DNA of 57,676 nucleotides, taken from the IMG/VR virus record IMGVR_UViG_3300037760_000045, positions 1 through 57,676 of that record, one strand, 5' to 3'. Positions 1 to 57,676 of this stretch are shown in pieces; positions within the stretch are counted from its first letter, which is position 1; every line of letters begins with the position of its first letter. The position numbers and the translations under genes are program-made. Below the pieces are notes generated by a model. The model saw nothing but the letters and a program-made list of their open reading frames with translations. It was not told the origin of the DNA and did no database searches. This DNA comes from a virus. Lineage: Duplodnaviria > Caudoviricetes.

Positions 1-127
1 ATAAACGACTCTCAGGATGGGAACCCAGAGAAGTAACTGAGGTTGTCGAATGGACCGATGACGGTAAGCCGCTTAAGTGGGTAACGTCAAAGGAGGTTGA
101 ATGGGATGATGAAGAAAGGGATTTGTA
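1..127. repeat. Terminal direct repeat, identical to 57550-57676 (circular assembly overlap)
   Basis: ATAAACGACTCTCAGG...GGGATTTGTA is present at both ends; 127 nt is a common assembler k-mer length. Confidence 0.95.
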
Positions 128-371
128 TTTTGACTATCTGGAGGATTCCAGCGGAAGATGCCCTGGCTGTGACCATCTACTTGTAGAGTCCGCAGATACA
201 AACGCAGACCCGAATAACCCAGAGGCCAAATACAAATACCAGACTTCAAATCCGTTAGTCTGCTGGAGCTGTGAAGCTAAGCGCCATTCGACAGATGCAT
301 GGCGGAAGCAATGGCCGAATCTAGAGAAAGCAACGTTCTTCGCGGTAACGAGGAGAATTGAGAGGAGCTAA
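3..371 (+). CDS. C-terminal part of the frameshifted tail assembly chaperone (gpGT-like), continuing from 57468 across the junction
   Basis: Frame is open from the A-run at 57462-57468 through ...GISHKRLSGWEP...EWDDEERDLYFDY...CPGC...CWSC to the stop at 371; lies immediately before the tape measure gene. Confidence 0.8.
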   Translation, partial: KRLSGWEPREVTEVVEWTDDGKPLKWVTSKEVEWDDEERDLYFDYLEDSSGRCPGCDHLLVESADTNADPNNPEAKYKYQTSNPLVCWSCEAKRHSTDAWRKQWPNLEKATFFAVTRRIERS

Positions 372-372
372 C

Positions 373-3300
373 ATGGTCAGCCGGACAGTATCTACTAACC
401 TTGTGGCGAATGTTAGTGGTTATGTTGGTCCGGTAAATCAGGCCACGTTAGCAACTCAGCGCTTCTCTCAGCAGAGTTCACGAGGCTTAGCGAACGTCCG
501 TCAGGAAGCCCAGCAGGTCGGCATTGTTATGGCTGCAGCTGGGGCTGCCATTGGCGCCACGCTCTTCGCAGCTGGACGAGATGCTATTGCCTTTGAATCC
601 GCGCTCACAAAGTCGGTAACCCAGATCGGCGTATCCAGAGCCGAGATGGATCTGATGGGAGAGTCGGCTCTTCGGCTTACGGATGCTGGCCGTGGGCCGA
701 TTGAGCTGGCTGAATCCCTGTTCTTTGTGCAGTCAGCTGGGCAGCGTGGATCTGAAGCTCTTGCCACGGTAGAAGCATCGTCTAAAGCTAGCGCTATTGG
801 CCTTGGCGATACAGCGACGGTTGCGGATCTCGCGACCTCTGCGATGAATGCTTACGGTAGTGAGACGCTGGACGCTGCTCAGGCTACTGACATTATGCTT
901 GGAGCCGTCCGCGAGGGGAAGACTTCTGCGGAAGAGCTAGCCGGTTCACTGGGCCAGGTACTCCCGATTGCCAGTGAGATGGGAGTTACCTTTGATGAAG
1001 TCGGCGCGGCTGTAGCTGCAATGACCAGGACAGGCACGAACGCCTCAACGTCTGTTACTCAGCTACGCGCCATCCTAACTTCGCTCCTTAACCCTGCTCA
1101 GCAGAGCGAAGAGGCGATGTCAGAGCTGGGGATCTCTTCACAGGTACTCCGTGATGTTATTCAACAAGATGGCCTCTGGGCCGCAATGCAATTGCTGCGA
1201 GATTCTATTGGCGGGAATGACGCTGCTCTGGGTAAGATCCTCCCGAACGTGCGCGCTCTTGCGGGATTTCTAGACCTCACAGGGGCGAACGCTGCGGAGA
1301 ATGAGCAGATATTCGCCAGGATGACTGATACGGTCGGCTTGACCGATGATGCTTTCGATGAATGGTCTAAGACCACCGAAGCCTCTCAAGCCAGGTTCTC
1401 TGCGTCTATGGAGGCTGCTCGGATCTCCCTGGGCGAGAACCTTCTACCTGTGTTGCGGTTTTTCCTAGATACAGGCGCCAGTATTGCCAACACGTTTACA
1501 GATCTCAGCGGGCCAACCCAGACATTTACGGCTTTCGCCGCCGCCGCTCTTGCAGTCGTTCTCACTCTGGGTGGCGGCTTCCTTATCCTGGCACCGCGAA
1601 TCGTGGCCACGAGAGCAGCTCTCGCTACGCTAGCGGCCACAGCGCCCAGGGCAACGACCGCTCTTACCCTCATGGGTCGCGCAGCGGGAGCGAGCCTAGG
1701 AGCGCTTGCGATCCTGGCGATTGCTGCTGAGAAGTTCGGGCGTTCCTCTGGAGATCTTGCCCTAGGTGTAAATGAGCTAGCCGAATCATTTGAGCGGCTA
1801 GAGCAGGGTGAAGTTGACAAGAACCTAGAACGCATTCGCCAGGCGTTCGATGACATGGACAATACGGTCACGCTATTGAGTGTGACCTTTGCTACAGACT
1901 TTAGCAATGGCTTTGGATCGGGTACTAAGCGATCTAATGAGATGAAAGACGCAATCCAGTCTCTTGACTCGGCTATGGCGCAAATGGTGACAAGTGGCGA
2001 TATTGAGTCAACAGAGGATGCGATATCACTTCTCGCAGAGGCCACTGGTAGATCCGAAGAGGAGATGGAAGGCCTCATTGAAAATATGCCGCTGCTGCGA
2101 GATGCGATCGCAGGAGCAGGCGATGAGGCGGGTACCGCAGAGGCTGAGTTTGATCTACTTGAAGATGAGCTTGGTGAGCTAGAGGAACAGACCTCTGCGG
2201 CAGATGAAAGGCTCCAGGCCTATCTGGATACAATACGTGGTGCGACCGATCCTGTATTCGCTCTTTTGGATGCGGTTCTCGCAGTGGAGGAGGCAGACCG
2301 TGCCGGTGAAGACGCGCTGCGCGATCTCAGGCGAGCCCAGGAAGATCTTGATGAGACTCGTGGCGACAGCGAGGCATCTGCGAGAGATCTAGAGGACGCT
2401 GAAAGAGCAGTAGAGGATGCCGAGAGGGCTGTTGAGGATGCAGCTGTTGATGAAGCTCGTGCCCTTGCCGATTTAGAAGAGCAAGCCCTTAACAGTGAAA
2501 TCTCCTTTGAAGACTTTGAGGCCAAGCTCAAGACATGGGTTGAGCAAGGCAAGCTCACCAAAGAGGAAGCAGAGGATATTCGTGACCGCGTAAAGGAAGC
2601 AAGGGAAGAAGCAGAAGACTTCAAGGATGACTATGTTGCCACATTCAAGCAAGAAGGCATTGACCGTGTAAATGAAAAGATGCAGGCGCTTGAGGAAGGG
2701 CTCAGGGGATTCCCCACAGAGATCGAGACCAAGATCAATGCGGTTGTCTCTGGAATCAAATCTGCATTTGCGGGCGGTGGTCCTGTAATTGGGGCCGGTA
2801 CTGGCACAAGCGACTCGATTGATGCGCGCCTTTCCAACGGTGAGCATGTGTGGACCGCTGCGGAGGTAGCTGCGGCAGGCGGCCATATGCGTGTTATGGC
2901 TATGCGACAAGCCGCTCTTGCACAAGGCGGGCCATTAACAAGTGTCACTGTTAAGGCTACTTCTAATGACTTTGACTTTACAGACTTCCTTGACGATGCG
3001 TCTAGCGATATTGCGAATCGGCATGGAGCGAGCGGACGCGTTCTGCCCCCTGGCTCCTACAGGATCGGCAGGGGCAGCGCTGGACATGGCTATGGCGCTC
3101 TAGACCTCCCTGCGCCCACTGGAACGCCGGTGTTCTCGGTAGCTACCGGGGTTGTGTCCCGTGCCCTTAGACTGGGCTATAGCTACGGCGTACACGCCTT
3201 TATCAACCACGCTGGAGAGCGTCAGTCTCGATACGCTCACCTATCAGCTCTCGCAGTGGGAGCTGGCGATGTCGTTCGTGCCGGGCAGATGATTGGCCGT

Positions 3301-3687
3301 GTGGGATCTACTGGCAACAGCACAGGGCCTCACCTCCACTATGAGGATCTAATCGGTGGAGTGCGCAGGCGTCCTGAGAACCTTGGCATTTTCGATAGCG
3401 GAGGTATCCTGCCTAGCGGCGGGGCGGCTATCAATCTGTCTGGACATCCTGAATTGGTGCTAGGCCCAACGGATACCGCGAACATTATGCGGCCGCTGCG
3501 AGGTAGTGCTCATGGTGGATCCAGTAGCGCAAATCCAATAGCGTCGAATACTATGCCTGATCGATTTGTAGCTACTGCAACTATTGATTTAGGCGAGGGT
3601 ATTACCAGGCGTGTGGATCTGGCATTTGAACGACATGATGGTGAAATATTGAACGCTATTAGTACTGGCGTGGGGAGGGCATTATGA
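373..3687 (+). CDS. Tape measure protein with C-terminal M23 peptidase domain
   Basis: ~1100 aa, Ala-rich helical; TP901-type tape-measure N-region; hydrophobic stretch; M23 motifs H-x4-D (HGYGALD), YAHLS, STGPHLHYE; GAGGAG RBS before ATG 373. Confidence 0.93.
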   Translation: MVSRTVSTNLVANVSGYVGPVNQATLATQRFSQQSSRGLANVRQEAQQVGIVMAAAGAAIGATLFAAGRDAIAFESALTKSVTQIGVSRAEMDLMGESALRLTDAGRGPIELAESLFFVQSAGQRGSEALATVEASSKASAIGLGDTATVADLATSAMNAYGSETLDAAQATDIMLGAVREGKTSAEELAGSLGQVLPIASEMGVTFDEVGAAVAAMTRTGTNASTSVTQLRAILTSLLNPAQQSEEAMSELGISSQVLRDVIQQDGLWAAMQLLRDSIGGNDAALGKILPNVRALAGFLDLTGANAAENEQIFARMTDTVGLTDDAFDEWSKTTEASQARFSASMEAARISLGENLLPVLRFFLDTGASIANTFTDLSGPTQTFTAFAAAALAVVLTLGGGFLILAPRIVATRAALATLAATAPRATTALTLMGRAAGASLGALAILAIAAEKFGRSSGDLALGVNELAESFERLEQGEVDKNLERIRQAFDDMDNTVTLLSVTFATDFSNGFGSGTKRSNEMKDAIQSLDSAMAQMVTSGDIESTEDAISLLAEATGRSEEEMEGLIENMPLLRDAIAGAGDEAGTAEAEFDLLEDELGELEEQTSAADERLQAYLDTIRGATDPVFALLDAVLAVEEADRAGEDALRDLRRAQEDLDETRGDSEASARDLEDAERAVEDAERAVEDAAVDEARALADLEEQALNSEISFEDFEAKLKTWVEQGKLTKEEAEDIRDRVKEAREEAEDFKDDYVATFKQEGIDRVNEKMQALEEGLRGFPTEIETKINAVVSGIKSAFAGGGPVIGAGTGTSDSIDARLSNGEHVWTAAEVAAAGGHMRVMAMRQAALAQGGPLTSVTVKATSNDFDFTDFLDDASSDIANRHGASGRVLPPGSYRIGRGSAGHGYGALDLPAPTGTPVFSVATGVVSRALRLGYSYGVHAFINHAGERQSRYAHLSALAVGAGDVVRAGQMIGRVGSTGNSTGPHLHYEDLIGGVRRRPENLGIFDSGGILPSGGAAINLSGHPELVLGPTDTANIMRPLRGSAHGGSSSANPIASNTMPDRFVATATIDLGEGITRRVDLAFERHDGEILNAISTGVGRAL

Positions 3688-5102
3688 CAATTGGCCTTAC
3701 ATATAATGATGATATATCTCGTGTGCAGATAGCGCTATCTGACATTGAGGATGTCGATGTCAAAGTTGAACAATCTACTAATGAGCTATTTTGGCAGACG
3801 GTTCGTGGCGGAGTATCAATACCAATTTCTGGCGGTATTGCTAATTTGGACGACTTTGAATTTGCAGCTGATCGTGAAAACTTTTACAGGGTTGCTGCTG
3901 TTACATCAGGGTTGTTGCTAGATGGCACTTCTGGCAATTACGCGTCCACACCGGATCATGCGTCGCTGGATATCACTGGGGATCTGGATCTGCGGGCCGA
4001 GATAACACCAGACACGTGGGTTTCGGGCGACTTTCAGACCATCGCAGCGAAGTATCTTACGACCGGAAACCAGCGATCATGGTTCTTTCAGGTCACGAGC
4101 ACTGGCCAGCTACGTATCTTCTGGTCTCCTGACGGCACTTCCGGTGTCGAGTCTGCTACTACGACATTGTTTGATGTTCCCGAGGGTGGGGTCCGTCGGG
4201 CCGTGCGGATGACGCTTGATGTCAGCACCGGCGACGTGGTGTTCTATGAGGCTGACGGCTTGGCGGGGCCGTGGTCGGTTATCCAGACGGTTACCGGCTC
4301 GGGAGTCACATCGATCTTCAACAGCACGGCAGAGCTGGAGGTCGGGTTTCACAGCAGCGGCGCAAGCTCCCCCTTTATCGGAGTTGTGCATGCAATGGAG
4401 GTGCGGGATGGCATCAACGGCACTGAGGTCGCCAATCCTGATTTCGCTACGCAAGTGATGGGTGCTGGATCATTCACTGACGATGCCGGGAAACTGTGGA
4501 CGATAAATGGCGATGCGTTTATTGCGGGCACCGAGTCGGACTCGATTACGCCAATCTTGAGTGAACTAGAGCCTGGACAAGCATGGCTTAAGTCAACTCG
4601 ATTCTCTTCTTTGAATCGAATTGTACGGCTACAGGATTACTCCGACATTGCAATTCAGGGTAGCGCTAATGTCTCGCGTATTGTAGGGCGATCATTCCCA
4701 AGTGGTACGACTGATGTGTCACTCGGATCTACGTACAATATCACCTTCAATGCTAGTGATTTAGATGAGAGTAAGTATCTGTCTCTTACTCTCGCTCTTG
4801 GAGATGTTTTCTATCTGCAATTCCGGCCTGATCACTGCGTTGAACTCCCGCCAAAGTCTTTGTATTTCATTGTCAGTGAACAGTCCATGTCTAGACCAGG
4901 AGTCATGGAAGAGAGGCGATGGATCAGTACTGCAATCATAGAGATGGCTAGACCGTCTCCCGTTATTGTTAGCTCCACTTTGATATGGGGTACTGTGTTC
5001 AATTTGTATGCAGACTGGAATTCATTGTTGAATGCGAATTCATCCTGGGACCCATTGCTTTCAACAGTTGGAAGCGTTAATGATTTGGTGGTGTTACCCT
5101 GA
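3684..5102 (+). CDS. Distal tail (Dit-like) protein with inserted LamG/concanavalin-like module
   Basis: First gene after the tape measure; central segment (YASTPDHASLDITGDLDLRAE...IFNSTAELEVG...FIGVVHAMEV) resembles a LamG-like beta-sandwich. Confidence 0.65.
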   Translation: MTIGLTYNDDISRVQIALSDIEDVDVKVEQSTNELFWQTVRGGVSIPISGGIANLDDFEFAADRENFYRVAAVTSGLLLDGTSGNYASTPDHASLDITGDLDLRAEITPDTWVSGDFQTIAAKYLTTGNQRSWFFQVTSTGQLRIFWSPDGTSGVESATTTLFDVPEGGVRRAVRMTLDVSTGDVVFYEADGLAGPWSVIQTVTGSGVTSIFNSTAELEVGFHSSGASSPFIGVVHAMEVRDGINGTEVANPDFATQVMGAGSFTDDAGKLWTINGDAFIAGTESDSITPILSELEPGQAWLKSTRFSSLNRIVRLQDYSDIAIQGSANVSRIVGRSFPSGTTDVSLGSTYNITFNASDLDESKYLSLTLALGDVFYLQFRPDHCVELPPKSLYFIVSEQSMSRPGVMEERRWISTAIIEMARPSPVIVSSTLIWGTVFNLYADWNSLLNANSSWDPLLSTVGSVNDLVVLP

Positions 5103-5869
5103 TGGCTGCAACTCCGATATATCAGTTTCCAATGGAGGTCAGATCTGAACCTCCAGGGCATACACTCCGTGTTGATGACACTTTCTCCCCCGACACCCTC
5201 GCGGAGAAGGTGGAGGAGGAACTTTCGCGCGTTGACAATGACGTATCAGATCTCCAGAATCGCATGGCGTTAATGGAGGCTGGTACGTCGATGCTGGGAT
5301 GGGTGCCAATCCAGAATGGTAGTAATCCAGGGGCGTCATTCTTTGATATTGATTTGACTGATGGCGGTCGGTTCCCAACTGGTGAATTTGATCTTGTGCG
5401 GTTACACCTGCGTTATGATCTTGATGCAGTTGGAGGCGTGTATGCCCGAATCAACAATGATCAAGGCCCAAGCAATAGCGCATATAGCTGGGCCCAGCGT
5501 ACGCAGGATGCGGAGAACCCGGCTACAGATATTACAGAGTTCCCAATAACTGCTGCCAGACTAGGGCAGGATGTTCTATCTGATAGCCCTGGAGCTCCAA
5601 GTTGGCGAATTGGATGGGGTGGTACTGTTTCAACCAATAATCTCATATGTGAATTCTTCCATATGAATGGGGCGAATATGCACAGCTTTCAGTCAATGAG
5701 TAATAGGCAATCGACATCGCCTACAACTACAGCATTCTCAATGAACTGGGGCGCTTTGGTTTCAGGTCTTTCCGCTGCGCCCTCTACCATACGGATGTTA
5801 GCTGCGGGAGGAGCGGCGGAATTTGCCCAGGCCTGGTGGTGGGTAGAAGGCTATAGGGTTGGAGCATGA
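5102..5869 (+). CDS. Minor tail protein
   Basis: Position in tail module; overlapping stop/start codons; short coiled coil followed by a beta-rich domain. Confidence 0.55.
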   Translation: MAATPIYQFPMEVRSEPPGHTLRVDDTFSPDTLAEKVEEELSRVDNDVSDLQNRMALMEAGTSMLGWVPIQNGSNPGASFFDIDLTDGGRFPTGEFDLVRLHLRYDLDAVGGVYARINNDQGPSNSAYSWAQRTQDAENPATDITEFPITAARLGQDVLSDSPGAPSWRIGWGGTVSTNNLICEFFHMNGANMHSFQSMSNRQSTSPTTTAFSMNWGALVSGLSAAPSTIRMLAAGGAAEFAQAWWWVEGYRVGA

Positions 5870-8274
5870 GCGTTGTCAATATGGTTGTAGGCGCGACTAC
5901 GCCAAACGGCGCGACGTTTGTCGCCAAGGTCGATGGCGGTGGCCCTGTTAGAGTTGTAGTCGCTGACAACCCTAGTATGACCAGCCCGGTGTTTACTAGC
6001 TCGCAGGCGGTCGACGCGCAAGGCGTCGCCAAGGTTAGCATTAGCAACCGTACTGCCAGTACTCGTTACTGGTGGCAGGTTGAAGACAATTCAGTACTAG
6101 ACACCTCTGTGACGGGGCAATTTCTGACCCACCCGCTGTTGGGTCTGCCTACTGGATTTACAATTGGCTTTGCTTCTTGTGCGGGCACTACCCCTGATTT
6201 CCCTGGCGATGCAGGAGGAGAATTAGCCGCAGACAGGCTGAGTAATAGCCCTGTTTTTGATACCATTCGCCAACAAGCTATAGACGATGACTGGCTTGAA
6301 TTTGTGTCCATGGGCGACAAGGACTATTACGACCTGGGATCTAATCTTCATGGCATTGTCGGTGGCGGATCGCTGGCGAACTATCGCGCAAGCTATGATG
6401 ACGTGCTGGCGCAGACGAATCAGGCTGGGCTGTACCGTGAGGTGGCCCTGTCCTATGTGTGGGACGACCACGACTATGGCCCTAATAACTCAGATGGCAC
6501 CCACGTCGACAAAGCGAACGTCGCGACTGTCTACCGTGAACGAGTACCACATAATCCACTGCCCGATTCAGATTCCATCTATCAGAATTTTCAGGTTGGC
6601 CGGATTCTCTTTGTCTTGCTGGATAGCCGCTTTGAGCGTTCTCCCAATAGTGATTTAGACAATGACAATAAGACCATGCTAGGCGCGGCACAAAAAGCAT
6701 GGTTAGAGAATCTGCTAGATACTACAAGTGCAGAATTTCTCGTATTGGTATCGCCATCTGTTTGGTTAGCCTCATCAGGATCAGATACATGGGCCAGCTT
6801 TAGCACCGAACGGGATGCATTAGTTGCAATGCTGCTGGAGAAGAATTGGCTGCATCGCATGTGCATGGTCTTTGGCGATAGGCATGCGATAGGAATTGAG
6901 TCTGGTGCGCACAACCAATGGGGTGGCTTCCCTGTTCTTATGGCTGCATCCTTAGACTCCAGTCCTAGTGAAGGAGATCTAGGAGGAGGTACATTTGATG
7001 TACTGCCGAGTACTGGCGGGCGTGGCCAGTATGGGACGCTTACGGTAGTAGACATTGGGTCTTCAATTCAGATTACAATGACAGCTTGGAAAGATGGAGT
7101 CGAATTAGGCTCGCATTCTTTTGGTATTACCCTTCAAGCTGGGCCTACTGCCGTGGCTACTATTTCAGAGGCAATTACAGGCCCGCATAGAGCAGTATTC
7201 GAGGCTCGTATCGTAGAGGAGTTTCAGACCGGAGATGATCCTGATGGGACAATCATTCCATTGATTGATGGGAGCGTTAGCTTCAATGGAGATGATGACA
7301 TATTCGGATCCGCTAATGTTGTAACAAAAGGATTCGATGATATCTTGCAGGGGATGTTCCCACGCAGCCACAGGGACTTACTTTCTCCATATGGTAATGA
7401 GGTATTTCTGAGGCGCGGAGTAGATGTTGGATCTCACATCATATGGGTGCCACTCGGCTATTTCACCCTGTATACCCCTTCCCAATCTCCCAGTAGTGAT
7501 AGCGATATAGCAATTGACTGTCTCGATCGTATGGCAGGTATTGTTGATGGTTGGCTAATCAACCCTGTCATGTTCAGACCGAATCAAACATATGACACTG
7601 TGGTTCGTGAACTAGTAGCCGATATATATCCGGATGCAGCTATCACTTTCGATGATAGCTCAGGGCAACAGAAAATTGGTCGCCAAATCATTGTTGAGCG
7701 AGATCGATATGCCATCATTAGAGAGATTGCAGATTCATTAGCGAAGATTGTTTATTTTGATGGCGAGGGAGTCTTGCGATTCGAGGACATCCCTGATGAC
7801 GATGATGTTACATGGGAGATTAAGGGCGGCGCGAATGGAGCGCATGCTGAGATGTCCCGGCATGTTACACGCAGGGGTATGGCTAATGGAGTTGTAGTAA
7901 CGGGAGAGGGAACAACCTCACTGCCAACGCGTGGTGTTGCTGTTGACCTTGGCCCGAATAGCCCGACTCGTTGGGGTGGACGGTTTGGCAAGGTACCATT
8001 CCCATACTCATCTCCTTTATTTGCAACTAATGAACAGTGCCGGAAAGCTGCGGTAACTCTTCTTCGGAAGAGAATTGGAATGCCATATCAGATAAACTTT
8101 GGATCGGTTACGAATCCTGCCCTCCGCCCATATCAATTGGGCCGCATTCAACAGGAGGATGGGACAAGAGAGAAGCACCGTATCCAATCTTGCACCATAC
8201 CGTTAATCAGCAATCGCAACATGACAGGATCCACTAAGCAACAACTCGATGTGTCAATAGGGGATCTACCATGA
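5866..8274 (+). CDS. Minor tail protein: PhoD-like metallophosphoesterase fused to a tail hub (DUF5047/Tal-like) domain
   Basis: PhoD-type motifs FASC, GDxxYxD, WDDHD, LLDSRFERS, TMLGAAQKAWL, GDRH in the N-half; hub-like C-half (LLSPYGNEVFLRRG, NGVVVTGE, SPTRWGGRFGKVP). Confidence 0.8.
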   Translation: MSVVNMVVGATTPNGATFVAKVDGGGPVRVVVADNPSMTSPVFTSSQAVDAQGVAKVSISNRTASTRYWWQVEDNSVLDTSVTGQFLTHPLLGLPTGFTIGFASCAGTTPDFPGDAGGELAADRLSNSPVFDTIRQQAIDDDWLEFVSMGDKDYYDLGSNLHGIVGGGSLANYRASYDDVLAQTNQAGLYREVALSYVWDDHDYGPNNSDGTHVDKANVATVYRERVPHNPLPDSDSIYQNFQVGRILFVLLDSRFERSPNSDLDNDNKTMLGAAQKAWLENLLDTTSAEFLVLVSPSVWLASSGSDTWASFSTERDALVAMLLEKNWLHRMCMVFGDRHAIGIESGAHNQWGGFPVLMAASLDSSPSEGDLGGGTFDVLPSTGGRGQYGTLTVVDIGSSIQITMTAWKDGVELGSHSFGITLQAGPTAVATISEAITGPHRAVFEARIVEEFQTGDDPDGTIIPLIDGSVSFNGDDDIFGSANVVTKGFDDILQGMFPRSHRDLLSPYGNEVFLRRGVDVGSHIIWVPLGYFTLYTPSQSPSSDSDIAIDCLDRMAGIVDGWLINPVMFRPNQTYDTVVRELVADIYPDAAITFDDSSGQQKIGRQIIVERDRYAIIREIADSLAKIVYFDGEGVLRFEDIPDDDDVTWEIKGGANGAHAEMSRHVTRRGMANGVVVTGEGTTSLPTRGVAVDLGPNSPTRWGGRFGKVPFPYSSPLFATNEQCRKAAVTLLRKRIGMPYQINFGSVTNPALRPYQLGRIQQEDGTREKHRIQSCTIPLISNRNMTGSTKQQLDVSIGDLP

Positions 8275-9251
8275 ACATGAGTAAAGATCTAGCAGCAGCA
8301 ATCATACAGCCGCTTCCAGGGGCATCTCGAATTGGCACTGTGGCTGCGAGATCGGTCCGATTTGGACAAGGCACAGTCGTGGCATGGAACTCTAGTACTT
8401 TTGAGAATGCTATTAAGTGGCAGGAACAAGTACTTGATGATCTTCCAATCCTGTCTAGTATTGAGGCGCTTGCAATATCGCCAGGTGAAGAAGTTAGCTT
8501 GTTGATTTTTGATGGTGCTGGACGTGGTGGTGCAACTAGCTTAGTAATACTTGGACGATGGATTGTTCCGGGTGGTAGTGAATTTGGCAATCCAATTCCT
8601 CCTGAGCTATCTGCTAGTGTTATAAATTGTGACGTGTTAAATGCTGATGCAATAAATGTTGGTGGTCTGACACTTGACGAGTATATACAGGAACGTGTTA
8701 CGGAACAAGTACCAGACAGCGATCCCGACCCGCCGCCCGGTGGATCAGTCAAAATGACAGAGACCTATCCAGCTATATGGTCACAGGCATATCAGGGAGA
8801 TAACAGCAAGAACACATTCAATCCTGATCCTGCACAGGGATATTTTAGCAGTACCAATGGAAACCAGAGGTCTCTTATTGGCTTCAGTTCATCAGCAATT
8901 CAATCTGGCCTATCTGCGGCTACTGAAGTAACAAAAGTGGAAGTGTATCTATATTTCGACCATTGGTATTTCAACTCTGGCGGTACTGCAATTATTGGTC
9001 ATCACGGACACAATAGCGAGCCGTCTTCATTTTCAGCCACTACTGATCAGGTGAGATCTAGTGGCTGGCCAAAGCCTGGCGGACGCTGGGTTACCTACAA
9101 TGTAGGCAACGGAGATTGGGCGACTGGTGCCAAGCGAGGAATATCAATTGGGCCAGGCCCTAGCACTAGCAAAGAGTATTATGGAAGAGCAAGAGGTTAC
9201 AATGAAAGCGCTCCTCCCAGATTAAGAATTACATGGAATGAGCCTGAATAG
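8271..9251 (+). CDS. Minor tail protein / candidate receptor-binding protein
   Basis: Last tail gene; Pro/Gly linker (DPDPPPGGS) then a beta-rich, aromatic C-terminal domain ending PRLRITW. Confidence 0.6.
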   Translation: MNMSKDLAAAIIQPLPGASRIGTVAARSVRFGQGTVVAWNSSTFENAIKWQEQVLDDLPILSSIEALAISPGEEVSLLIFDGAGRGGATSLVILGRWIVPGGSEFGNPIPPELSASVINCDVLNADAINVGGLTLDEYIQERVTEQVPDSDPDPPPGGSVKMTETYPAIWSQAYQGDNSKNTFNPDPAQGYFSSTNGNQRSLIGFSSSAIQSGLSAATEVTKVEVYLYFDHWYFNSGGTAIIGHHGHNSEPSSFSATTDQVRSSGWPKPGGRWVTYNVGNGDWATGAKRGISIGPGPSTSKEYYGRARGYNESAPPRLRITWNEPE

Positions 9252-9275
9252 GTAGGATTAAGGCGAGGAGGAACC

Positions 9276-9428
9276 ATGACACAGCTTCCGATAGTCGATG
9301 GGCCACCCCGGAATGGGAGGTTCATTGAGCACTATGAGCTTGGGTTGACACCAAAGGAGGTCGCAGACGGCAACGCTCTTGGCGAGTCCATCGACCTTGA
9401 CAATGATGAGGATGCAGGCGATGTCTAA
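9276..9428 (+). CDS. Small acidic protein (50 aa) upstream of the endolysin
   Basis: GAGGAGG RBS; MTQLPIVDG...DEDAGDV*; stop overlaps the lysin start region; absent from the ORF track. Confidence 0.6.
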   Translation: MTQLPIVDGPPRNGRFIEHYELGLTPKEVADGNALGESIDLDNDEDAGDV

Positions 9429-10440
9429 GACTCAGGCCCTCGTTGTAGCTCGCAGCCTTGAAACTGCGCTCCTAGATCACGGCGTCAAGAAGGTCTCCAT
9501 AGAGCTCCAGCAGGGCCGTCCAGGAACGCCAAACAATCGGTGGTGGGATAAACGTTTCATCGGATGCCTGGGGCACCACATCGTTTCCACCCGCAGCCAA
9601 GGCCTGACTCCTGGACTAGCACTTATCAAGCGTGGGCGTAGCGACGTCCCTGGGCCACTCGCTAACGGCTATGGCGGGTTTGATGAGGTAGCGAGAATCA
9701 TCTGCATGGGATGGGCGAACCATCCTGGTCTAGGAGGTCCGCTGTGGACGCCTAGCGGAACCATCCCAAGGAACAACGGACGCCCTTACCTATTCGGCTG
9801 GGAGCACGAGGGTGGTGTTCGTCTCTCAGACTGGACTGATTCGTTCCGGGAGTTTATGGGCCGCTGCCACGCTGGAACTCTTGACTGGCTGGGAGTTGAT
9901 GAACGCTCTTACGGTGAGCACCTTACGTGGGCTCCCGGCAGGAAAATTGACAGGCTCAAGTACACCACATCATCTGGTCGCGCAGAGGCGCGCCGATACC
10001 TCAACGAGGAGATTGAAGACGACATGTTCACTGACGAGGATCGAGAGCTGCTGGAGCGGCTGAACAGCGTCGTGTGCTCCAACAGCGACACCAAAGCCTT
10101 ACGCCCAGACGCCGACAGCACGTCCGGTTTGCGGTACGCCATACAGCGGATCTGGAACGACACCTACGGCAGCGGCAAGCACGACGCCAAGATGGCAGAG
10201 CAGATGCAGGCACTACTGGACGCACAGGACGGTCTGGACACCGCTGCTGTTCTGGCTCGCATCGACCAGCGTCATGCAGAGGCAGCCGCAGAGCGAGACA
10301 CACTGATGGAGCGTACAGATACGCTCGCTGCCGCTTTGGATGGCATTGTTGGCCTACTCAGCCAGCACGCCGACGGCACGCTGCTCGCCGAGGACGTGGT
10401 GCGCAAGATCGGTGAAAAGCTTTCTAGCAACTCCTCCTAG
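9421..10440 (+). CDS. Endolysin, N-acetylmuramoyl-L-alanine amidase (Amidase_2-like)
   Basis: Motifs GHH, GRSDVPGPLAN, WANHPG, GWEHE, EHLTWAPGRKID; helical C-terminus; position after tail genes. Confidence 0.85.
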   Translation: MSKTQALVVARSLETALLDHGVKKVSIELQQGRPGTPNNRWWDKRFIGCLGHHIVSTRSQGLTPGLALIKRGRSDVPGPLANGYGGFDEVARIICMGWANHPGLGGPLWTPSGTIPRNNGRPYLFGWEHEGGVRLSDWTDSFREFMGRCHAGTLDWLGVDERSYGEHLTWAPGRKIDRLKYTTSSGRAEARRYLNEEIEDDMFTDEDRELLERLNSVVCSNSDTKALRPDADSTSGLRYAIQRIWNDTYGSGKHDAKMAEQMQALLDAQDGLDTAAVLARIDQRHAEAAAERDTLMERTDTLAAALDGIVGLLSQHADGTLLAEDVVRKIGEKLSSNSS

Positions 10441-10460
10441 TGAAGTCGTGAGTCCTGTGC

Positions 10461-10661
10461 ATGTTGCCAAGACGAGTAACTGCTGTTGTGGTTTACGTGA
10501 CAACAGCCGGGTGGGCCGCGAACCTCATCGCTTCAATGGTTCCATGGCTAGGCTACACAAGCGATCCACTCATACATGCCGCATTTATGGCGATCGTCGG
10601 TGGCGCGGTTGGTCTACAGGCGCGGCAACCCCGGCAACCGAAGGAGAATGAAGAGTCGTGA
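10461..10661 (+). CDS. Small two-TM membrane protein (holin-like)
   Basis: Two hydrophobic segments and a charged tail, directly after the lysin. Confidence 0.6.
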   Translation: MLPRRVTAVVVYVTTAGWAANLIASMVPWLGYTSDPLIHAAFMAIVGGAVGLQARQPRQPKENEES

Positions 10662-10753
10662 CTCTGATGATGTATGCTGCGGAATCGCTCACATACTCAA
10701 CCATTGGATTTCTCATAGGGTGGCTGGCCTCCTGGAATCCGAGAGATGTCTAG
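10658..10753 (+). CDS. 31-aa single-TM peptide
   Basis: GTGA overlap with the upstream stop; AAGGAG upstream; MTLMMYAAESLTYSTIGFLIGWLASWNPRDV*. Confidence 0.45.
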   Translation: MTLMMYAAESLTYSTIGFLIGWLASWNPRDV

Positions 10754-11186
10754 ACGTCTGCTTCGACACATTGACGAGTTTCCCACGCGGGTGCTCGCCA
10801 TAATCCTCTCGCTTCTCGCAGTGGTATCGATCGGTTACGTATGGTGGTCTACTGATAACTTCAGTAAGTTCGTCCAATGTCAGGCCGAGTGGAGTACAGA
10901 CCTACTGGAGTATCAGATCTCCAGTCGGGAGAACGATCGGCGTGAACGTGCAGTCAACGACTTTGAGATTGTGGCTATAAGCCGGTTGATCAGTGATGCT
11001 ATAAATCCTGACATAGAGAGTGAGGATGCAATCTCTAAATGGCAGGAGTCTCGACAATCTGCTATGGAGCTGCGAAGAGAACTCCAGGAAGATCGCGAAA
11101 ACAATCCACTTCCAGAGCCTCCATTAGAGGTTTGTAACGGTTTAGCAGGAGAGGGTGGTATCAGCATAGAGCTGCACGGTATCTGA
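10746..11186 (+). CDS. Membrane-anchored coiled-coil protein in the lysis cassette
   Basis: N-terminal TM, CQ motif, helical ectodomain ending PLPEPPLEVC. Confidence 0.65.
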   Translation: MSRRLLRHIDEFPTRVLAIILSLLAVVSIGYVWWSTDNFSKFVQCQAEWSTDLLEYQISSRENDRRERAVNDFEIVAISRLISDAINPDIESEDAISKWQESRQSAMELRRELQEDRENNPLPEPPLEVCNGLAGEGGISIELHGI

Positions 11187-11208
11187 AACTCTTACAGAAA
11201 AGGCGATC

Positions 11209-11901
11209 ATGTTCAAGCGACTCGTTGCTATTCTATTCACGGTAATCGGCATCACTCTTGCAGGGGCCGGTATCGCGGCCGCACACGACTACACAGTTAA
11301 GTCAGGCGACACTCTCGGCGAGATTGCTGCGGACTGGGAAGTCCCTGGCGGCTGGGAGGCTCTGTACGCGGACAACCGTGATGTTGTGGGCGGTAATCCT
11401 GACCTGATCTATCCGGGCCAGGAGTTAGCGATAGAAAAGCACAAACCTCTTGGCACAAAGTCAAAGAAGTCTGAGAAGAAGAGCACCAGCAACGCTAGCG
11501 GTATCAGCTACTCTGCGGGCAGCGACAAGGCCACCCCCGCTACAGGATCTATCACAAGTCAATACGGGATGCGCACGCACCCGACAACTGGCGTGTACAA
11601 GCTTCACACAGGTACTGACTACTCGGTTGGAGACGGTAACGCTTATGCCGCTGCGAGCGGGACGGTGAGCGTCGGCTGGGCCGAGTGGTCTGGCAATCTC
11701 GTAACGGTCTCTCATGAAAACAATGTTCAGTCTCGATATGCCCATCTTGCGTCCGTGTCTGTTGGAGACGGCGCGAAGGTATCGGCAGGAGACGTCATAG
11801 GCAAGATCGGATCGCAGGGTTACTCCACCGGCGCGCACCTTCATTTTGAAGTGCTTATCGATGGGGAGTTCGTCGACCCGGCCGGATGGCTGGGACGCTA
11901 A
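11209..11901 (+). CDS. Secreted LysM + M23 peptidase
   Basis: Signal peptide ending AAA; LysM (YTVKSGDTLGEIA...NPDLIYPGQEL); M23 motifs HTGTD, YAHL, HLHFE. Confidence 0.9.
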   Translation: MFKRLVAILFTVIGITLAGAGIAAAHDYTVKSGDTLGEIAADWEVPGGWEALYADNRDVVGGNPDLIYPGQELAIEKHKPLGTKSKKSEKKSTSNASGISYSAGSDKATPATGSITSQYGMRTHPTTGVYKLHTGTDYSVGDGNAYAAASGTVSVGWAEWSGNLVTVSHENNVQSRYAHLASVSVGDGAKVSAGDVIGKIGSQGYSTGAHLHFEVLIDGEFVDPAGWLGR

Positions 11902-11919
11902 GGGAAACGGAGTCAAGCT

Positions 11920-12159
11920 ATGTGGACTACAGCATTCTGGAAGGCTGCAGCTGAGCGGGCGTTTAAGTCTGCTGCGCAAGCGGTCATCCTCTTCTGGGCA
12001 GTAGCGGACGAGATGTTCAATCTTCTCGACATCAACCTGTCCGAGACGTTAGGTATCGCAGCTGGAGGTTTCGTATTGTCGATCTTGAGTTCGGTCGCAT
12101 CTGGAACCATCACCTCCACCCCTGGACCTTCTCTCACAGACGCTGAGCGGACAGGGTAA
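11920..12159 (+). CDS. Holin (r1t-like family)
   Basis: MWTTAFWKAAAERAFKSAAQA start, two TM segments, LSILSSVAS...GPSL. Confidence 0.85.
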   Translation: MWTTAFWKAAAERAFKSAAQAVILFWAVADEMFNLLDINLSETLGIAAGGFVLSILSSVASGTITSTPGPSLTDAERTG

Positions 12160-12213
12160 AATAAGTCTGCCGGGTGTGGTTGAGTTACCTCCTCCTCCCC
12201 ATCTGTGCCCCGC

Positions 12214-12260
12214 AGCTGGAGTCTGATGTCACCGATCCGTCAGGCTCCAGCTTGCTGTTT
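12214..12260 (+). terminator. Hairpin after the lysis cassette, probable terminator
   Basis: 15-bp stem AGCTGGAGTCTGATG / CGTCAGGCTCCAGCT (two G-U pairs) followed by TGCTGTTT. Confidence 0.55.
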
Positions 12261-12291
12261 GCAGGATGCCAATAGGAAGCTCTAGGTTTGT

Positions 12292-12356
12292 TCCTAACGG
12301 CCAAAGATACCATTCTGGTACTAGGCGACGGGGTACTTTGTGTTTGGCCGTTAGGA
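12292..12356. repeat. Perfect 14-bp inverted repeat with structured spacer
   Basis: TCCTAACGGCCAAA (12292-12305) / TTTGGCCGTTAGGA (12343-12356). Confidence 0.8.
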
Positions 12357-12404
12357 GATAAATACACTGGTAAGAGGCTTGCCAAAACGATCTTGAAAGA
12401 CGAT

Positions 12405-12433
12405 TAGCCAAAATCTGGAAAGTGGTACAAGCT
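12405..12433 (+). promoter_or_regulatory. Putative promoter TAGCCA-N17-CAAGCT giving a leaderless mRNA at ATG 12440
   Basis: Shares TAGCCA...TCT.G.AAGTGG with 13063-13091; ATG lies 6 nt after the -10 box; no SD. Confidence 0.5.
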
Positions 12434-12439
12434 TGCGAT

Positions 12440-13036
12440 ATGGCTTACTACGAGGTTGAGGTACCGGGGAAGTTCCTACCTGGAATTACCCTGTTGGATC
12501 TAGAGACCGTGAAGGTTCCGATCCACGGTGGATTTGAGATGGCCAACGGCGAGATGCTACGTAAGCGTTGGTCGATTGCTATGGCGGGAATCGCTCGCGA
12601 TGGGCGAGTCGTGATTATCGATACTGAGGGTGATGAGTCCGAAGGGCTACGCGATCTTGGTGTTGAGCTTGAGGGAGCGACTGAGGTTGTTTACGGCGCT
12701 ACCCGTGAGTTCGATGAGATGATCTGTAAGGGTCAGTTCACGAACGCGCGACGTGCCCACGCCACCCACCCCTTCTTTCCTGCCGTCCCTGGAGCGGAAG
12801 ATCTTGAGTGGCGGAACGTCAAAGATGCCCACCAGTATGATCGTCTCCCTGATGTCCCGAGTCGCGATATCGCCTTTGGTGCGTTGACCGATGGCCGATG
12901 GGATCTTGTAATGATCCACCTGCTACGGGACGTTGCCGAATTGATCCTGATGGCTGGTGAACCCGATGGCGAGTGCGAGGCCTGGTGCCTACGGGTGCTA
13001 GCTGAAGAGGACTTCGCGAGCAACGCGCTCGCGTAG
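12440..13036 (+). CDS. Putative DEDD / RNase H-fold 3'-5' exonuclease-like protein
   Basis: LLDLET, REFD and HLLRD in the order and spacing of ExoI/II/III motifs; overall similarity not verified. Confidence 0.45.
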   Translation: MAYYEVEVPGKFLPGITLLDLETVKVPIHGGFEMANGEMLRKRWSIAMAGIARDGRVVIIDTEGDESEGLRDLGVELEGATEVVYGATREFDEMICKGQFTNARRAHATHPFFPAVPGAEDLEWRNVKDAHQYDRLPDVPSRDIAFGALTDGRWDLVMIHLLRDVAELILMAGEPDGECEAWCLRVLAEEDFASNALA

Positions 13037-13062
13037 GCGCGAAAAATAATTCCAATTTCAGG

Positions 13063-13091
13063 TAGCCATTTTCTAGCAAGTGGCGTAGCTT
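13063..13091 (+). promoter_or_regulatory. Putative early promoter TAGCCA-N17-TAGCTT with AT-rich upstream element
   Basis: TANNNT -10 box, 17-bp spacer, AAAAATAATT upstream; sits at the head of the early region. Confidence 0.55.
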
Positions 13092-13099
13092 TGGTTTTG

Positions 13100-13391
13100 T
13101 AAGCGAGAACGACAACTCCACAGAGATCGCAGGAGCTACCAAGTTCCCGTTACCGGCGAGGCTAATCGCAGACCGGGACGCCGCGAGTGCCGGATACCCG
13201 ATAAGGGTCTGGCCGACGACCTAGAATTAGATCGTGCGTGAGCGTAGGACGGGAGACCGGGAATGACGCGAAGGATGGGAACGACGCGAACGATGAAGCG
13301 TGGAGTTGCGGGGTCCGAATCCCCACCATCTACTAGGGCCAGGGTGATCATAAGTCGCATGACGTTCTGCGCAGAGAACCCTGGCCCATTT
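13100..13391 (+). ncRNA. Candidate structured RNA or long structured leader
   Basis: Nested stems 13113-13121/13300-13308 and 13143-13150/13275-13282, internal hairpins, T-loop-like GGGGTCCGAATCCCC-ACCA, then a 10-bp closed three-way junction 13336-13387. Confidence 0.55.
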
Positions 13392-13424
13392 TACCAGCCG
13401 AAAGAATTCCAATTAGGAGGAACC

Positions 13425-13571
13425 ATGAAGGTTACCGTCTTAACCCGCGAGGGTGAAGTTGCCTATAGCGGGGAGATTGTTTGGGCGAACGAGACTCACG
13501 TTGGAGTCGAGAATTCGGCTACCGGTGAAGTCCACAGTGTCCCATTGACCGCTATTAAGCGTCAGCATTAA
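13425..13571 (+). CDS. Small hypothetical protein (48 aa, beta-rich)
   Basis: AGGAGG RBS before ATG 13425; the longer upstream extension lacks an RBS. Confidence 0.65.
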   Translation: MKVTVLTREGEVAYSGEIVWANETHVGVENSATGEVHSVPLTAIKRQH

Positions 13572-13587
13572 TTAAGAGGAGGAAGCC

Positions 13588-14004
13588 ATGATCAAGTTCC
13601 ATCAAGTCGCTTGCGAGAACTGCGGCGAGGAGCGTAACTGCCAAGATATTAAGGGCAAGAAGATCTGCCTCCACTGCGAAGAGGCCGGGAAGGTGACTTG
13701 GATCGTCGGTAGCTCATTTGCCCCCGCATACAACCAGCCAACCTTGACCAAGGCGCTACACGCGGTGATCGAGGACATCGAGGTTGAGGCCGACGCGTTC
13801 GACGAGATAGCTCGGAATTCCCGGATGGTTAGGATCGGCCCAAACTACAACGAGGCTGCTTCCGCTTTGCGCCGGATGGTCTCTCAGGCCGAACGCGACA
13901 ATGACGATCAAGACCAGAATCGGGGCGTTCCGCACTACACCTACACCTTCGAGGGTAACGCCTCTGTCGGGCAGGTCTCTTTCTGGGTCAAGCCAGAGAA
14001 CTGA
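13588..14004 (+). CDS. Hypothetical protein with N-terminal Zn-finger
   Basis: GAGGAGG RBS; CENC...CLHC. Confidence 0.7.
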   Translation: MIKFHQVACENCGEERNCQDIKGKKICLHCEEAGKVTWIVGSSFAPAYNQPTLTKALHAVIEDIEVEADAFDEIARNSRMVRIGPNYNEAASALRRMVSQAERDNDDQDQNRGVPHYTYTFEGNASVGQVSFWVKPEN

Positions 14005-14013
14005 TAGAACGTC

Positions 14014-14053
14014 GCCCAGGGAGAGTGCAGGTTTGAATCCCGTCTCCCTGGGC
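14014..14053 (+). other. Intergenic hairpin with a T-loop-like apex
   Basis: GCCCAGGGAGA / TCTCCCTGGGC stem enclosing GCAGG-TTTGAAT-CCCG. Confidence 0.55.
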
Positions 14054-14086
14054 TGGCATTACTGGATCGGTTAAGAGGAGGATCAG

Positions 14087-14263
14087 TTGACTGCGAGAAA
14101 ACAGATCATCAGAACGATGGTCGATCAGACTTTGGACGCCAGCGGCGATGACGCAAACATTGTGGATCTCGCGTCTAGCATCATCCTGGATCTGGCCCTT
14201 CTCCTAGAGGAGCCGGACCCACGGAAGATCGTTATGAGGAGGAAGTGGAATCGTGGAAGATAA
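14087..14263 (+). CDS. Hypothetical protein (58 aa)
   Basis: GAGGAGG RBS, TTG start, MTARKQIIRTMVDQ...; overlaps the next start. Confidence 0.55.
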   Translation: MTARKQIIRTMVDQTLDASGDDANIVDLASSIILDLALLLEEPDPRKIVMRRKWNRGR

Positions 14264-14990
14264 GCGAATCGAAACTATCCAGAAGCTTCTGCGCAAGGCG
14301 AATGGCGCCGCGACTCCCGCAGAAGCTGACGCCTATTTCGACAAGGCACAAGATCTCATGGTCAAGTGGGAGATCGAAGAGGCCATGCTCTTCGCAGCTG
14401 GCGAGAGCAAAGACGAGATCGTCCAGGATGCAGTCTTAGTGGCTCGTTCCGGTTACTTTGCGTCGATGCTCCAGTTGCTCTATGTCATCGGTAAGGCGAA
14501 TAACGTTCGCGTCCTGAAGCGTCCGCCCTCTTCCTGGAAAAAGGAGGCAGGCGCAACGCTAGTCGGATGGAAGAACGACATTGAGCGAGTGAAGATGCTA
14601 TACGCTTCGCTCCTTATTCAGGTTGGCCGTGAGCGTAAGAAAGAGATGCGCGCTGATTACATAAGGGCGATGACTCCATCCAGCCGCGCGATCTGGGTTA
14701 ACTCGTTCTCGATGAGTTTCGCCGTTCGGATTGGCCAGCGACTTCAGGAGCAGCGGGCGCGAACGCTCAAGACCGCAGGTGACGCGGACTCAACAGGTTC
14801 CATGCTTCCCGCAGTCGTCGATCGCGAAGAGCAGGTCAAGAACTTTATGAACGGCGTGCCGACGACTAAGACCAGGAGCAGTGGACGCAAGACGGATTTT
14901 GCAGCCTGGGAGCAAGGAGCTAACGCTGCGGATCGCGCCGACATCGGCAACACTCGGATCGGCGATACTAAGAAGCGGCTGAACCGCTAG
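14253..14990 (+). CDS. DUF2786-domain protein
   Basis: N-terminal IQKLLRKA...TPAEADAYFDKAQDLMVKW signature; C-terminal GANAADRADIG. Confidence 0.8.
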   Translation: MEDKRIETIQKLLRKANGAATPAEADAYFDKAQDLMVKWEIEEAMLFAAGESKDEIVQDAVLVARSGYFASMLQLLYVIGKANNVRVLKRPPSSWKKEAGATLVGWKNDIERVKMLYASLLIQVGRERKKEMRADYIRAMTPSSRAIWVNSFSMSFAVRIGQRLQEQRARTLKTAGDADSTGSMLPAVVDREEQVKNFMNGVPTTKTRSSGRKTDFAAWEQGANAADRADIGNTRIGDTKKRLNR

Positions 14991-14995
14991 GAGCC

Positions 14996-15060
14996 TCTGA
15001 GACGGGCTGAGCGCTGTCAGTGGGTACTTATACCCGTGGGCAGCGTTTGGCCCTCTCAGA
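14996..15060 (+). other. Long imperfect intergenic hairpin (processing site or terminator)
   Basis: TCTGAGA...GTGGGTA-CTTA-TACCCGT...TCTCAGA, roughly 30 bp with several G-U pairs. Confidence 0.6.
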
Positions 15061-15100
15061 CAAACCTCACCATGTTCACGCACATTCTAGAGGAGGAGAC

Positions 15101-15247
15101 ATGAGCAGTACTCATTCTGAAAACATGGGCGAGGGGTATTACGTGACGATCCAGCATTGCGAGTTCCCTGGATGCGACAAGTACCTTGGTGTCATGTATC
15201 CGGCAGAGTTCTGTTCAGACCATAGAGGGGAGGAGAAGGAGACATGA
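15101..15247 (+). CDS. Small Cys/His protein (48 aa)
   Basis: GAGGAGG RBS; CEFPGC...FCSDH. Confidence 0.6.
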   Translation: MSSTHSENMGEGYYVTIQHCEFPGCDKYLGVMYPAEFCSDHRGEEKET

Positions 15248-15705
15248 GCGGAATCAAATGCGGTAAGTGTAAACAGCATCACGAGACGGTGGAAGAGGTT
15301 CGCAACTGCTATAACACTGAGAACTCCCCGCAGTATGGATCGTTCTATCATGGTACGCAAGAGATCCTGCCGATAGAGCCGCAGTCGCAAGATATGCCAG
15401 CACCGGTTACCGAGGCTGGAATGTACAAGCTAGGTGACACGATCTTCAAAGTTCAGGTTGCTGTTCATGGGTCTGGTCATCTCTACGCAAAGGAGTTAGA
15501 GCGGGATCTGAATGGCGCCTGGAAGTTCAATTATGCTCCTGGCGCCATCCGCAGGCTCACTACTAAAGATCGGCTAACTCTGGAGCAGGCAAAAGAGTTT
15601 GGTGCACTCTACGGGACGTGTTGTGTCTGCGGCCGGACGCTTACCAATGAGGACAGCATCAAAGAGGGCATTGGTCCCATATGCTCTGGCAAGATGGGCT
15701 GGTGA
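15244..15705 (+). CDS. DUF6011-domain Zn-finger protein
   Basis: CCVCGRTLTNEDSIKEGIGPIC; N-terminal CGKC...H...C. Confidence 0.8.
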   Translation: MSGIKCGKCKQHHETVEEVRNCYNTENSPQYGSFYHGTQEILPIEPQSQDMPAPVTEAGMYKLGDTIFKVQVAVHGSGHLYAKELERDLNGAWKFNYAPGAIRRLTTKDRLTLEQAKEFGALYGTCCVCGRTLTNEDSIKEGIGPICSGKMGW

Positions 15706-15709
15706 TGAG

Positions 15710-15793
15710 GTGAAGGATCTTCTGAATCTTGCTCTCTGGCTAGCGATTATCGCAGTCGCCGTTCTCATTACCTTGAAAGGGATCGCGTGGTGA
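15710..15793 (+). CDS. 27-aa single-TM peptide
   Basis: GTG start; MKDLLNLALWLAIIAVAVLITLKGIAW*. Confidence 0.45.
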   Translation: MKDLLNLALWLAIIAVAVLITLKGIAW

Positions 15794-15840
15794 GACGGTA
15801 GGATCGGACTTACGAATTGTGGCCCCATTAGCCATAGCTA

Positions 15841-16205
15841 GTGAGGAGGTGAGATCGATGAATTGCCCGTGTAATGCGGGCAGCCCGGTAGTGCGCTCAC
15901 AGATCGGCTACCGGGCACCAGGGCATAGGCAGGGGTTGACTACCCTGCCGAAGCGGCTAGTCACCGTTGGGTTGTTGGTAAGATTGCCAATTAAACCGTG
16001 CCCGCCTAAGCAGGGCGGGACGTAGACAAGGTCTCATTGCCATATAAGAGCAATGTGATACCCTTTACGTTCCGCCCGCCTAAACGCCAGGTGTTGTTCC
16101 GGCCTTTCCATTATTAAGCGGCTGCCCCTAACGTCAAGTTAACTCGACAACGGCCTAGCCGTTGGCAGACCTCTCACAAGGGATGGAAGAAACGGAACAC
16201 CTTGA
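15841..16205 (+). ncRNA. Candidate large structured RNA upstream of the helicase gene
   Basis: Consecutive hairpins (15864-15882, 15883-15916, 15928-15949, 16013-16077, 16089-16202) plus alternative long-range pairings. Confidence 0.5.
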
Positions 16206-16226
16206 TTTTTCTAGAAAGGAGGAGAC

Positions 16227-18152
16227 ATGGGAAAGGTAAGGGTTGAAAAAGTTGGAGATCGGATCTGGCTGAAAGCCAACTATCAGGACGCAGGGCCGAC
16301 GCTCGCGAAGTCGGTGCCCGGCTCCAGCTGGCGAGGTAAGGAGAAGGTCTGGACATACCCGCTCAACCTTCACACGTGTCGAGATCTTCGCAGAGTGTTC
16401 AAAGATGCCCTAGAGATCGGGCCTGAGCTTACCGGCTGGGCACGGAACGCGGTCACACACGAGGAATCTATGAGCGAACTAGGTCGGCAGATGGATGCAG
16501 AGCTCCAGCACGTACAGGAGATCTCGCCCATCCTGGCGAAAGCGACCGATGCCCGTACGTACCAGCGGAGCGGCGCGAGGTTCGTTGCTAACGGCCAAAG
16601 AGTCCTCATCGCAGACGAACCCGCCCTGGGCAAAACCGCGACCGCTCTGGCCGGTCTAATGGAGGCTGAGAGCTGGTACGGAGACCACCTCATTGTTACC
16701 CCGCTAACATCGGTTAGATCGACGTGGGCGCGGCAGATTGAGTTGTGGACGGATGCGGAGGTTTTCTACTCCACTAGATCTACTGCCCAGCGCAAAGCCG
16801 AGATCGCACGGTTCCTCGCTAGCGAGGCGCGGTCAAAGTTCCTCGTAGTCAATTCCCGCATGGTTGCGGTCAAGGTCGATAGTTGGTGCTCTGGTTGCGA
16901 AGCATGGGAACAAGACATGCCACTGCGAAACAAAACTCGCATCTGGCCTGATGTGCACTACCGTGAGCACGGCCATGATCTACAGACTCGTGATTACGAG
17001 GTCAAGTTCCCTGAGATCGTTAGTCACAGATGGACATCTGCGATCGTTGATGAATGCCACGAGTTATTCGCGCAATACCGGCCTAGCAACGTCACCCAGG
17101 TCATGGAAGGAATGCAGCGGATACAGCCAGAGATCCGTATCGCTCTCACAGGTACGCCACTGCGGGGATACGAGAAGAAGCTCTGGGGCACCCTCAAATG
17201 GCTAGAGGTTGTACGCGGAGGCTTCTGGGCATGGGTCGATACCTGGCTACACAAGAATGACAACGGCTACGGTGTTGATATTGGCGGGCTGCGGGAGGAG
17301 AGGCGCGATGAGTTCTACGCCTCCTTGGACACATACGTTCGTAGGCTAACCAAGAAGGAGACTCGCCCAGACCTTCCAGAGAAGGAGTACATACCAGTCT
17401 GGGTACCTCTCGCAGGCGAACACAAGAAACAGTATGTGGAGTTCCTAGAGCAGGGTGAAGTCAAGATGAGTCAGGAGATCGTGGCATCTCTTGGCCCGCT
17501 AAGCGAGCTGACCAGGCTGAAGCAGATGAGCTTTGGGGTATGGGAAAAGACGGCAGCGAATCAGCCTATCCGTCCCACTGCTAAATCGCCTAAGATTGAA
17601 TGGTTGCTCCAGGCTCTAGCAGAGCGAGGTGTAACAGGGAATCCTAAAACGGAGTTCTTTCCAGAGGAGGGTCTAGGCTACAAGTACGTTGTGGCCTCCC
17701 AATTCGGGGAAGTCGTGGACGCGGTAGAGCGAGCTTTGAGTCAGAAGAAGATCAAAACTCTGAAGGTGACAGGATCGGTTACCGGGTCTAAGAGGGATGC
17801 GGCGGTAAGCTGTTTCCAGAGCGATGACGATGAGTATCGGGTGATGCTCATTAACACTAAGGCTGGAGGAGTCTCGATTGATCTCGATGCCTGGTGTGAT
17901 GAGATGTTCATTCTCGATGAGACCTGGGTCTCCGATGACCAGGTACAGCTAGAGGGCCGCATCGATAACCGCTCTGGAAGAGAGGCTAACCGTACGTTCT
18001 ACTACATCCGTACGGAAGAGACAGTTGAGGAGGCTATTGCAGAAAGTAATCTCTCGCAAGACGAGATGCAGAAAGAACTTCTGGACCGTAGGCGAGGAGC
18101 TGAAGTGGCATCTCGCATCATTCAGAAGTTGAGAGAAAGTTCAAGAAAGTAG
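16227..18152 (+). CDS. SNF2-like (SF2) DNA helicase
   Basis: LIADEPALGKT, IVDECH, ALTGTP, AGGVSIDL, QLEGRIDNR; AGGAGG RBS. Confidence 0.92.
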   Translation: MGKVRVEKVGDRIWLKANYQDAGPTLAKSVPGSSWRGKEKVWTYPLNLHTCRDLRRVFKDALEIGPELTGWARNAVTHEESMSELGRQMDAELQHVQEISPILAKATDARTYQRSGARFVANGQRVLIADEPALGKTATALAGLMEAESWYGDHLIVTPLTSVRSTWARQIELWTDAEVFYSTRSTAQRKAEIARFLASEARSKFLVVNSRMVAVKVDSWCSGCEAWEQDMPLRNKTRIWPDVHYREHGHDLQTRDYEVKFPEIVSHRWTSAIVDECHELFAQYRPSNVTQVMEGMQRIQPEIRIALTGTPLRGYEKKLWGTLKWLEVVRGGFWAWVDTWLHKNDNGYGVDIGGLREERRDEFYASLDTYVRRLTKKETRPDLPEKEYIPVWVPLAGEHKKQYVEFLEQGEVKMSQEIVASLGPLSELTRLKQMSFGVWEKTAANQPIRPTAKSPKIEWLLQALAERGVTGNPKTEFFPEEGLGYKYVVASQFGEVVDAVERALSQKKIKTLKVTGSVTGSKRDAAVSCFQSDDDEYRVMLINTKAGGVSIDLDAWCDEMFILDETWVSDDQVQLEGRIDNRSGREANRTFYYIRTEETVEEAIAESNLSQDEMQKELLDRRRGAEVASRIIQKLRESSRK

Positions 18153-18206
18153 TAACTTTCGCGGTAAGATCTATCGTGAGAGATGAACCAGAGGAGAAAG
18201 AGAAAA

Positions 18207-18590
18207 ATGGCTGCAAAGAAAGCTACTGCAAAGAAGGCTGCGCCCCCATTCGCGGATCACATTGACAAGGAATCCACCGAGAGCACGAAGCTGTTCATCG
18301 AGTGGCTGGAGGAGAACACCGGGTATGAGGTCGATGAGACCAGTGTCCGTCTCACTCGCAGCCTGGTGGGAGAGTTCCAGAAGTCGGACGTGAACCAGGA
18401 TCGGTTGCAGCGTAACCGTGAGGCCGCAGCGGCTGCTAAGTCTGAGAAGAAAGCCGCGCCCAAGAAGCGCGCCTCTTCCAAGAAGGCAGCTCCCAAGGCT
18501 GAGGAGAACGGCGATGAGGAGGAAACTCCCAAGCCAGCTCCCAAGGCGCGTCGCCGTCGCCGCCCCGTCGCAGCGGCTGCTGACGAATGA
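18207..18590 (+). CDS. Lys/Ala-rich putative DNA-binding protein
   Basis: AAKKATAKKAAP and KKAAPKK motifs flanking a small helical core; TAAGAT -10-like box upstream; followed by a terminator. Confidence 0.6.
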   Translation: MAAKKATAKKAAPPFADHIDKESTESTKLFIEWLEENTGYEVDETSVRLTRSLVGEFQKSDVNQDRLQRNREAAAAAKSEKKAAPKKRASSKKAAPKAEENGDEEETPKPAPKARRRRRPVAAAADE

Positions 18591-18593
18591 TCC

Positions 18594-18640
18594 GAAAGGG
18601 CTGACCCTTACTTACTACAAGTAGGGGTCAGCCCTTTCTT
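18594..18640 (+). terminator. Intrinsic terminator
   Basis: 20-bp stem GAAAGGGCTGACCCTTACTT / AAGTAGGGGTCAGCCCTTTC followed by TT. Confidence 0.8.
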
Positions 18641-18654
18641 CATCTCACGAGGAG

Positions 18655-19776
18655 GTGTCCATGTTCCAGCTACGGACTAGTGAGAGAGGGTCGCTCAAGC
18701 GCTGCCCGCAGCGGTGGTACTGGAGCTATGTTGATGGGCTAGTTCCGATCCGTCCGGCTAACCCATTGTGGTTTGGATCGGCAGTTCATGCTGGGTTAGC
18801 GGATTGGTATCTACCAGGGTTAGAGCGGGGTAGGCACCCGGCAGAGACGTTCGATGAGGCTCTGGAGGGTGACCGTAGTTTCGCGGTGACCAACGAGGAG
18901 GAGGAGAAAGAGTACGCGGATGCCCGTGAACTAGGCATGTCGATGCTTCATCAGTACACAGACTTCTACGGTGAAGATGAGTACTGGGACGTCATCGCTA
19001 CTGAGGAGCCGTTTAGAGTCTGGATTCCGCACCCACAAGACAAGGGCAATAAACGTTGGCTGCGATACGTTGGGACATGGGATGGGGTTATTCGTGATCG
19101 CACTAGCGGAGAGGTATGGCTCTTAGAGCACAAGACAGCGGCGTCGATATCGCCGCTCCACCTACCACTCGATGATCAGGCTGGCGCGTACTGGGCCGTT
19201 GCTACTGCGACTCTGCGAAAGCGTGGCGTTCTGAAGCCTCGCGAAGAGATCGCAGGAATCCTCTACAACTTTCTGCGTAAGGCGTTACCGGATACCCGCC
19301 CAGTTAACGAGAGAGGTGTGCGGACTAACAAGCCGCAGAAGCAGCATTACTTTGATCAGCTGAAAGATGTCCCAGGACTTCCTGTTAATACTGCCTATCT
19401 CGCCAAGATGAAGATCGATGAGATGGAAGAGCTAGCGATTAATGCTGGCATTGTCATCTTAGGTGAGGAGTCTAAGCAACAGCCGCCACCGTTTTTTGAG
19501 CGCTTTCAGATCTACCGTTCACGCGTAGAGCGACGGTACATGATCCAGCGGATTCAGAACGAAGCCGTCTATGCGGAGGCGTGGCGAGCCGGTGACGAGA
19601 GGTTTCCGCTTTACAAGACACCAGTTGCTATGGGTCCGCAGGCGTGCCAGCATCACTGTGCGTTCTATCGCATGTGCCAGCTCCATGAGCAGGGCGACGA
19701 TACATGGATGGAGTTTCGCGACACCATGTTCAATACACAAGACCCGTATGCGGATCATGAGAGGAAGTCTGCATGA
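18655..19776 (+). CDS. Cas4-like PD-(D/E)XK exonuclease
   Basis: RCPQRW, FGSAVHAGL, GTWDGVI...LLEHKT, QAGAY, C-terminal CxxxC...C. Confidence 0.85.
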   Translation: MSMFQLRTSERGSLKRCPQRWYWSYVDGLVPIRPANPLWFGSAVHAGLADWYLPGLERGRHPAETFDEALEGDRSFAVTNEEEEKEYADARELGMSMLHQYTDFYGEDEYWDVIATEEPFRVWIPHPQDKGNKRWLRYVGTWDGVIRDRTSGEVWLLEHKTAASISPLHLPLDDQAGAYWAVATATLRKRGVLKPREEIAGILYNFLRKALPDTRPVNERGVRTNKPQKQHYFDQLKDVPGLPVNTAYLAKMKIDEMEELAINAGIVILGEESKQQPPPFFERFQIYRSRVERRYMIQRIQNEAVYAEAWRAGDERFPLYKTPVAMGPQACQHHCAFYRMCQLHEQGDDTWMEFRDTMFNTQDPYADHERKSA

Positions 19777-19955
19777 AGGCTATGAAGTCTGCCGGTATGG
19801 GGGAGGTACGCAAACTTCGGCAGAGAGTTATCCGGCTACGTGCCATGGAGAGGGTAAGCGAGGAGGATTGTAAGTACATCACGAGGCGCTGCGATGAGAT
19901 TGAGGCTCGCATTGCGTCCATGTTTGAGGATGATCCGAGTGGAAGGGAATTCTAA
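19773..19955 (+). CDS. Hypothetical protein (60 aa)
   Basis: ATGA overlap with the upstream gene and abuts the downstream gene. Confidence 0.6.
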   Translation: MKAMKSAGMGEVRKLRQRVIRLRAMERVSEEDCKYITRRCDEIEARIASMFEDDPSGREF

Positions 19956-20732
19956 GTGCCTATTACAGAGCTAGCAGAAGGATCTGAATATGTGCACATG
20001 GCCGTAGTTGCTTCCAGCGGTTTCGGCAAGACTGTCTTCTGCGGTACTGCCCCGAAGGTCCTTATCCTGAGTACCGATCCTGAAGGTACTTTGTCTGCGA
20101 AGAAAATGGGGAGCAAGGCCAAAGAATGGAAGATCCGTAAGTGGGAGGATCACGAGGACAGCATCACCGAGGCATACAAGTACCTACGGGATGAGGGCTG
20201 TGAAGTCTTTGACTGGGTATGCATCGACAACATCACAGAGGCCCAGCAGCTCGCCAAGGAACGCTGTATGGAGCTAGGTAAAAGCAACAACAGCAAGCTT
20301 GACGAATTCATCCCGACCCCAAACGACTATCAGCGATCGCAGAACATGCTGATTCAGATGGTCAAGAAGTTTCACGATCTCCCCATCAATGTAATCTGGA
20401 CTGCGCACCGTACTGAGAATGAGGATGGAGAGGGGGAGCCATATTATGGTGCAGCTATCCATGGCCAGAAAGGTGCAATAGCGCAACAGGTTCTTGGCTA
20501 CATGAACATTGTGGCCATGGGAGAGGTAATTGAAGGCGAGGATGGCAAGGAGGTTAGAAGGTTCTACTTCACACATCGTGGCCCTTATCGTGGTAAGGAT
20601 CGGTTTATAGTCCTCCTCCCGTACCGGGATGGCTTAGATGTGAGAAGGATGATGCGGATAATCGATTCCGCAGAGGACAAGCCCGTAACCAGGACACAAC
20701 GTCCACGAGCAAAGAGGAAAGCGAATGCCTAG
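19956..20732 (+). CDS. AAA_24 / Sak4-like (RecA-like) ATPase, probable recombinase
   Basis: Walker A SSGFGKT, Walker B VCIDNITE, IWTAH, KDR. Confidence 0.8.
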   Translation: MPITELAEGSEYVHMAVVASSGFGKTVFCGTAPKVLILSTDPEGTLSAKKMGSKAKEWKIRKWEDHEDSITEAYKYLRDEGCEVFDWVCIDNITEAQQLAKERCMELGKSNNSKLDEFIPTPNDYQRSQNMLIQMVKKFHDLPINVIWTAHRTENEDGEGEPYYGAAIHGQKGAIAQQVLGYMNIVAMGEVIEGEDGKEVRRFYFTHRGPYRGKDRFIVLLPYRDGLDVRRMMRIIDSAEDKPVTRTQRPRAKRKANA

Positions 20733-21636
20733 TCTGAAGCGCAATGTCAAGAACGCTCCTGATAGCACCGGCTTTGAGAGCTATGACGGCCAGAATCCGC
20801 CCATGCAAAACAAGATGTATCGCGGGAAGATTGAGGTGGCTCGTGTTCGCGAGGCTGCCACTGGCACGATCGGCATCAACCTTCTCGTTAAGTTTGAGGC
20901 GAAAAAGGGCGACAAGGAGAACGCCAAGTATGACGGCTACCCGGCATGGGTTGACCTGTGGTTAGCGGACAAGGAGCCCAACCAGGCTCGCGAGAAGAAT
21001 TTGTACCGCGCTCTTGGGGTGCCGGACTCAAAGCTGGAGGACGTCAATGTTGTCCACAATGACATCGATGACGGTGGAGAGATCAAGAAGGTTTCCGGAC
21101 GCAACCCCATCGGCCGCGTCGTCATGATTGATATGAAGGTTGACCGGTATGAGGGCGAGAACCGTCTCAAAGGTGACGCCATCTACCCTGTCAAGGATCA
21201 ATCCTCTAAGTCTGTCGCTGAGGAACCAGAAGAGGAGCCGGACGACGAGGACGACCTGATCGAGCCAGATGAAGATGGTGACGTCGACTACGAGGAGCGC
21301 GAAGAGGAGCTGAAGGGTATGGCTCTTGGTGCCCTGCGCAAGCTCGCTAGTGGTGACTACGACATCGAGACCAAGGGCGTAAAGAAGGATGTTCTCGTCA
21401 CGGAGATCCTGACGCAGGAGTACCCGGACAACGGTGAAGAGGAGCCTGAGGATGAGGAGGATGACGAGAAGGTCAGCGCCGAAGATCTTCGCGGCATGAC
21501 CCTCTCAAAGGTGAAAGCGTTCGCGAAGGAGAACGCGGACTACACCGACGCCGATCTGAAGGGTGAAAAGAAGGCCGACATCATCGATCTGCTGATCGAA
21601 GACGAGATCATCGAGTCGGATGAGCCGCCCTTCTAA
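20725..21636 (+). CDS. SSB-like protein with acidic linkers, two Rho-N/HeH-like repeats and a ...DEPPF tail
   Basis: Beta-rich N-domain after a Sak4-like gene; repeats ELKGMALGALRKLA...KKDVLVTEIL and DLRGMTLSKVKAFA...KKADIIDLL; acidic Pro-Phe C-terminus. Confidence 0.65.
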   Translation: MPSLKRNVKNAPDSTGFESYDGQNPPMQNKMYRGKIEVARVREAATGTIGINLLVKFEAKKGDKENAKYDGYPAWVDLWLADKEPNQAREKNLYRALGVPDSKLEDVNVVHNDIDDGGEIKKVSGRNPIGRVVMIDMKVDRYEGENRLKGDAIYPVKDQSSKSVAEEPEEEPDDEDDLIEPDEDGDVDYEEREEELKGMALGALRKLASGDYDIETKGVKKDVLVTEILTQEYPDNGEEEPEDEEDDEKVSAEDLRGMTLSKVKAFAKENADYTDADLKGEKKADIIDLLIEDEIIESDEPPF

Positions 21637-21643
21637 ATCTGTG

Positions 21644-21802
21644 CCTCTCCAGCCCGAGGTTTGCCCGAGACGGCCTAACGGGGCCGTCCGGGACTCGGGT
21701 ACCAGGATGAAATCTAAGGGCTTAGAGACGCGCCTAGGGCTTCAGCCGCTAGGATAGGCCGGACCGGACGCCTTTCAGGCTAGTAGGGGAAATGAGGAGG
21801 GC
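21644..21802 (+). ncRNA. Candidate structured RNA / multi-hairpin element
   Basis: Hairpins 21652-21700, 21713-21726, 21733-21753 and 21770-21780 in an ORF-free gap. Confidence 0.45.
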
Positions 21803-21805
21803 TTT

Positions 21806-21942
21806 TAGATGTTCATAGATGTTTGGATAGGTGTTAGCAAGATCCCAGATAGATGTTAATAGATGTTTCACCCTTAGCACAAACATCTATAACACCTTTA
21901 AAAGATCTTGTTAACATCTATCCAAACACCTATAAACATCTA
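21806..21942. repeat. Palindromic octamer array 1 (5x TAGRTGTT then 5x AACAYCTA), candidate replication origin
   Basis: Forward copies at 21806, 21816, 21828, 21850, 21860; reverse copies at 21882, 21891 (degenerate), 21913, 21925, 21935; AT-rich; upstream of the primase-helicase gene. Confidence 0.85.
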
Positions 21943-22016
21943 TCTCTCTTATTTTCTGACTAGAGTGTTATAGGGGTAGTACGGGCGGTAATTAGAATTA
22001 CTAGCCGGAGGTGCAT

Positions 22017-24905
22017 ATGGCACAGGAGAAAAAGTACAAAGCGGAAACGGTGCGCAATGCATTCCGGCGATACTTTGTTGGTGAAGAGAATGACACAGGC
22101 GAGCAGCGCGCATACTGCCCGCTCTGCGAAGATCCAGATAGCTCTCACTCTCCTTCGGCATCGTTCAATGCTGACTCAGGACTATGGCATTGCATGAAGA
22201 CCGAGCACGGAGGTTCAATCTACAATCTCGTGCAGACCATGAAGAGCGAGCACGGTTTCAATCTACGTTCCGCAGCTATGGCCGGACGGCACCAAGACCC
22301 GAAGTTTTCTTCGCAGATAAATCGCAATCTGAAGAAGTCCGCGAAGCGGCAGGGCACCACCTCGCTCCCATCGCGGGAGCAGATTACAAAATGGCATGAG
22401 CGGTTACTGGCGAACGATCGGGTGCTGAGTAAACTCAGAGATGCACGAGGGCTGCAGGACAAAACCCTCAAACATTTTGAGATCGGCTGGGATGGACAGC
22501 GGTATACATTCCCCATCTACGATGGCGATGGAGATCTTGTAAACGTCCGCCGCTACAAGATGAACGCCAAGAAATCCAGCGAAAAGATGCTCAATGTCAC
22601 AGGTCATGGGACTGCGCGGATCTACGGGATGGATGATTTGGAGGAGTACGGCGACATAGTTCTCACCGAAGGTGAGCCTGATCGCGTACTTGTCTGGCAG
22701 GAGTTGCAGGGCGAGAATGTTGGTGTGGTAACCCACACAGCAGGAGCTGGATTCTTCAATCCGCAGTGGGGCGCGCTCTTCAAAGGCAAGCGAGTATGGA
22801 TATGCTATGACGCTGATGACACGGGGAAGCGGGGCATAGCCAAAGTCTCCAAGATTCTCAAGCCATTTGCAGTGGATATCTTCGCCATAGACATCCCACT
22901 CAAAGAGACAGGTGCAGACGCCACAGATTTCCTTCATGGAGCTGGCCATACCGGCCAGGATTTCCGCGACCTCATGCGGTTCGCAGAGGAACGGGCGAAC
23001 GGTAAACTGGCTGGTGAGATTCCTACTTCTGGGCAGAAAGTTTCGCTTTTAGAATCCATGTCGCAAGATAACCAGAATGAGGTTCTTGAGCTAGTCGTCT
23101 CGATCTCAGGCAAGCAGAGCGAGCCATATACTGCCCCCAAGATTATTGAGGCCAACTGCGATGTTAGCAAGGGGCCAGCGTGTACATACTGCCCGCTCTC
23201 GGCACAGAATGGTTCGATGCGTATTGAGCTGCGCCAGGACGATAATCAGCTGTTCCGGTTCGTGGACGCGCCAGAGGCGCGACGTCGTAGCCTCATGCGA
23301 GAGATCACAGGAGCCAGGTGTAACGACCGTATTGACTATGATGTGGCGGAGAGTTACCACATTGAAGAACTTCTGGTACAGCCGTCTGTCGATGAGCGAC
23401 GTGAGGATGAGACGGAGAGGCCAACGCACCGTACCCTGTTCTCGGTATCGACACATAGGTCTGCAGTCAACGAGAAACATAAGCTGATAGGGCGAAATAC
23501 AATTGACCCTAAGTCTGGCCGATTGCGGTTTATTGCGTGGGGGAATAACACAGTTGAGCTGGACATTGATAAGTTTAAGCTCACCCCTGAGATTCGTTCG
23601 CAGCTTAAGAAATTTCAGCCATCTCATGATCAAATGCCGCTTGATAAATGCTTAGAGATAGCGGGAGATCTTGTCACGAATGTGACTCATATATTCGAGC
23701 GAGATCTACTCCATGTCTGCTACGACCTCGTATGGCATAGCGTCCAGAGCTTCCGCATTGGAGACTCTACGGAGGACAAGGGCTGGTTAGAATGCCTGGT
23801 GGTGGGGGATACCCGGACAGGTAAATCTGAGATTGCGAAACGACTCATACGCCACTACAACTCTGGGCAGCTCCTCTCTTGCGAGGGTATGAGCTTCGCG
23901 GGGATTGTAGGAGGAGTCCAGCAGATCGATGGGCGATGGCATCTTACATGGGGCGCGGTACCAATGAACGATCGTCGGCTGGTAATCTTGGATGAGGTAT
24001 CTGGATTGCGAGACAACATCATAGATCAGATGAGCTCAATTCGCTCTTCTGGTATCGCCCAGATTACAAAGATCTCCTCTGAGCAGACGTCGGCTCGCAC
24101 CCGGCTCATCTGGGTGTCTAACCCTGCTGATGGGTCAATGATTGCGGACTCGCCGAACGTCGGCATGGGAGCATTACGCAGCGTTGTACCGAACGCAGAG
24201 GACATAGCCAGGTTTGACTTTGTGACTGCGACTGCGCAAGGGGAGGTACCGGTTACGGTTATGAACAGCGACTACTCACCGCTGTATGACCCCTCATATA
24301 CCTCTGAGGAGTGCGAGATGTTGATTAAGTGGGCATGGTCGCTGACTAAGAATGACGTGGTCATATCGGAGAAAGCCGACAAGACTTCACGGGAACTCGC
24401 AGAACAATTAGGTAAGCGATACATACCAGACCCACCGCTGATTCAGGCTGAGAACGTTCGCGTGAAGCTCCTGCGCATCGCAGCCGCTATTGCCGCTAGA
24501 ACCTTCTCTGCCAACAAGGCTGGAAAGCTAGTAGTCAACGCAGAGCATGTACACGATGCGATGAGATTCTTGGACATGATTTATGCCCAGGAATCGATGG
24601 GCTATGGTCGGATGTCCCAGCGCGCTATTCGCGCCACGACGATGGCCCGCGAACGGAAAGAAGTATGTAAGAGCTACCTACTGGAACACAAGGATGATGT
24701 GCTTCAGACGTTGCGCATGGTCGGTGGATCGACGTTTCGTAATAGGGACTTTGAAGAGTTTGGCGCGATGTCTCGTGATGAGAGTCACATTACAGTGAGC
24801 GCTCTCCTGAAGATGAAAATGGTACACCGTAAGACACGAGGAGATATTGGTATGAATCCGACTCTCTTAGAGATACTGAGAGAGCTGGAAGATGAGGAGG
24901 AGTAA
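22017..24905 (+). CDS. DNA primase-helicase: Zn-finger + TOPRIM + MCM-like AAA+ domain
   Basis: CPLC...WHC; TEGEPD, CYDADDTG, DATD; VGDTRTGKSE, ILDEV, SARTRLI, ARFD; internal C...CTYC motif. Confidence 0.9.
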   Translation: MAQEKKYKAETVRNAFRRYFVGEENDTGEQRAYCPLCEDPDSSHSPSASFNADSGLWHCMKTEHGGSIYNLVQTMKSEHGFNLRSAAMAGRHQDPKFSSQINRNLKKSAKRQGTTSLPSREQITKWHERLLANDRVLSKLRDARGLQDKTLKHFEIGWDGQRYTFPIYDGDGDLVNVRRYKMNAKKSSEKMLNVTGHGTARIYGMDDLEEYGDIVLTEGEPDRVLVWQELQGENVGVVTHTAGAGFFNPQWGALFKGKRVWICYDADDTGKRGIAKVSKILKPFAVDIFAIDIPLKETGADATDFLHGAGHTGQDFRDLMRFAEERANGKLAGEIPTSGQKVSLLESMSQDNQNEVLELVVSISGKQSEPYTAPKIIEANCDVSKGPACTYCPLSAQNGSMRIELRQDDNQLFRFVDAPEARRRSLMREITGARCNDRIDYDVAESYHIEELLVQPSVDERREDETERPTHRTLFSVSTHRSAVNEKHKLIGRNTIDPKSGRLRFIAWGNNTVELDIDKFKLTPEIRSQLKKFQPSHDQMPLDKCLEIAGDLVTNVTHIFERDLLHVCYDLVWHSVQSFRIGDSTEDKGWLECLVVGDTRTGKSEIAKRLIRHYNSGQLLSCEGMSFAGIVGGVQQIDGRWHLTWGAVPMNDRRLVILDEVSGLRDNIIDQMSSIRSSGIAQITKISSEQTSARTRLIWVSNPADGSMIADSPNVGMGALRSVVPNAEDIARFDFVTATAQGEVPVTVMNSDYSPLYDPSYTSEECEMLIKWAWSLTKNDVVISEKADKTSRELAEQLGKRYIPDPPLIQAENVRVKLLRIAAAIAARTFSANKAGKLVVNAEHVHDAMRFLDMIYAQESMGYGRMSQRAIRATTMARERKEVCKSYLLEHKDDVLQTLRMVGGSTFRNRDFEEFGAMSRDESHITVSALLKMKMVHRKTRGDIGMNPTLLEILRELEDEEE

Positions 24906-25072
24906 TGAAACTCATAGATGCTTTTGCTGATTGGCTAGAATCTTGGGCAAGAGATCTCGCGGCTAAGATGGAGCGAAAAGAGCTAGACGCCTACCACCGG
25001 GGCCTAGAGGAGGGGCGCGAAATTGAGCGCCTCTATCTGGAGGCCAAACATGATTCCATGAAGGAGGAGTAA
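24905..25072 (+). CDS. Hypothetical protein (55 aa)
   Basis: TAATG coupling at both ends, GAGGAGG RBS; MKLIDAFADWLESWARD... Confidence 0.65.
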   Translation: MKLIDAFADWLESWARDLAAKMERKELDAYHRGLEEGREIERLYLEAKHDSMKEE

Positions 25073-25338
25073 TGCCGGATACCCGGATTGTCTATGGAAT
25101 GTGCACGTGGTGGGACTCGATTGACAAAGTCGCCAAAGCCCCATCAGGTCTACCGATCTGCCCATATTGCAGGTCTCCACTTATGGAGGTCCCAAGCGAG
25201 GAGGAGTGGTGGAAACAGGTAAATTCTCACGCAATCAAATACAGGGGATATCGAGAATTCATAGAGTGGTTGCGAGGTAAATGTTTCCCTAACTTTCTGG
25301 TGGCCGAGGACGCTTACCGGAATAGACCAGAGACATGA
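25072..25338 (+). CDS. Hypothetical Cys-containing protein
   Basis: CTWW, CPYC; coupled, with RBS. Confidence 0.7.
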   Translation: MPDTRIVYGMCTWWDSIDKVAKAPSGLPICPYCRSPLMEVPSEEEWWKQVNSHAIKYRGYREFIEWLRGKCFPNFLVAEDAYRNRPET

Positions 25339-25889
25339 TCACATATCTCACAATGAAAGGCTATGGCTCAACGGCTAAGACTCTGCATGATGATCTCCTA
25401 GAGTTGCAGCGAGAGGATGTCATGGCGCTTGTGGACGCGCTGACTCTCGATGAGTCATCTGATATTGTTCCGGAAAATGACCCGGTTCGATTCATGTGGA
25501 GCGGCTATGAGTATGCGTTATGCATCTATGGGATGTTCCTCTGTCATGAGTGGACTATCCGTGGTAACCGGTGCAAGATCTTCTGGGAACTTAAACACGC
25601 GTTGGATGAGCTAGGCGATAGCTATATGGCGCCACCGTGGTCAAAGGATCTCGATGTCATACGTTCCCATAGAAGTAATCTCATGCGAGAGCTGCCGAAG
25701 CTCTATTCAAAGACATTCAAGGGCACCCCGCCCAATATGCCATACTTATGGCCAGCTAACGCTTGGGATGTCAAGACATGGGAGCCTATGGGCTATGACC
25801 TACGGCTCAGCAAAGAAGACAAGGCGCTACTAGAGGCAGGCGAACGTCACTTGCCTAAGCGGATACGAGAGAGGATTGTGAACTTATAA
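25335..25889 (+). CDS. MSMEG_6728-like / pyrimidine-dimer DNA glycosylase (endonuclease V)-like protein
   Basis: PVRFMWSGYEYALCIYG...EWTIRG, PPW, SHRSNL, PYLWP match the family pattern; N-terminus is divergent. Confidence 0.7.
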   Translation: MITYLTMKGYGSTAKTLHDDLLELQREDVMALVDALTLDESSDIVPENDPVRFMWSGYEYALCIYGMFLCHEWTIRGNRCKIFWELKHALDELGDSYMAPPWSKDLDVIRSHRSNLMRELPKLYSKTFKGTPPNMPYLWPANAWDVKTWEPMGYDLRLSKEDKALLEAGERHLPKRIRERIVNL

Positions 25890-26086
25890 TGGAACCAGAC
25901 ACAAGCAATGACTTCATGATCGGTAGCAACGGGGTTGCAATAGGCACTCTGTTGCCTATGGTTATTACTTCCAAGCAGCAGGCGTACCGAACAGCCGCAT
26001 ATATCAAACTCATGGCGGCGACCCTACCGGATGAACCAGGTGATCACTCCTACGAGGAGATAGAGGAGGCGATCAAGAACACATGA
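25889..26086 (+). CDS. Hypothetical protein (65 aa)
   Basis: Translationally coupled ORF. Confidence 0.65.
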   Translation: MEPDTSNDFMIGSNGVAIGTLLPMVITSKQQAYRTAAYIKLMAATLPDEPGDHSYEEIEEAIKNT

Positions 26087-26262
26087 TGAGCGCATGGGAT
26101 GACTACAAGGGGGCCGTAGCCAAGAGCGCGAAACATATGCGGCTGGCAGATGGCGGGGTAGATAGGGGCGAGTTTGATTGGCATATCAAACAGGCGGAGG
26201 TTTGGGCAACTCTCGCTCTGGCTCACGCGACGGCAGCGACCGCAAGGCAGGAGGATAAGTGA
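26083..26262 (+). CDS. Hypothetical protein (59 aa)
   Basis: ATGA and GTGA overlaps; MMSAWDDYKGAV...; absent from the ORF track. Confidence 0.6.
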   Translation: MMSAWDDYKGAVAKSAKHMRLADGGVDRGEFDWHIKQAEVWATLALAHATAATARQEDK

Positions 26263-26648
26263 AGGATCGGCATGGCCCAAATAACCCTAATTGGAAGGGC
26301 GGGCGCTCACAAACGTATGTTAGCAATTTGTACTCTGTAGAGGGCAAACTATGTGAGCGTTGTGGGGCTGATGAAGATATTGTCAGGCATCACAAGGATG
26401 AAGATCGAGCCAACAATGATCAGTCCAATATTGAGATCTTATGTCGCGGATGCCATAGTAGTCATCACCATAAGGGGAAGTCGAAGAATTGGACTTCTGA
26501 AGGATTAGCTAGATTATCAGCAGCCAGCAGCGGCAACAAGTATTGGGTTGGTAAAAGACATTCAGATAAATCTAAACTTAAGATGGGAAGATCGCAAAAG
26601 AAGGTCGCATCCAATAGACGACGTGATGCATTAGGCAGGTGGGCGTAG
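26259..26648 (+). CDS. HNH endonuclease with NUMOD3-like tail
   Basis: CERC, HHKDEDRANN...N...LCRGCH; GNKYWVGKRHSDKSKLKM; visibly more AT-rich. Confidence 0.85.
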   Translation: MKDRHGPNNPNWKGGRSQTYVSNLYSVEGKLCERCGADEDIVRHHKDEDRANNDQSNIEILCRGCHSSHHHKGKSKNWTSEGLARLSAASSGNKYWVGKRHSDKSKLKMGRSQKKVASNRRRDALGRWA

Positions 26649-27428
26649 ATGCGTGCTCTGATACTTGGCTGCGGACCGGCAGGACTGATGAGCGCCCATG
26701 CTGCTGTTCGCAGTGGAGCCGATATTGAGATCCTTTCGCTCAAGCGGAAGAGCCCATTGCGAGGCGCGCAATATCTCCATCACAAAATCCCAGGGACGCC
26801 CGCCTATGAGATCTGGATCTCGTATCAGATGACAGGTACGCCCGCTGTCTATAGAGACAAGGTATACGGCCCAGAGAGCGACGTACGCGTGTCCCCTGAG
26901 TCCCTGTTGGGGGAGACTAGGGCGTGGGATATTAGGGCCGTATACGACCGTCTATGGGCGCTCTATGGGTACAACGTCAAACGATGGGAGGCCGATCCTG
27001 AAGCGCTGCAGAATGCTATGGGTAGGTTCATGCCTGATGTTGTGATCTCAACTATCCCTGCCTACCTCCTTTGTAAAGGAGGGCACAACTTTGACTCCGT
27101 GTCAGTATTGGTGAGTGAGGACGCGCCGGATATCCCGATCGAGTATGACAATACGGTTGTGTGCTCTGGGCGACCTGAGCATACATGGTACCGACAAAGC
27201 CGGATCTGTGGATGGGAGAATACAGAGTACGCACCGAGGAATCTATTCGGGAAGCTGCAGACTAATGATCTGAAGCTAGTTAGAGTTACCAAGCCTCTGT
27301 CTACTGATTGCAATTGCTTCCCTGAGGTAGTCCGCATGGGCCGGTATGGACGCTGGGAGAAAGGCGTGCTGTCAGATACGGCATATAGAGACACGGAGCT
27401 ATTAGTTAGAGGAGGAGAACATGACTAG
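26649..27428 (+). CDS. FAD/NAD(P)-binding oxidoreductase-like protein
   Basis: Rossmann motif LILGCGPAGL; GAQYLH; VISTIP; C-terminal GRYGRW. Confidence 0.8.
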   Translation: MRALILGCGPAGLMSAHAAVRSGADIEILSLKRKSPLRGAQYLHHKIPGTPAYEIWISYQMTGTPAVYRDKVYGPESDVRVSPESLLGETRAWDIRAVYDRLWALYGYNVKRWEADPEALQNAMGRFMPDVVISTIPAYLLCKGGHNFDSVSVLVSEDAPDIPIEYDNTVVCSGRPEHTWYRQSRICGWENTEYAPRNLFGKLQTNDLKLVRVTKPLSTDCNCFPEVVRMGRYGRWEKGVLSDTAYRDTELLVRGGEHD

Positions 27429-28050
27429 AATCCACCCGTTAGCACCAGTAGTGGCCATAGACATAGATGGTACTTTAGGTGCATATCACGATCACTTTAC
27501 TTGGTTTGCTGAATTGTATCTTCAAAGTTCACTATCTCCTGTCTATCGTAACTCTGACGAGGGCGAGTTTAGTAATGCTCTCGATCTTGATAAGCGTGTG
27601 TACCGGGACATCAAGCTCGCATACCGGCAAGGCGGTATGAAGCGTTCCATGCCGGTATTCAAGAATGCCAGGAAATCCATAGAGGCAATACGTGCAGACA
27701 ATATTGCAGTATGGATCACGACAACACGGCCATGGAACCGTCTCGACAACATCGATCCAGATACGCAGTTCTGGATTAACCGGAACATTGGCAAGGTTGA
27801 TGGAGTCGTCTACGGTGAGGACAAGTACCTAGATCTGATCGATATCGTCGGGCGCGAACGGATCTTAGGAGTGGTCGATGACATCCCTGAGAACGTTGAT
27901 AGGGCATCTTCATTAGGGCTGCGGAGGGTGCTCATGGATGGTCCGCACAATCTCTGGTACAAAGGGCGGGCACCCCGTATCCAGTCCGCAGTCGAGATCT
28001 ACAATGTGGTATCTAAATACTGGATCGACGGAAAGGAATACCAGCCATGA
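27421..28050 (+). CDS. HAD-superfamily phosphatase (deoxyribonucleotidase-like)
   Basis: DIDGTL, ITTTRP, K, VVDD motifs I-IV. Confidence 0.85.
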   Translation: MTRIHPLAPVVAIDIDGTLGAYHDHFTWFAELYLQSSLSPVYRNSDEGEFSNALDLDKRVYRDIKLAYRQGGMKRSMPVFKNARKSIEAIRADNIAVWITTTRPWNRLDNIDPDTQFWINRNIGKVDGVVYGEDKYLDLIDIVGRERILGVVDDIPENVDRASSLGLRRVLMDGPHNLWYKGRAPRIQSAVEIYNVVSKYWIDGKEYQP

Positions 28051-28382
28051 GAATAGAACAACACCCTGATGGCAGAGGTATCACATTGCTTTTAGATGGC
28101 GATGAGACCTATGAACTCAAGTCCATTGTGCTACGCCATCTACCTAATTGGCTGAAACTTTTTGAGCAGAAGAATTCAAAATACGCAGGGCTGGAAGGGA
28201 ATGAGCTAGGCGCCAAGGGCAAGTTTGTCGATGTGTTCCGTAAAGTGCGGCTGCTAAAGAGCCGTCTCTGGGACGGGCACCCTGTCTCAGGGGAGGATAA
28301 TGAAGAGGTGATCAGCGATCTAATTGGGCATCTATTCCTCATGCTACATGATACGCGAGAAGAAGAGGCCAACAAGACATGA
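28047..28382 (+). CDS. Nucleotide-modification-associated domain 1 (Nmad1/DUF1599-like) helical protein
   Basis: KNSKYAG...LGAKGKFVDVFRKVRLLK...EEVISDLIGHLFL. Confidence 0.6.
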   Translation: MRIEQHPDGRGITLLLDGDETYELKSIVLRHLPNWLKLFEQKNSKYAGLEGNELGAKGKFVDVFRKVRLLKSRLWDGHPVSGEDNEEVISDLIGHLFLMLHDTREEEANKT

Positions 28383-31300
28383 AATATGTCTCACTGCATA
28401 GCCACAGCACCTACTCATATGCAGACGGCTACGCATTGCCAGAGGATCATGTTAAGCGAGTCGCAGATCTCGACATGAGTGCGCTCGCTCTTACTGAACA
28501 TGGCAATGTGAGTAGCCATGTCAAGCTAGAGCAGGCTGCGAAGGAGCATGGCATTAAATCAATCTTTGGCTTAGAGGCTTATACCGCTCCGGCTAATATG
28601 CGGGAGACACAGAACCAGCGTAAGTGGCATCTTACCATTCTCGCCGCAGACGATCTCGGCTACCGCAATCTGATGCAGCTCGTGACTAAGAGCTGGGATG
28701 CTAACTTTTACCGCTGGCCTACTGTGCTTGGAGCTGATCTGCGAGAGCACCATGAGGGGCTGATCGTTCTCTCAGGATGTGCCGACTCTAAGCTGGCCTG
28801 CGATCTCTTAGGAGGGAAGGGACGCGAGAAGGGCGATGAGCGAGACGCCGTTAATACCATGCTGGGATTTAAGCGGCTGCTTGGAGATCGGTTCTATCTA
28901 GAGGTACAGCAGTTTCCAGAGCTAGATCGGACGCGGCTCATCAATGAGAAATATGAGGAGTGGTCATCGACTTACGGGATACCGTTAGTTGCCTCTTCAG
29001 ACGTCCACTATCCGCATCCTGAGAACAACGAGATGCAGAAGATCTTGCATGCCGCTGGACGTAACACAGGGACGGTTGCGGCTGCGGAAGCAGAGTGGGA
29101 GTATGACATACGACTGACATACCCTACTTCGGATAACCAGATCAAGAAACGGCTACGCGATACCGGCTTAAGCAAGTTCGCCGCAGAGGCCGCAATAGCT
29201 CACTCTGCGGAGATTGCGGAGCGCTGTAATGTTGAGCTGCCGAAGATGGACCGGGTGAAGTACCCGATCCAGGACGACATCGCATATACGCCAGGAATGA
29301 CAACTGAAAAGCTGTTCCGGATGTGGATGAATGATGGGTGGAAGTATCGTGGATTCGACAAGCTGCCATTATCGGTCCAGAAGCAATACAAGGAGCGGGC
29401 TGAGTATGAGTATGGCCTGATGGCTGATAAGGATTTCCTGGACTATTTCATGATGATGAGCGACGCTGTTAGAGCCTGCAAGGACAATGGTATTCCTGTT
29501 GGCCCGGCTCGTGGTTCCGCAGCGGCTAGTCTCGTCTGCTACCTGCTACGGATTACAGAGGTAGATCCGATGAAGTACCCGCTGATGCTCTTTGAAAGAT
29601 TTATTGCACCTGACCGTCATGACCTCCCAGATGTCGATCTCGACTTTGATGATGATCTACGGGACGGCGTACGGCTACACATGGCTAAGAAGTATGGTGA
29701 AGATCGGGTAGGAAACATCGGCACCTTCACCCGGTATCGCGGTAAGAACAGCATTGACGATGTGGCCCGTGTGTATCGGATACCAAAATGGGAAGTGGAC
29801 GCTGTAAAGGGATTCATCCCAGAGCGGACGTCTGCGGATGAAAGGTTCGATGCATCGATCTCCGACATGATCGAAATGTATCCGAAGATCAAAGAGGCAT
29901 TTGAGCGCTGGCCGGATCTCTACAGATCGATCGAGCTAGAAGGGAACCTCAAGAACCACGGCGTACATGCCGCAGGCGTTGTCGTCGGCGCAGAGCCGCT
30001 ATGGAACTACGTAGCCACCTACTCCCGTAAGATGCAGGATGGAAGGAAACTTCAGGTCCTCTCGGTAGACAAGTACGACGGAGAGCACCTAGGACTCCTT
30101 AAACTTGACGCTCTGGGCCTAAAGACGATGGGCATGATACGGATAGCCCTAGAGATAATTGGCATGTCTCTCGATGAGCTATACGCCCTCCCCACAGATG
30201 ACCCTGATGTACTAGATGCGTTCAACCGCGCAGACGTTACTGGGATCTTCCAGTTTGAAGGGCGTACGATGCGGCTCGTAACGCAGGAGCTGCGGCCCAA
30301 TACCTTCATGGACCTCTCGGCCATCAACGCGCTGGCGCGACCCGGACCGTACAACTCAGGCACAACGGGAGACTACATCTTAGTACGTCACGGACGCCAG
30401 GAGCGAGAAGACTTACATTCAATTGTCGGGCGCATCTGCGAAGAGACAGAGGGGCAGATCATTTACCAGGAACAGATTATCAGGATCTGCTCAGACGTCG
30501 GGAACTTCCCGTGGACACACGCGACCAAAATCCGCAAGATCATCTCGCAGAAGTACGGCGAGGCTGCGTTTGAGAAGATGTGGGGAGACTTCCGCGATGG
30601 AGCGGCGACTCATGATATTGATGAGCAGCTGGCTAGAAAGATCTGGAACCGGATGATCACTGCTGGGCTTTATGCATTCAATGTCGCTCACTCGATCAGC
30701 TACTCGCTAATTGGCTACTGGTCTATGTGGTTGAAGGTTCACCACCCCCTAGCCTTTTACGCAGCTCAGCTCCAGAAGACAGACGACGATGACAAGAAGC
30801 TAGACCTCATGCGGGACATGATGGATAAGCGCTTTGACCGCAGCTATGAGGTGCTGCCTCCTAACCCTAAGACTTCAGGGCGTACGTGGCAGCCACTTGA
30901 TAACGGTGTGCTGGCGGGATTCAAAGAGATACCAGGTATCGGCGACAAGACTTCTCAGGCCATCGTTGACTTCAAGGAGAAGGTAGAAGTTGAGCGATGG
31001 GATGGTCTTATTGGGGTGCCAGGAATTGGTAAGAAGACAATTGAGAAGATGCGGGAGTTCTCGCTGAAGGATGACCCATTCGACATCCATAAGATTGAGA
31101 GGGAAACGAAAGCGATCCGCGAGTGGCTGCGAAGAGAAGGGCTGCCTATGCCTAATACGCTTGCGACTGACATTCCATTTGAGGCGCAGAGGTCGTCACA
31201 CATCGTGTTAGGGCTGCTGAAAGATAAGCAGCCGCAGGATATGTACGAGAACGTCCGCGCTCGCACAGGCGAGGAGCTTGACCCTAAGACGGTGAAAGAT

Positions 31301-31513
31301 CCTGAACTGTCGGCGTATATGACTATGTTCTTAGAGGATACACATGGGCGGATTACCCTGAAGGTGAATCGCTGGACATACCCGAAGTATCGAGACGACA
31401 TCGACAACGCAATAATCAACCAGGATTATGTGCTCGCAAAGGCAGTTAAGAAGCCATATCACGGTAGATCAATACACGCCACAAGGCTCTACATCATAAA
31501 CCCTGATGATTAG
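28379..31513 (+). CDS. dnaE: DNA polymerase III alpha subunit (DnaE-like) with PHP domain
   Basis: LHSHSTYS, LTEHGN, GLEAY, SDVHY; GPARGSAAASLV; PDVDLD; KLDALGL; GIFQFE; YQEQ; FNVAHS. Confidence 0.97.
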   Translation: MKYVSLHSHSTYSYADGYALPEDHVKRVADLDMSALALTEHGNVSSHVKLEQAAKEHGIKSIFGLEAYTAPANMRETQNQRKWHLTILAADDLGYRNLMQLVTKSWDANFYRWPTVLGADLREHHEGLIVLSGCADSKLACDLLGGKGREKGDERDAVNTMLGFKRLLGDRFYLEVQQFPELDRTRLINEKYEEWSSTYGIPLVASSDVHYPHPENNEMQKILHAAGRNTGTVAAAEAEWEYDIRLTYPTSDNQIKKRLRDTGLSKFAAEAAIAHSAEIAERCNVELPKMDRVKYPIQDDIAYTPGMTTEKLFRMWMNDGWKYRGFDKLPLSVQKQYKERAEYEYGLMADKDFLDYFMMMSDAVRACKDNGIPVGPARGSAAASLVCYLLRITEVDPMKYPLMLFERFIAPDRHDLPDVDLDFDDDLRDGVRLHMAKKYGEDRVGNIGTFTRYRGKNSIDDVARVYRIPKWEVDAVKGFIPERTSADERFDASISDMIEMYPKIKEAFERWPDLYRSIELEGNLKNHGVHAAGVVVGAEPLWNYVATYSRKMQDGRKLQVLSVDKYDGEHLGLLKLDALGLKTMGMIRIALEIIGMSLDELYALPTDDPDVLDAFNRADVTGIFQFEGRTMRLVTQELRPNTFMDLSAINALARPGPYNSGTTGDYILVRHGRQEREDLHSIVGRICEETEGQIIYQEQIIRICSDVGNFPWTHATKIRKIISQKYGEAAFEKMWGDFRDGAATHDIDEQLARKIWNRMITAGLYAFNVAHSISYSLIGYWSMWLKVHHPLAFYAAQLQKTDDDDKKLDLMRDMMDKRFDRSYEVLPPNPKTSGRTWQPLDNGVLAGFKEIPGIGDKTSQAIVDFKEKVEVERWDGLIGVPGIGKKTIEKMREFSLKDDPFDIHKIERETKAIREWLRREGLPMPNTLATDIPFEAQRSSHIVLGLLKDKQPQDMYENVRARTGEELDPKTVKDPELSAYMTMFLEDTHGRITLKVNRWTYPKYRDDIDNAIINQDYVLAKAVKKPYHGRSIHATRLYIINPDD

Positions 31514-31522
31514 GAGGAGACG

Positions 31523-31840
31523 ATGGGAACGAAAATCAATGGTCTAGATGAGATTACACTGGGCCAGATTAGCTCTGAGTCCGTTCGCGCTATAGCGAAG
31601 CATGGCTGGAATAAGACGCCATTCAACCCTGATCTAGACCGGTACAGGAAGCTGGCCATTTTGACGGAGGAGATAGGCGAGGTTGCAAAAGAGCTATGCG
31701 AGCTGGAGCTGAATCCAGGCAGCTGGACTCCTGACAATCTGGTCTCTGAGCTTATCCAAGTTGCATCAGTCGCTGCGAGCTGGTTGGAGTGTGAGGATGT
31801 CCAGCGTTTTAGACCACAAAATGTTCCAGATGGCACGTGA
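31523..31840 (+). CDS. MazG-like NTP pyrophosphohydrolase
   Basis: LTEEIGEVAKE...ELIQVASVAASWLE. Confidence 0.8.
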   Translation: MGTKINGLDEITLGQISSESVRAIAKHGWNKTPFNPDLDRYRKLAILTEEIGEVAKELCELELNPGSWTPDNLVSELIQVASVAASWLECEDVQRFRPQNVPDGT

Positions 31841-32186
31841 GACCTCGTGGATGAGTACATGTATCCGTAGGCAGGTTGGAGCGGTACTCCGCAGTCCTAG
31901 TGGGCTGTATTCTACGGGATGGAACGAGGAGCGTAATAGTAGGCTGTGTGCGACGGATTGCCCACGAGCGAAGAGTGAGGAACCTCCAGGAGCTCCATTC
32001 GCCGGTAATGGGAAATGTATCGCTACTCACGCAGAGATGAAGGCGATCGCGCACATGCAACAGCTCTACGGATACGAGACTTTCGCGGGATTTGTAATAT
32101 GGGTTACGCACAAACCATGCAGCGACTGCGCAAACAGGCTAGACCAAATGCAGATATCAGTGAAATGGGAAAAGGAGTATCCATGA
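31797..32186 (+). CDS. dCMP deaminase family protein
   Basis: STCIRRQVGAVL, TGWN, HAE, PCSDC. Confidence 0.9.
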   Translation: MSSVLDHKMFQMARETSWMSTCIRRQVGAVLRSPSGLYSTGWNEERNSRLCATDCPRAKSEEPPGAPFAGNGKCIATHAEMKAIAHMQQLYGYETFAGFVIWVTHKPCSDCANRLDQMQISVKWEKEYP

Positions 32187-32575
32187 GGATCTATATCAGC
32201 GGCCCTATTACGGACGTACCAAATCACAGAGACAATTTCTGGTTGGCAGGGGAATGGCTCAAGGAGGAGGGGCACAATGTCGTCAATCCTGTGGATCACG
32301 AGCCAGGCTGTCTGGGAGAGTGTACGAGAGATCGGGAAGGATACGACGGGAAGCCTCACACGTGGGAGTGCTACCTGAAATACGACCTGATCATGATGCT
32401 CCAGTGTGAAGCGGTCTACGTTCTATCCGGTTGGGAGAAGAGCAGGGGTGCGCAGCTAGAGGTTCAGGTGGCGAGTGCCTGCGGGCTTGAGATCATCTAT
32501 GAGGTCCCAGAGAAGGATCCGCCGCGAATCCCAGGGTATGAGCCAGTGAGATCAATCTTTGAGGAGGGCAAGTGA
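32183..32575 (+). CDS. DUF4406 / nucleoside 2-deoxyribosyltransferase-like protein
   Basis: RIYISGPIT, VVNP, DLIMMLQCEAVYVLSGWEKSRGAQLE. Confidence 0.85.
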   Translation: MRIYISGPITDVPNHRDNFWLAGEWLKEEGHNVVNPVDHEPGCLGECTRDREGYDGKPHTWECYLKYDLIMMLQCEAVYVLSGWEKSRGAQLEVQVASACGLEIIYEVPEKDPPRIPGYEPVRSIFEEGK

Positions 32576-33024
32576 GTAAATGTTTACATGGGTGTAATTG
32601 CGGTCGACATTCAGGACTTAAACTTTCTGATAAGCCAAACTGGAAAGGAGATCAGGCCGGATATGCCGCGCGACATGACAGAGTAAAGACTGTTCGCGGT
32701 AAAGCTTCTAATCATCCTTGTGTCACTTGTGGGAAGCCAGCAAGAGACTGGGCTGAAATTCACGGGACTGGTGGTTTTAAATTCGATGATTATCAGCCAA
32801 TGTGTAGAGTATGCCATCGTGAATACGACAGCATAATGTGGGATGGCAATCAAGGTCTGAACAAGCTGACAAGAGATGACGTTATTGATATACGTAAATC
32901 TTTACAGCTAGGGCTAATGAATGGCAATGAACTTGCTCGTAAATACAACGTGACAAATGCAACAATTAGCTCTATAAGACTTGGGAAAAGCTGGTCTTGG
33001 CTTAAGGAGAACGACAATGAATAA
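32572..33024 (+). CDS. HNH-type endonuclease with C-terminal HTH
   Basis: CVTC...YQPMCRVCHREYD; KLTRDDVIDIR...ELARKYNVTNATISSIRLGKSW; more AT-rich. Confidence 0.75.
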   Translation: MSKCLHGCNCGRHSGLKLSDKPNWKGDQAGYAARHDRVKTVRGKASNHPCVTCGKPARDWAEIHGTGGFKFDDYQPMCRVCHREYDSIMWDGNQGLNKLTRDDVIDIRKSLQLGLMNGNELARKYNVTNATISSIRLGKSWSWLKENDNE

Positions 33025-34108
33025 TGAAGTGCAGAAGTGGGCCGATGAGGCGATGTATGCATCTGAACCATTAGATGCTTCTACTGGACCCAGGGTATAT
33101 CTTCTCGAAATGAGTCATGATCCATTAGGACAAATTGCTGCTGCGTGCCTCATGTACAAAGGCAAGGTGGTGCGCTCGCTCGCAGATGTTACCGACGATG
33201 AGCGACGGTACTTCTTCAAGGAGGTCCAGAACACTAAGCTCAAAGCGCCATTCGAGTTTGTGAAATTTCACTTCCTCATTGAGGGAGTTACGAGGAGCCT
33301 CACGCATCAGATGGTGCGGCAGCGGACGGCTGTTTATGCACAGGAGAGTCTGCGTTTCGCAGTCAAGGAGAACATGGCCGAGAGTGTTGCCCTCCCCCCG
33401 TCTCTCGCAGGGGCGCGATCTATGCGAGAGATCTACGATGACGCAGAGTCGAATGGCTGGAACTGGGATCTCTTACCAGAGGTCGATCGGAAGAGGTATC
33501 AGTGGGGCGTGGTCATGCAGCAGACAGAGCAGGCATATCAAAAGCTGGTAGATACGGGTATGCCTGCAGAGGACGCTCGTGGACTCCTCCCGCACAACAT
33601 CACCACCCGGCTCCACTATTCGACGGACCTGAGAGCGCTTCAGGATCACGCGGGTAACCGGCTATGCACTCAGGCGCAAATGGAATGGCGAATCTTGTGG
33701 ACGCGAATCATTGAAGCGATCCGTAACTATGATCCACGGGCTGCTAATGCGGAACGGCTGGGCGGGGAAGACACGTCAAATTGGACTCCTGATATGCTGC
33801 CCGACCGCTGGCAGTTTGAGATGTTGTCTGATATCTTCCGTCCGGTCTGCTACCTAACGGGCAAGTGTGAGTTCAGGGCCAACTTTGATCGTTACTGCAA
33901 GATCCGTGAACGGGTGAACGCCAACGAACAGGTTGGGCGTTCTAGTTCGGAATGGGGTGAAGAGTACGACAGTGTTGAGGGCAATCCGATCGTTTCAGGG
34001 GTTGGGCCACAGTCTGTCGTTTATGGCGAAGGGATTCGACCTGTCTTCATAGGCGCTATTCAGCCTGCAGAATGGCTGCTAGATCCAGGGGCAGCGAGGA
34101 GACCATAA
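33017..34108 (+). CDS. thyX: ThyX-like flavin-dependent thymidylate synthase (variant motif)
   Basis: PFEFV, GVTRSLTHQMVRQR-x7-SLR, EDARGLLP, RLCTQAQMEW. Confidence 0.85.
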   Translation: MNNEVQKWADEAMYASEPLDASTGPRVYLLEMSHDPLGQIAAACLMYKGKVVRSLADVTDDERRYFFKEVQNTKLKAPFEFVKFHFLIEGVTRSLTHQMVRQRTAVYAQESLRFAVKENMAESVALPPSLAGARSMREIYDDAESNGWNWDLLPEVDRKRYQWGVVMQQTEQAYQKLVDTGMPAEDARGLLPHNITTRLHYSTDLRALQDHAGNRLCTQAQMEWRILWTRIIEAIRNYDPRAANAERLGGEDTSNWTPDMLPDRWQFEMLSDIFRPVCYLTGKCEFRANFDRYCKIRERVNANEQVGRSSSEWGEEYDSVEGNPIVSGVGPQSVVYGEGIRPVFIGAIQPAEWLLDPGAARRP

Positions 34109-34110
34109 GC

Positions 34111-34197
34111 ATGAATGTAATCGCTATTGCAGGTGGATGCATTATCTGGGGTGTGCTCATGGGACTCTTATGGGGGTGGCTCTTATGGGCCGTCTGA
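34111..34197 (+). CDS. 28-aa hydrophobic peptide
   Basis: GAGGAG upstream; MNVIAIAGGCIIWGVLMGLLWGWLLWAV*. Confidence 0.5.
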   Translation: MNVIAIAGGCIIWGVLMGLLWGWLLWAV

Positions 34198-34496
34198 GGT
34201 CGGCATTCAATATCTTGAGCGGCTTGACGTTCGATACGGCTACGGGTGGGCGCTACAAAGTCGCCTGCCCGCCTAGCTCGTGGGTGTGCTCGATCTGTGG
34301 CGGAGGTTTCAGCCAGAGCCCTAACAAGCAGATCGTCTCGCACGTGTGTAGGGGCGAGGGCGTTCCGCAAGGTCGTACGGTCCGCTATGTGGGTGTACGC
34401 GAGCACGGGAGGCGTGTGTGGGGGTCTATGTGGGGCAACCGTCCGAAGGTCGTTAGAGGGCCGTCTAGAGCTTCCCGCTTCCCTAATTCTAATTAG
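34185..34496 (+). CDS. Hypothetical protein with CxxC...HxC motif
   Basis: ORF fills the gap; start uncertain. Confidence 0.45.
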   Translation: MGRLRSAFNILSGLTFDTATGGRYKVACPPSSWVCSICGGGFSQSPNKQIVSHVCRGEGVPQGRTVRYVGVREHGRRVWGSMWGNRPKVVRGPSRASRFPNSN

Positions 34497-34537
34497 AGGA
34501 GTATCGTACGGCGAGAAAGGTGAAGAGGAGGTGCTTC

Positions 34538-34708
34538 ATGGGACGGCCACAGATCGGTCCAAGAGTAGAGCTGCACCTGCAGCCAGACGTGTTGGAGTGG
34601 GTCGATGCGTTTGCAGAGGCCACCAATATGACGCGATCTGAAGTGATCAGGCGTGCCATTTTACAAATGCAGAAACGAATGGTGGTGGTGACAGATGTCA
34701 GGTCATAG
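34538..34708 (+). CDS. Ribbon-helix-helix (CopG-like) DNA-binding protein
   Basis: GRP...VELHLQPDVLEWVDAFA...MTRSEVIRRAI; GAGGAGG RBS. Confidence 0.8.
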   Translation: MGRPQIGPRVELHLQPDVLEWVDAFAEATNMTRSEVIRRAILQMQKRMVVVTDVRS

Positions 34709-35055
34709 CAGGCACAAGGCAAGAGTCAAGAACATCGAGAGGATGGGTATCAACATCGCCAAGGAGATTCTAACTGCTGGCGGTAGGCCTGAGAGCGCAG
34801 TTGATGTCCTATTTATTCAGCAGGCCAAGGTCAAAGAGGAGGAGGAAAAGCATGCCAAGAGGCAAGGCTCGCGAGCCAAAAGCAACGTGCCGAGGTAAGT
34901 GGGCGCATAAGCACTTGGCAGATGGGCTTATTGAGGTCCGCAAACGAGGCAAGTGGGTAGTCACCGTAACCGACGACGGCTCGATCTGCGATCGAGATGT
35001 TGAGCCTGCCCCCGTCTACGTCCCGCAACATTGGTTCGCAGGCGAATCGCTGTAA
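34695..35055 (+). CDS. Two overlapping small basic hypothetical proteins (34695-34898; 34852-35055)
   Basis: Overlapping ORFs; strong RBS before ATG 34852. Confidence 0.55.
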
Positions 35056-35133
35056 CTAGGTTGGCGCTCTTGCTTCCGCAGAGGAGCGCTTTCCGGGCCA
35101 CAGCGGTCCAGAATATAGGGACAAGGAGATCCC

Positions 35134-36183
35134 ATGTTGAGAAAGATTTTTATCGCTCTGCTGGCGAGCTTCGGGCTCATGCTGGCAGGGGTATCGGCTG
35201 CGAGCAGCACTGAGGGTGGGGAATCTGTCGTTGTGACGTCTCAGATCGCGAACACCCCGGACAACGACTGCCCGGCTTGGGCACGGGATACGTTCACCCG
35301 GATCGCTACGATCACTGAGCTGCCTGAGGATTCCGACGCCGATTACAGCATCAGGTTCGATTCGATAGGTGAGTTTGTCGCTGCCTCCGGTATCACGGGA
35401 TCCCTGACCGAAGTGATCGAGTATTCGGTGACCGGTGAGCTTTCAGAAGACGCGGGCTCACTAGACGGCGAGATCGTAGATCTCAGCCATCTGGAGTGCA
35501 AGAGCGACGCTGAAGGTACCGAGAAGACTTCCCAGTTCGCTCTTCGATATTTTGAACAGGGTGCGACGGCTGGCCCGATCACATTCTGGGAATATGTCTA
35601 TGACACGAGCTGTGAGCGGTTCATAGAGAATAAGGATTCTGGTGCGGTGGGGGTTGATACCTTCACGGGCATCTGCGTTACGCCAGAGGAGCCGACCGTA
35701 ACGCAGGCTGTATGCGAGGAGTCAGCGACGCTTACTGTGCCCGAGGTTGAGGGCGTAGTTTACAGCCACGAGTCTAGCGACAACGTGATTCCGCTTCCGC
35801 AGTCGCTCACGGTGACCGCAGAGGCCGCTGAAGGCTACGTCCTGGCTGAAGGTGAATGGGCATGGGACTTTGAATTCAACGCCGCAGAGGGCTGCCCCGG
35901 TGAGCCGGGAGAACCGGGTACACCTACTCCTGGAGAACCGGGCGAGACAGGGCCACCTGGGCCACCTGGGCCACCAGGAGAGCCGGGCGATAAGGGTGAC
36001 AAGGGTGATCCAGGAGATGACTTTACGCCTGCACCCACGCCTAGCGACCCAGAGTTGCCTAACACAGGTAGTGGGAAGGAGCTGCCTGATACAGGCGCTT
36101 CCACCGCAGGGCTGCTACTAGGGGGAGGGCTGCTGGTTGCTGGCGGTCTAGGTCTGTTGGCCCGTAGGTTTCTGCTGAGTTAA
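35134..36183 (+). CDS. Secreted LPXTG cell-wall-anchored protein with collagen-like repeat
   Basis: Signal peptide; Gly-X-Y run (GEPGETGPPGPPGPPGEPGDKGDKGDPGDD); LPNTG and LPDTG; hydrophobic TM; RR tail. Confidence 0.88.
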   Translation: MLRKIFIALLASFGLMLAGVSAASSTEGGESVVVTSQIANTPDNDCPAWARDTFTRIATITELPEDSDADYSIRFDSIGEFVAASGITGSLTEVIEYSVTGELSEDAGSLDGEIVDLSHLECKSDAEGTEKTSQFALRYFEQGATAGPITFWEYVYDTSCERFIENKDSGAVGVDTFTGICVTPEEPTVTQAVCEESATLTVPEVEGVVYSHESSDNVIPLPQSLTVTAEAAEGYVLAEGEWAWDFEFNAAEGCPGEPGEPGTPTPGEPGETGPPGPPGPPGEPGDKGDKGDPGDDFTPAPTPSDPELPNTGSGKELPDTGASTAGLLLGGGLLVAGGLGLLARRFLLS

Positions 36184-36191
36184 CAAAGGCT

Positions 36192-36229
36192 GGAGGGGAG
36201 GAGGGCGTACTCCTTCCTCCTCTCCTTTT
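36192..36229 (+). terminator. Intrinsic terminator
   Basis: 14-bp purine/pyrimidine stem followed by TTTT. Confidence 0.7.
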
Positions 36230-36244
36230 ACTAGAGGAGGCAAC

Positions 36245-36673
36245 ATGATAGAGATTACTAAGACCCGTCGCTGGCCGTGGATTGTTGTCACAGTCACGGT
36301 GGTAGCGCTCATCGGCTACGGCATCGGCAGCACTGGGACAGACGAGACGTCTGCTGACCCGGTTCCCACGGTGACCGTCACGGCAGAGCCGGAGACCGTG
36401 GAGGTGGCGCCGCAAGCGTGCCTAGATGCGCTCGACACCGCACAGATCATATTCGGAGAATTTAGAGAGTTATCCGAACTGATGGCTAACAGTGCCAATG
36501 CATCAATTGCAGCGGTACGGGCGGCGGCAGCGCAGGACGCCGATGGCATGAACATGGCCGCTGACGATATAAATGCGATTACTGACGATATAAATGCGGT
36601 TACCGATAATGTAGGGGCAGTAACCGATGATTGGCATGCTCAGTCCAGCGGCTGCAGAGCGGCGGCAACATGA
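36245..36673 (+). CDS. Membrane-anchored protein with Thr-rich linker and coiled coil
   Basis: RRWPW-TM, PTVTVTAEP, heptad repeats DDINAIT/DDINAVT, a Cys pair. Confidence 0.75.
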   Translation: MIEITKTRRWPWIVVTVTVVALIGYGIGSTGTDETSADPVPTVTVTAEPETVEVAPQACLDALDTAQIIFGEFRELSELMANSANASIAAVRAAAAQDADGMNMAADDINAITDDINAVTDNVGAVTDDWHAQSSGCRAAAT

Positions 36674-38108
36674 TACACACCGCAGATTGCTGGCTCTGCA
36701 CCTGGAAATCATTTTGGGGCGGAGCGGAGTCCGCAATCAATGCTGAGCAGTGGCACGTGTACACAAAGCACCGGGCTGTATGGCCCAGGATAACCGGTAG
36801 CGAGGAGGCGCCAAGATCTCCTGCGCCGCCACTGCGAGAACTGACGGAGGTGGTTTAAATGGGTAGCAAAATACCTTCTGGAGATCCGCCGCCATCCTGG
36901 GGCCGCCATCCTGGCGGGCGTTCTTGTGCGGGCATGATCGCAGTGACAGCAGTAATGCTCTTTCTTGTTGTATTCACTAGTTGCGGAGGAATCTAAAATG
37001 GAATGGCTAATTGTTGTAGTGCTGGTAATTATCGTTGCCTTTTTTATATTCTCAGGATTCCTAATCAGGGAAGCCGACAGAGTGAAGAATGGGCAGCCGA
37101 CAAAGCACATTCACAAGGTTGAGAACTTTCTGGAGAAGCGAGGCTGGTTTAACCCGTAAGGAGGAGCAACATGTTACTGGCATACTGCATGTGGGCCGCG
37201 ATGGTGATCATAAAGATCGCAATCATCTGCGTGTTCATATACATCGCAGCTAAGACAGGGGCGAGGCTGATATTGCTATGAGCTTCGGGGTCTACCAGTG
37301 TATCAATAAGGGGCATGAGCCGGGATGTAGCTATGTTGTAGATCCGCCAGAGGCGCTGGAGATCGAGTGCAAGATTATTGAGGCAGCGCCGATGTCGTGG
37401 GTCAAGGTAATTGACAACCATGTAGTCTTCGGCTCGCCTGAGCATGGCAGGGTCGTATACCTGCTTCGGGATTACGACAAGCGCAAACGGGTAGTAACCG
37501 GCGAGAGGATAGCGTGATGGAATTCGCATATGTGTTGATTGCTCTTCTTGTGTTTCCGGCCTGCTACACGCTCGTAAAGTATGCCTTTGAAAAGGTAGGA
37601 GTTAAGGAGACGGGGCAACGTTGCCGACATGAAAAGGTAGAGCCTGTTGAAAATCGCTGGCTAGGCGTTGTAGCGCAGATCTGTGTTATGTGTCTCAAGG
37701 AACTTCCTGCTGACTACAAGACGTGGGAGGCCAACGGTAAGGCTGCGATTGCATTACGTAAAGCGCCATGTCTCTGGCACCACGATCAAGCCCATATGCT
37801 AATTCTATTGAGATGGGCCAGACATGGGACAAGCGTAAGCCTGGAACGCCTTTCTTATGCCAGCCTCCGACATGAGCGCTGATCTCTTTGATGGCGAACT
37901 GCATGAGCTTGTGCCAGGGGTGGACTGGCAGGAGATCAATACTGAAGGCATGGAGCCGTCTGCGCAGAGGAGCTGCGCGGTAGCAGGGGGCTGGTCGGTG
38001 GTGGCGATTCAGCTTCAGGCTATATCAAGAGCGATCGGCGGTAAGCCCAACTGTTATCAGAAGGGCAAGCGATATTTTTTTCAGCACCAAAATCTAGAGG
38101 AGGAGTAA
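36670..38108 (+). CDS. Run of small ORFs, four with TM helices (36670-36858, 36859-36996, 36998-37159, 37171-37281, 37278-37517, 37514-37882, 37872-38108)
   Basis: Tightly packed or overlapping ORFs, most with RBSs. Confidence 0.6.
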
Positions 38109-38112
38109 ATGC

Positions 38113-38727
38113 ATGCTTATAACCCCGCATGTTGCAGATACCGAAGGTACCCGCTGGGATACCGGCTGCGAGGATGAGATTACGTGGTGGCCGCGAGTTA
38201 TGTGGGTAGATCCAGGGGTGGTATCAGGAGTGTCGATAGTCTGGTTCCACCCAGCCGCCCTCTACGCAGGCGTACCAACAACAAAATGTATTCTGGCGTG
38301 GTGGGAGAGCTACCTCAGGGGGCCAGAAGATGATCAGACGTGCCAGCTTATGGATATTGTGAATCAGATCGGAGGCCCATCAGGGTTAGCGATCGGAGTT
38401 GAGACATGGGTCATGCAGCAGATGAACCAGAGCCAGGATTTCCTCTCACCGGTACGGCTGCGAGCGAAAATCGAGTATGCGCTCTATAAAGGCCTGCGGG
38501 AGAATGACGGGCAGATCCGCCGCCGGACAATCCAGGGGCAGTCGGCTAGCGAGGCAAAGAACGCGATCAATGATCAGAGGCTCAAGCTTATGGGGATGTA
38601 TACCCCCGGCCCAGATCACGTACGAGATTCCACAAGGCACTGTGTCCTGTGGATACGGAAGCTAAGGAACAGAGGGACGGTTGCTTTTCGAGCGGCCCAC
38701 GGATGGGAGAAGGAGTGGTTTGAATGA
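38113..38727 (+). CDS. RuvC-like Holliday junction resolvase
   Basis: WVDPGVVSG, IGVE, QSASEAK, DHVRDSTRH. Confidence 0.75.
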   Translation: MLITPHVADTEGTRWDTGCEDEITWWPRVMWVDPGVVSGVSIVWFHPAALYAGVPTTKCILAWWESYLRGPEDDQTCQLMDIVNQIGGPSGLAIGVETWVMQQMNQSQDFLSPVRLRAKIEYALYKGLRENDGQIRRRTIQGQSASEAKNAINDQRLKLMGMYTPGPDHVRDSTRHCVLWIRKLRNRGTVAFRAAHGWEKEWFE

Positions 38728-39512
38728 AGACTACAGAACGAGCTATTCAGGCTATCAACCTGGTATTCGCTACCAGAGGTGGAACAGATGGACTGAATAG
38801 CAGAGAACGTCTTGAACTCGCCAACGTCGCCGTGACGGCCCTTGAGCAAGAGGGGATCATTAGCGATGAGGCAGACGTCGATATTGAGTACGGTGTGGCA
38901 TACCGGGATGGGGAGGTTGTAGCATATGAAGATCACGAGTGGGTGTGCTCTGGAAGGCCTCTGATCGAGCAGGAGAATGCGGTAGGTATCCGGTACCGCA
39001 TTGTGATGACGCAGGAAGGGCAGTGGCATGAGATTGAGCCAATGGAGCACGCCGTTGTAGAGCTTTCTACGGGGCGACGGGGTAACGGCCCACAGGATGG
39101 GCGCGAGGTTCTTAGGGGCGAACCTCGGCCGTTTGAGCTAGTACGTAGCGAGGATGTCTCAGGGGTAAGCGGCACCGGCGTGATCGCGCACGGGGTGGAG
39201 TGGCAGGATGGCACTGTAGCTATCCGGTGGCTGGGGGAGCGAGCGTCTACCGTTATCTGGAACTCGCTTGACGATGCGATGAGAATCCACGGTCACGAGG
39301 GCAGGACTCATTACAGGTATATCGGAGACGATGACGTCCTGCCTGAGCAGGCGGTCCTGGAGGTAATTGGCGAGCTAGATACTGAGGCGGCTAATAGCAA
39401 AGATGGCTCTGCGCGGTTCGCGTACAGGGCTGCGGCTGAGATGTTGCGGAAGGCTCTTGGTGTAACGCACGATGACCCGAAATTTGAACACACATTGGAG
39501 GATCTACTGTGA
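38724..39512 (+). CDS. Hypothetical multi-domain protein
   Basis: Contains FELVRSEDVSGVSGTGVIAHGVEWQDGTVAIRW...HGHEGRT, which I recognise as a recurring actinophage module. Confidence 0.7.
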   Translation: MKTTERAIQAINLVFATRGGTDGLNSRERLELANVAVTALEQEGIISDEADVDIEYGVAYRDGEVVAYEDHEWVCSGRPLIEQENAVGIRYRIVMTQEGQWHEIEPMEHAVVELSTGRRGNGPQDGREVLRGEPRPFELVRSEDVSGVSGTGVIAHGVEWQDGTVAIRWLGERASTVIWNSLDDAMRIHGHEGRTHYRYIGDDDVLPEQAVLEVIGELDTEAANSKDGSARFAYRAAAEMLRKALGVTHDDPKFEHTLEDLL

Positions 39513-41148
39513 TGATAAAGCTGATCGCAGATGTGATCTCGGCGCATAAGATGATCGTCAAGAAGTACAAGCTAGGCATTGGCCCCGCAGAGGAGCTGGC
39601 CTGCAGCGGCTGCCAATTTGAGGCAGAGGGTACTAATGCTGAGATCCTAAGGCGGGAATGGGATGCTCATCTAGCCAAGAAGATTGTGGAGATCTTTGAT
39701 GCACAGCTGGAGTCTGAGGCGAAGTTCTTTACCGCAGGTGCGGGGGACGACAAGAATTCGCCTGATGTCGAAGCGTGCCTAGCCTCGTGGGGCGGCTGTG
39801 ATGAGACCCACCACAACAAACATGAATGCCACAGGGATCGCGACCACGATGGGCAACGGCATCAATGCTTGTGCGGTGTGACGGCAATAACGGAGGTGCG
39901 CGATGAGTGAGATGTACGAGAAAGACGTTGTAGAGGTGTTGACTGCTCACCCGCGCATGGATATCGGTTCCTGCTTGTGCGGGTGGAGCGCTGGTTCCTT
40001 GTTCACATCACACCCTGTCCATGTAGCTGAAATGCTTGCCAGCGCCGGTCTCATCCCCGAAGGCGAGGTCGAGACCACCATCGAGTGGGGCGTCCAGGCT
40101 GATAGCGGCAACGTCGTTTTCTCCAAGGTCTGGGCCCGGTCGGATGCCGAGGCAGTCGCCGCATCTTGGAAGAGCCTCGATCCTTTGCGGTCTGCGACCG
40201 TCGTCAATCGCACCGCGACCACGCACCACACACCGTGGCAGCCAGTCGACAACTCCGGAAGTGAGGCGTGCGATGGATGAGATGTCATATCCAGAATGGC
40301 TGCGGGAGGCGTGTGTAGTGACGTTGCTTTTTGTGGTTACCCGCTCCGCTGTGTTGCTGTATTCGATACGAGAGAAGGTAAGAAAGTGAATATGCGGAAA
40401 CCCTGGAGAGTCGGACGGAAGCTGAAACGCACGTTGTACCTGCAGATTGGCGAGGAGCCTAGTGATTCTGATACTTATCTCGGAATGATGGAGACGCCAG
40501 AGTTAGCTGCGAGGGTAGTCAACGCCATTAACAGAATCAACCGTACTGCAGAGGATACGCGATCTCGTTTAATGGCCGATGAAGAAATCACCGTTTCGCG
40601 ACGTTTATTAGCCGATTTGCAGAATGCACGGGATGCCGCAGTTGAACAGATGCAGGATGCGCTATCTGACCTGCAGGAGGAGCGAGCTAAGCATAAAGAG
40701 ACCCTTAGCCAGCGCCGCGCTCTCGCTAAGGGCTATGATGAGATGTTGCGGGAACGGGACGCTGCGCGGGCATCTCTGGACGCGGTGCGCGGTCTAGCGG
40801 AGCAGGTAATAGAGATGCATAAACACCGGGTTTCCATGGTTCCTTCCATGGTTCCTCCACGTGAATATGCACACTGGCCTATGTGCTATCTGATACACGC
40901 TCGGTGTCTCGCGGCGCGGGCGCTGGAGACTCTAGAAGGAGGTAGGCAAGATGGTGAAAGTGGAGGAGCTACGGGCGGAGTTTCTGCGGCTCCTGACGGA
41001 GGATAGCGAGACCAGAGACCGACGCCGCAAAGAGTTCAACCAGGCTATTTTTGCGCCAGTAGCTGAGGGTGGATGGGCCGTATTTAACGGTACAAACCTA
41101 GATATGGTCATGGAGAAGTTTGATCGGGCGGTGAAAAATACGTGTTAG
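39509..41148 (+). CDS. Run of hypothetical proteins (39509-39910, 39903-40280, 40273-40389, 40392-41006, 40951-41148)
   Basis: Overlapping ORFs with RBSs; Cys/His motifs and a coiled coil. Confidence 0.6.
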
Positions 41149-41578
41149 TGAACGGGGTCTCACGGGCTAAAAGCGGCTCACGGGTGTGGTTCCTGTGTAC
41201 CGGTTTTGTGGCGCTCTATGGCAGAAGTGGCCTAATTGTCTCTGAAAAATGCGCGGGAAGCGTGCTTTGCACGCTGGTTCCTGAGCTGAAACCGCTCTTT
41301 ATTCCTGTCGCTGAGGAGGTAATTCTGCATGCGAAATGGGGTGATGCTGTGTCATGGCAACTGCGAAGCGAGGAAAATTCTGGCTTTGAGGTGTTCTCGA
41401 ATTGCAGAATTCTGGTGCCGATGGGTGGCGTTTTTGAGGTTGATTTCATGCCCGCGCTCGATCGAATTATTCAGTAGGGAGGGCGAAATTTCTAGGAATG
41501 GTTTTCCGACCAGGGGAAACGTAGAAAAAGAGCCGCCCCCGCCCGGTCGGGGAGGGCGTAGTAAGAAAAACGTGGATA

Positions 41579-41722
41579 TAGGTGTTTAAGATGTTTGGAT
41601 AGATGTTTCGACTTCTCAGATAGGTGTTTATAGGTGTTTCGCTGTATTACAAACATCTATAACACCTATCAGAATGCAATTAAACATCTATTCAAACACA
41701 CACAAACATCTATCAATATCTA
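41579..41722. repeat. Palindromic octamer array 2, same architecture as array 1
   Basis: Forward copies at 41579, 41588 (degenerate), 41600, 41621, 41631; reverse copies at 41652, 41661, 41683, 41695 (degenerate), 41705, plus a weak sixth at 41715. Confidence 0.85.
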
Positions 41723-41848
41723 TATCTCTCTTTTTTGTGCCTAGAGTTAGTAGTAGTAGAGGGCGGCTCTTAACGTATACGCGTACGCGAGACTCACAAT
41801 TGTCTGCAATTTGAGTGAGTTCAAAGCCTGATTGAGAGGAGATTGAAA

Positions 41849-43955
41849 ATGCAAGAGGCTGAATTACAGATGATAAGCAAGAGGCTGAAGTCTGTAGTCA
41901 ATAAGATTGAATGGCGAGAGGATGCCATTAAGATATCGCAGGAGAAACTTGAGAGGCTGAAGCGGGAAAGGGCAGAGCTTGAGGAGAAGCTTGTTGAGCG
42001 TGATAAGGAAAAGCGAGAACGGTTACAGAAATACCAGGTGTAGAGATGGTCGCGGTAAGGGCGGGGTATAATTCTAATATCGATTGTGTGAAGAGGAATT
42101 CGTGCAGGGAGAAGCCAGTAGTCCGGCAATGGTATCTGGGCTGTGGTAAACAATGTATTGGGCATGCCGTTTGCAGGAAGCACCGGCAGGAGGGGGTCAT
42201 GGTGGTTGCTGAACGGAATGTCTGGGATAAGTCGAGAGGTGTTGTGGGATAGATGGAATGGCTTAAGAGCTTGCTGAAGAAAATGGTATCTCTGGATGCC
42301 ACGCGTTCCGAGGCTTACTGGCAGGGCTATGCCGATGCGGCAAGGGAGACCGCAGAGTGGATGGGATGGAGGCCGCAAGAAGATGCCAAAGGTGATTAAG
42401 CAAATGGAAGCGGTGTTTGAGCCGTATGCCGAATGCGCCAAAGAGGAATGCGGGTGGAACGCTGGATCTTCGGCTACGGCTCGTGAACAGGCCAAGGTGC
42501 ATGTGAGGGCGACTGGGCATCATGTCCGTGTGGTAATTGAGAAGGTCGCGTTATGGGCGCCAGGTCCAGAAGTGGGCGTTTCAATAGCTAGCAGTGATAG
42601 CCAATGACGCCATCTCTGTATGAGAAGATGTTCCGGACTAGGGCGCGTGGGAAAGGGCGGCCACCGGGTGGCGATGTGATCTTCCCGATACGTGAGAAGG
42701 AGCATAAGGATCTGGCGCAGCTCGCGAGGCAGAGGGCGTTTGCGATTGTGCTGGAGGAGAACAAGGATCGGCTGAGTGAGCTGTTTGAGTCAGAGTACAA
42801 GGTTCTGGAAAGGCAGAGGCGACGTGAGGCTAACTAGGGCACGGCTACAGAGAACCACTGAGCGGAAGATACTTCTGAATGCTGTTGGCTATGAGTTGTA
42901 TAGCGACGATGGCCGGGAGAAGCTTTTGGAGTGGAGAGCGCTTATGGGCTGGCAGCTAGGTGAGAAGTTCTGGGGAGAAGAATCCTGATGCTGCCAAGGT
43001 GTAGCTCTTGTGAAGAGCCAATGGAGCTTGTGACGGTTGTCTATGAGCACGGGATACAGCAGGAATACCTATGCAGGAATGAGGAGTGTAATGCTTGAGG
43101 ACAAACTTAGCCATGATGAGCGGTTACGGCTAGAGTGCGTGGCGCAGGCTGTGAACTTCAAGGGGGTCATGCAGACGGCTGGTATTGGAGGGGGCAAGAC
43201 AGTTATTGAACTTGCGAAAGACTTTGAGAAGTATGTGAAAGGTGGCCCACGGGTAACCGTCAATGTTGAGCCGGGAAGTGGGCTGCGGATATGAGCAGGC
43301 GCACACGGCTCAAGAAAGCCACAAGGCATAACCAGTACTACTGGAAGAATGGTACTGGTGATGTGCGCGAATCGCTGCAGGTTGATATTGCGGACCTGCT
43401 GCCGTCGCGGGGTGAGCAGAGGGGCCGGGCCATGACGGAGATCTCGGCGAGGTGGTTTAAGTCCCTGTCGCCAGCAGCGCAGGAGCTTCTACAAACACAG
43501 ATGCAGGAAAGGTTTGGGAGGCGGGCGAATGTTGGGAGAGATCCAGCGCAAACAAATGCAAGAGCAGCTTGAGTCTGTGTTTGCGAATGTTGGCTTAGAC
43601 CATGAGGAGCTGAGCGCAATGGCCGTCACGCTAGGCCTGGAAAGCCCTGCCCCTGATTGTGTTAGCTGTGAACAAGTTATGGTGTTCGTGGCGACGATTG
43701 AGCGGGATGTCAGCTCGCTAGGTGAGACTGAGATCTATGATGAGTACCAATGCCAGAAGTGCCATAGGATTGAGAGGTATTGATATGTCTGCTAGCGAGC
43801 GCCATTGGCCTGTCGCAGCGGAAGTGCCTAATGTTCCTGGGCCTGTAGGTGCATACCATTACAAGCAGGCAGGGATACCACTTCAGGAAACAAGAGTATG
43901 GCGACCTCCTTCGGTGAGAATGCAGTTGAGGTTGCGACGTCGGACTGGTAAGTAA
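41849..43955 (+). CDS. Run of small ORFs before the terminase genes (41849-42043, 42046-42252, 42253-42399, 42383-42607, 42604-42837, 42824-42988, 42988-43098, 43091-43294, 43291-43572, ~43530-43783, 43785-43955)
   Basis: Abutting or overlapping ORFs, several with CxxC motifs; some starts uncertain. Confidence 0.55.
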
Positions 43956-43987
43956 GTGACCTCTGATATCAATGAGCTGGTGCATAT

Positions 43988-44680
43988 ATGAGTCGTGGGA
44001 ATGGTCCTCCTTGTAAGAAATGCGGGGAGGTGCACGAGAGATGCGATGGGCATAGGCCACGTGATAGCAAGGCCTGTGGCATGTGGCCGATGAAGAATCA
44101 GGACCATTGCAGGAGGTGTGCGGGATCTCCAACTGCTAGGAAGAATGCGCAGCAGAAGGCAGACGCGGTTGTGGCTCGTGAGGAGGTAAGGAAAACACTG
44201 GGGACTCTTGGGACTGCGCCCACTGAGCATAATCTGGTTGAGGGTCTGCTGGAGGAGATCTACTGGTCTAAGACGCATGTGAATTTCTTACGACAGCAGG
44301 TCCAGGAGATTGAGCCGAATGCGTTAGTCTGGGGAGTGGTAGAGGTCTCCGATACGTCGGGTGAGAACTCCTCGTTTACCACAAAGGAGAAAGCGGGCTT
44401 GAATCAGTGGCTCCACCTCTACAACAATGAGCGGAAGGTCTATGGCGAGCTGTGCAGGAATGCGTTAGCGATCGGTATTGAGCAGCGGAAGATCGATGCT
44501 GTAAACCGGTATAGCGATCTTCTCGACTCAGCATTGCGTAGGATCTTGGACAGCCTGAGGGAAGGTCTCGTTGTGCAGGGTTTTGAAGAAGAGGATGTTA
44601 TTGAGGTCTGGGGCGAGCTTGTGGGGGAGGTAGTGCCCCGTGAGCTGTTGTCCCTGAAGAGTGAGGAGCGCGTAGACTAG
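43988..44680 (+). CDS. Probable terminase small subunit
   Basis: Immediately upstream of the large subunit; Cys-rich N-terminus followed by a helical region. Confidence 0.65.
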   Translation: MSRGNGPPCKKCGEVHERCDGHRPRDSKACGMWPMKNQDHCRRCAGSPTARKNAQQKADAVVAREEVRKTLGTLGTAPTEHNLVEGLLEEIYWSKTHVNFLRQQVQEIEPNALVWGVVEVSDTSGENSSFTTKEKAGLNQWLHLYNNERKVYGELCRNALAIGIEQRKIDAVNRYSDLLDSALRRILDSLREGLVVQGFEEEDVIEVWGELVGEVVPRELLSLKSEERVD

Positions 44681-44697
44681 CTGGGTATCCGGGGGAG

Positions 44698-44731
44698 AGG
44701 GCTGGAGGTCTGAGGATCTCCAGCCCTTTTT
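44698..44731 (+). terminator. Intrinsic terminator between the terminase genes
   Basis: AGGGCTGGAGGTC-TGAG-GATCTCCAGCCCT followed by TTTT. Confidence 0.75.
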
Positions 44732-44742
44732 GTGTATCCGGA

Positions 44743-44757
44743 TAGAATCTAGGCATG
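44743..44757 (+). promoter_or_regulatory. -10 box TAGAAT for a leaderless terminase-large mRNA
   Basis: TAGAAT at 44743-44748, 6 nt before ATG 44755; no SD. Confidence 0.6.
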
Positions 44758-46281
44758 TCGATCGATGCTGAGGTCCTGGACTCCTGGGTGGAGCGCTGGA
44801 AACCCAAGGGGCGGGGTGGGTATGAGACTCCTGGGGATCTCGCGAAGAGGCTGATGCCGGGCACTGTTCAGACCCCTGCTATGGACCTAATCGACTCAGC
44901 GATCATGAAGGCTTTCGCTACACCGGACAGCCGGACAATTATCACAATGCCGCCACAGGAGGGCAAGTCCACACGGGTAACGATCTGTGGAGCGTTATGG
45001 GCTCTTCAGCAGTGGCAGGATACCCCGATAGCGATAGCTTCCTATGACCAGAATCTCGCCAACGACTTTGGCCGGGCGATTCGTAACCACATCGTGGATA
45101 ACGCAGGCCAAGATGGGACGCTAGACCTTGGCCTGCGGATCGCCCCTGACAACGGAGCTGTAGCGAGCTGGAAGCTTTACCGGCATACCGGTGGAGTTCG
45201 GTCTGTGGGTATTGGTGCTGGGCTTACCGGGCGTCCAGCTGGAGCGCTGTTTATCGATGACCCGATCTCCAACATGGAGCAGGCTGAGTCAAGCAAGTAC
45301 CGGGAGCGAGCGTGGAAATGGTGGCTGTCTGTAGGGTCAACGCGTCTCGCTCCAGGATCTCCGGTGATTGTGATCCTGACTCGGTGGCATCATGACGACC
45401 TCGTGGGCCGTCTCCTCGCAGCTGAGGATGGGCACCTGTGGGATGTAATCAATATCCCAGCCCAGGCTGAGGACGATGACGATGTGCTCGGGAGAGAGCC
45501 AGGAGAGTTCTTAGAGAGCACACGTAAGCGAACCGTCGAGCAATGGCAGGCGATTAAGACCCGATCTGGGCCGTGGATCTGGAACTCGCTCTATCAGGGC
45601 AACCCAACGCCGCGCAAGGGCGGGATCTTCTGCGACGACTGGCCAGAGTATGAATGGCCAATGTGGATCGTGAGGCCTGATGGATCTCGCTGGATCCATG
45701 GGCTTAAATGGCCGGATATGGAGATGTGTCAGAGCTGGGACTTTACCTTCAAGGACACAAAGGCTACGGACTATGTTGTGGGCCAGGTCTGGCTGAGACA
45801 TGGGCCTAGTTGTTATCTTCTGTATCAGGTGCGAGATCGTATGAACTTCACCAAGAGCCTCCAGACAATGGAGGAGGTTACAGCGATGTGGCCGCAGGCG
45901 GTACAGAAGTTCATTGAGGATAAGGCGAACGGGCCAGCGGTTATCAACTCGCTCAATAAGAAGATCGCAGGCATTATCCCAATCGAACCCGAGGGGTCGA
46001 AGTACGCTAGGGCTCAAGCCGTCTCACCTTTCACGCATAGCGGGAATGTGATACTGCCCGCTCCCCTGACTGGAGACGGCGAGCCGTTCGCTCCATGGGT
46101 ACCTGAGTTTAAACAAGAAATGAGAGACTTCCCGAATGGATCGCATGACGATCAGGTAGATACTTTCTCTCAGGCGATCAATAGATTGCTGCTAGTGCCG
46201 ATGCTGAGTGAGGACGACACATACCAGCCAGAGGAGTTCGATGAGATGGATGCGAGAGGATGGGCTATCAGCCCGGTGTGA
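44755..46281 (+). CDS. Terminase large subunit
   Basis: MPPQEGKS, FIDDP, LTRWHHDD, QSWD, IEDKANG, HDDQVD. Confidence 0.95.
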   Translation: MSIDAEVLDSWVERWKPKGRGGYETPGDLAKRLMPGTVQTPAMDLIDSAIMKAFATPDSRTIITMPPQEGKSTRVTICGALWALQQWQDTPIAIASYDQNLANDFGRAIRNHIVDNAGQDGTLDLGLRIAPDNGAVASWKLYRHTGGVRSVGIGAGLTGRPAGALFIDDPISNMEQAESSKYRERAWKWWLSVGSTRLAPGSPVIVILTRWHHDDLVGRLLAAEDGHLWDVINIPAQAEDDDDVLGREPGEFLESTRKRTVEQWQAIKTRSGPWIWNSLYQGNPTPRKGGIFCDDWPEYEWPMWIVRPDGSRWIHGLKWPDMEMCQSWDFTFKDTKATDYVVGQVWLRHGPSCYLLYQVRDRMNFTKSLQTMEEVTAMWPQAVQKFIEDKANGPAVINSLNKKIAGIIPIEPEGSKYARAQAVSPFTHSGNVILPAPLTGDGEPFAPWVPEFKQEMRDFPNGSHDDQVDTFSQAINRLLLVPMLSEDDTYQPEEFDEMDARGWAISPV

Positions 46282-46283
46282 CA

Positions 46284-47900
46284 ATGTCCATACTGAATGC
46301 GATCCGAATTAGCGAGTCTCAGATCGAGACGAGAGAGGCTGAGATCGGTAGCCTGCGGGAAGAGCTAACCGCTGAGAAGGAAACCAATATCTGGCTTCAG
46401 GAGGGCATGGCAGATCTTGAGTTAGCCCTGGAGGATGCGGGCTGGGAGCGGCTAACCGCTGCGGTCAATGAGGAGTTCTCTCGCAATGGCCTAGGTGTCG
46501 CAGCGAAGATCTGCCGTGTTCTCGCAGTCGGCAACCCTCTGATCAAGCGTGGCTTGAATATCAGGCAGGCCTATGTGTTCGGAGGAGGAGTTCAGATTGA
46601 GGCGAGGGATGAGGTCGTCCAAGAGGTCGTGAAGAAGTTCCTCAGCGACCCTTCCAATACCAACAGCCTCACAGGATCAACGGCACAGGAGGAGCTGGAG
46701 CGCTCACTAGGAACGGACGGCAATGTGTTCCTGGCGTGCTTCACGACTCCCAAGACCGGGCGCGTGGAGGTGCGGAGCTTCCCGTTCCTGGAGATAGAAG
46801 ACATCATCACCAACCCGGAAGATCGCGATGAGGCGTGGTTCTATAAGCGCTCGTGGACACAGCGGTCCCTTGATGCGAGCGGCAACATCAGAACCGACTA
46901 CAAGGTTGCATATTATCCAGATATCAGGTACCAGCCAGCGCGGGGTAACCGGCTGAAGAGGATTGATGGGCATCCTGTGATCTGGACAGCGCCGATCTAC
47001 CATGTCCCAGTGAACCGGCTGGACGGCTGGAAGTTCGGGATTGGCGATGCGTTCGCGGCGATCTCCTGGGCTCGTGCCTACAAGGAGTTCCTAGAGGATT
47101 GGGCAGTTCTAGTCAAGGCGCTATCACGCTTTGCATGGAAGGCGCAGAGCAAGAAGTCTTCAGCGGCTGAGAAGATGCGCGACAAGCTGCGGCAAAAGGC
47201 CCCATTGGATCCGCAGACGCGCCAGCCGAATGACATCGGTGCTACTGCGGTCATGAGCGGCGAGACATCGTTTGAGGCGATTCCGAAGACAGGCGCGGTT
47301 ATCGATAGCGACTCTGGCAAGCCGTTGGCTGCTATGGTTGCGAGCGCCCTAGAGATCTCTCTTGTGATCCTTCTGACTGATCCTGGATCGACGGGGGCGC
47401 GGGCCGTAGCAGAGACACTAGATCAGCCGATGATCCTGGCTATGGGGAAGCGACGTCGGCTCTGGCAGGAGGCGCTGGAAGCGATTCTCAACTATGTCAT
47501 CGACGCTAATGTGCGGGCGGGCCGTTTAGCAGGGACGGAGATGTTTGATACAGATACGCGGCGTAACTCTGTCACCCTTCCAGAGGACATGGAGCGGACG
47601 CTGGAGTTCACATGGCCAGAGCTGGAGAGCGAGAGCGTCAAAGATCGCGTTGAGTCGCTAGTTGCTGCTGATTCAACAGGGAAGATCCCTCCACACATTA
47701 TGCTGAGGCTCATGCTTCAGGCTCTGGGAGTTGAGGACGTAGACGAGATCGTGAAGGAGATGACGGACGATCAGGGGAACTTCCGTGATCCAGAGCTCCA
47801 GCGGACGCTAGACGCCGTGCGCCGATTCCGGCAGGGTGAACAGAACGAGCCAGGCCTATCAGGCAACGAACCGCCAGAACCACCAGTGGAGGAAGAATGA
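46284..47900 (+). CDS. Portal protein
   Basis: Follows terminase large; ~540 aa; NPLIKRGL, DGNVFL, FTWPEL. Confidence 0.85.
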   Translation: MSILNAIRISESQIETREAEIGSLREELTAEKETNIWLQEGMADLELALEDAGWERLTAAVNEEFSRNGLGVAAKICRVLAVGNPLIKRGLNIRQAYVFGGGVQIEARDEVVQEVVKKFLSDPSNTNSLTGSTAQEELERSLGTDGNVFLACFTTPKTGRVEVRSFPFLEIEDIITNPEDRDEAWFYKRSWTQRSLDASGNIRTDYKVAYYPDIRYQPARGNRLKRIDGHPVIWTAPIYHVPVNRLDGWKFGIGDAFAAISWARAYKEFLEDWAVLVKALSRFAWKAQSKKSSAAEKMRDKLRQKAPLDPQTRQPNDIGATAVMSGETSFEAIPKTGAVIDSDSGKPLAAMVASALEISLVILLTDPGSTGARAVAETLDQPMILAMGKRRRLWQEALEAILNYVIDANVRAGRLAGTEMFDTDTRRNSVTLPEDMERTLEFTWPELESESVKDRVESLVAADSTGKIPPHIMLRLMLQALGVEDVDEIVKEMTDDQGNFRDPELQRTLDAVRRFRQGEQNEPGLSGNEPPEPPVEEE

Positions 47901-47989
47901 GCGAGGAAGAGAAAGTACCAGAGGTCCAGTCCAGCATCAACATCAAGATCAACCCAAAGGCAGAAGAGGACGGTAACGACGATGACTGA
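47897..47989 (+). CDS. 30-aa acidic peptide carrying one copy of the downstream repeat motif
   Basis: ATGA overlap, GGAGG RBS; MSEEEKVPEVQSSINIKINPKAEEDGNDDD*. Confidence 0.55.
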   Translation: MSEEEKVPEVQSSINIKINPKAEEDGNDDD

Positions 47990-48314
47990 CACGCCACTCT
48001 TGAATACAGCCGCTGATGCTGTTGGTGATGAATTAGAGACGTTGTTCTATGCGATCCAGGACGGGGATACCGGGGCAGACCAGGTAAGCAATGAGCGACT
48101 TCAGCCGACGTATGACGCGGCGGCAGGAGGAGTTGCCGCACTCGCTGCGACGCTGAGCTTTACCGGCACAGGGTCTCAGGCCGTGTCACATCTCGGCGTG
48201 TATGGGGATCTGGCAGGTGCTACATTCCGCTTCGCAGAGGCTCTTACAGGCGATCTCGCCTTCAATGCGAACGGAGACCTCAACCTCACCGTATGCCCAG
48301 TTAACGTGACATAG
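47982..48314 (+). CDS. Small beta-rich virion protein
   Basis: VSHLGVYGDLAGATF...FNANGDLNL; lies in the head region. Confidence 0.65.
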   Translation: MTDTPLLNTAADAVGDELETLFYAIQDGDTGADQVSNERLQPTYDAAAGGVAALAATLSFTGTGSQAVSHLGVYGDLAGATFRFAEALTGDLAFNANGDLNLTVCPVNVT

Positions 48315-48321
48315 GCGAGCC

Positions 48322-49743
48322 ATGACGCCGATCGTTGCATCCGTTGCTTCTGCAGACGGCACTAGTGACTATCCTGTCGCGGTGCCGTCTGGAACGACCG
48401 ATGGAGACTTGTTGATTGGCGTTGTGGCGAGTGACTGGGGGAACTTCAACGGCAATAGCCTGCCAACGGCTTCATGGACTCGGTTGGCGACGTCGGATTT
48501 CGATGGCGGGACTAACGCGATCCATGTCGCGTTGTACTTTCGCATAGCCTCCAGCGAACCGGCTACTTATACAGTTGGCGTCAATGGCGGAGCGGATTCC
48601 GTAGCGGCGATCCTGCGGGTTACTGGAGCGGAAAGTACGCCGACAATCGCAGAGGTTGCGCCGACAACTACTAACAACGGACTAGATGCTCCATCGATTA
48701 CGCCGAATGACGTTGACGATCTTCTGCTCACATTCCATTGTACAGAGACATCTGGTGGCGGTTCGATCAACTGGACGCCTCCCGCTGGGATGACGGAGGA
48801 GATAGACCGGCAGTCGACGACCTGGACATCTCTGCTCGTGGCGTCTCTCGCAGACCCATCGTCACCGTCAGGGGTCAAGCAGGCATCAGGAGTTCTCGCT
48901 GATAATGGAGCAGGGTGCACGATTTCGATCGCGGCGGCTAGCGGTGAAGTCGTTCCAGAGGTTGCATCATCGATAGACCTAGCCGTGGATCTTGTTCCTT
49001 CCACTACCTCTGAGCATGATGTGGGCTCTAGCATTTCCATATCGGTGGATCTCGCTCCTGAAACCGAGGCGACACACAACGTAGGAAGCTCTATAAGCCT
49101 CTCTACGGCCCTGAATCCTGAAGCTGAGGCGATACACGAGGTAGGCGCTGAAATCGCCTTAGCGGCTAACCTCGCGCCGCTGAGCGCTACTTCTCACGAT
49201 GTCGGAGCGGCGATAGAGCTGGAAACGAGCCTATCGCCCACGTCTCAGGTCGTCCATGAAGCGGGATCCACAATCGATCTTGTAGTGGCAATTGCGCCTA
49301 TCGCTGAAGCTCCAGCCCTTACACCAGAAGTCTCAGCGAGCATCGATCTCGCATTGGGTATTGCGCCTATCGCTGAGACGTCTCATAGCGCTGAAGCGAG
49401 CATAGATCTGGCCGTGGCGCTGGATCCCGTCACGGTTGCTCCCAGCGGGGGCGTTCCGGAAGTAGCGTCGGCAATAGAACTAGGACTGACGGTTAGCGGA
49501 ACAACTGAAGCCACGCACGATGTTCAGGCGCTCCTCCCCATTTCCCTCGCAGTCGCTCCAAGGACGGAGACGGTTCACGAGGTCGGTGCGAGTGTAGACA
49601 TGGGGATAACGATTGCGCCTGTGAGCGGGGTGCAACAGATCTTTGAGATCTTGAGCGTTGTGCTAAAGCCGAGAGGTTTTGCTGCAGGGCTGAAGAAGAT
49701 CTGGTATGGCGATCTATCTAAGAAGTCCTGGAGGAGTAAATGA
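48322..49743 (+). CDS. Fibre-like virion protein: beta-sandwich N-domain plus about 12 20-aa repeats
   Basis: VPSGTTDGDLLIGVV...ASSEPATYT domain; repeats of H[DE]VGxxIxLxxxLxPxxxxx. Confidence 0.7.
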   Translation: MTPIVASVASADGTSDYPVAVPSGTTDGDLLIGVVASDWGNFNGNSLPTASWTRLATSDFDGGTNAIHVALYFRIASSEPATYTVGVNGGADSVAAILRVTGAESTPTIAEVAPTTTNNGLDAPSITPNDVDDLLLTFHCTETSGGGSINWTPPAGMTEEIDRQSTTWTSLLVASLADPSSPSGVKQASGVLADNGAGCTISIAAASGEVVPEVASSIDLAVDLVPSTTSEHDVGSSISISVDLAPETEATHNVGSSISLSTALNPEAEAIHEVGAEIALAANLAPLSATSHDVGAAIELETSLSPTSQVVHEAGSTIDLVVAIAPIAEAPALTPEVSASIDLALGIAPIAETSHSAEASIDLAVALDPVTVAPSGGVPEVASAIELGLTVSGTTEATHDVQALLPISLAVAPRTETVHEVGASVDMGITIAPVSGVQQIFEILSVVLKPRGFAAGLKKIWYGDLSKKSWRSK

Positions 49744-50054
49744 GCCTGAGATATCAGACCCAGCCTGTGGAGTCTAAGGAAGAGCTGACCGTTGAGGTGG
49801 TGGCGAATGTTACATTAGACACTCAGCCTGTCGCCTTTGCGATCCTTCCTGAGAATGATCCGCCGGACGATGGCACCGTGTACACCGATGGGGACTGGAT
49901 GGGAGATCCAGGAACGACGCGGGAAGCTCAGATTATCGTTGGGCCTGGAGGAGCGATTGAGGACCTAACGGCTGGGTGGTACGACATTTATGTCCGTGTG
50001 ACAGATCCTGCTGTTACCCCTGTAATCTTCTCTGGACGTCTGCGGTTGTACTGA
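49740..50054 (+). CDS. Small Ig-like adaptor protein
   Basis: Beta-rich; GWYDIYVRVTD...PVIFSGRLRL. Confidence 0.6.
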   Translation: MSLRYQTQPVESKEELTVEVVANVTLDTQPVAFAILPENDPPDDGTVYTDGDWMGDPGTTREAQIIVGPGGAIEDLTAGWYDIYVRVTDPAVTPVIFSGRLRLY

Positions 50055-51118
50055 TGGCTGTCAATGAGGAGACGATCAGGTACAGCAATGGGCTACGCCT
50101 GACCATTGATGAAATCGTAGACACGCAGACTGCCGATATCGCGAGGGCGTGGGGCCAGACGTGGGATGATCTACGGGGCGACTGGGAGAGATCTTTAGCA
50201 GATCTGACGAGCGGAGAGCGTTGGCCGAGTCAGACTCAGATCAGACGTTCCCGCCGCACCTTGGCCGTGCTCCAGGAGACGGAGAAGGCCCTCAACCGGC
50301 TTACCAGCAATGGGACTATCCGGATCAATCAGGATGTGAGCCGGGCTGTCGATGATGCCGAGAGGTTTAACCGGCTCATGATGGCATCGCAATACCCCGA
50401 TAGCGCGAAACGAAGAGCAGGCGGAACAGCGGGATTGAGTGCTACCTTCAACCAGGTAGATGGACGTGCTCTCGCGACGATTGTGGAGCGAACTACCGGC
50501 AGCGTGACAAGGCTCGCACGGTCGATTAGTGCAGATGCTTATGGGATAATTCTGAGCCAGCTGCGGACGGGCATAGCGATTGGGGATAACCCACGGACGG
50601 CTGCGAGTAAGATGCTGAGCCGGATCCAGGGTGGATTTACCCATGGACGATATCGGCTTGACAACATCGCCAGGACGGAGATGCTGGACGCTAACCGTGC
50701 ATCGTCTATGGCGTCGATGCGGGCTAATGAAGACATCCTGGAAGGCTGGCAGTGGCTCGCTGAGCTGGATGATCGGACTTGTCCATCGTGCTGGAGTAAA
50801 CACGGCGAGGTATTCCCGATGACTATTCCCGGGCCAGACGATCATCAGCAGGGGCGCTGTACGTCCCTGCCCGCGACCAGGAGCTGGAAGGATTTGGGCT
50901 TTGAGGATATCGATGAGCCTGAATCGATATTGCCTAATGCAGAAGACACATTCAATGCCCTTCCGGATAGCAGTAAATTGGAAATAATGGGACCGGGTAG
51001 ACTTTCGCTATTGAACAGTGGAGATGTGTCTTGGTCTGACTTGTCTACATTCCGGCTAAATCCTGATTGGAGAGGGAGTTATGTACCAACTCCAGTATCT
51101 GCATTGGGGGTCGGGTAA
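50054..51118 (+). CDS. MuF-like minor head protein
   Basis: IARTE, WQWLAELDDRTCPSCWSKHG, HQQGRC. Confidence 0.88.
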   Translation: MAVNEETIRYSNGLRLTIDEIVDTQTADIARAWGQTWDDLRGDWERSLADLTSGERWPSQTQIRRSRRTLAVLQETEKALNRLTSNGTIRINQDVSRAVDDAERFNRLMMASQYPDSAKRRAGGTAGLSATFNQVDGRALATIVERTTGSVTRLARSISADAYGIILSQLRTGIAIGDNPRTAASKMLSRIQGGFTHGRYRLDNIARTEMLDANRASSMASMRANEDILEGWQWLAELDDRTCPSCWSKHGEVFPMTIPGPDDHQQGRCTSLPATRSWKDLGFEDIDEPESILPNAEDTFNALPDSSKLEIMGPGRLSLLNSGDVSWSDLSTFRLNPDWRGSYVPTPVSALGVG

Positions 51119-52452
51119 TGTCTACAACGCTTGCTGAGAGTGGCAGGCTGGTCGAGAACATTGCGGAAGTATCCTCGCAGCGGGTAAAGATCCGTCTCAT
51201 TGAAGGTGAACGCTGGGGGTCTTCTGGGTATTACAGTGCGGAGATGCTAAAGCGGGATGGCCCAACGGCTTTCCCAGCAGGTACACAGATGTATCTTGAC
51301 CACCCCTCCTTTACAGAGGAACAGGACCGTCCAGAGCGCTCAGTTAGAGATCTCGCTGGTGTACTCATTACAGAGGCGAAGTGGGAGAAGGATGGCCTGT
51401 ACTCTGAGATCCGTATCTATGAGCACTGGGCCCTTGTGATTAAGGAGCTGGCTGAAGATATCGGCATCTCTGTGCGGGCCATGGGCGAGGCTGAACAAGG
51501 TGAGCAGGGTGGACGTTCCGGCCCAATCATCACCAAGATCACAGAGGGGATATCTGTTGACTTTGTGACCAAAGCTGGAGCAGGCGGGAAGATTGTGAGC
51601 CTGATCGAGTCTGCGAGGAAGCATACAATGCCTGATGATTTCAAGAATGCCAGGCCTCTTATCCGGGAGGCAACCTCCGATGACAGAAGGCAGCAACTCA
51701 ATTCCGCCGTAAAATCTGCCTATGGCGCTGAAGATACCTACATCTGGGTACAGGACTTTGATATGGACGATGAGGTCGTCTACTTCTCAGTCCACTCAGA
51801 AGACCTATCTAAAGTCTATGGCCAATCCTATGAAGTCGCGTCTGACGATCTCTCCGTGAATCTAACGGGGGGCCGGTACGAGGTCAGGCAGCGAACCCAA
51901 TACGTACCAGTATCCACACCACAAACTGTTACTGAAAAGACCGAGAGCAAGAAAGCTGATTCACCTGCCACTAAGGAGGCAGCAATGGGTGAAGTCACGA
52001 TCGACGAGCGAGAGCTCACTACTTTGCGCGAATCTGCCGGTAAGGTGGAGGAGTTGCAAGAAAGCCTCAAGGAGTCTCAGAAGGAGACCGTAGAGGCACA
52101 GAAGATTGCCACGCGGGAGTCGATGCGAGCGAACCGGCAGCACGCCCGCCGGATTGTTGCAGAAGAGCTGCAAGAGGCCAAGATCAAGGCTCCAGCCCTG
52201 GCGAAGTCCCTGAGCGTTGACCCTCCGATCTTGGAGGAAGACGACAAGGACGGCAACAAGGCTGGAAGCGTCAACGAGGCTGAACTGCGGAAGACCGTCA
52301 AAGAGGCTATCGCTGAGATCCAGGTTGAGGTCGATGAAAGCAGCGGCGGTGTTCGCGGATTCGGGCCAGGCTCTGAAGAGAAGGAATTCAAAGAGTCGGA
52401 CTTTGATGACATGAGCGCGACAATCTTCGGACGCAAGAAGGTTGGTGCCTGA
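51118..52452 (+). CDS. Capsid maturation protease / scaffold fusion
   Basis: MYLDHP, RSVRDLAG, IGISV, SVDFVTKAGAGG; coiled-coil C-half. Confidence 0.85.
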   Translation: MSTTLAESGRLVENIAEVSSQRVKIRLIEGERWGSSGYYSAEMLKRDGPTAFPAGTQMYLDHPSFTEEQDRPERSVRDLAGVLITEAKWEKDGLYSEIRIYEHWALVIKELAEDIGISVRAMGEAEQGEQGGRSGPIITKITEGISVDFVTKAGAGGKIVSLIESARKHTMPDDFKNARPLIREATSDDRRQQLNSAVKSAYGAEDTYIWVQDFDMDDEVVYFSVHSEDLSKVYGQSYEVASDDLSVNLTGGRYEVRQRTQYVPVSTPQTVTEKTESKKADSPATKEAAMGEVTIDERELTTLRESAGKVEELQESLKESQKETVEAQKIATRESMRANRQHARRIVAEELQEAKIKAPALAKSLSVDPPILEEDDKDGNKAGSVNEAELRKTVKEAIAEIQVEVDESSGGVRGFGPGSEEKEFKESDFDDMSATIFGRKKVGA

Positions 52453-52453
52453 G

Positions 52454-52789
52454 ATGGCGAAGAACTTTGTATACGACCAGGGCAACTGGCTTCCGCTAGT
52501 TCCGGACGTCGGGCCGAATGACCCTGTGCTTAGTGGAGATCCTGTCCTTGTTGGGGATCTCCCTGGTGTAGCAGTTATCGACGCCGACGATGAACTTGGC
52601 ACGGGAGTCTGCACGGTCAAGATGGATGGCGTGGCGACCCTTGAGGTTACAGGGGCGACCGCTGTCGGGGACATTGTCTATATGGCTGCGGCTGGCACCC
52701 TCAGCACAACGAATACGGATACCCGGTTCGGCTATGCGCTTGAGGCGCAGGCTGCTACCGGAACGATCATGGTGAAGGTGGGCTACTGA
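52454..52789 (+). CDS. Capsid decoration (DUF2190-like) protein
   Basis: MAKNFVYDQG, SGDPVLVG, GDIVY, FGYAL. Confidence 0.85.
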   Translation: MAKNFVYDQGNWLPLVPDVGPNDPVLSGDPVLVGDLPGVAVIDADDELGTGVCTVKMDGVATLEVTGATAVGDIVYMAAAGTLSTTNTDTRFGYALEAQAATGTIMVKVGY

Positions 52790-52790
52790 G

Positions 52791-53990
52791 ATGGGTGCAT
52801 CTGCTGTCAAGTTCCAAGCCACTTCTGAAGTTCTAGAGGGTGGCAAATACGTTCACGAGAAGTTCTCTCGCCCACGAGGTGGCCCGAAGTACTTCACGCA
52901 GCTGAATGAGGCATACCAGCTCTTTGGCCGTGCGATGGGCGGATCCAAGCGCGCAATGCTGGATCTTGTGGAAGCTTTCTCGACTGATGATTTTCCGTTC
53001 CTCTTCGGAGACATCCTCAGCCGTGAACTCCTCCCGCAATACCAGGTTGCACCTGCGATCTGGCCGCAGTTCACGCGCCGGACTGTCACGCGGGACTTCC
53101 GTAATCACAAGCTGGTCGATCTCCTGGGCGGTCAGGGAATTCTGGATGCTGTTCCAGAGCTGAGCGAGTACAAGGCTCGTGATCTGGACGAAGCAGAGTA
53201 CGAACTACGCGTCCGTAAGTACGGTGCGCGGTTCGCTCTCTCGTGGGAATCCCTGGTTAATGACGACTTGGGAGGCCTGGATGGTCTTCCCAATCGTCTC
53301 GCAGTCTCGGCGCGGCGTACCGAAGACCACCACGCGACGTCGATGTTCGTCGGAGCGGCAGGTCCACTGACCACCTTCTGGCAGAATTACGGAACGTTTG
53401 ACAACCGTGCGACTGCTGCTGTTATGGGAAATGATTCCGCAGGGAATCCCATCGGAGACAACCCTGATCTAACAGTGGACAGTCTTGATGCGGCGATTAC
53501 GGCAATCATGAGCCGTCTCGATGAGGATGGCGCCCCCGTGATGGTGGATGGCCTGATCCTGGTGGTCCCTCCTGCGCTTACGAATGTTGCGGCAAGGATC
53601 TTGGAGGCAAGGGAACTCCGCATTTCAGAAGGTAGCAATGTTGAGATCATTGTTGGTAACTATCTGTCTGGACAGGTTGAACCTGTGACTAACCCCTGGT
53701 TGCCAGTTATCGACCAGAGCGGGAACAGTTCGACAACCTGGTATCTGCTCCCTGTCCCCTCTTCGCCACGTCCAGCCCTCGCGATGGGATTCCTACGGGG
53801 CAATGAGACTCCTGACCTACGCCTGAAGTCTTCAGACTCTCAGCGCGTTGGTGGCGGCCTGATGGCCCCTGAGGACGGCTCCTTTGACAACGACGACATC
53901 CAGTACCGGGTACGTCACGTCATGGGTGGCGCAACCGTTGACCCGTTTGCGACCTTGGCAAGCCAGGGCACTGGCGACCCGTGGGCGTGA
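52791..53990 (+). CDS. Major capsid protein (Mu gpT-like)
   Basis: STDDFP, RDF, VPELSEY, KYGARFALSWESLVNDDL, LVVPPAL, YRVRH. Confidence 0.92.
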   Translation: MGASAVKFQATSEVLEGGKYVHEKFSRPRGGPKYFTQLNEAYQLFGRAMGGSKRAMLDLVEAFSTDDFPFLFGDILSRELLPQYQVAPAIWPQFTRRTVTRDFRNHKLVDLLGGQGILDAVPELSEYKARDLDEAEYELRVRKYGARFALSWESLVNDDLGGLDGLPNRLAVSARRTEDHHATSMFVGAAGPLTTFWQNYGTFDNRATAAVMGNDSAGNPIGDNPDLTVDSLDAAITAIMSRLDEDGAPVMVDGLILVVPPALTNVAARILEARELRISEGSNVEIIVGNYLSGQVEPVTNPWLPVIDQSGNSSTTWYLLPVPSSPRPALAMGFLRGNETPDLRLKSSDSQRVGGGLMAPEDGSFDNDDIQYRVRHVMGGATVDPFATLASQGTGDPWA

Positions 53991-53994
53991 TCTG

Positions 53995-54393
53995 ATGGAT
54001 AGATACATAGTAATTCACAACATGAATCCACAAATTGTGATAGGGACTGCTGGTGTGCCATATGAATGGCTGGTAGTGGATACTGTTGGTAAATGGATTG
54101 TCTGCAATTGCGGGGCGGGTAATTCAGCGACATCTAATTGGGAAGGGCGACAGAAAGCGGATGCAATTGCAGCACTTCTGAATGCCAATCCCATTACATA
54201 AGGGAGTATCCTGATGCCTCCACGAAAGAGACGGCTGGCGACTACAACTGAGATTCTCCTGGACGAACTTCTGACAGAGGTCAAGGGTCTGCGGAAGGAT
54301 CTCAAGAAGATCGCAATTCTGGAGCCAGTGGAGCAGCCTCCCGTTCGTAAAAAGGCGGCTGCCAAGAAGAAAGAAACCCCCGAAGAAGAATGA
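53995..54393 (+). CDS. Two small ORFs after the capsid gene (53995-54201; 54214-54393)
   Basis: First is more AT-rich with a CNC motif; second is Lys/Glu-rich. Confidence 0.55.
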
Positions 54394-54412
54394 TCCAGAG
54401 AGGTGAGTAGGC

Positions 54413-54769
54413 GTGGCTATCGATTACAGCACGGACGTCGGGAAAGTGCGCCTGCTTATCTCTGACGCTGATGAAGACAATTTCATTCTTACGGCTGATC
54501 AGATAAATGGCTTCCTAGCTATTGAGTCCGGAATCAAGAAAGCTGCGGCTGCGGCGCTTGACTCGATTGCGACTTCTGAAGCGCTCATTGGCAAGGTCAT
54601 CCGCACCCAGGATCTCCAGACCGATGGAGCTAAGCTCGCTGACTCGCTGCGGAAGCGAGCCGAGACACTTCGCAAAGAAGACGATGAAGATGCGGCTTTC
54701 TTTGACGTTGTGAACTTTGACCCGCATCGACGATTGTCGAAGTTTGAGCTAGCGGAGTCGGAGGAGTAA
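54413..54769 (+). CDS. Head-to-tail adaptor
   Basis: VGKVRLLISD...AAAALDSIA...DLQTDGAKLADSLR. Confidence 0.8.
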   Translation: MAIDYSTDVGKVRLLISDADEDNFILTADQINGFLAIESGIKKAAAAALDSIATSEALIGKVIRTQDLQTDGAKLADSLRKRAETLRKEDDEDAAFFDVVNFDPHRRLSKFELAESEE

Positions 54770-54771
54770 CC

Positions 54772-55218
54772 ATGCCTCTTGAATCCACGCGGCTCATCCA
54801 CCCGGACTGGAGCGAGCATCACTACGCGACCGTAGACGGTTCGCTAACGGCTCTTTGTACGATCTGGAGGGAAGGGGAGGGCGAATCGGTTTTCGACCCA
54901 GAGACGGGCGAGACGACGCCCCCTGACCCCATCGAGATCTACAGCAATAATCCGTGCCGGATACAGCAGCACAGAGTTGCGGATGCGGCTGTGGCGGCCG
55001 ATGACGACATCCTTGTAACGCGCTACCTGGTTGTGGTGCGGGCAGATGTCGCGCCGATCCGCGCCGGACAAGATGAAGACTGGCTGATTGTTGACGCCTG
55101 TGAGGACGATCCACAGCTTGTCGGGAAGCGGATGCAGATTGAGGAGATGACATACGGCTCTCTACGATGGGAGAGAGATCTCACATGTAGTCTCGACTTC
55201 TCTAGGGGTGATAGCTGA
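54772..55218 (+). CDS. Head-to-tail stopper (DUF6093-like)
   Basis: CTIWR...FDPETG...IY...PCRIQ; synteny. Confidence 0.75.
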   Translation: MPLESTRLIHPDWSEHHYATVDGSLTALCTIWREGEGESVFDPETGETTPPDPIEIYSNNPCRIQQHRVADAAVAADDDILVTRYLVVVRADVAPIRAGQDEDWLIVDACEDDPQLVGKRMQIEEMTYGSLRWERDLTCSLDFSRGDS

Positions 55219-55571
55219 TGCCAGAAGTCTCGTTTGACTTCAGCGAGGTTATTACTCTGACTGGAGATCTCCGTGGAGTCGCCAAAAAGGTTCCAGGCAG
55301 AACGTCGCAAGCAGTTCGCAAGACTGCTTTCGACATTCAGCGTGATGCAAGAATCTTTGCTCCTGTGGATACCGGTTTCCTTCGCAGCTCAATCTCAGTT
55401 ACGACTTCTCATGGCGGTCTGAGAGCTGAGATCGGGCCAACGGCTAACTATGGCGCATTCATCGAATTCGGTACCAGCCGCATGGCCCCGCAGCCGTACA
55501 TGACCCCTGCGACCGAACGGCATGTGCCACTTCTTCAGCGGGCACTAGAGCGGTTAGGGGAGGATATCTAA
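55218..55571 (+). CDS. HK97 gp10-like tail completion protein
   Basis: APVDTGFLRSSI, YGAFIEFGTSRMAPQPYMTPA. Confidence 0.9.
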   Translation: MPEVSFDFSEVITLTGDLRGVAKKVPGRTSQAVRKTAFDIQRDARIFAPVDTGFLRSSISVTTSHGGLRAEIGPTANYGAFIEFGTSRMAPQPYMTPATERHVPLLQRALERLGEDI

Positions 55572-56002
55572 TGGCTACACAGACTCGACTTCCTGATGCC
55601 CGTACTGCTTCCGATGAGCTGTTCTCTGTCATCGATGGCATAACTGCTATTGATGCATTCCACAATGAGGTCGGAGATGTCAACTTCGATGAGGATGGGA
55701 AAGTTCACGGGTATGCCGTACTCTGGACTGGCAACGGGGTCGCGGAGATAAACCGGCTTTGTGCAACGCCAGATTCAAAGAGCTGGATATTCCAGGTGAC
55801 AGCTGCAGGAGGAGATGTCAATAGAGCTTCATGGGTATCGGATAAAGTGGTGAAAGCCTTAACTGGCTTGAGGCTTAGCAACTCTACGCCGATTAATCAG
55901 ATCCTTGACTCTGACAGAGTTCAGAAGGATACAACAGTAGATCCTGCCCGATATTACTTCCCATTATTGTTCGGTTGCAGGCTGGCATTGGAGGATGTCT
56001 AA
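55571..56002 (+). CDS. Tail terminator protein
   Basis: Synteny; YAVLW, FQVTAAG. Confidence 0.7.
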   Translation: MATQTRLPDARTASDELFSVIDGITAIDAFHNEVGDVNFDEDGKVHGYAVLWTGNGVAEINRLCATPDSKSWIFQVTAAGGDVNRASWVSDKVVKALTGLRLSNSTPINQILDSDRVQKDTTVDPARYYFPLLFGCRLALEDV

Positions 56003-56294
56003 AATGGCAGAATGGGTGCGAGTAAAAGACAAGAGGACAGGGCATGAGTACTCTGTCAAGAATGTCAATGAGAAGGTTCATGAGATTCTCGACAAGCCTG
56101 CAGTTAAGGCCAACGGGAAGCCGATGCTAGCGAAGCCACATCGTAGCCTTGAGCCTGCGAATGGTGGAGATGACCTGTCCAAGCTTACCAAGATCGAGTT
56201 GGAAGAGCGTGCTGGATTCGAGCCAGGATCTAGCGGTCTGACCAAGGCCGATCTAATAGCTGACATCGAGAGCAGCAAGGGAGTAGCACAGTGA
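55995..56294 (+). CDS. Small protein with HeH/Rho-N-like C-terminus
   Basis: WVRVKDKRTGHEYSV; DLSKLTKIELEE...TKADLIADI. Confidence 0.65.
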   Translation: MSKMAEWVRVKDKRTGHEYSVKNVNEKVHEILDKPAVKANGKPMLAKPHRSLEPANGGDDLSKLTKIELEERAGFEPGSSGLTKADLIADIESSKGVAQ

Positions 56295-56839
56295 CTATTA
56301 CATTCCCAGAAGGTGTAGAGGGTGAAGGCAATCTTAAGGTTGCCTTTCTTCCTGCTATTGCCGATGTAGATGAACCCTCGCTCGCTGGTGACTTTGGCGG
56401 TGCCGAGATTGAGGTCAGCTGCTATCTTGTTGGAGATGGAGTCTCTAACCATGGTGGATCGCAGGAGACCCGCACTGACCGGCGTCTCTGCTCTCGTCAG
56501 GTGTTTGAATCTCCTGGATCGATCACATACACGGTCGGAGAGATCACCTACGTCTACGATCCACAAGACCCGGAAGATGCGGGTGGTGAGAATGAGGCGT
56601 ATGCGGAACTCTCCGTGGACCGCGTTGGTTTTCTTGTCTTGCGATGGGGCGTCCCATATGAGGATGATTACGCAATAGGTGACATCATCGACATCTTCCC
56701 TGTGATCCTTGGCGCGCAATTCAAGAACCCGCCTGTGATTGGTGCTGGAGCTGGTGGCGGGGGAACGTCGAAACTTACAGTCCGGCAGACTCCATATATC
56801 AGCGGGCCTGCGACTCTGGACACGGCGATAGTAGCCTGA
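56291..56839 (+). CDS. Major tail protein
   Basis: EVSCYL, DRRLCSRQVFESPG, YVYDPQ, GFLVLRWG, GDIIDIFPV. Confidence 0.88.
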   Translation: MTITFPEGVEGEGNLKVAFLPAIADVDEPSLAGDFGGAEIEVSCYLVGDGVSNHGGSQETRTDRRLCSRQVFESPGSITYTVGEITYVYDPQDPEDAGGENEAYAELSVDRVGFLVLRWGVPYEDDYAIGDIIDIFPVILGAQFKNPPVIGAGAGGGGTSKLTVRQTPYISGPATLDTAIVA

Positions 56840-56842
56840 GCT

Positions 56843-56936
56843 GGTCTGGGAGAGAGGTTTTCCTCTGGTTTCCACTTCTCTCTCAGACCTCTAAAAATAG
56901 GAAACCAGAACGGACATAACAGGAAGGGAAACCAGA
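56843..56936 (+). promoter_or_regulatory. Hairpin whose loop is complementary to two downstream GGAAACCAGA copies
   Basis: Stem 56843-56856 / 56876-56889; loop TCTGGTTTCC at 56864-56873; targets at 56900-56909 and 56927-56936. Confidence 0.55.
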
Positions 56937-56937
56937 T

Positions 56938-57585
56938 ATGTCTGTATTCAGCATCCTTGAGGGCGCGACTTTCGCAGAGGACGATGTAAGTCTTGTCATG
57001 AGGCAGGATCTCTCATCGAAGATCGAGAGTCTTGTCAAAGAGATGGCAAAGACAAGACGATCGATCAATAAGGCTGATGATGTTAGGCTGGGAAGTCCTA
57101 AGCTGAGCGACATTGCCAATGAAGAGCTGCAGGAACTAGAGCTGCAGGTTGAGGCTCTAGAAGATCTGGAGAAGGCTAGCGTCCTCACATTTCACATGCG
57201 TGGGGTCTCGACTGACGAGTACAGCCGTGAGCAGGCAGTAGCAGGACGCCCGCGAAAAGACCACCCTGTAGATTCCCAAGTCGGCTACAACATCAACAGG
57301 TTCTATCAGAACCTGATCAAGAAATGCACATTCAGCATTGAAGCTCCAGACGGAAGCTCTGAGAAGTTTGACGCTGGTCACTGGGAGACTATCTGGAGAA
57401 CGATCTCAGATGACCAATATGACGATCTCTGCGCCTGCGCTAACAGGGTGAATCGAAAGGCAAAAAAAGCCCATTCGATGGTTCAGAGCTCAGTACCGAC
57501 GAACGGCTTAGAGCAGCAGCAAAAGCCGCTTATGGACTTGGAATCAGCCATAAACGACTCTCAGGATGGGAACCCAGAGAAGTAA
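56938..57585 (+). CDS. Tail assembly chaperone (gpG-like)
   Basis: Lies between major tail and tape measure on the circle; slippery A AAA AAA at 57462-57468. Confidence 0.85.
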   Translation: MSVFSILEGATFAEDDVSLVMRQDLSSKIESLVKEMAKTRRSINKADDVRLGSPKLSDIANEELQELELQVEALEDLEKASVLTFHMRGVSTDEYSREQAVAGRPRKDHPVDSQVGYNINRFYQNLIKKCTFSIEAPDGSSEKFDAGHWETIWRTISDDQYDDLCACANRVNRKAKKAHSMVQSSVPTNGLEQQQKPLMDLESAINDSQDGNPEK

Positions 57586-57676
57586 CTGAGGTTGTCGAAT
57601 GGACCGATGACGGTAAGCCGCTTAAGTGGGTAACGTCAAAGGAGGTTGAATGGGATGATGAAGAAAGGGATTTGTA
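57550..57676. repeat. Terminal direct repeat, identical to 1-127
   Basis: Direct sequence identity. Confidence 0.95.

Follow-up and report, generated by a model that had tools for sequence, protein, structure and literature searches.

A putative early leader RNA with a minimal tRNA-like module in an uncultured actinophage-like virus

Introduction

Actinophages have been known since the work on L5 to produce abundant early leader RNAs. PMC5712189 describes, for the mycobacteriophages L5, D29 and StarStuff, an abundant, stable non-coding RNA of ~500 nt made from the promoter Pleft. There, about 90% of the Pleft transcripts are said to end before gene 89, the mechanism that forms the 3' end is called 'unclear', no canonical terminator is reported after the RNA in L5, and the relevant part of the L5 leader RNA is described as having resisted deletion. 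The term 'tRNA-like' has 0 occurrences in PMC5712189. None of the literature matches listed joins 'Pleft' with 'tRNA-like', and none of those listed for 'mycobacteriophage' together with 'tRNA-like' concerns the Pleft RNA, as far as titles and the first lines of abstracts tell. A second RNA of interest is YrlA, the bacterial Y RNA of M. smegmatis, a non-coding RNA with a T-arm and an acceptor-like stem. It is a precedent, from an actinobacterium, for tRNA enzymes processing a tRNA-like segment within a longer RNA (PMC4201824).

Here we analyse a structured RNA candidate ahead of the first early gene of an uncultured phage from soil or sediment. A first-pass annotation had described it as an early non-coding RNA or a tRNA mimic behind its own promoter. 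We find that the first half of this interpretation is the best reading of the locus, since the gap is non-coding and the promoter is conserved in relatives, while the tRNA mimic finds support only if its parts are aligned in another register than the annotation had drawn.

Results

A non-coding gap ahead of the early genes

The window is the whole 57,676-nt stretch that was analysed (IMG/VR record IMGVR_UViG_3300037760_000045). All its genes lie on the plus strand and mostly abut or overlap, and the genome bears direct terminal repeats; the virus is lytic-looking and actinophage-like. In this otherwise tightly packed genome, a gap of 388 nt (13037-13424) has the lysis module (holin at 11920-12156) and a 204-aa gene on one side and the early and replication genes on the other. 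The first early ORF, of 48 aa, matches no Pfam or PHROG family. The best Foldseek match of the 204-aa protein has an E-value of 0.02 and a profile search of PDB sequences gave no match, so that its identity as a DEDD exonuclease is only a lead.

The gap is non-coding: the indels between strains break the frame, codon periodicity is absent, and tblastx gives nothing at E < 0.1. We considered a coding reading based on a 102-aa ORF that occupies 13263-13571 and shares the reading frame of the 48-aa ORF, and rejected it: only 3 of the 14 strain substitutions fall in third codon positions, and four single-base indels beyond 13375 total -2. In contrast, 12 of the 15 strain changes in the ORF at 14087-14263 are at third positions. 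An attP core derived from the 3' half of a tRNA was also discarded, given that integrase is absent among the scanned ORFs, that the genes lie on a single strand and that the genome has direct terminal repeats.

The features of the gap are collected in Table 1. The promoter that had been proposed is conserved in relatives: GTGGCGTAG-N8-TTGTAAG, which occurs once in the window, has an exact match in one of them (L004), and the motif of the -10 element and start, TAnnnT-N6-10-GTA(A/G)G, was found in 9 of 35 relatives at most 200 nt after the same upstream gene (background: 10 matches over the whole 57.7-kb plus strand). However, it is not called by a scan for E. coli-type promoters. The start of the leader aligns with TTGTAAGGCGAGGCGACGACAA in L004 and with TTGTAGGGCAAAACAAC in another relative, L085. 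In L004 the RBS comes directly after the shared start, which suggests that the leader of the window is an insert after ...CGACAA. The same promoter and start motif is present in distant relatives that lack the insert, again with the RBS directly after it. At the other end of the gap, the RBS-backed ORF predicted at 13425 is indeed preceded by AGGAGG.

Table 1. Features of the 388-nt gap and of the ORF that follows it (positions in the window)
Feature	Position	Strand	Details	Basis
14-nt direct repeat AAA(T/G)AATTCCAATT	copies 13044-13057, 13401-13414	+	93% identity, spacing 357	
Early promoter	13063-13091	+	-35-like TAGCCA 13063-13068, 17-nt spacer, -10 TAGCTT 13086-13091	predicted from sequence
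Transcription start and conserved leader start (TGTAAGCGAGAACGACAAC)	13098-13116	+		inferred by alignment
Long-range 9-bp helix, 5' strand	13113-13121	+	partner 13300-13308; 100% complementary	
Inner multi-hairpin domain	13143-13282	+	closed by GTTCCCGT/ATGGGAAC; hairpins 13153-13215, 13216-13235, 13250-13259 (GAGA loop)	
Tandem 18-nt direct repeat GGGAATGACGCGAAGGAT / GGGAACGACGCGAACGAT	13259-13294	+	89% identity	
Minimal tRNA-like module	13273-13335	+	acceptor-like stem, one arm, T-arm, trailer	best R1 match
Acceptor-like 6-bp stem GGAUGG/CCAUCU	13273-13278 with 13326-13331	+		R1 alignment
Single arm of tRNA-like module	13280-13307	+		
T-arm-like hairpin GGGG-UCCGAAU-CCCC	13310-13324	+		sequence
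Trailer ACUA after acceptor strand	13332-13335	+		R1 alignment
Long GC-rich hairpin, then A-UUUU	13336-13392	+	stem 13336-13345 with 13378-13387	
RBS AGGAGG, then first early ORF (48 aa)	RBS 13415-13420; ATG 13425, stop ends 13571	+		sequence, ORF list

Homologues of the element

Searches for homologues of the element returned nothing from which covariation could be measured. With blastn, the region 12400-14100 had no match in 50,697 phage records. We scanned a viral collection with four patterns: the 21-nt T-arm plus ACCA had 0 matches; the 15-nt T-arm had 56, mostly tRNAs and an unrelated att-like group (Rfam searches of 6 of these loci revealed one tRNA); a degenerate 19-nt motif had 17, made up of tRNAs and of members of an AT-rich family with no relation to the element; and the T-arm of L085 had 4, all unrelated. 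Using the 204-aa gene we gathered 39 related loci, 3 viral and 36 from metagenomes, all of them at most about 60% identical; the 138-aa gene yielded no loci as a query, and none came from the genome contigs. Comparison of the element with these 39 loci and the rest of the genome by nhmmer, blastn and tblastx gave nothing (best nhmmer E-value 0.09, best tblastx E-value 0.12). The gap itself was surveyed in 35 of the 39 loci, because in the other four (L089, L090, L092, L093) the contig breaks off at the gene or within it. Among the matches listed for public sequencing runs carrying the sequence, none is an RNA run.

Two relatives have features of note. L085 has, at the same position, a leader of 341 nt with a cloverleaf bearing a T-arm-like hairpin, followed by a long hairpin (folding z-scores of -5.98 and -3.52, respectively). 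L082 encodes a real tRNA-Ile(gat) at 2285-2358, within the early region and just before an RBS.

The annotation had recognised no family in the candidate, and neither do the databases: Rfam at gathering score had 0 matches over the whole window, and ARAGORN found 0 tRNA or tmRNA genes in it, so that the scans are empty of tRNA, tRNA-Sec and tmRNA. At E ≤ 10, the only Rfam matches were the snoRNA sR15 in 12900-13600 (E 6.1) and sR55 in the 91 nt of 13255-13345 (E 7.8), both of which we treated as chance. Group I and II introns and small ribozymes were set aside for want of an Rfam match, and a tmRNA-like reading was set aside since the ends of the RNA form no acceptor stem.

A candidate tRNA-like module and its model

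The sequences of Cluster A mycobacteriophages suggest that their Pleft RNA ends in a tRNA-like cloverleaf. It is conserved in these phages, with 86 matching records. It has 33 pairs, with 99.1% of the cells paired and 14 pairs changed on both sides, and its covariation score is 0.361 against 0.141 in shuffles (0 of 500 reach it). In L5 the cloverleaf spans 51,226-51,135 and gene 89 starts at 51,082, and in D29 the module ends 47 nt ahead of the ORF. We built a covariance model (R1) from 14 of the 15 Cluster A sequences that we fetched; it is our own model, not a curated family, and its E-values are rough by construction.

The best match of R1 in the window is at 13271-13335 on the plus strand, with 21.1 bits and, under this rough calibration, an E-value of 0.003-0.006; the next match scores 10.9 bits. 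When 526 kb of phage DNA rich in tRNAs was scanned as a control, a single match scored 21.1 bits or more, and in 152 kb of relatives none did. Yet R1 scores 19 bits inside a coding region of L085, which places 21 bits not far above noise, and this match, together with real tRNAs scoring up to 29.7 bits, means that R1 is not family-specific. The model also misses the cloverleaf of L085 itself in a default run and has no match at E ≤ 1 in the closest large relative (G003). To align the window, 41 model positions, those of the variable arm, have to be deleted. What is left is a three-armed core of 59 nt (13273-13331) with an unpaired A before the acceptor 3' strand and without a 7-nt anticodon loop. 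A relaxed T-arm pattern finds 6 such hairpins on the plus strand of the window.

The sequence GGGG-TCCGAAT-CCCC-ACCA is present at 13310-13328 as first described, and it had been taken as a tRNA-like T-loop with ACCA. The alignment supports the tRNA likeness in another register, as the T-arm of the R1 module, and not with ACCA as the CCA end. In this model the first base of ACCA (13325-13328) is the unpaired A, and the other three open CCAUCU, the 3' strand of the acceptor-like stem. ACCA comes directly after the T-stem and is internal to the alignment, and the acceptor end has no discriminator plus CCA. The T-loop, U-C-C-G-A, has a C at position 55, where functional T-loops carry U55. A divergent strain that retains the whole element has the loop UUCAAAU in place of UCCGAAU, that is, the canonical U54-U55-C56-R57-A58 as U-U-C-A-A, and a change of 13323 from C to U retains a G-U pair. 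These 3 changes within 15 nt make the T-hairpin differ more between the strains than any other piece.

Folded in isolation with RNAfold, 13268-13336 does adopt the tRNA-like fold, with a z-score of only -0.87. In the whole element this fold competes with the 9-bp long-range helix, whose probability is at least 0.95: forcing it costs 3.6 kcal/mol relative to the MFE and its predicted occupancy is 0.6%. The module and the two long-range helices are mutually exclusive. The 5' strand of the acceptor-like stem spans the junction between the copies of the tandem 18-nt repeat.

These data could also be read as those of a relic, in which the T-arm and its neighbours are what remains of a decaying tRNA or tRNA-like gene formerly located in the early region, and everything else belongs to a long 5' UTR of the ordinary kind that includes a hairpin, with no mimic or trans-acting RNA. 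In favour of this are the real tRNA in the early region of L082, the C55, the 2 of 7 loop positions that differ from the sister strain, the missing anticodon arm and the lack of ARAGORN or Rfam tRNA matches even on the 91-nt stretch; moreover, the fold is not thermodynamically favoured, and 37 of the 39 related loci have nothing comparable. However, all 6 strain substitutions in 13273-13335 keep proposed pairs or sit in loops, and are compatible, on our reading, with the tRNA-like fold. The R1 score exceeds all but one match in the 526 kb of tRNA-rich DNA, Cluster A phages and L085 have a tRNA-like cloverleaf at the same transcriptional position, and a dead spacer of 325 nt is unusual where genes mostly abut or overlap. 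We consider the relic unlikely.

The predicted long-range fold and the 3' hairpin

The helices drawn in the first-pass annotation are where it had put them, as are the T-loop hairpin and ACCA; its three-way junction was not reproduced. The 9-bp inverted repeat CAACTCCAC/GTGGAGTTG lies at or within one base of the positions given, and its pairs have ensemble probabilities of 0.95-0.99. Likewise we found the nested helix (13143-13150 with 13275-13282), the inner hairpins (ACCC-GATAA-GGGT at 13196-13208, the one at 13216-13235, and CGG-GAGA-CCG) and the 10-bp inverted repeat GGGCCAGGGT/ACCCTGGCCC. The latter had been thought to close the junction, but RNAfold gives a single long imperfect hairpin instead.

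The folding energy of the 292-nt stretch beats dinucleotide shuffles (z = -2.45; 0 of 200 fold as well), more clearly than that of its minus strand (z = -1.34; 22 of 200), but it is ordinary against the rest of the genome: after regression on GC it lies -0.06 standard deviations from expectation, ranking 433 of 957 windows, and 4 of 22 random windows of this genome have z ≤ -2.38. For the inner domain the z-score is -1.85, a value that 4 of 200 shuffles match or beat, and the 3' hairpin is the one part that is locally exceptional (z = -4.63; 1 of 200 shuffles). It has a perfect stem of 10 bp, -28.4 kcal/mol and a pair probability of about 1.0, followed by A-UUUU-A, a run of only 4 U. It is missing from the output of a consensus terminator scan, which allows loops of 3-8 nt and so passes over its longer one. 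We propose that it may act as a terminator-like hairpin or as a 3' stabiliser.

The two folds raise the alternative that the leader acts in cis, as an attenuator or switch that toggles between the long-range and the tRNA-like fold, or senses a phage or host factor, and so sets the transcription or translation of the early genes past 13336-13392. The folds are mutually exclusive and 3.6 kcal/mol apart, both copies of the tandem 18-nt repeat can pair with GTTCCC (13143-13148), giving it two alternative partners. A strong hairpin with a U-run stands just before the RBS, and L5 transcripts drop by more than 90% from the leader RNA to the downstream genes, according to PMC5712189. On the other hand, Rfam gives no riboswitch, T-box or leader family, no ligand or factor can be identified, and alternative pairings can be drawn for nearly every GC-rich 300-mer. 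Because the 3' hairpin does not overlap the RBS, there is no evident translational control. We think that such a cis-acting switch is quite improbable.

Variation in a divergent strain

The strain that keeps the element is ~7-9% divergent; between 13146 and 13424 it differs by 19 substitutions and by 5 indels of a single base. Twelve substitutions are at positions unpaired in the MFE; of the other seven, two form one compensatory pair, three keep a wobble pair and two break a pair. The wobble-keeping changes (G-U) are compatible only with an RNA from the plus strand. In the 3' hairpin, G13343-C13380 became A-U (the compensatory pair), U13345-A13378 became U-G, and a change of 13377 from A to C adds a G-C pair. 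Elsewhere, 13220 C>T turns a C.A mismatch of the hairpin 13216-13235 into U-A, and 13308 G>A breaks the terminal pair of the 9-bp helix, the partner base being outside the coverage of the variant. The least divergent segment is 13146-13272 (5 substitutions in 127 nt).

These changes fit the RNA structure (permutation p about 0.02-0.05; one variant strain). The MFE threaded onto the variant beats random placements of the same changes (p = 0.05), and the variant's own MFE is lower than that of 98% of them. For the 3' hairpin, the chance of zero broken stem pairs and at least one compensatory change is 0.035 (permutation p for this hairpin alone, 0.024-0.035), while the single compensatory pair is by itself not significant over the whole element (p = 0.15). 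The covariation comes from this one strain because neither the 39 related loci nor the three pattern scans aimed at the element provided a homologue.

The copies of AAA(T/G)AATTCCAATT bracket promoter, leader and hairpin, and the pair may be the footprint of an insertion or recombination, or a chance occurrence. One may thus ask if the 357-bp segment between them is acquired or duplicated filler, a scar whose helices merely reflect its GC content. Besides the flanking direct repeat, this would account for a folding energy at the genome background, for the failure of blastn, pattern scans, related loci and genome contigs to give homologues, and for a strain divergence of ~7% with indels, typical of non-coding DNA. 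But the promoter within the segment is ancestral and common to relatives, the strain changes favour structure (p 0.02-0.05), and the R1 match is 10 bits above anything else in the genome. Chance structure in a scar seems to us very improbable.

Discussion

We propose, with middling confidence, that the gap encodes a putative early leader, or small RNA, in which a minimal tRNA-like module is followed by a terminator-like hairpin. The first early promoter would drive a non-coding leader of ~325 nt ahead of the first early ORF, and most likely a large share of the transcripts would end or be cut within it. The product would be a small RNA of ~235-295 nt, running from about 13099 to 13331-13335 or to ~13392 (hairpin and U-run), while the early genes would be carried on the transcripts that read through. 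Both the tRNA-like end and the hairpin might define and protect the 3' end, by tRNA-type end processing and resistance to 3' exonucleases, and might also lower the expression of the downstream genes.

A broader and rather doubtful version of this idea is that unrelated actinophage lineages (Cluster A, L085 and this phage) end their first RNA with a tRNA-like module that recruits host tRNA enzymes, that the RNA is needed for lytic growth, and that the form in the window is a switch. RNase P, 3' trimming, CCA addition and TruB would then cut the leader off the early mRNA and stabilise it, and the freed RNA could, for instance, be a tRNA decoy or titrate a host factor. The stripped-down three-armed form would compete with the long-range fold, which would let the leader switch between 'read-through mRNA' and 'processed small RNA'. 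Should the tRNA-like end prove real and general, the question of the 3' end in L5 becomes directly testable, and if it is real, the window offers a minimal example that is independent of L5 and comes from an uncultured phage of soil or sediment. If the module is a relic, all that the locus holds is a long 5' UTR of the ordinary kind and a terminator-like hairpin.

How does the proposed leader compare with known systems? In tmRNA, P2a and then the T-arm lie near the 3' end, and the long helix immediately 5' of the T-arm near the 3' end of the candidate may be seen as analogous; the window differs in having no acceptor stem made by the RNA ends, no tag frame and no tmRNA found by ARAGORN. In eukaryotes, the 3' end of MALAT1 is formed by a downstream tRNA-like structure, mascRNA, where cleavage by RNase P was demonstrated. 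The possible parallel is that a longer non-coding RNA carries, close to its end, a tRNA-like fold by which, in the proposal for the window, the 3' end is made. With tRNAs (RF00005; tRNA-Sec, RF01852), the module shares a T-arm-like hairpin with the equivalents of U54 and A58, an acceptor-like stem contiguous with the T-arm and a cloverleaf-like fold in isolation. It differs in its acceptor stem of 6 bp (7 bp in tRNA), in C55, in the lack of an anticodon arm and of a terminal CCA, and in being missed by ARAGORN and Rfam. YrlA resembles the candidate as a non-coding RNA with a T-arm and an acceptor-like stem, but the window has no Rfam match to that family, and the 27 ORFs scanned include no Ro60/TROVE gene.

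The closest parallel is the Pleft RNA of Cluster A phages, whose abundant transcript the layout of module followed by hairpin appears to mirror. The two have no sequence similarity longer than words of 7-8 nt. The L5 RNA has ~500 nt and the leader of the window ~325 nt; the window lacks the Cluster A variable arm, has UCCGAAU in the T-loop where Cluster A has an invariant UUCGAUU, has an unpaired A between T-stem and acceptor strand, unlike Cluster A, and adds a strong hairpin downstream of the module. Only for L5 have expression, stability, toxicity and a need of the RNA for lytic growth been shown. What they share is an early lytic promoter followed by hundreds of non-coding bases before the first early ORF, a cloverleaf model that finds 13271-13335 in the window, and the trailer ACUA after the acceptor strand. 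The position matches too: the module of the window stops at 13335, ahead of the ORF start at 13425, and in L5 most Pleft transcripts end just upstream of the first early ORF, as described in PMC5712189.

Genome setting of the element

The 57,676-bp window, a complete virus record, has direct terminal repeats. The + strand carries all sizeable ORFs: tail, lysis and holin genes extend to 12156, and early and replication genes (DUF2786, DUF6011, an SNF2 helicase, a primase/MCM-like protein and a DnaE-type polymerase) start at ~13.4 kb. This gene content suggests an actinobacterial host. The element occupies a gap of 388 nt that starts after a conserved 204-aa gene (12422-13036) and runs to the ATG (13425) of a 48-aa ORF, which has a strong RBS. 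Judging from sequence comparisons, the gap is non-coding and stands behind a real promoter; tblastx found no gene remnant in it.

We give an even chance to the element being an RNA of the kind known from mycobacteriophage L5, either an early leader or a small RNA. Behind a conserved early promoter it would have a 5' domain of several hairpins (~170 nt), then a minimal tRNA-like module, and then a hairpin that is conserved in structure and has a short U-run; the first early genes follow. The tRNA-like end and the hairpin would define and protect the RNA 3' end, and expression of the downstream genes would be lowered.

The 204-aa protein had no match in Pfam, PHROG or PDB sequences. Residues D26, E28, D98, H166 and D170 are invariant across 30 homologues, and its AlphaFold model is confident (pLDDT 89.7). 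Foldseek matches to this model are weak, with a best E of 0.02, and mostly have folds of the DEDD 3'-5' exonuclease or RNase H-like type. The protein may represent a new exonuclease-like family adjoining the early promoter.

Positions of the features (window, unless a locus is named)
Feature	Position	Remark
Long-range helices	13113-13121/13300-13308; 13143-13150/13275-13282	from the first-pass annotation
T-loop hairpin with ACCA	13310-13328	from the first-pass annotation
tRNA-like module	13273-13335
3' hairpin	13336-13392
Tandem 18-nt repeat	13259-13294	inside element
14-nt direct repeat	13044-13057 with 13401-13414	brackets promoter and leader
Exact 9-nt repeat AGACCGGGA	13170-13178 with 13254-13262	in or around element
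Holin-gene hairpin	12291-12357	3' of holin gene
138-aa-gene hairpin	14011-14057	3' of 138-aa gene
L085 cloverleaf	2186-2295	11-bp closing stem and three hairpins, then ACCC
L085 long hairpin	2310-2395	15-bp stem, 3' of cloverleaf
L5 cloverleaf	locus L119 (Z18946) 436-527, minus strand; record 51,226-51,135	also in L120-L133

Folding of the element and of its genome

All helices listed in the first-pass annotation were found in the sequence, as were the RBS, the promoter-like hexamers and its T-loop hairpin followed by ACCA; in place of its three-way junction, folding gives a single long imperfect hairpin. The folding energy beats dinucleotide shuffles but is ordinary for the genome. The 292-nt stretch has z -2.45, with none of 200 dinucleotide shuffles folding as well (minus strand, z -1.34 against such shuffles), whereas once energy is regressed on GC content it lies at -0.06 sd, rank 433 among 957 overlapping 292-nt windows, and z <= -2.38 is found in 4 of 22 random windows of the genome. 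The overall folding energy of the element is not special within its own genome. Its sole locally exceptional part is the 3' hairpin (z -4.63; inner domain -1.85, T-hairpin region -1.63).

Long perfect-stem hairpins in the style of 13336-13387 also follow the holin gene (z -3.35) and a 138-aa gene (z -3.64); both are probably terminators of the phage. Genome-wide, folding is best in two intergenic regions, ~21800-21950 and ~41570-41740. Each holds an array of ATAGATGTT/ATAGGTGTT-like repeats, present in both orientations, with a TAGAGT -10-like hexamer downstream of it; the arrays probably serve a phage regulator or an origin, as operators or iterons.

Promoter and leaders in relatives

The 204-aa gene has relatives in 3 viral loci and 36 loci from metagenomes, with amino-acid identities of 31-60%; 35 of the 39 were usable for a survey of the gap that follows it. 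In these 35 loci the next gene usually begins within 0-100 nt. A TAnnnT -10 with GTA(A/G)G 6-10 nt further on occurs in 9 of the 35, versus 10 matches on the window's entire + strand. The relative L004 has GTGGCGTAG-N8-TTGTAAG(G)CGAG..CGACAA in common with the window and an RBS directly after it; the window leader would therefore be an insertion after a conserved transcript start. No homologue of the element was found by Rfam, ARAGORN, pattern scans of the viral collection, or nhmmer and blastn on the related loci, nor in the phage and genome collections, and the earlier view that it matches no recognised family holds for Rfam and ARAGORN.

In L085, a relative at 48% amino-acid identity, a 341-nt leader (z -5.98) occupies the same place and contains a strongly folded cloverleaf (z -3.52), then a long hairpin. 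The third hairpin of this cloverleaf is T-arm-like (GGCAGG-UUGGAUU-CCUGCC) and abuts the 3' strand. The cloverleaf is analogous to the window element by position, but the two are not alignable and have no sequence similarity; a second copy was not found in the viral collection.

Another relative, L082, has a real tRNA-Ile(gat) at 2285-2358 inside its early region, directly 5' of an RBS and start codon. Separately, ACCGGGG-TCCGAAT-CCCCCGGT lies in a conserved non-coding stretch of 11 viral contigs (L007, L010, L013, L016, L018, L019, L024, L039, L044, L059 and L060), beside a reverse-oriented small gene. Rfam gave no match there in the 6 of the 11 contigs scanned; the stretch looks like an attachment-site or tRNA-like remnant, unrelated to the window.

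Variation between strains

A variant of the element, representing a single sister strain, occurs on contigs of two further metagenome runs: across 13146-13372 one piece differs from the window by 17 substitutions and 1 gap, and across 13228-13427 a second differs by 19 substitutions and 4 gaps. A 102-aa in-frame ORF was excluded by single-base indels and by the lack of third-codon-position bias between the strains.

Unpaired positions of the MFE structure take 12 of 19 variant substitutions. Among the seven at paired positions, two act together to turn a G-C pair of the 3' hairpin into A-U (one compensatory pair), three leave a G-U wobble and two break pairs, one of these being the terminal pair of a long-range helix, whose partner base is outside the variant coverage. 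When the same changes were placed at random, the reference structure was seldom kept as well (p 0.05) and the MFE of the variant sequence was seldom as low (p 0.02); the single compensatory pair over the entire element is not significant alone (p 0.15). Taking the 3' hairpin by itself, an outcome in which every stem pair stays intact and one or more changes are compensatory would arise by chance with probability 0.035. The changes that keep G-U pairs are consistent with a + strand RNA and fit neither the minus strand nor a DNA cruciform. A chance structure in an insertion scar would suit the flanking 14-nt repeat and the ordinary folding energy, less so this retention of pairing, and we hold it very unlikely. 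The 5' domain is the least divergent part of the element. That the element is a cis-acting attenuator or switch seems improbable.

Further downstream, 13809-14300 shows strain mosaicism: one contig, from another run, matches the window at every position of 13809-14139, but 12 positions of 14140-14224 are changed, a pattern that indicates recombination between co-occurring strains. Across both variant contigs, 12 of 15 changed positions are third codon positions of ORF 14087-14263, which supports this 58-aa ORF being real.

The tRNA-like module and the Cluster A Pleft RNA

In Cluster A mycobacteriophages, the abundant non-coding RNA made early from Pleft has a conserved tRNA-like cloverleaf as its 3' end. 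Dedrick et al. 2017 (PMC5712189) describe, for L5, D29 and StarStuff, an abundant, stable, ~500-nt non-coding RNA from the early promoter Pleft; there, ~90% of L5 transcripts stop at 51,140-51,190, by a 3' end mechanism called 'unclear', and the left part of the L5 region (deletion 51,195-51,407) could not be removed. We found a canonical T-arm at this 3' end on the transcribed strand, where Rfam gives only a sub-threshold tRNA-Sec (22.1 bits, E 0.15, record positions 51,228-51,133) and ARAGORN nothing. Matches to the L5 segment occur in 86 records of Cluster A phages and mostly start near the point where the cloverleaf starts. The acceptor stem of the fold is 6 bp long; there are also a D-like arm, a variable arm and a T-arm, whose UUCGAUU loop is invariant. 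The fold shows 12 compensatory pairs in a 15-phage alignment and, in an alignment of 14 sequences, 33 pairs with 99.1% of cells paired and 14 pairs changed on both sides; its covariation score, 0.361, is reached by 0 of 500 shuffles (0.141 +/- 0.014), and the highest value with slid partners is 0.107. The cloverleaf overlaps the region that could not be removed, and in D29 its position coincides with a sharp RNA peak placed 'immediately upstream of gene 89' in a 2025 preprint (10.1101/2025.11.21.689395). The term 'tRNA-like' is absent from the text of PMC5712189, and our literature search found, among the papers listed, none tying the Pleft RNA to a tRNA-like fold.

R1, a covariance model from this cloverleaf, was run on both window strands with filters off. 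Its top match lies on the + strand at 13271-13335 and scores 21.1 bits (E 0.003 under a rough calibration), the runner-up reaching 10.9 bits; the 138-aa-gene hairpin, whose loop holds GGTTTGAATCC, gives 9 bits. The alignment has an acceptor-like pairing of GGAUGG (13273-13278) with CCAUCU (13326-13331) and a D-like arm at 13280-13307, and drops the variable arm. The tRNA-like reading of the first-pass annotation survives in the T-loop hairpin, which aligns as the T-arm, but its ACCA falls inside the module, as a single unpaired A followed by the first bases of the acceptor-like 3' strand. On 152 kb of related loci the best R1 match, inside a coding region, has 19.0 bits, a score that noise can thus attain; in 526 kb of tRNA-rich phage DNA, a single match exceeded 21.1 bits. 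Rfam tRNA models did not detect the segment. The match is suggestive and does not prove membership in the Cluster A module family.

The module is incompatible with both long-range helices; forcing it costs 3.6 kcal/mol (predicted occupancy 0.6%), and folded alone it is no better than shuffles (z -0.87). All 6 strain substitutions within it are compatible with its fold. In the variant, TCCGAAT becomes TTCAAAT, a canonical T-loop, which supports T-arm ancestry of the hairpin; the T-loop is not strongly conserved, with 3 changes in 15 nt. A decayed tRNA relic within an ordinary UTR would share that ancestry and explain the poor folding, less readily the 6 compatible substitutions, and appears unlikely. 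In the R1 alignment the window module also matches the Cluster A family in its ACUA trailer.

Follow-up and report, generated by a model that had tools for sequence, protein, structure and literature searches.

Published work on the thymidylate synthase ThyX and on DNA hypermodification clusters provides the background for the locus analyzed here. In ThyX, Tyr91 and Ser88 are described as strictly conserved, flavin oxidation is cited as 1000-fold slower in Tyr91 mutants, and His53 is described as stacking on the folate and hydrogen-bonding to Tyr91 (PMC11940539). A study of the T. maritima enzyme likewise describes Ser88 and Tyr91 as conserved among ThyX enzymes and reports that free formaldehyde is a usable methylene donor (PMC8316439). 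Known hypermodification clusters are described as pairing a constant core with tailoring genes that vary (PMC8989533). In virions of the Pbunaviruses F8 and 14-1, a 2025 preprint reports nucleosides of 362 and 390 U that replace about one quarter of the thymidines, in a TG context, without assigning genes to them (PMC12191111). Our literature search for the source phage of the present locus, or any actinophage relative, found no description of DNA chemistry.

Organization of the locus

The window, that is, the whole analyzed stretch of 57,676 nucleotides, derives from an uncultured siphovirus from soil or sediment, the nearest cultured relatives of which are phages of Actinobacteria. At positions 26259 to 34108, ten plus-strand genes encoding nucleotide enzymes and HNH endonucleases are clustered around the phage's own DnaE gene (Table 1). 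Spacing between neighbors is -20 to +9 bases, and none of the ten genes has an internal stop; they are translationally packed and form one operon within the replication module. A reading based on the sequence alone (here, the sequence-only reading) had recognized a tightly coupled run. All the genes that it named were located on this strand, close to the coordinates it gave, and its DnaE, dCMP deaminase, DUF4406 and ThyX-like calls were confirmed by profile hidden Markov models (HMMs); both HNH genes had been missed. Its observation that nucleotide kinases and glycosyltransferases are lacking was upheld: searches with Pfam and/or PHROGs found no nucleotide or DNA kinase and no glycosyltransferase among 91 scanned ORFs of the window, nor any other transferase, dioxygenase, ThyA-type hydroxymethylase or ThyA homologue.

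Table 1. Genes of the ten-gene run and the matches on which their annotation is based
Feature	Position	Strand	Basis or remark
HNH endonuclease	26259..26648	+	PHROG; head of run
OXR, 259 aa, FAD-type two-domain oxidoreductase fold (predicted)	26649..27428	+	phrog_8720, AlphaFold model
HAD-superfamily phosphatase, NT5C-like (5'(3')-deoxyribonucleotidase type)	27421..28050	+	PF06941 (below cut-off), phrog_420, phrog_415
Nmad1/DUF1599-like small helical protein, 111 aa	28047..28382	+	phrog_10271, remote PF07659 likeness
DnaE-type replicative DNA polymerase (Pol III alpha-like), 1044 aa	28379..31513	+	PF07733, PF17657, PHP
Remote MazG-like all-alpha NTP pyrophosphohydrolase-type protein, 105 aa	31523..31840	+	phrog_2831, profile match
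dCMP (deoxycytidylate) deaminase	31821..32186	+	PF00383; start uncertain, 31797 possible too
DUF4406, nucleoside 2-deoxyribosyltransferase-like	32183..32575	+	PF14359, phrog_355
HNH endonuclease with C-terminal HTH part	32572..33024	+	phrog_4160, phrog_59, phrog_517
Long variant ThyX, 363 aa	33017..34108	+	PF02511

A conserved core with sporadic accessory genes

The run belongs to a widespread module already present in many phages, as the sequence-only reading had supposed for actinophages. Among 50,697 phage records, OXR was identified in 126 and the long ThyX in 113, with equal counts of both in phages of Gordonia (46), Microbacterium (36), Arthrobacter (2) and Nocardia (1); the two are found together almost without exception. 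Where viral contigs offered at least 10 kb of DNA downstream of the OXR gene (41 loci), DnaE was present in 41, the Nmad1-like gene (found by an iterated profile) in 39, the HAD phosphatase in 38 and the long ThyX in 32. Among the 53 loci with at least 9.5 kb upstream of ThyX, the respective counts were 53 for DnaE, 52 for the Nmad1-like gene, 51 for OXR and 41 for the HAD phosphatase, the two loci without OXR being those in which its expected position falls beyond the fetched DNA. The conserved core consists of OXR, the Nmad1-like protein, the long ThyX, DnaE and, usually, the NT5C-like HAD phosphatase. The dCMP deaminase (5 of the 41 OXR-centered loci, at any position), DUF4406 (6 of these and 11 of the 53 ThyX-centered loci) and the 105-aa MazG-like gene (2/41) are accessory genes, sporadic in related loci. 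The earlier argument that four nucleotide-degrading enzymes exceed the needs of dTMP supply is weakened because three of the counted genes are these sporadic ones and all fit ordinary dUMP/dTMP supply.

Gene order differs between lineages, yet the module genes remain together. OXR starts 719 to 1502 bases upstream of ThyX in five ThyX-centered loci, directly adjoins it in Krampus-like Microbacterium phages and, in other loci, lies 5 to 9 kb away, across DnaE. Each of the five OXR-bearing isolate genomes checked contains exactly one Thy1 match, its sole thymidylate-synthase-like gene, and no ThyA. The control phages L5, TM4 and Giles gave no match to the OXR or long-ThyX profile at E <= 0.01; the annotated thymidylate synthase of L5, gp48, possesses the canonical His, RHR and Tyr. 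The surroundings are shared as well: where 9 kb or more of upstream DNA was available (44 loci), a RecA-like gene and an exonuclease are always present, and a SNF2 helicase occurs in 42. The loci thus share one replication module, and the linkage of their genes may stem from common descent as much as from function. Other neighbors of the core vary, including an SDR (21 of 41 loci), a methyltransferase (6 of 41) and, in phage Sparcetus, a GT2, so that the loci resemble known hypermodification clusters in combining a fixed core with variable neighboring enzymes.

The long ThyX and the upstream enzymes

The long ThyX matches PF02511 (Thy1) strongly (E = 2.7e-32) but scores 82.5 bits against TIGR02170, under the NCBI ThyX equivalog cut-off of 87.9 bits. 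Its structural model (pLDDT 88.0; TMt 0.68 to 0.73 against T. maritima ThyX) combines the ThyX fold with a conserved extension of ~120 aa that contains three near-invariant cysteines; a fourth such cysteine belongs to the core, adjacent to the equivalent of Arg174. In a census of 103 long ThyX sequences, numbered as in the T. maritima enzyme, Ser88 and the five dUMP-binding arginines (Arg78, Arg80, Arg90, Arg147 and Arg174) all have their equivalents in 103/103. Of the four cysteines, Cys216 occurs in 100 sequences and each of the other three, Cys277, Cys283 and Cys293, in 101. Canonical ThyX has Tyr91, His53 and His79, whereas the long ThyX lacks all three: the Tyr91 position holds Phe (85 sequences) or Ala (18) and never Tyr (0/103), the His53 position Leu (96), Ile (6) or Arg (1) and never His (0/103), and the His79 position, tabulated for 101 sequences, Gln (78), Ser (16) or another residue (7), never His.

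OXR matches phrog_8720 (E = 4e-79) and no Pfam family, and its sole sequence motif is a GxGxxG Rossmann start. The AlphaFold model (pLDDT 95.2, pTM 0.91) predicts a fold of the two-domain FAD-oxidoreductase type; the earlier call of a FAD-binding enzyme is weakly supported, by this motif and fold and not by any Pfam family. Fold matches to UDP-galactopyranose mutases (Z 13.8, 12.9 and 12.6) are on a par with those to flavin monooxygenases and protoporphyrinogen oxidases (Z 11 to 13), and Foldseek gave TMq of 0.50 to 0.58 against D-amino-acid oxidase and VioD. Relatives fall into 756 representative clusters at E <= 1e-3; the closest ESM-Atlas clusters are 95 to 100% viral, and homologues are essentially confined to viruses. 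The stop codon of the preceding HNH gene directly abuts the ATG of OXR, and the HAD gene overlaps OXR by 8 bases.

The HAD protein of the window falls just below the PF06941 cut-off (E = 6.7e-05; 23.3 against 24.8 bits), but it carries a DIDGT motif, matches phrog_420 and phrog_415, and has a homologue in phage Chill that clears the cut-off with 31.9 bits; the phosphatase call is weakly supported. Its PHROG matches also include a polynucleotide-kinase family. The Nmad1-like gene has an ATGA-type 4-base overlap at each end, and its product matches phrog_10271 (E = 9.7e-14). The name given to it earlier holds as a remote likeness: the protein has no PF07659 match even at E 10, but 2 of 39 homologues match this family below its cut-off (E = 1.1e-4 and 0.018), and the PF07659 set is common to 29 of the 30 nearest ESM-Atlas clusters. 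Among the six structural matches listed, TM is 0.62 to 0.71, and PF07659 is common in three of those clusters. The protein is a remote relative of the Nmad1/DUF1599 family.

A parallel in Pseudomonas phages

Pseudomonas Pbunaviruses, the genus in which modified thymidine was measured, albeit in strains other than KTN6, encode the same ThyX variant as the window, together with an OXR homologue and DnaE. In the ThyX of phage KTN6, Ile replaces His53, Thr replaces His79 and Ala replaces Tyr91; the five arginines and three of the four cysteines are retained. KTN6 gp65 is homologous to OXR (hhalign probability 92.5%, E = 4.8e-7, 135 columns), and the DnaE match is at 2e-99. KTN6 also encodes a HAD phosphatase and a MazG-like protein, and its gp57 contains a PNKP-type phosphatase domain; the Nmad1-like protein and the HAD type of the window were not found, which leaves the parallel incomplete. 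Among 44 KTN6 proteins scanned, no Pfam matches to TET/JBP, ParB, glycosyltransferases or kinases were detected.

Restriction sites

Palindromes containing T are strongly depleted in the window, for example, CTCGAG (0 observed against 7.5 expected), TTCGAA (0 against 4.7) and GAGCTC (8 against 26.2), and therefore not every T is protected. TG palindromes are not spared: their summed observed/expected ratio is 0.89, compared with 0.88 for GC-matched non-TG palindromes (p = 0.39) and 0.80 for all non-TG palindromes, and ACATGT is depleted (4 against 10.9). In KTN6, TG palindromes are spared (0.96 against 0.73, p = 0.026). The 82 related loci pooled gave 0.82 for TG and 0.70 for non-TG; this offset is unspecific, a similar one being present in controls without the module (TG/non-TG: L5, 0.56/0.52; TM4, 0.73/0.65; Giles, 0.79/0.70).

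Possible product of the module

We tentatively propose, with a probability of about 0.4, that the core produces a putative modified thymidine-type nucleotide. Plain dTMP appears less likely as the product than either a thymidine-type nucleotide of non-canonical structure or a 5-substituted dU tailored at a later step. The core would constitute a flavin-dependent pathway that places a one-carbon-derived substituent onto C5 of dUMP by a route unlike that of canonical ThyX. The dCMP deaminase would supply dUMP, to which the MazG-like protein could add by hydrolyzing dCTP or dUTP to monophosphates. The variant ThyX would bind dUMP via the five arginines and transfer a methylene through the flavin, lacking the two residues, Tyr91 and His53, that together gate folate and assist catalysis in canonical ThyX. 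OXR may be a partner dedicated to this enzyme, with a redox or substrate-supplying role. Trimming of competing or intermediate nucleotides may fall to the HAD phosphatase and the Nmad1-like protein, and DnaE would incorporate the product. Given the absence of tailoring enzymes in the phage, any modification would be simple and, as the window encodes no kinase, a modified dNMP made before replication would need host kinases. The modified pyrimidine suggested by the sequence-only reading thus gains some support, from the core, the ThyX clade without Tyr91/His53 and the Pbunavirus parallel, though not from the number of nucleotide-degrading enzymes. Against it count the lack of kinase, transferase, dioxygenase and ThyA homologues in the window, the avoidance of T-containing palindromes and the unspared TG sites.

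Ordinary thymidylate supply, in which the long ThyX genuinely converts dUMP to dTMP and the DNA contains only the four canonical bases, is a serious possibility, only slightly less probable than the modified nucleotide. The kept dUMP-binding residues, the ThyX fold with its strong Thy1 match and the dCMP deaminase within the same operon fit such a role, and the lack of kinase, transferase and dioxygenase genes in the window, the avoidance of T-containing palindromes, the unspared TG sites and the status of this gene as the only thymidylate-synthase-like one in the isolates all point the same way. An Asgard-virus preprint interprets a dUTPase-ThyX-Nmad1 block as plain dTMP synthesis. Under ordinary supply, other residues or the partner flavoprotein would compensate for the lost Tyr91 and His53; because T. 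maritima ThyX can use free formaldehyde, a folate-independent variant is chemically possible, and OXR could be a dedicated reductase or a one-carbon (e.g., formaldehyde) supplier, with the deaminase, MazG-like, DUF4406 and HAD proteins adjusting dNTP levels to the demands of rapid replication by DnaE. Nevertheless, a residue reported as strictly conserved and worth about 1000-fold in rate is absent from all 103 sequences, the equivalog cut-off is not reached, and the synthesis of plain dTMP is not known to require a flavoprotein of its own, an Nmad1-like protein or a phosphatase of the deoxynucleotidase type; moreover, the Pbunaviruses, with the same ThyX variant, are reported to have modified thymidine. 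An unlikely alternative assigns OXR, the HAD protein and the Nmad1-like protein to replication or repair roles unrelated to ThyX, for example, as a DNA 3'-phosphatase, in pool sanitation or in repair of a damaged cofactor or nucleotide, and attributes their association with ThyX solely to an inherited replication module. The syntenic backbone, the polynucleotide-kinase family matched by the HAD protein, the PNKP-type domain of KTN6 gp57 and the generic fold matches of OXR (Z 11 to 13.8 over many flavoenzyme families) are compatible with such roles, but OXR stays with the long ThyX despite rearranged gene order, gave no match at E <= 0.01 in the three controls, including L5 with its canonical ThyX, and has essentially virus-only homologues.

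Other members of the gene run

DnaE matches PF07733 (4.6e-65), PF17657 (2.6e-36), PHP (1.3e-32), HHH_3 (3.2e-06) and phrog_405 (4.7e-303). The 105-aa MazG-like protein matches phrog_2831 (5.7e-11), no Pfam family and, by tblastn, none of the 50,697 phage records. Besides the window's own protein, 13 relatives were collected, none with a Pfam domain; 2 of 13 members match PF03819 at E <= 1. The 13-sequence profile matches the MazG-type YpjD (2gta, E = 3.5e-4) and 5ie9 (E = 6.4e-4), so that the earlier MazG-like call survives as a remote one, and the motifs TEEIGE and ELIQV are invariant in the 13 sequences. The dCMP deaminase matches PF00383 (1.8e-13) and phrog_174 (1.4e-21), with HAE and PCxxC zinc motifs visible in the sequence, and DUF4406 matches PF14359 (6.4e-21) and phrog_355 (1e-29). 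The HNH gene at the head of the run, probably a mobile insert, matches 16 PHROG families at E <= 1e-3 (best, phrog_1271, 4e-08), 14 of them annotated as HNH endonuclease, with sub-threshold Pfam matches to HNH and NUMOD3. Finally, the HNH-HTH protein matches phrog_4160 (2.2e-13), phrog_59 (HNH; 1.5e-06) and phrog_517 (HTH; 1.2e-04), and its gene sits between DUF4406 and ThyX, overlapping them by 4 and 8 bases, respectively.

A ThyX variant without Tyr91 and His53

The final gene of the nucleotide operon encodes long ThyX, a 363-residue protein whose Thy1 domain (PF02511) scores 112.5 bits against a gathering score of 24.8 bits; with the NCBIfam equivalog TIGR02170, it scores 82.5 bits, under the curated cut-off of 87.9 bits. 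The top Foldseek matches of its AlphaFold model (pLDDT 88.0) are all T. maritima ThyX (TMt 0.68 to 0.73, E about 2e-08). Residues were mapped by HMMER alignment to solved structures, the chain of the His53Ala mutant setting the numbering, and were tallied over 103 unique long ThyX sequences, that of the window included.

Residues of long ThyX at active-site positions of T. maritima ThyX and at four cysteines (numbered along the translation of 33020-34108)
Position	Residues among the 103 sequences	Window protein
Arg78, Arg80, Arg90, Arg147, Arg174, Ser88	kept in 103 of 103	kept
Tyr91	Phe 85, Ala 18	Phe
His53	Leu 96, Ile 6, Arg 1	Leu
His79	Gln 78, Ser 16, others 7 (101 tabulated; never His)	Gln
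Cys216, Cys277, Cys283, Cys293	kept in 100-101 of 103	kept

The five dUMP-binding arginines and Ser88 are thus retained throughout, and Tyr91 and His53 are replaced in every one of the 103 sequences. The window protein shares its fold, the Thy1 domain, the arginines, and Ser88 with canonical ThyX (T. maritima TM0449 and M. tuberculosis ThyX; PF02511) but differs from it by RQR in place of RHR, Leu in place of His53, Ala in place of Asn85, Phe in place of Tyr91, and some 120 additional residues at the C terminus. Three of the near-invariant cysteines lie in this extension and the fourth in the core, two residues beyond the Arg174 equivalent; they could hold a metal or take part in catalysis. 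The ThyX of Arthrobacter phage Wollypog lacks all four.

Tyr91 and Ser88 are described as strictly conserved in the text of PMC11940539 and as conserved among ThyX enzymes in that of PMC8316439. The former also describes stacking of His53 on the folate and a hydrogen bond between His53 and Tyr91, and cites a 1000-fold slower flavin oxidation in Tyr91 mutants; the latter states that ThyX can use free formaldehyde as methylene donor. The retention of the dUMP-binding residues suggests that this clade, which lacks the two residues that gate folate and aid the canonical reaction, may bind dUMP in the manner of ThyX. A further difference from canonical ThyX is that long ThyX is nearly always accompanied by a dedicated flavoprotein.

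The flavoprotein OXR and the core of the gene set

This flavoprotein, OXR (259 residues), had been called an FAD-binding enzyme from the sequence; its predicted fold is of the FAD-type two-domain kind, and no Pfam profile matched it, PF03275 (UDP-galactopyranose mutase) included. The AlphaFold model (pLDDT 95.2) was compared by VIA-align with 48,161 representative chains, giving Z scores of 11 to 13.8 over about 230 to 248 aligned residues. UDP-galactopyranose mutases came first (Z 13.8, 12.9, and 12.6), and flavin monooxygenases, protoporphyrinogen oxidases, and amine oxidases followed within about one Z unit. Foldseek ranked D-amino-acid oxidase and VioD first (probability 1.00, TMq 0.50 to 0.58), and the best match of the sequence to solved structures had an E value of 0.31. 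The model clearly places OXR in the two-domain FAD oxidoreductase fold group (GR2/amine oxidase/UDP-galactopyranose mutase). A GCGPAG Rossmann start (GxGxxG) occupies residues 7 to 12, the invariant residues include Tyr68, Tyr99, Arg182, Glu193, and a GRxGxW stretch, and a CxC motif (221, 223) is nearly invariant.

To separate core from accessory genes, 80 viral-contig loci were gathered around OXR homologues and 80 around long ThyX homologues; the counts use the 41 OXR-centered loci with at least 10 kb downstream and the 53 ThyX-centered loci with at least 9.5 kb upstream, and they do not represent independent events because related loci have one replication backbone in common. In the two ThyX-centered loci without OXR, its expected position falls outside the DNA examined.

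Occurrence of operon genes in related viral loci
Gene	OXR-centered loci	ThyX-centered loci
DnaE	41/41	53/53
OXR	query	51/53
Nmad1-like	39/41	52/53
HAD	38/41	41/53
Long ThyX	32/41	query
SDR	21/41	26/53
Methyltransferase	6/41	11/53
DUF4406	6/41	11/53
dCMP deaminase	5/41	3/53
105-aa MazG-like	2/41	4/53

OXR was detected in 126 of 50,697 phage records, all of them actinophages, and in 756 representative protein clusters with an Atlas label of 95 to 100% viral; long ThyX was detected in 113 phage records (E ≤ 1e-20). Over a hundred cultured phages carry the OXR-long ThyX module. In each of the five OXR-bearing isolate genomes examined, there is exactly one Thy1 match and no ThyA (PF00303). Phages L5, TM4, and Giles gave no match to either the OXR or the long ThyX profile at E ≤ 0.01, and the annotated thymidylate synthase of L5, gp48, has the canonical residues.

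Among cultured phages, an annotated set of oxidoreductase, phosphatase, (methyltransferase, SDR), DnaE, and ThyX-like genes is carried by Mycobacterium phages PBI1, PLot, Gumball, and Chill, the Krampus-like Microbacterium phages, Gordonia Lambovirus, Arthrobacter phage Wollypog, and Streptomyces phage Yara. Their OXR proteins are 31 to 51% identical and their ThyX proteins 35 to 46% identical to those of the window; the gene order is alike, and so are the helicase, exonuclease, and RecA-like genes upstream of the set. The window, however, lacks the SDR and methyltransferase genes and instead has the dCMP deaminase, DUF4406, and 105-aa MazG-like genes and two HNH genes. Literature searches for actinophage DNA chemistry or for work on the OXR-ThyX gene set returned nothing relevant.

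Gene content of the operon

The operon (26259-34108) consists of ten genes on one strand, separated by gaps of -20 to +9 bases, with several ATGA-type overlaps. The sequence-only reading, which proposed that a DnaE-centered cluster may build a modified pyrimidine, had listed most of them but had left out the two HNH endonuclease genes. Its DnaE, dCMP deaminase, DUF4406, and ThyX-like calls are firm by Pfam profile matches. Three others are weaker. The HAD phosphatase has the DIDGT motif but scores 23.3 bits with NT5C (PF06941), under the 24.8-bit cut-off; its homologue in phage Chill reaches 31.9 bits. The Nmad1-like protein (111 residues) has no match of its own to PF07659 at E ≤ 10, and its remote similarity to this family comes through homologues and Atlas neighbors: 2 of 39 homologues match PF07659 under the cut-off (E = 1.1e-4, 22.9 bits against 25, and E = 0.018), 29 of its 30 nearest Atlas clusters carry the PF07659 set, and over six listed Atlas structures, the TM score is 0.62 to 0.71, PF07659 being common in three of those clusters. 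The name Nmad1 reportedly goes back to a 2013 comparative-genomics paper. Likewise, the 105-aa protein called MazG-like has no Pfam match of its own but shows remote profile likeness to MazG-type structures: a 13-sequence profile reaches YpjD (E = 3.5e-4) and 5ie9 (E = 6.4e-4), and 2 of the 13 family members match PF03819 at E ≤ 1. Paired acidic motifs bind metal in MazG; in this family, the first is present as TEEIGE, and the second reads ELIQV against ELGDV in the MazG-type chain 5ie9.

Matches of the Nmad1-like protein to the repeats of a designed "Cake" propeller among solved structures were dismissed as repeat artifacts, and the DUF4406 and HAD proteins had no match worth naming among solved-structure sequences. 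A HAD-Nmad1 fusion was considered as a sign of coupling and discarded: no open reading frame (ORF) was matched by both profiles. DnaE, a single 1044-aa gene in the window, is annotated in two pieces with small ORFs between them in Wollypog (L001 11341-15217) and in phage Sparcetus (L004 12518-16015); in Wollypog, one of these ORFs is an HNH endonuclease, whereas in the window HNH genes flank the operon instead.

Features of the window
Feature	Coordinates	Strand	Remarks
Tape-measure protein	358-3687
802-aa protein	5866-8274		PhoD-like phosphatase domain (7.7e-16) and DUF5047; 3' of the tape-measure gene
M23/LysM lysin	11209-11901
DUF2786/DUF7168	14253-14990
DUF6011	15244-15705
SNF2	16227-18152
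Replication block	between 16227 and 24905		SNF2 helicase, PD-(D/E)XK exonuclease, RecA-like/Sak4-like ATPase, primase-helicase
184-aa protein	25335-25889		NCBIfam MSMEG_6728 family, 7.6e-22, under its 100-bit cut-off
HNH endonuclease	26259-26648	+
OXR	26649-27428	+
DnaE	28379-31513	+	PF07733, 4.6e-65
dCMP deaminase	about 31821-32186	+	PF00383, 1.8e-13
DUF4406	32183-32575	+	PF14359, 6.4e-21
HNH endonuclease	32572-33024	+
Long ThyX	33017-34108	+	PF02511, 2.7e-32
Collagen/LPXTG protein	35134-36183		collagen triple-helix repeats and C-terminal LPXTG cell-wall anchor in one ORF; Pfam, 1.7e-06 and 3.1e-05
Terminase	44755-46281
Capsid	52791-53990

A related trio in Pseudomonas Pbunaviruses

Pbunaviruses, which are widely used therapy phages, are the best matches of the window ThyX after actinophages in tblastn searches; of the 615 records with E ≤ 1e-3, 291 come from Pseudomonas phages, and those listed score about E = 1e-17. 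In Pseudomonas phage KTN6, the ThyX protein gp59 carries the same variant signature, with His53, His79, and Tyr91 replaced by Ile, Thr, and Ala, and retains the five arginines and three of the four cysteines. The homology of KTN6 gp65 to OXR extends past the Rossmann start (hhalign probability 92.5%, E = 4.8e-7, 135 columns), with which a fold match of OXR to a protein of Pseudomonas phage PA5 agrees, and the KTN6 polymerase is DnaE-like (2e-99). Thus, variant ThyX, OXR homologue, and DnaE are present together in this phage, which also has genes for a PNKP-type HAD phosphatase, a MazG-like protein, SNF2, DUF2786/DUF7168, and DUF6011. The last three are common to KTN6 (L166 3484-4263 and 5492-6424; L165 18300-19859) and the window.

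The two systems differ in several respects: Pbunaviruses are proteobacterial myoviruses with a shorter ThyX (305 aa), in which Thr replaces Ser88, and with a PNKP-type HAD, and TG palindromes are spared in KTN6 but not in the window. Neither the Nmad1-like protein nor the window's type of HAD was found in KTN6, and the Nmad1-like profile did not recruit the C-terminal part of KTN6 gp57. A replication module seems to be common to actinophage siphoviruses and a proteobacterial myovirus.

The comparison bears on a 2025 preprint (PMC12191111), the text of which states that virion DNA of Pbunaviruses F8 and 14-1 resists enzymes with TG in the recognition site and contains two extra nucleosides, 362 and 390 U, that replace about a quarter of the thymidines, the modified thymidine being reported for a TG context. 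That text, supplements aside, assigns no gene and does not mention ThyX. Given the gene overlap, the variant ThyX and OXR would therefore stand out most as candidates for the Pbunavirus modification, KTN6 standing in here for the measured strains. The scan of 44 KTN6 proteins revealed no dioxygenase, ParB, glycosyltransferase, or kinase domain.

Restriction-site patterns and known modification pathways

Observed and expected counts of 64 six-base palindromes were compared, an indirect, low-power statistic for TG sparing. KTN6 spares TG palindromes (summed O/E of 0.96 versus 0.73, p = 0.026), none of which is among its 12 most depleted ones. The window shows no such sparing (0.89 versus 0.80 for non-TG and 0.88 for GC-matched non-TG palindromes, p = 0.39), and ACATGT is depleted in it (4 observed versus 10.9 expected). 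The pooled offset over 82 related loci (0.82 versus 0.70) was not counted because the controls L5, TM4, and Giles show similar offsets. Several palindromes are strongly avoided in the window, namely, GCCGGC (0 observed versus 14.6 expected), CCGCGG (0 versus 10.1), CTCGAG (0 versus 7.5), TTCGAA (0 versus 4.7), GAGCTC (8 versus 26.2), and CCCGGG (1 versus 7.8). The near-absent ones are a clear footprint of host restriction systems; the phage is therefore truly under restriction pressure, and a thymine in a TC or TT context gives no protection.

The hypermodification pathways that start from 5-hydroxymethyl-dU (5-hmdU) in phages SPO1, phiW-14, SP10, ViI, M6, and PaMx11 employ a ThyA-family hydroxymethylase, a 5-hmdU DNA kinase, and aGPT-Pplase transferases, according to the texts of PMC8989533 and PMC11472151. 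The operon resembles them in having a thymidylate-synthase-type enzyme predicted to act at the mononucleotide stage, its own polymerase, and pool-shaping enzymes, and an FAD enzyme of the GR2 family (PaMx11 gp47, NGTO) takes part in one of these pathways; unlike theirs, the thymidylate-synthase-like enzyme of the window has the unrelated ThyX fold. Among the 91 window ORFs, Pfam and/or PHROGs searches revealed no ThyA-family dUMP hydroxymethylase, 5-hmdU DNA kinase, or aGPT-Pplase transferase. The earlier remark that kinases and glycosyltransferases are missing was upheld by the same searches, and the lack of a kinase or transferase argues against bulky or pre-replicative replacement in the window phage. 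A route of the PaMx11 gp47 type, in which the FAD enzyme acts on glycinylated thymidine in DNA, was set aside since the partner transferase and kinase are absent. Some phage T-dioxygenases have NTG specificity, as noted in the text of PMC13229309; such an enzyme was rejected as the source of TG-specific marks, no domain of this kind being found in the window or among the 44 KTN6 proteins.

Possible functions of the core

We favor, at a probability of about 0.42, the reading that the family core makes a non-canonical thymidine-type nucleotide, a simple one in this phage. Among DNA-base modification pathways, it would be the first to rest on the fold of ThyX instead of that of ThyA; it would also put names to candidate genes for the Pbunavirus thymidine modification and lead one to expect modified DNA in over a hundred actinophages of teaching collections, which are readily grown and tested. 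Almost as probable, and likewise short of even odds, is that an atypical ThyX with a flavoprotein as helper simply supplies dTMP. The accessory deaminase, MazG-like, and DUF4406 genes all fit dUMP/dTMP supply, whereas the core is unlike a plain thymidylate synthase. Were the product dTMP, this ThyX clade would dispense with a tyrosine and a histidine that are regarded as essential and would depend on a partner flavoprotein, a matter of interest for the mechanism of ThyX and for its use as a drug target. That the helper genes have nothing to do with ThyX is improbable. OXR directly adjoins ThyX in the Krampus-like Microbacterium phages and starts 719 to 1502 bases upstream of it in five ThyX-centered loci; in other loci, the two lie 5 to 9 kb apart, flanking DnaE. 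The genus counts for OXR and long ThyX are equal in Gordonia, Microbacterium, Arthrobacter, and Nocardia.

A wider form of the modified-thymidine reading is less likely than not: that long ThyX, OXR, and the Nmad1-like protein constitute an unrecognized flavin-dependent route to a C5-modified deoxyuridine, common to a hundred or more cultured actinophages, to uncultured phages of soil and sediment in their hundreds, and to Pseudomonas Pbunaviruses, and that this route is the missing genetic basis of thymidine hypermodification in F8 and 14-1. The product might be 5-hydroxymethyl-dU or a related handle. With its bare core and no tailoring genes, the window phage would then show the minimal product of the pathway.

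Genome layout, host, and distribution

The window is a complete virus record in which nearly all genes share one direction. Its only DNA-level likeness to a cultured phage is a 701-base DnaE stretch (9%) with 69.7% identity to phage Wollypog; among cultured phages, the nearest relatives of this uncultured one infect Actinobacteria. The 802-aa protein is probably a tail protein. Of the 44 related loci that include 9 kb or more upstream, 16 have a homologue of the 184-aa MSMEG_6728-type protein no more than about 1 kb upstream of OXR. The collagen/LPXTG protein, of a type unusual for a phage, is encoded just beyond the nucleotide operon and hints at a Gram-positive host. Six DNA runs, with no RNA run among those listed, contain the window sequence or close relatives in assembled contigs; they come from sediment and soil metagenomes of six studies.
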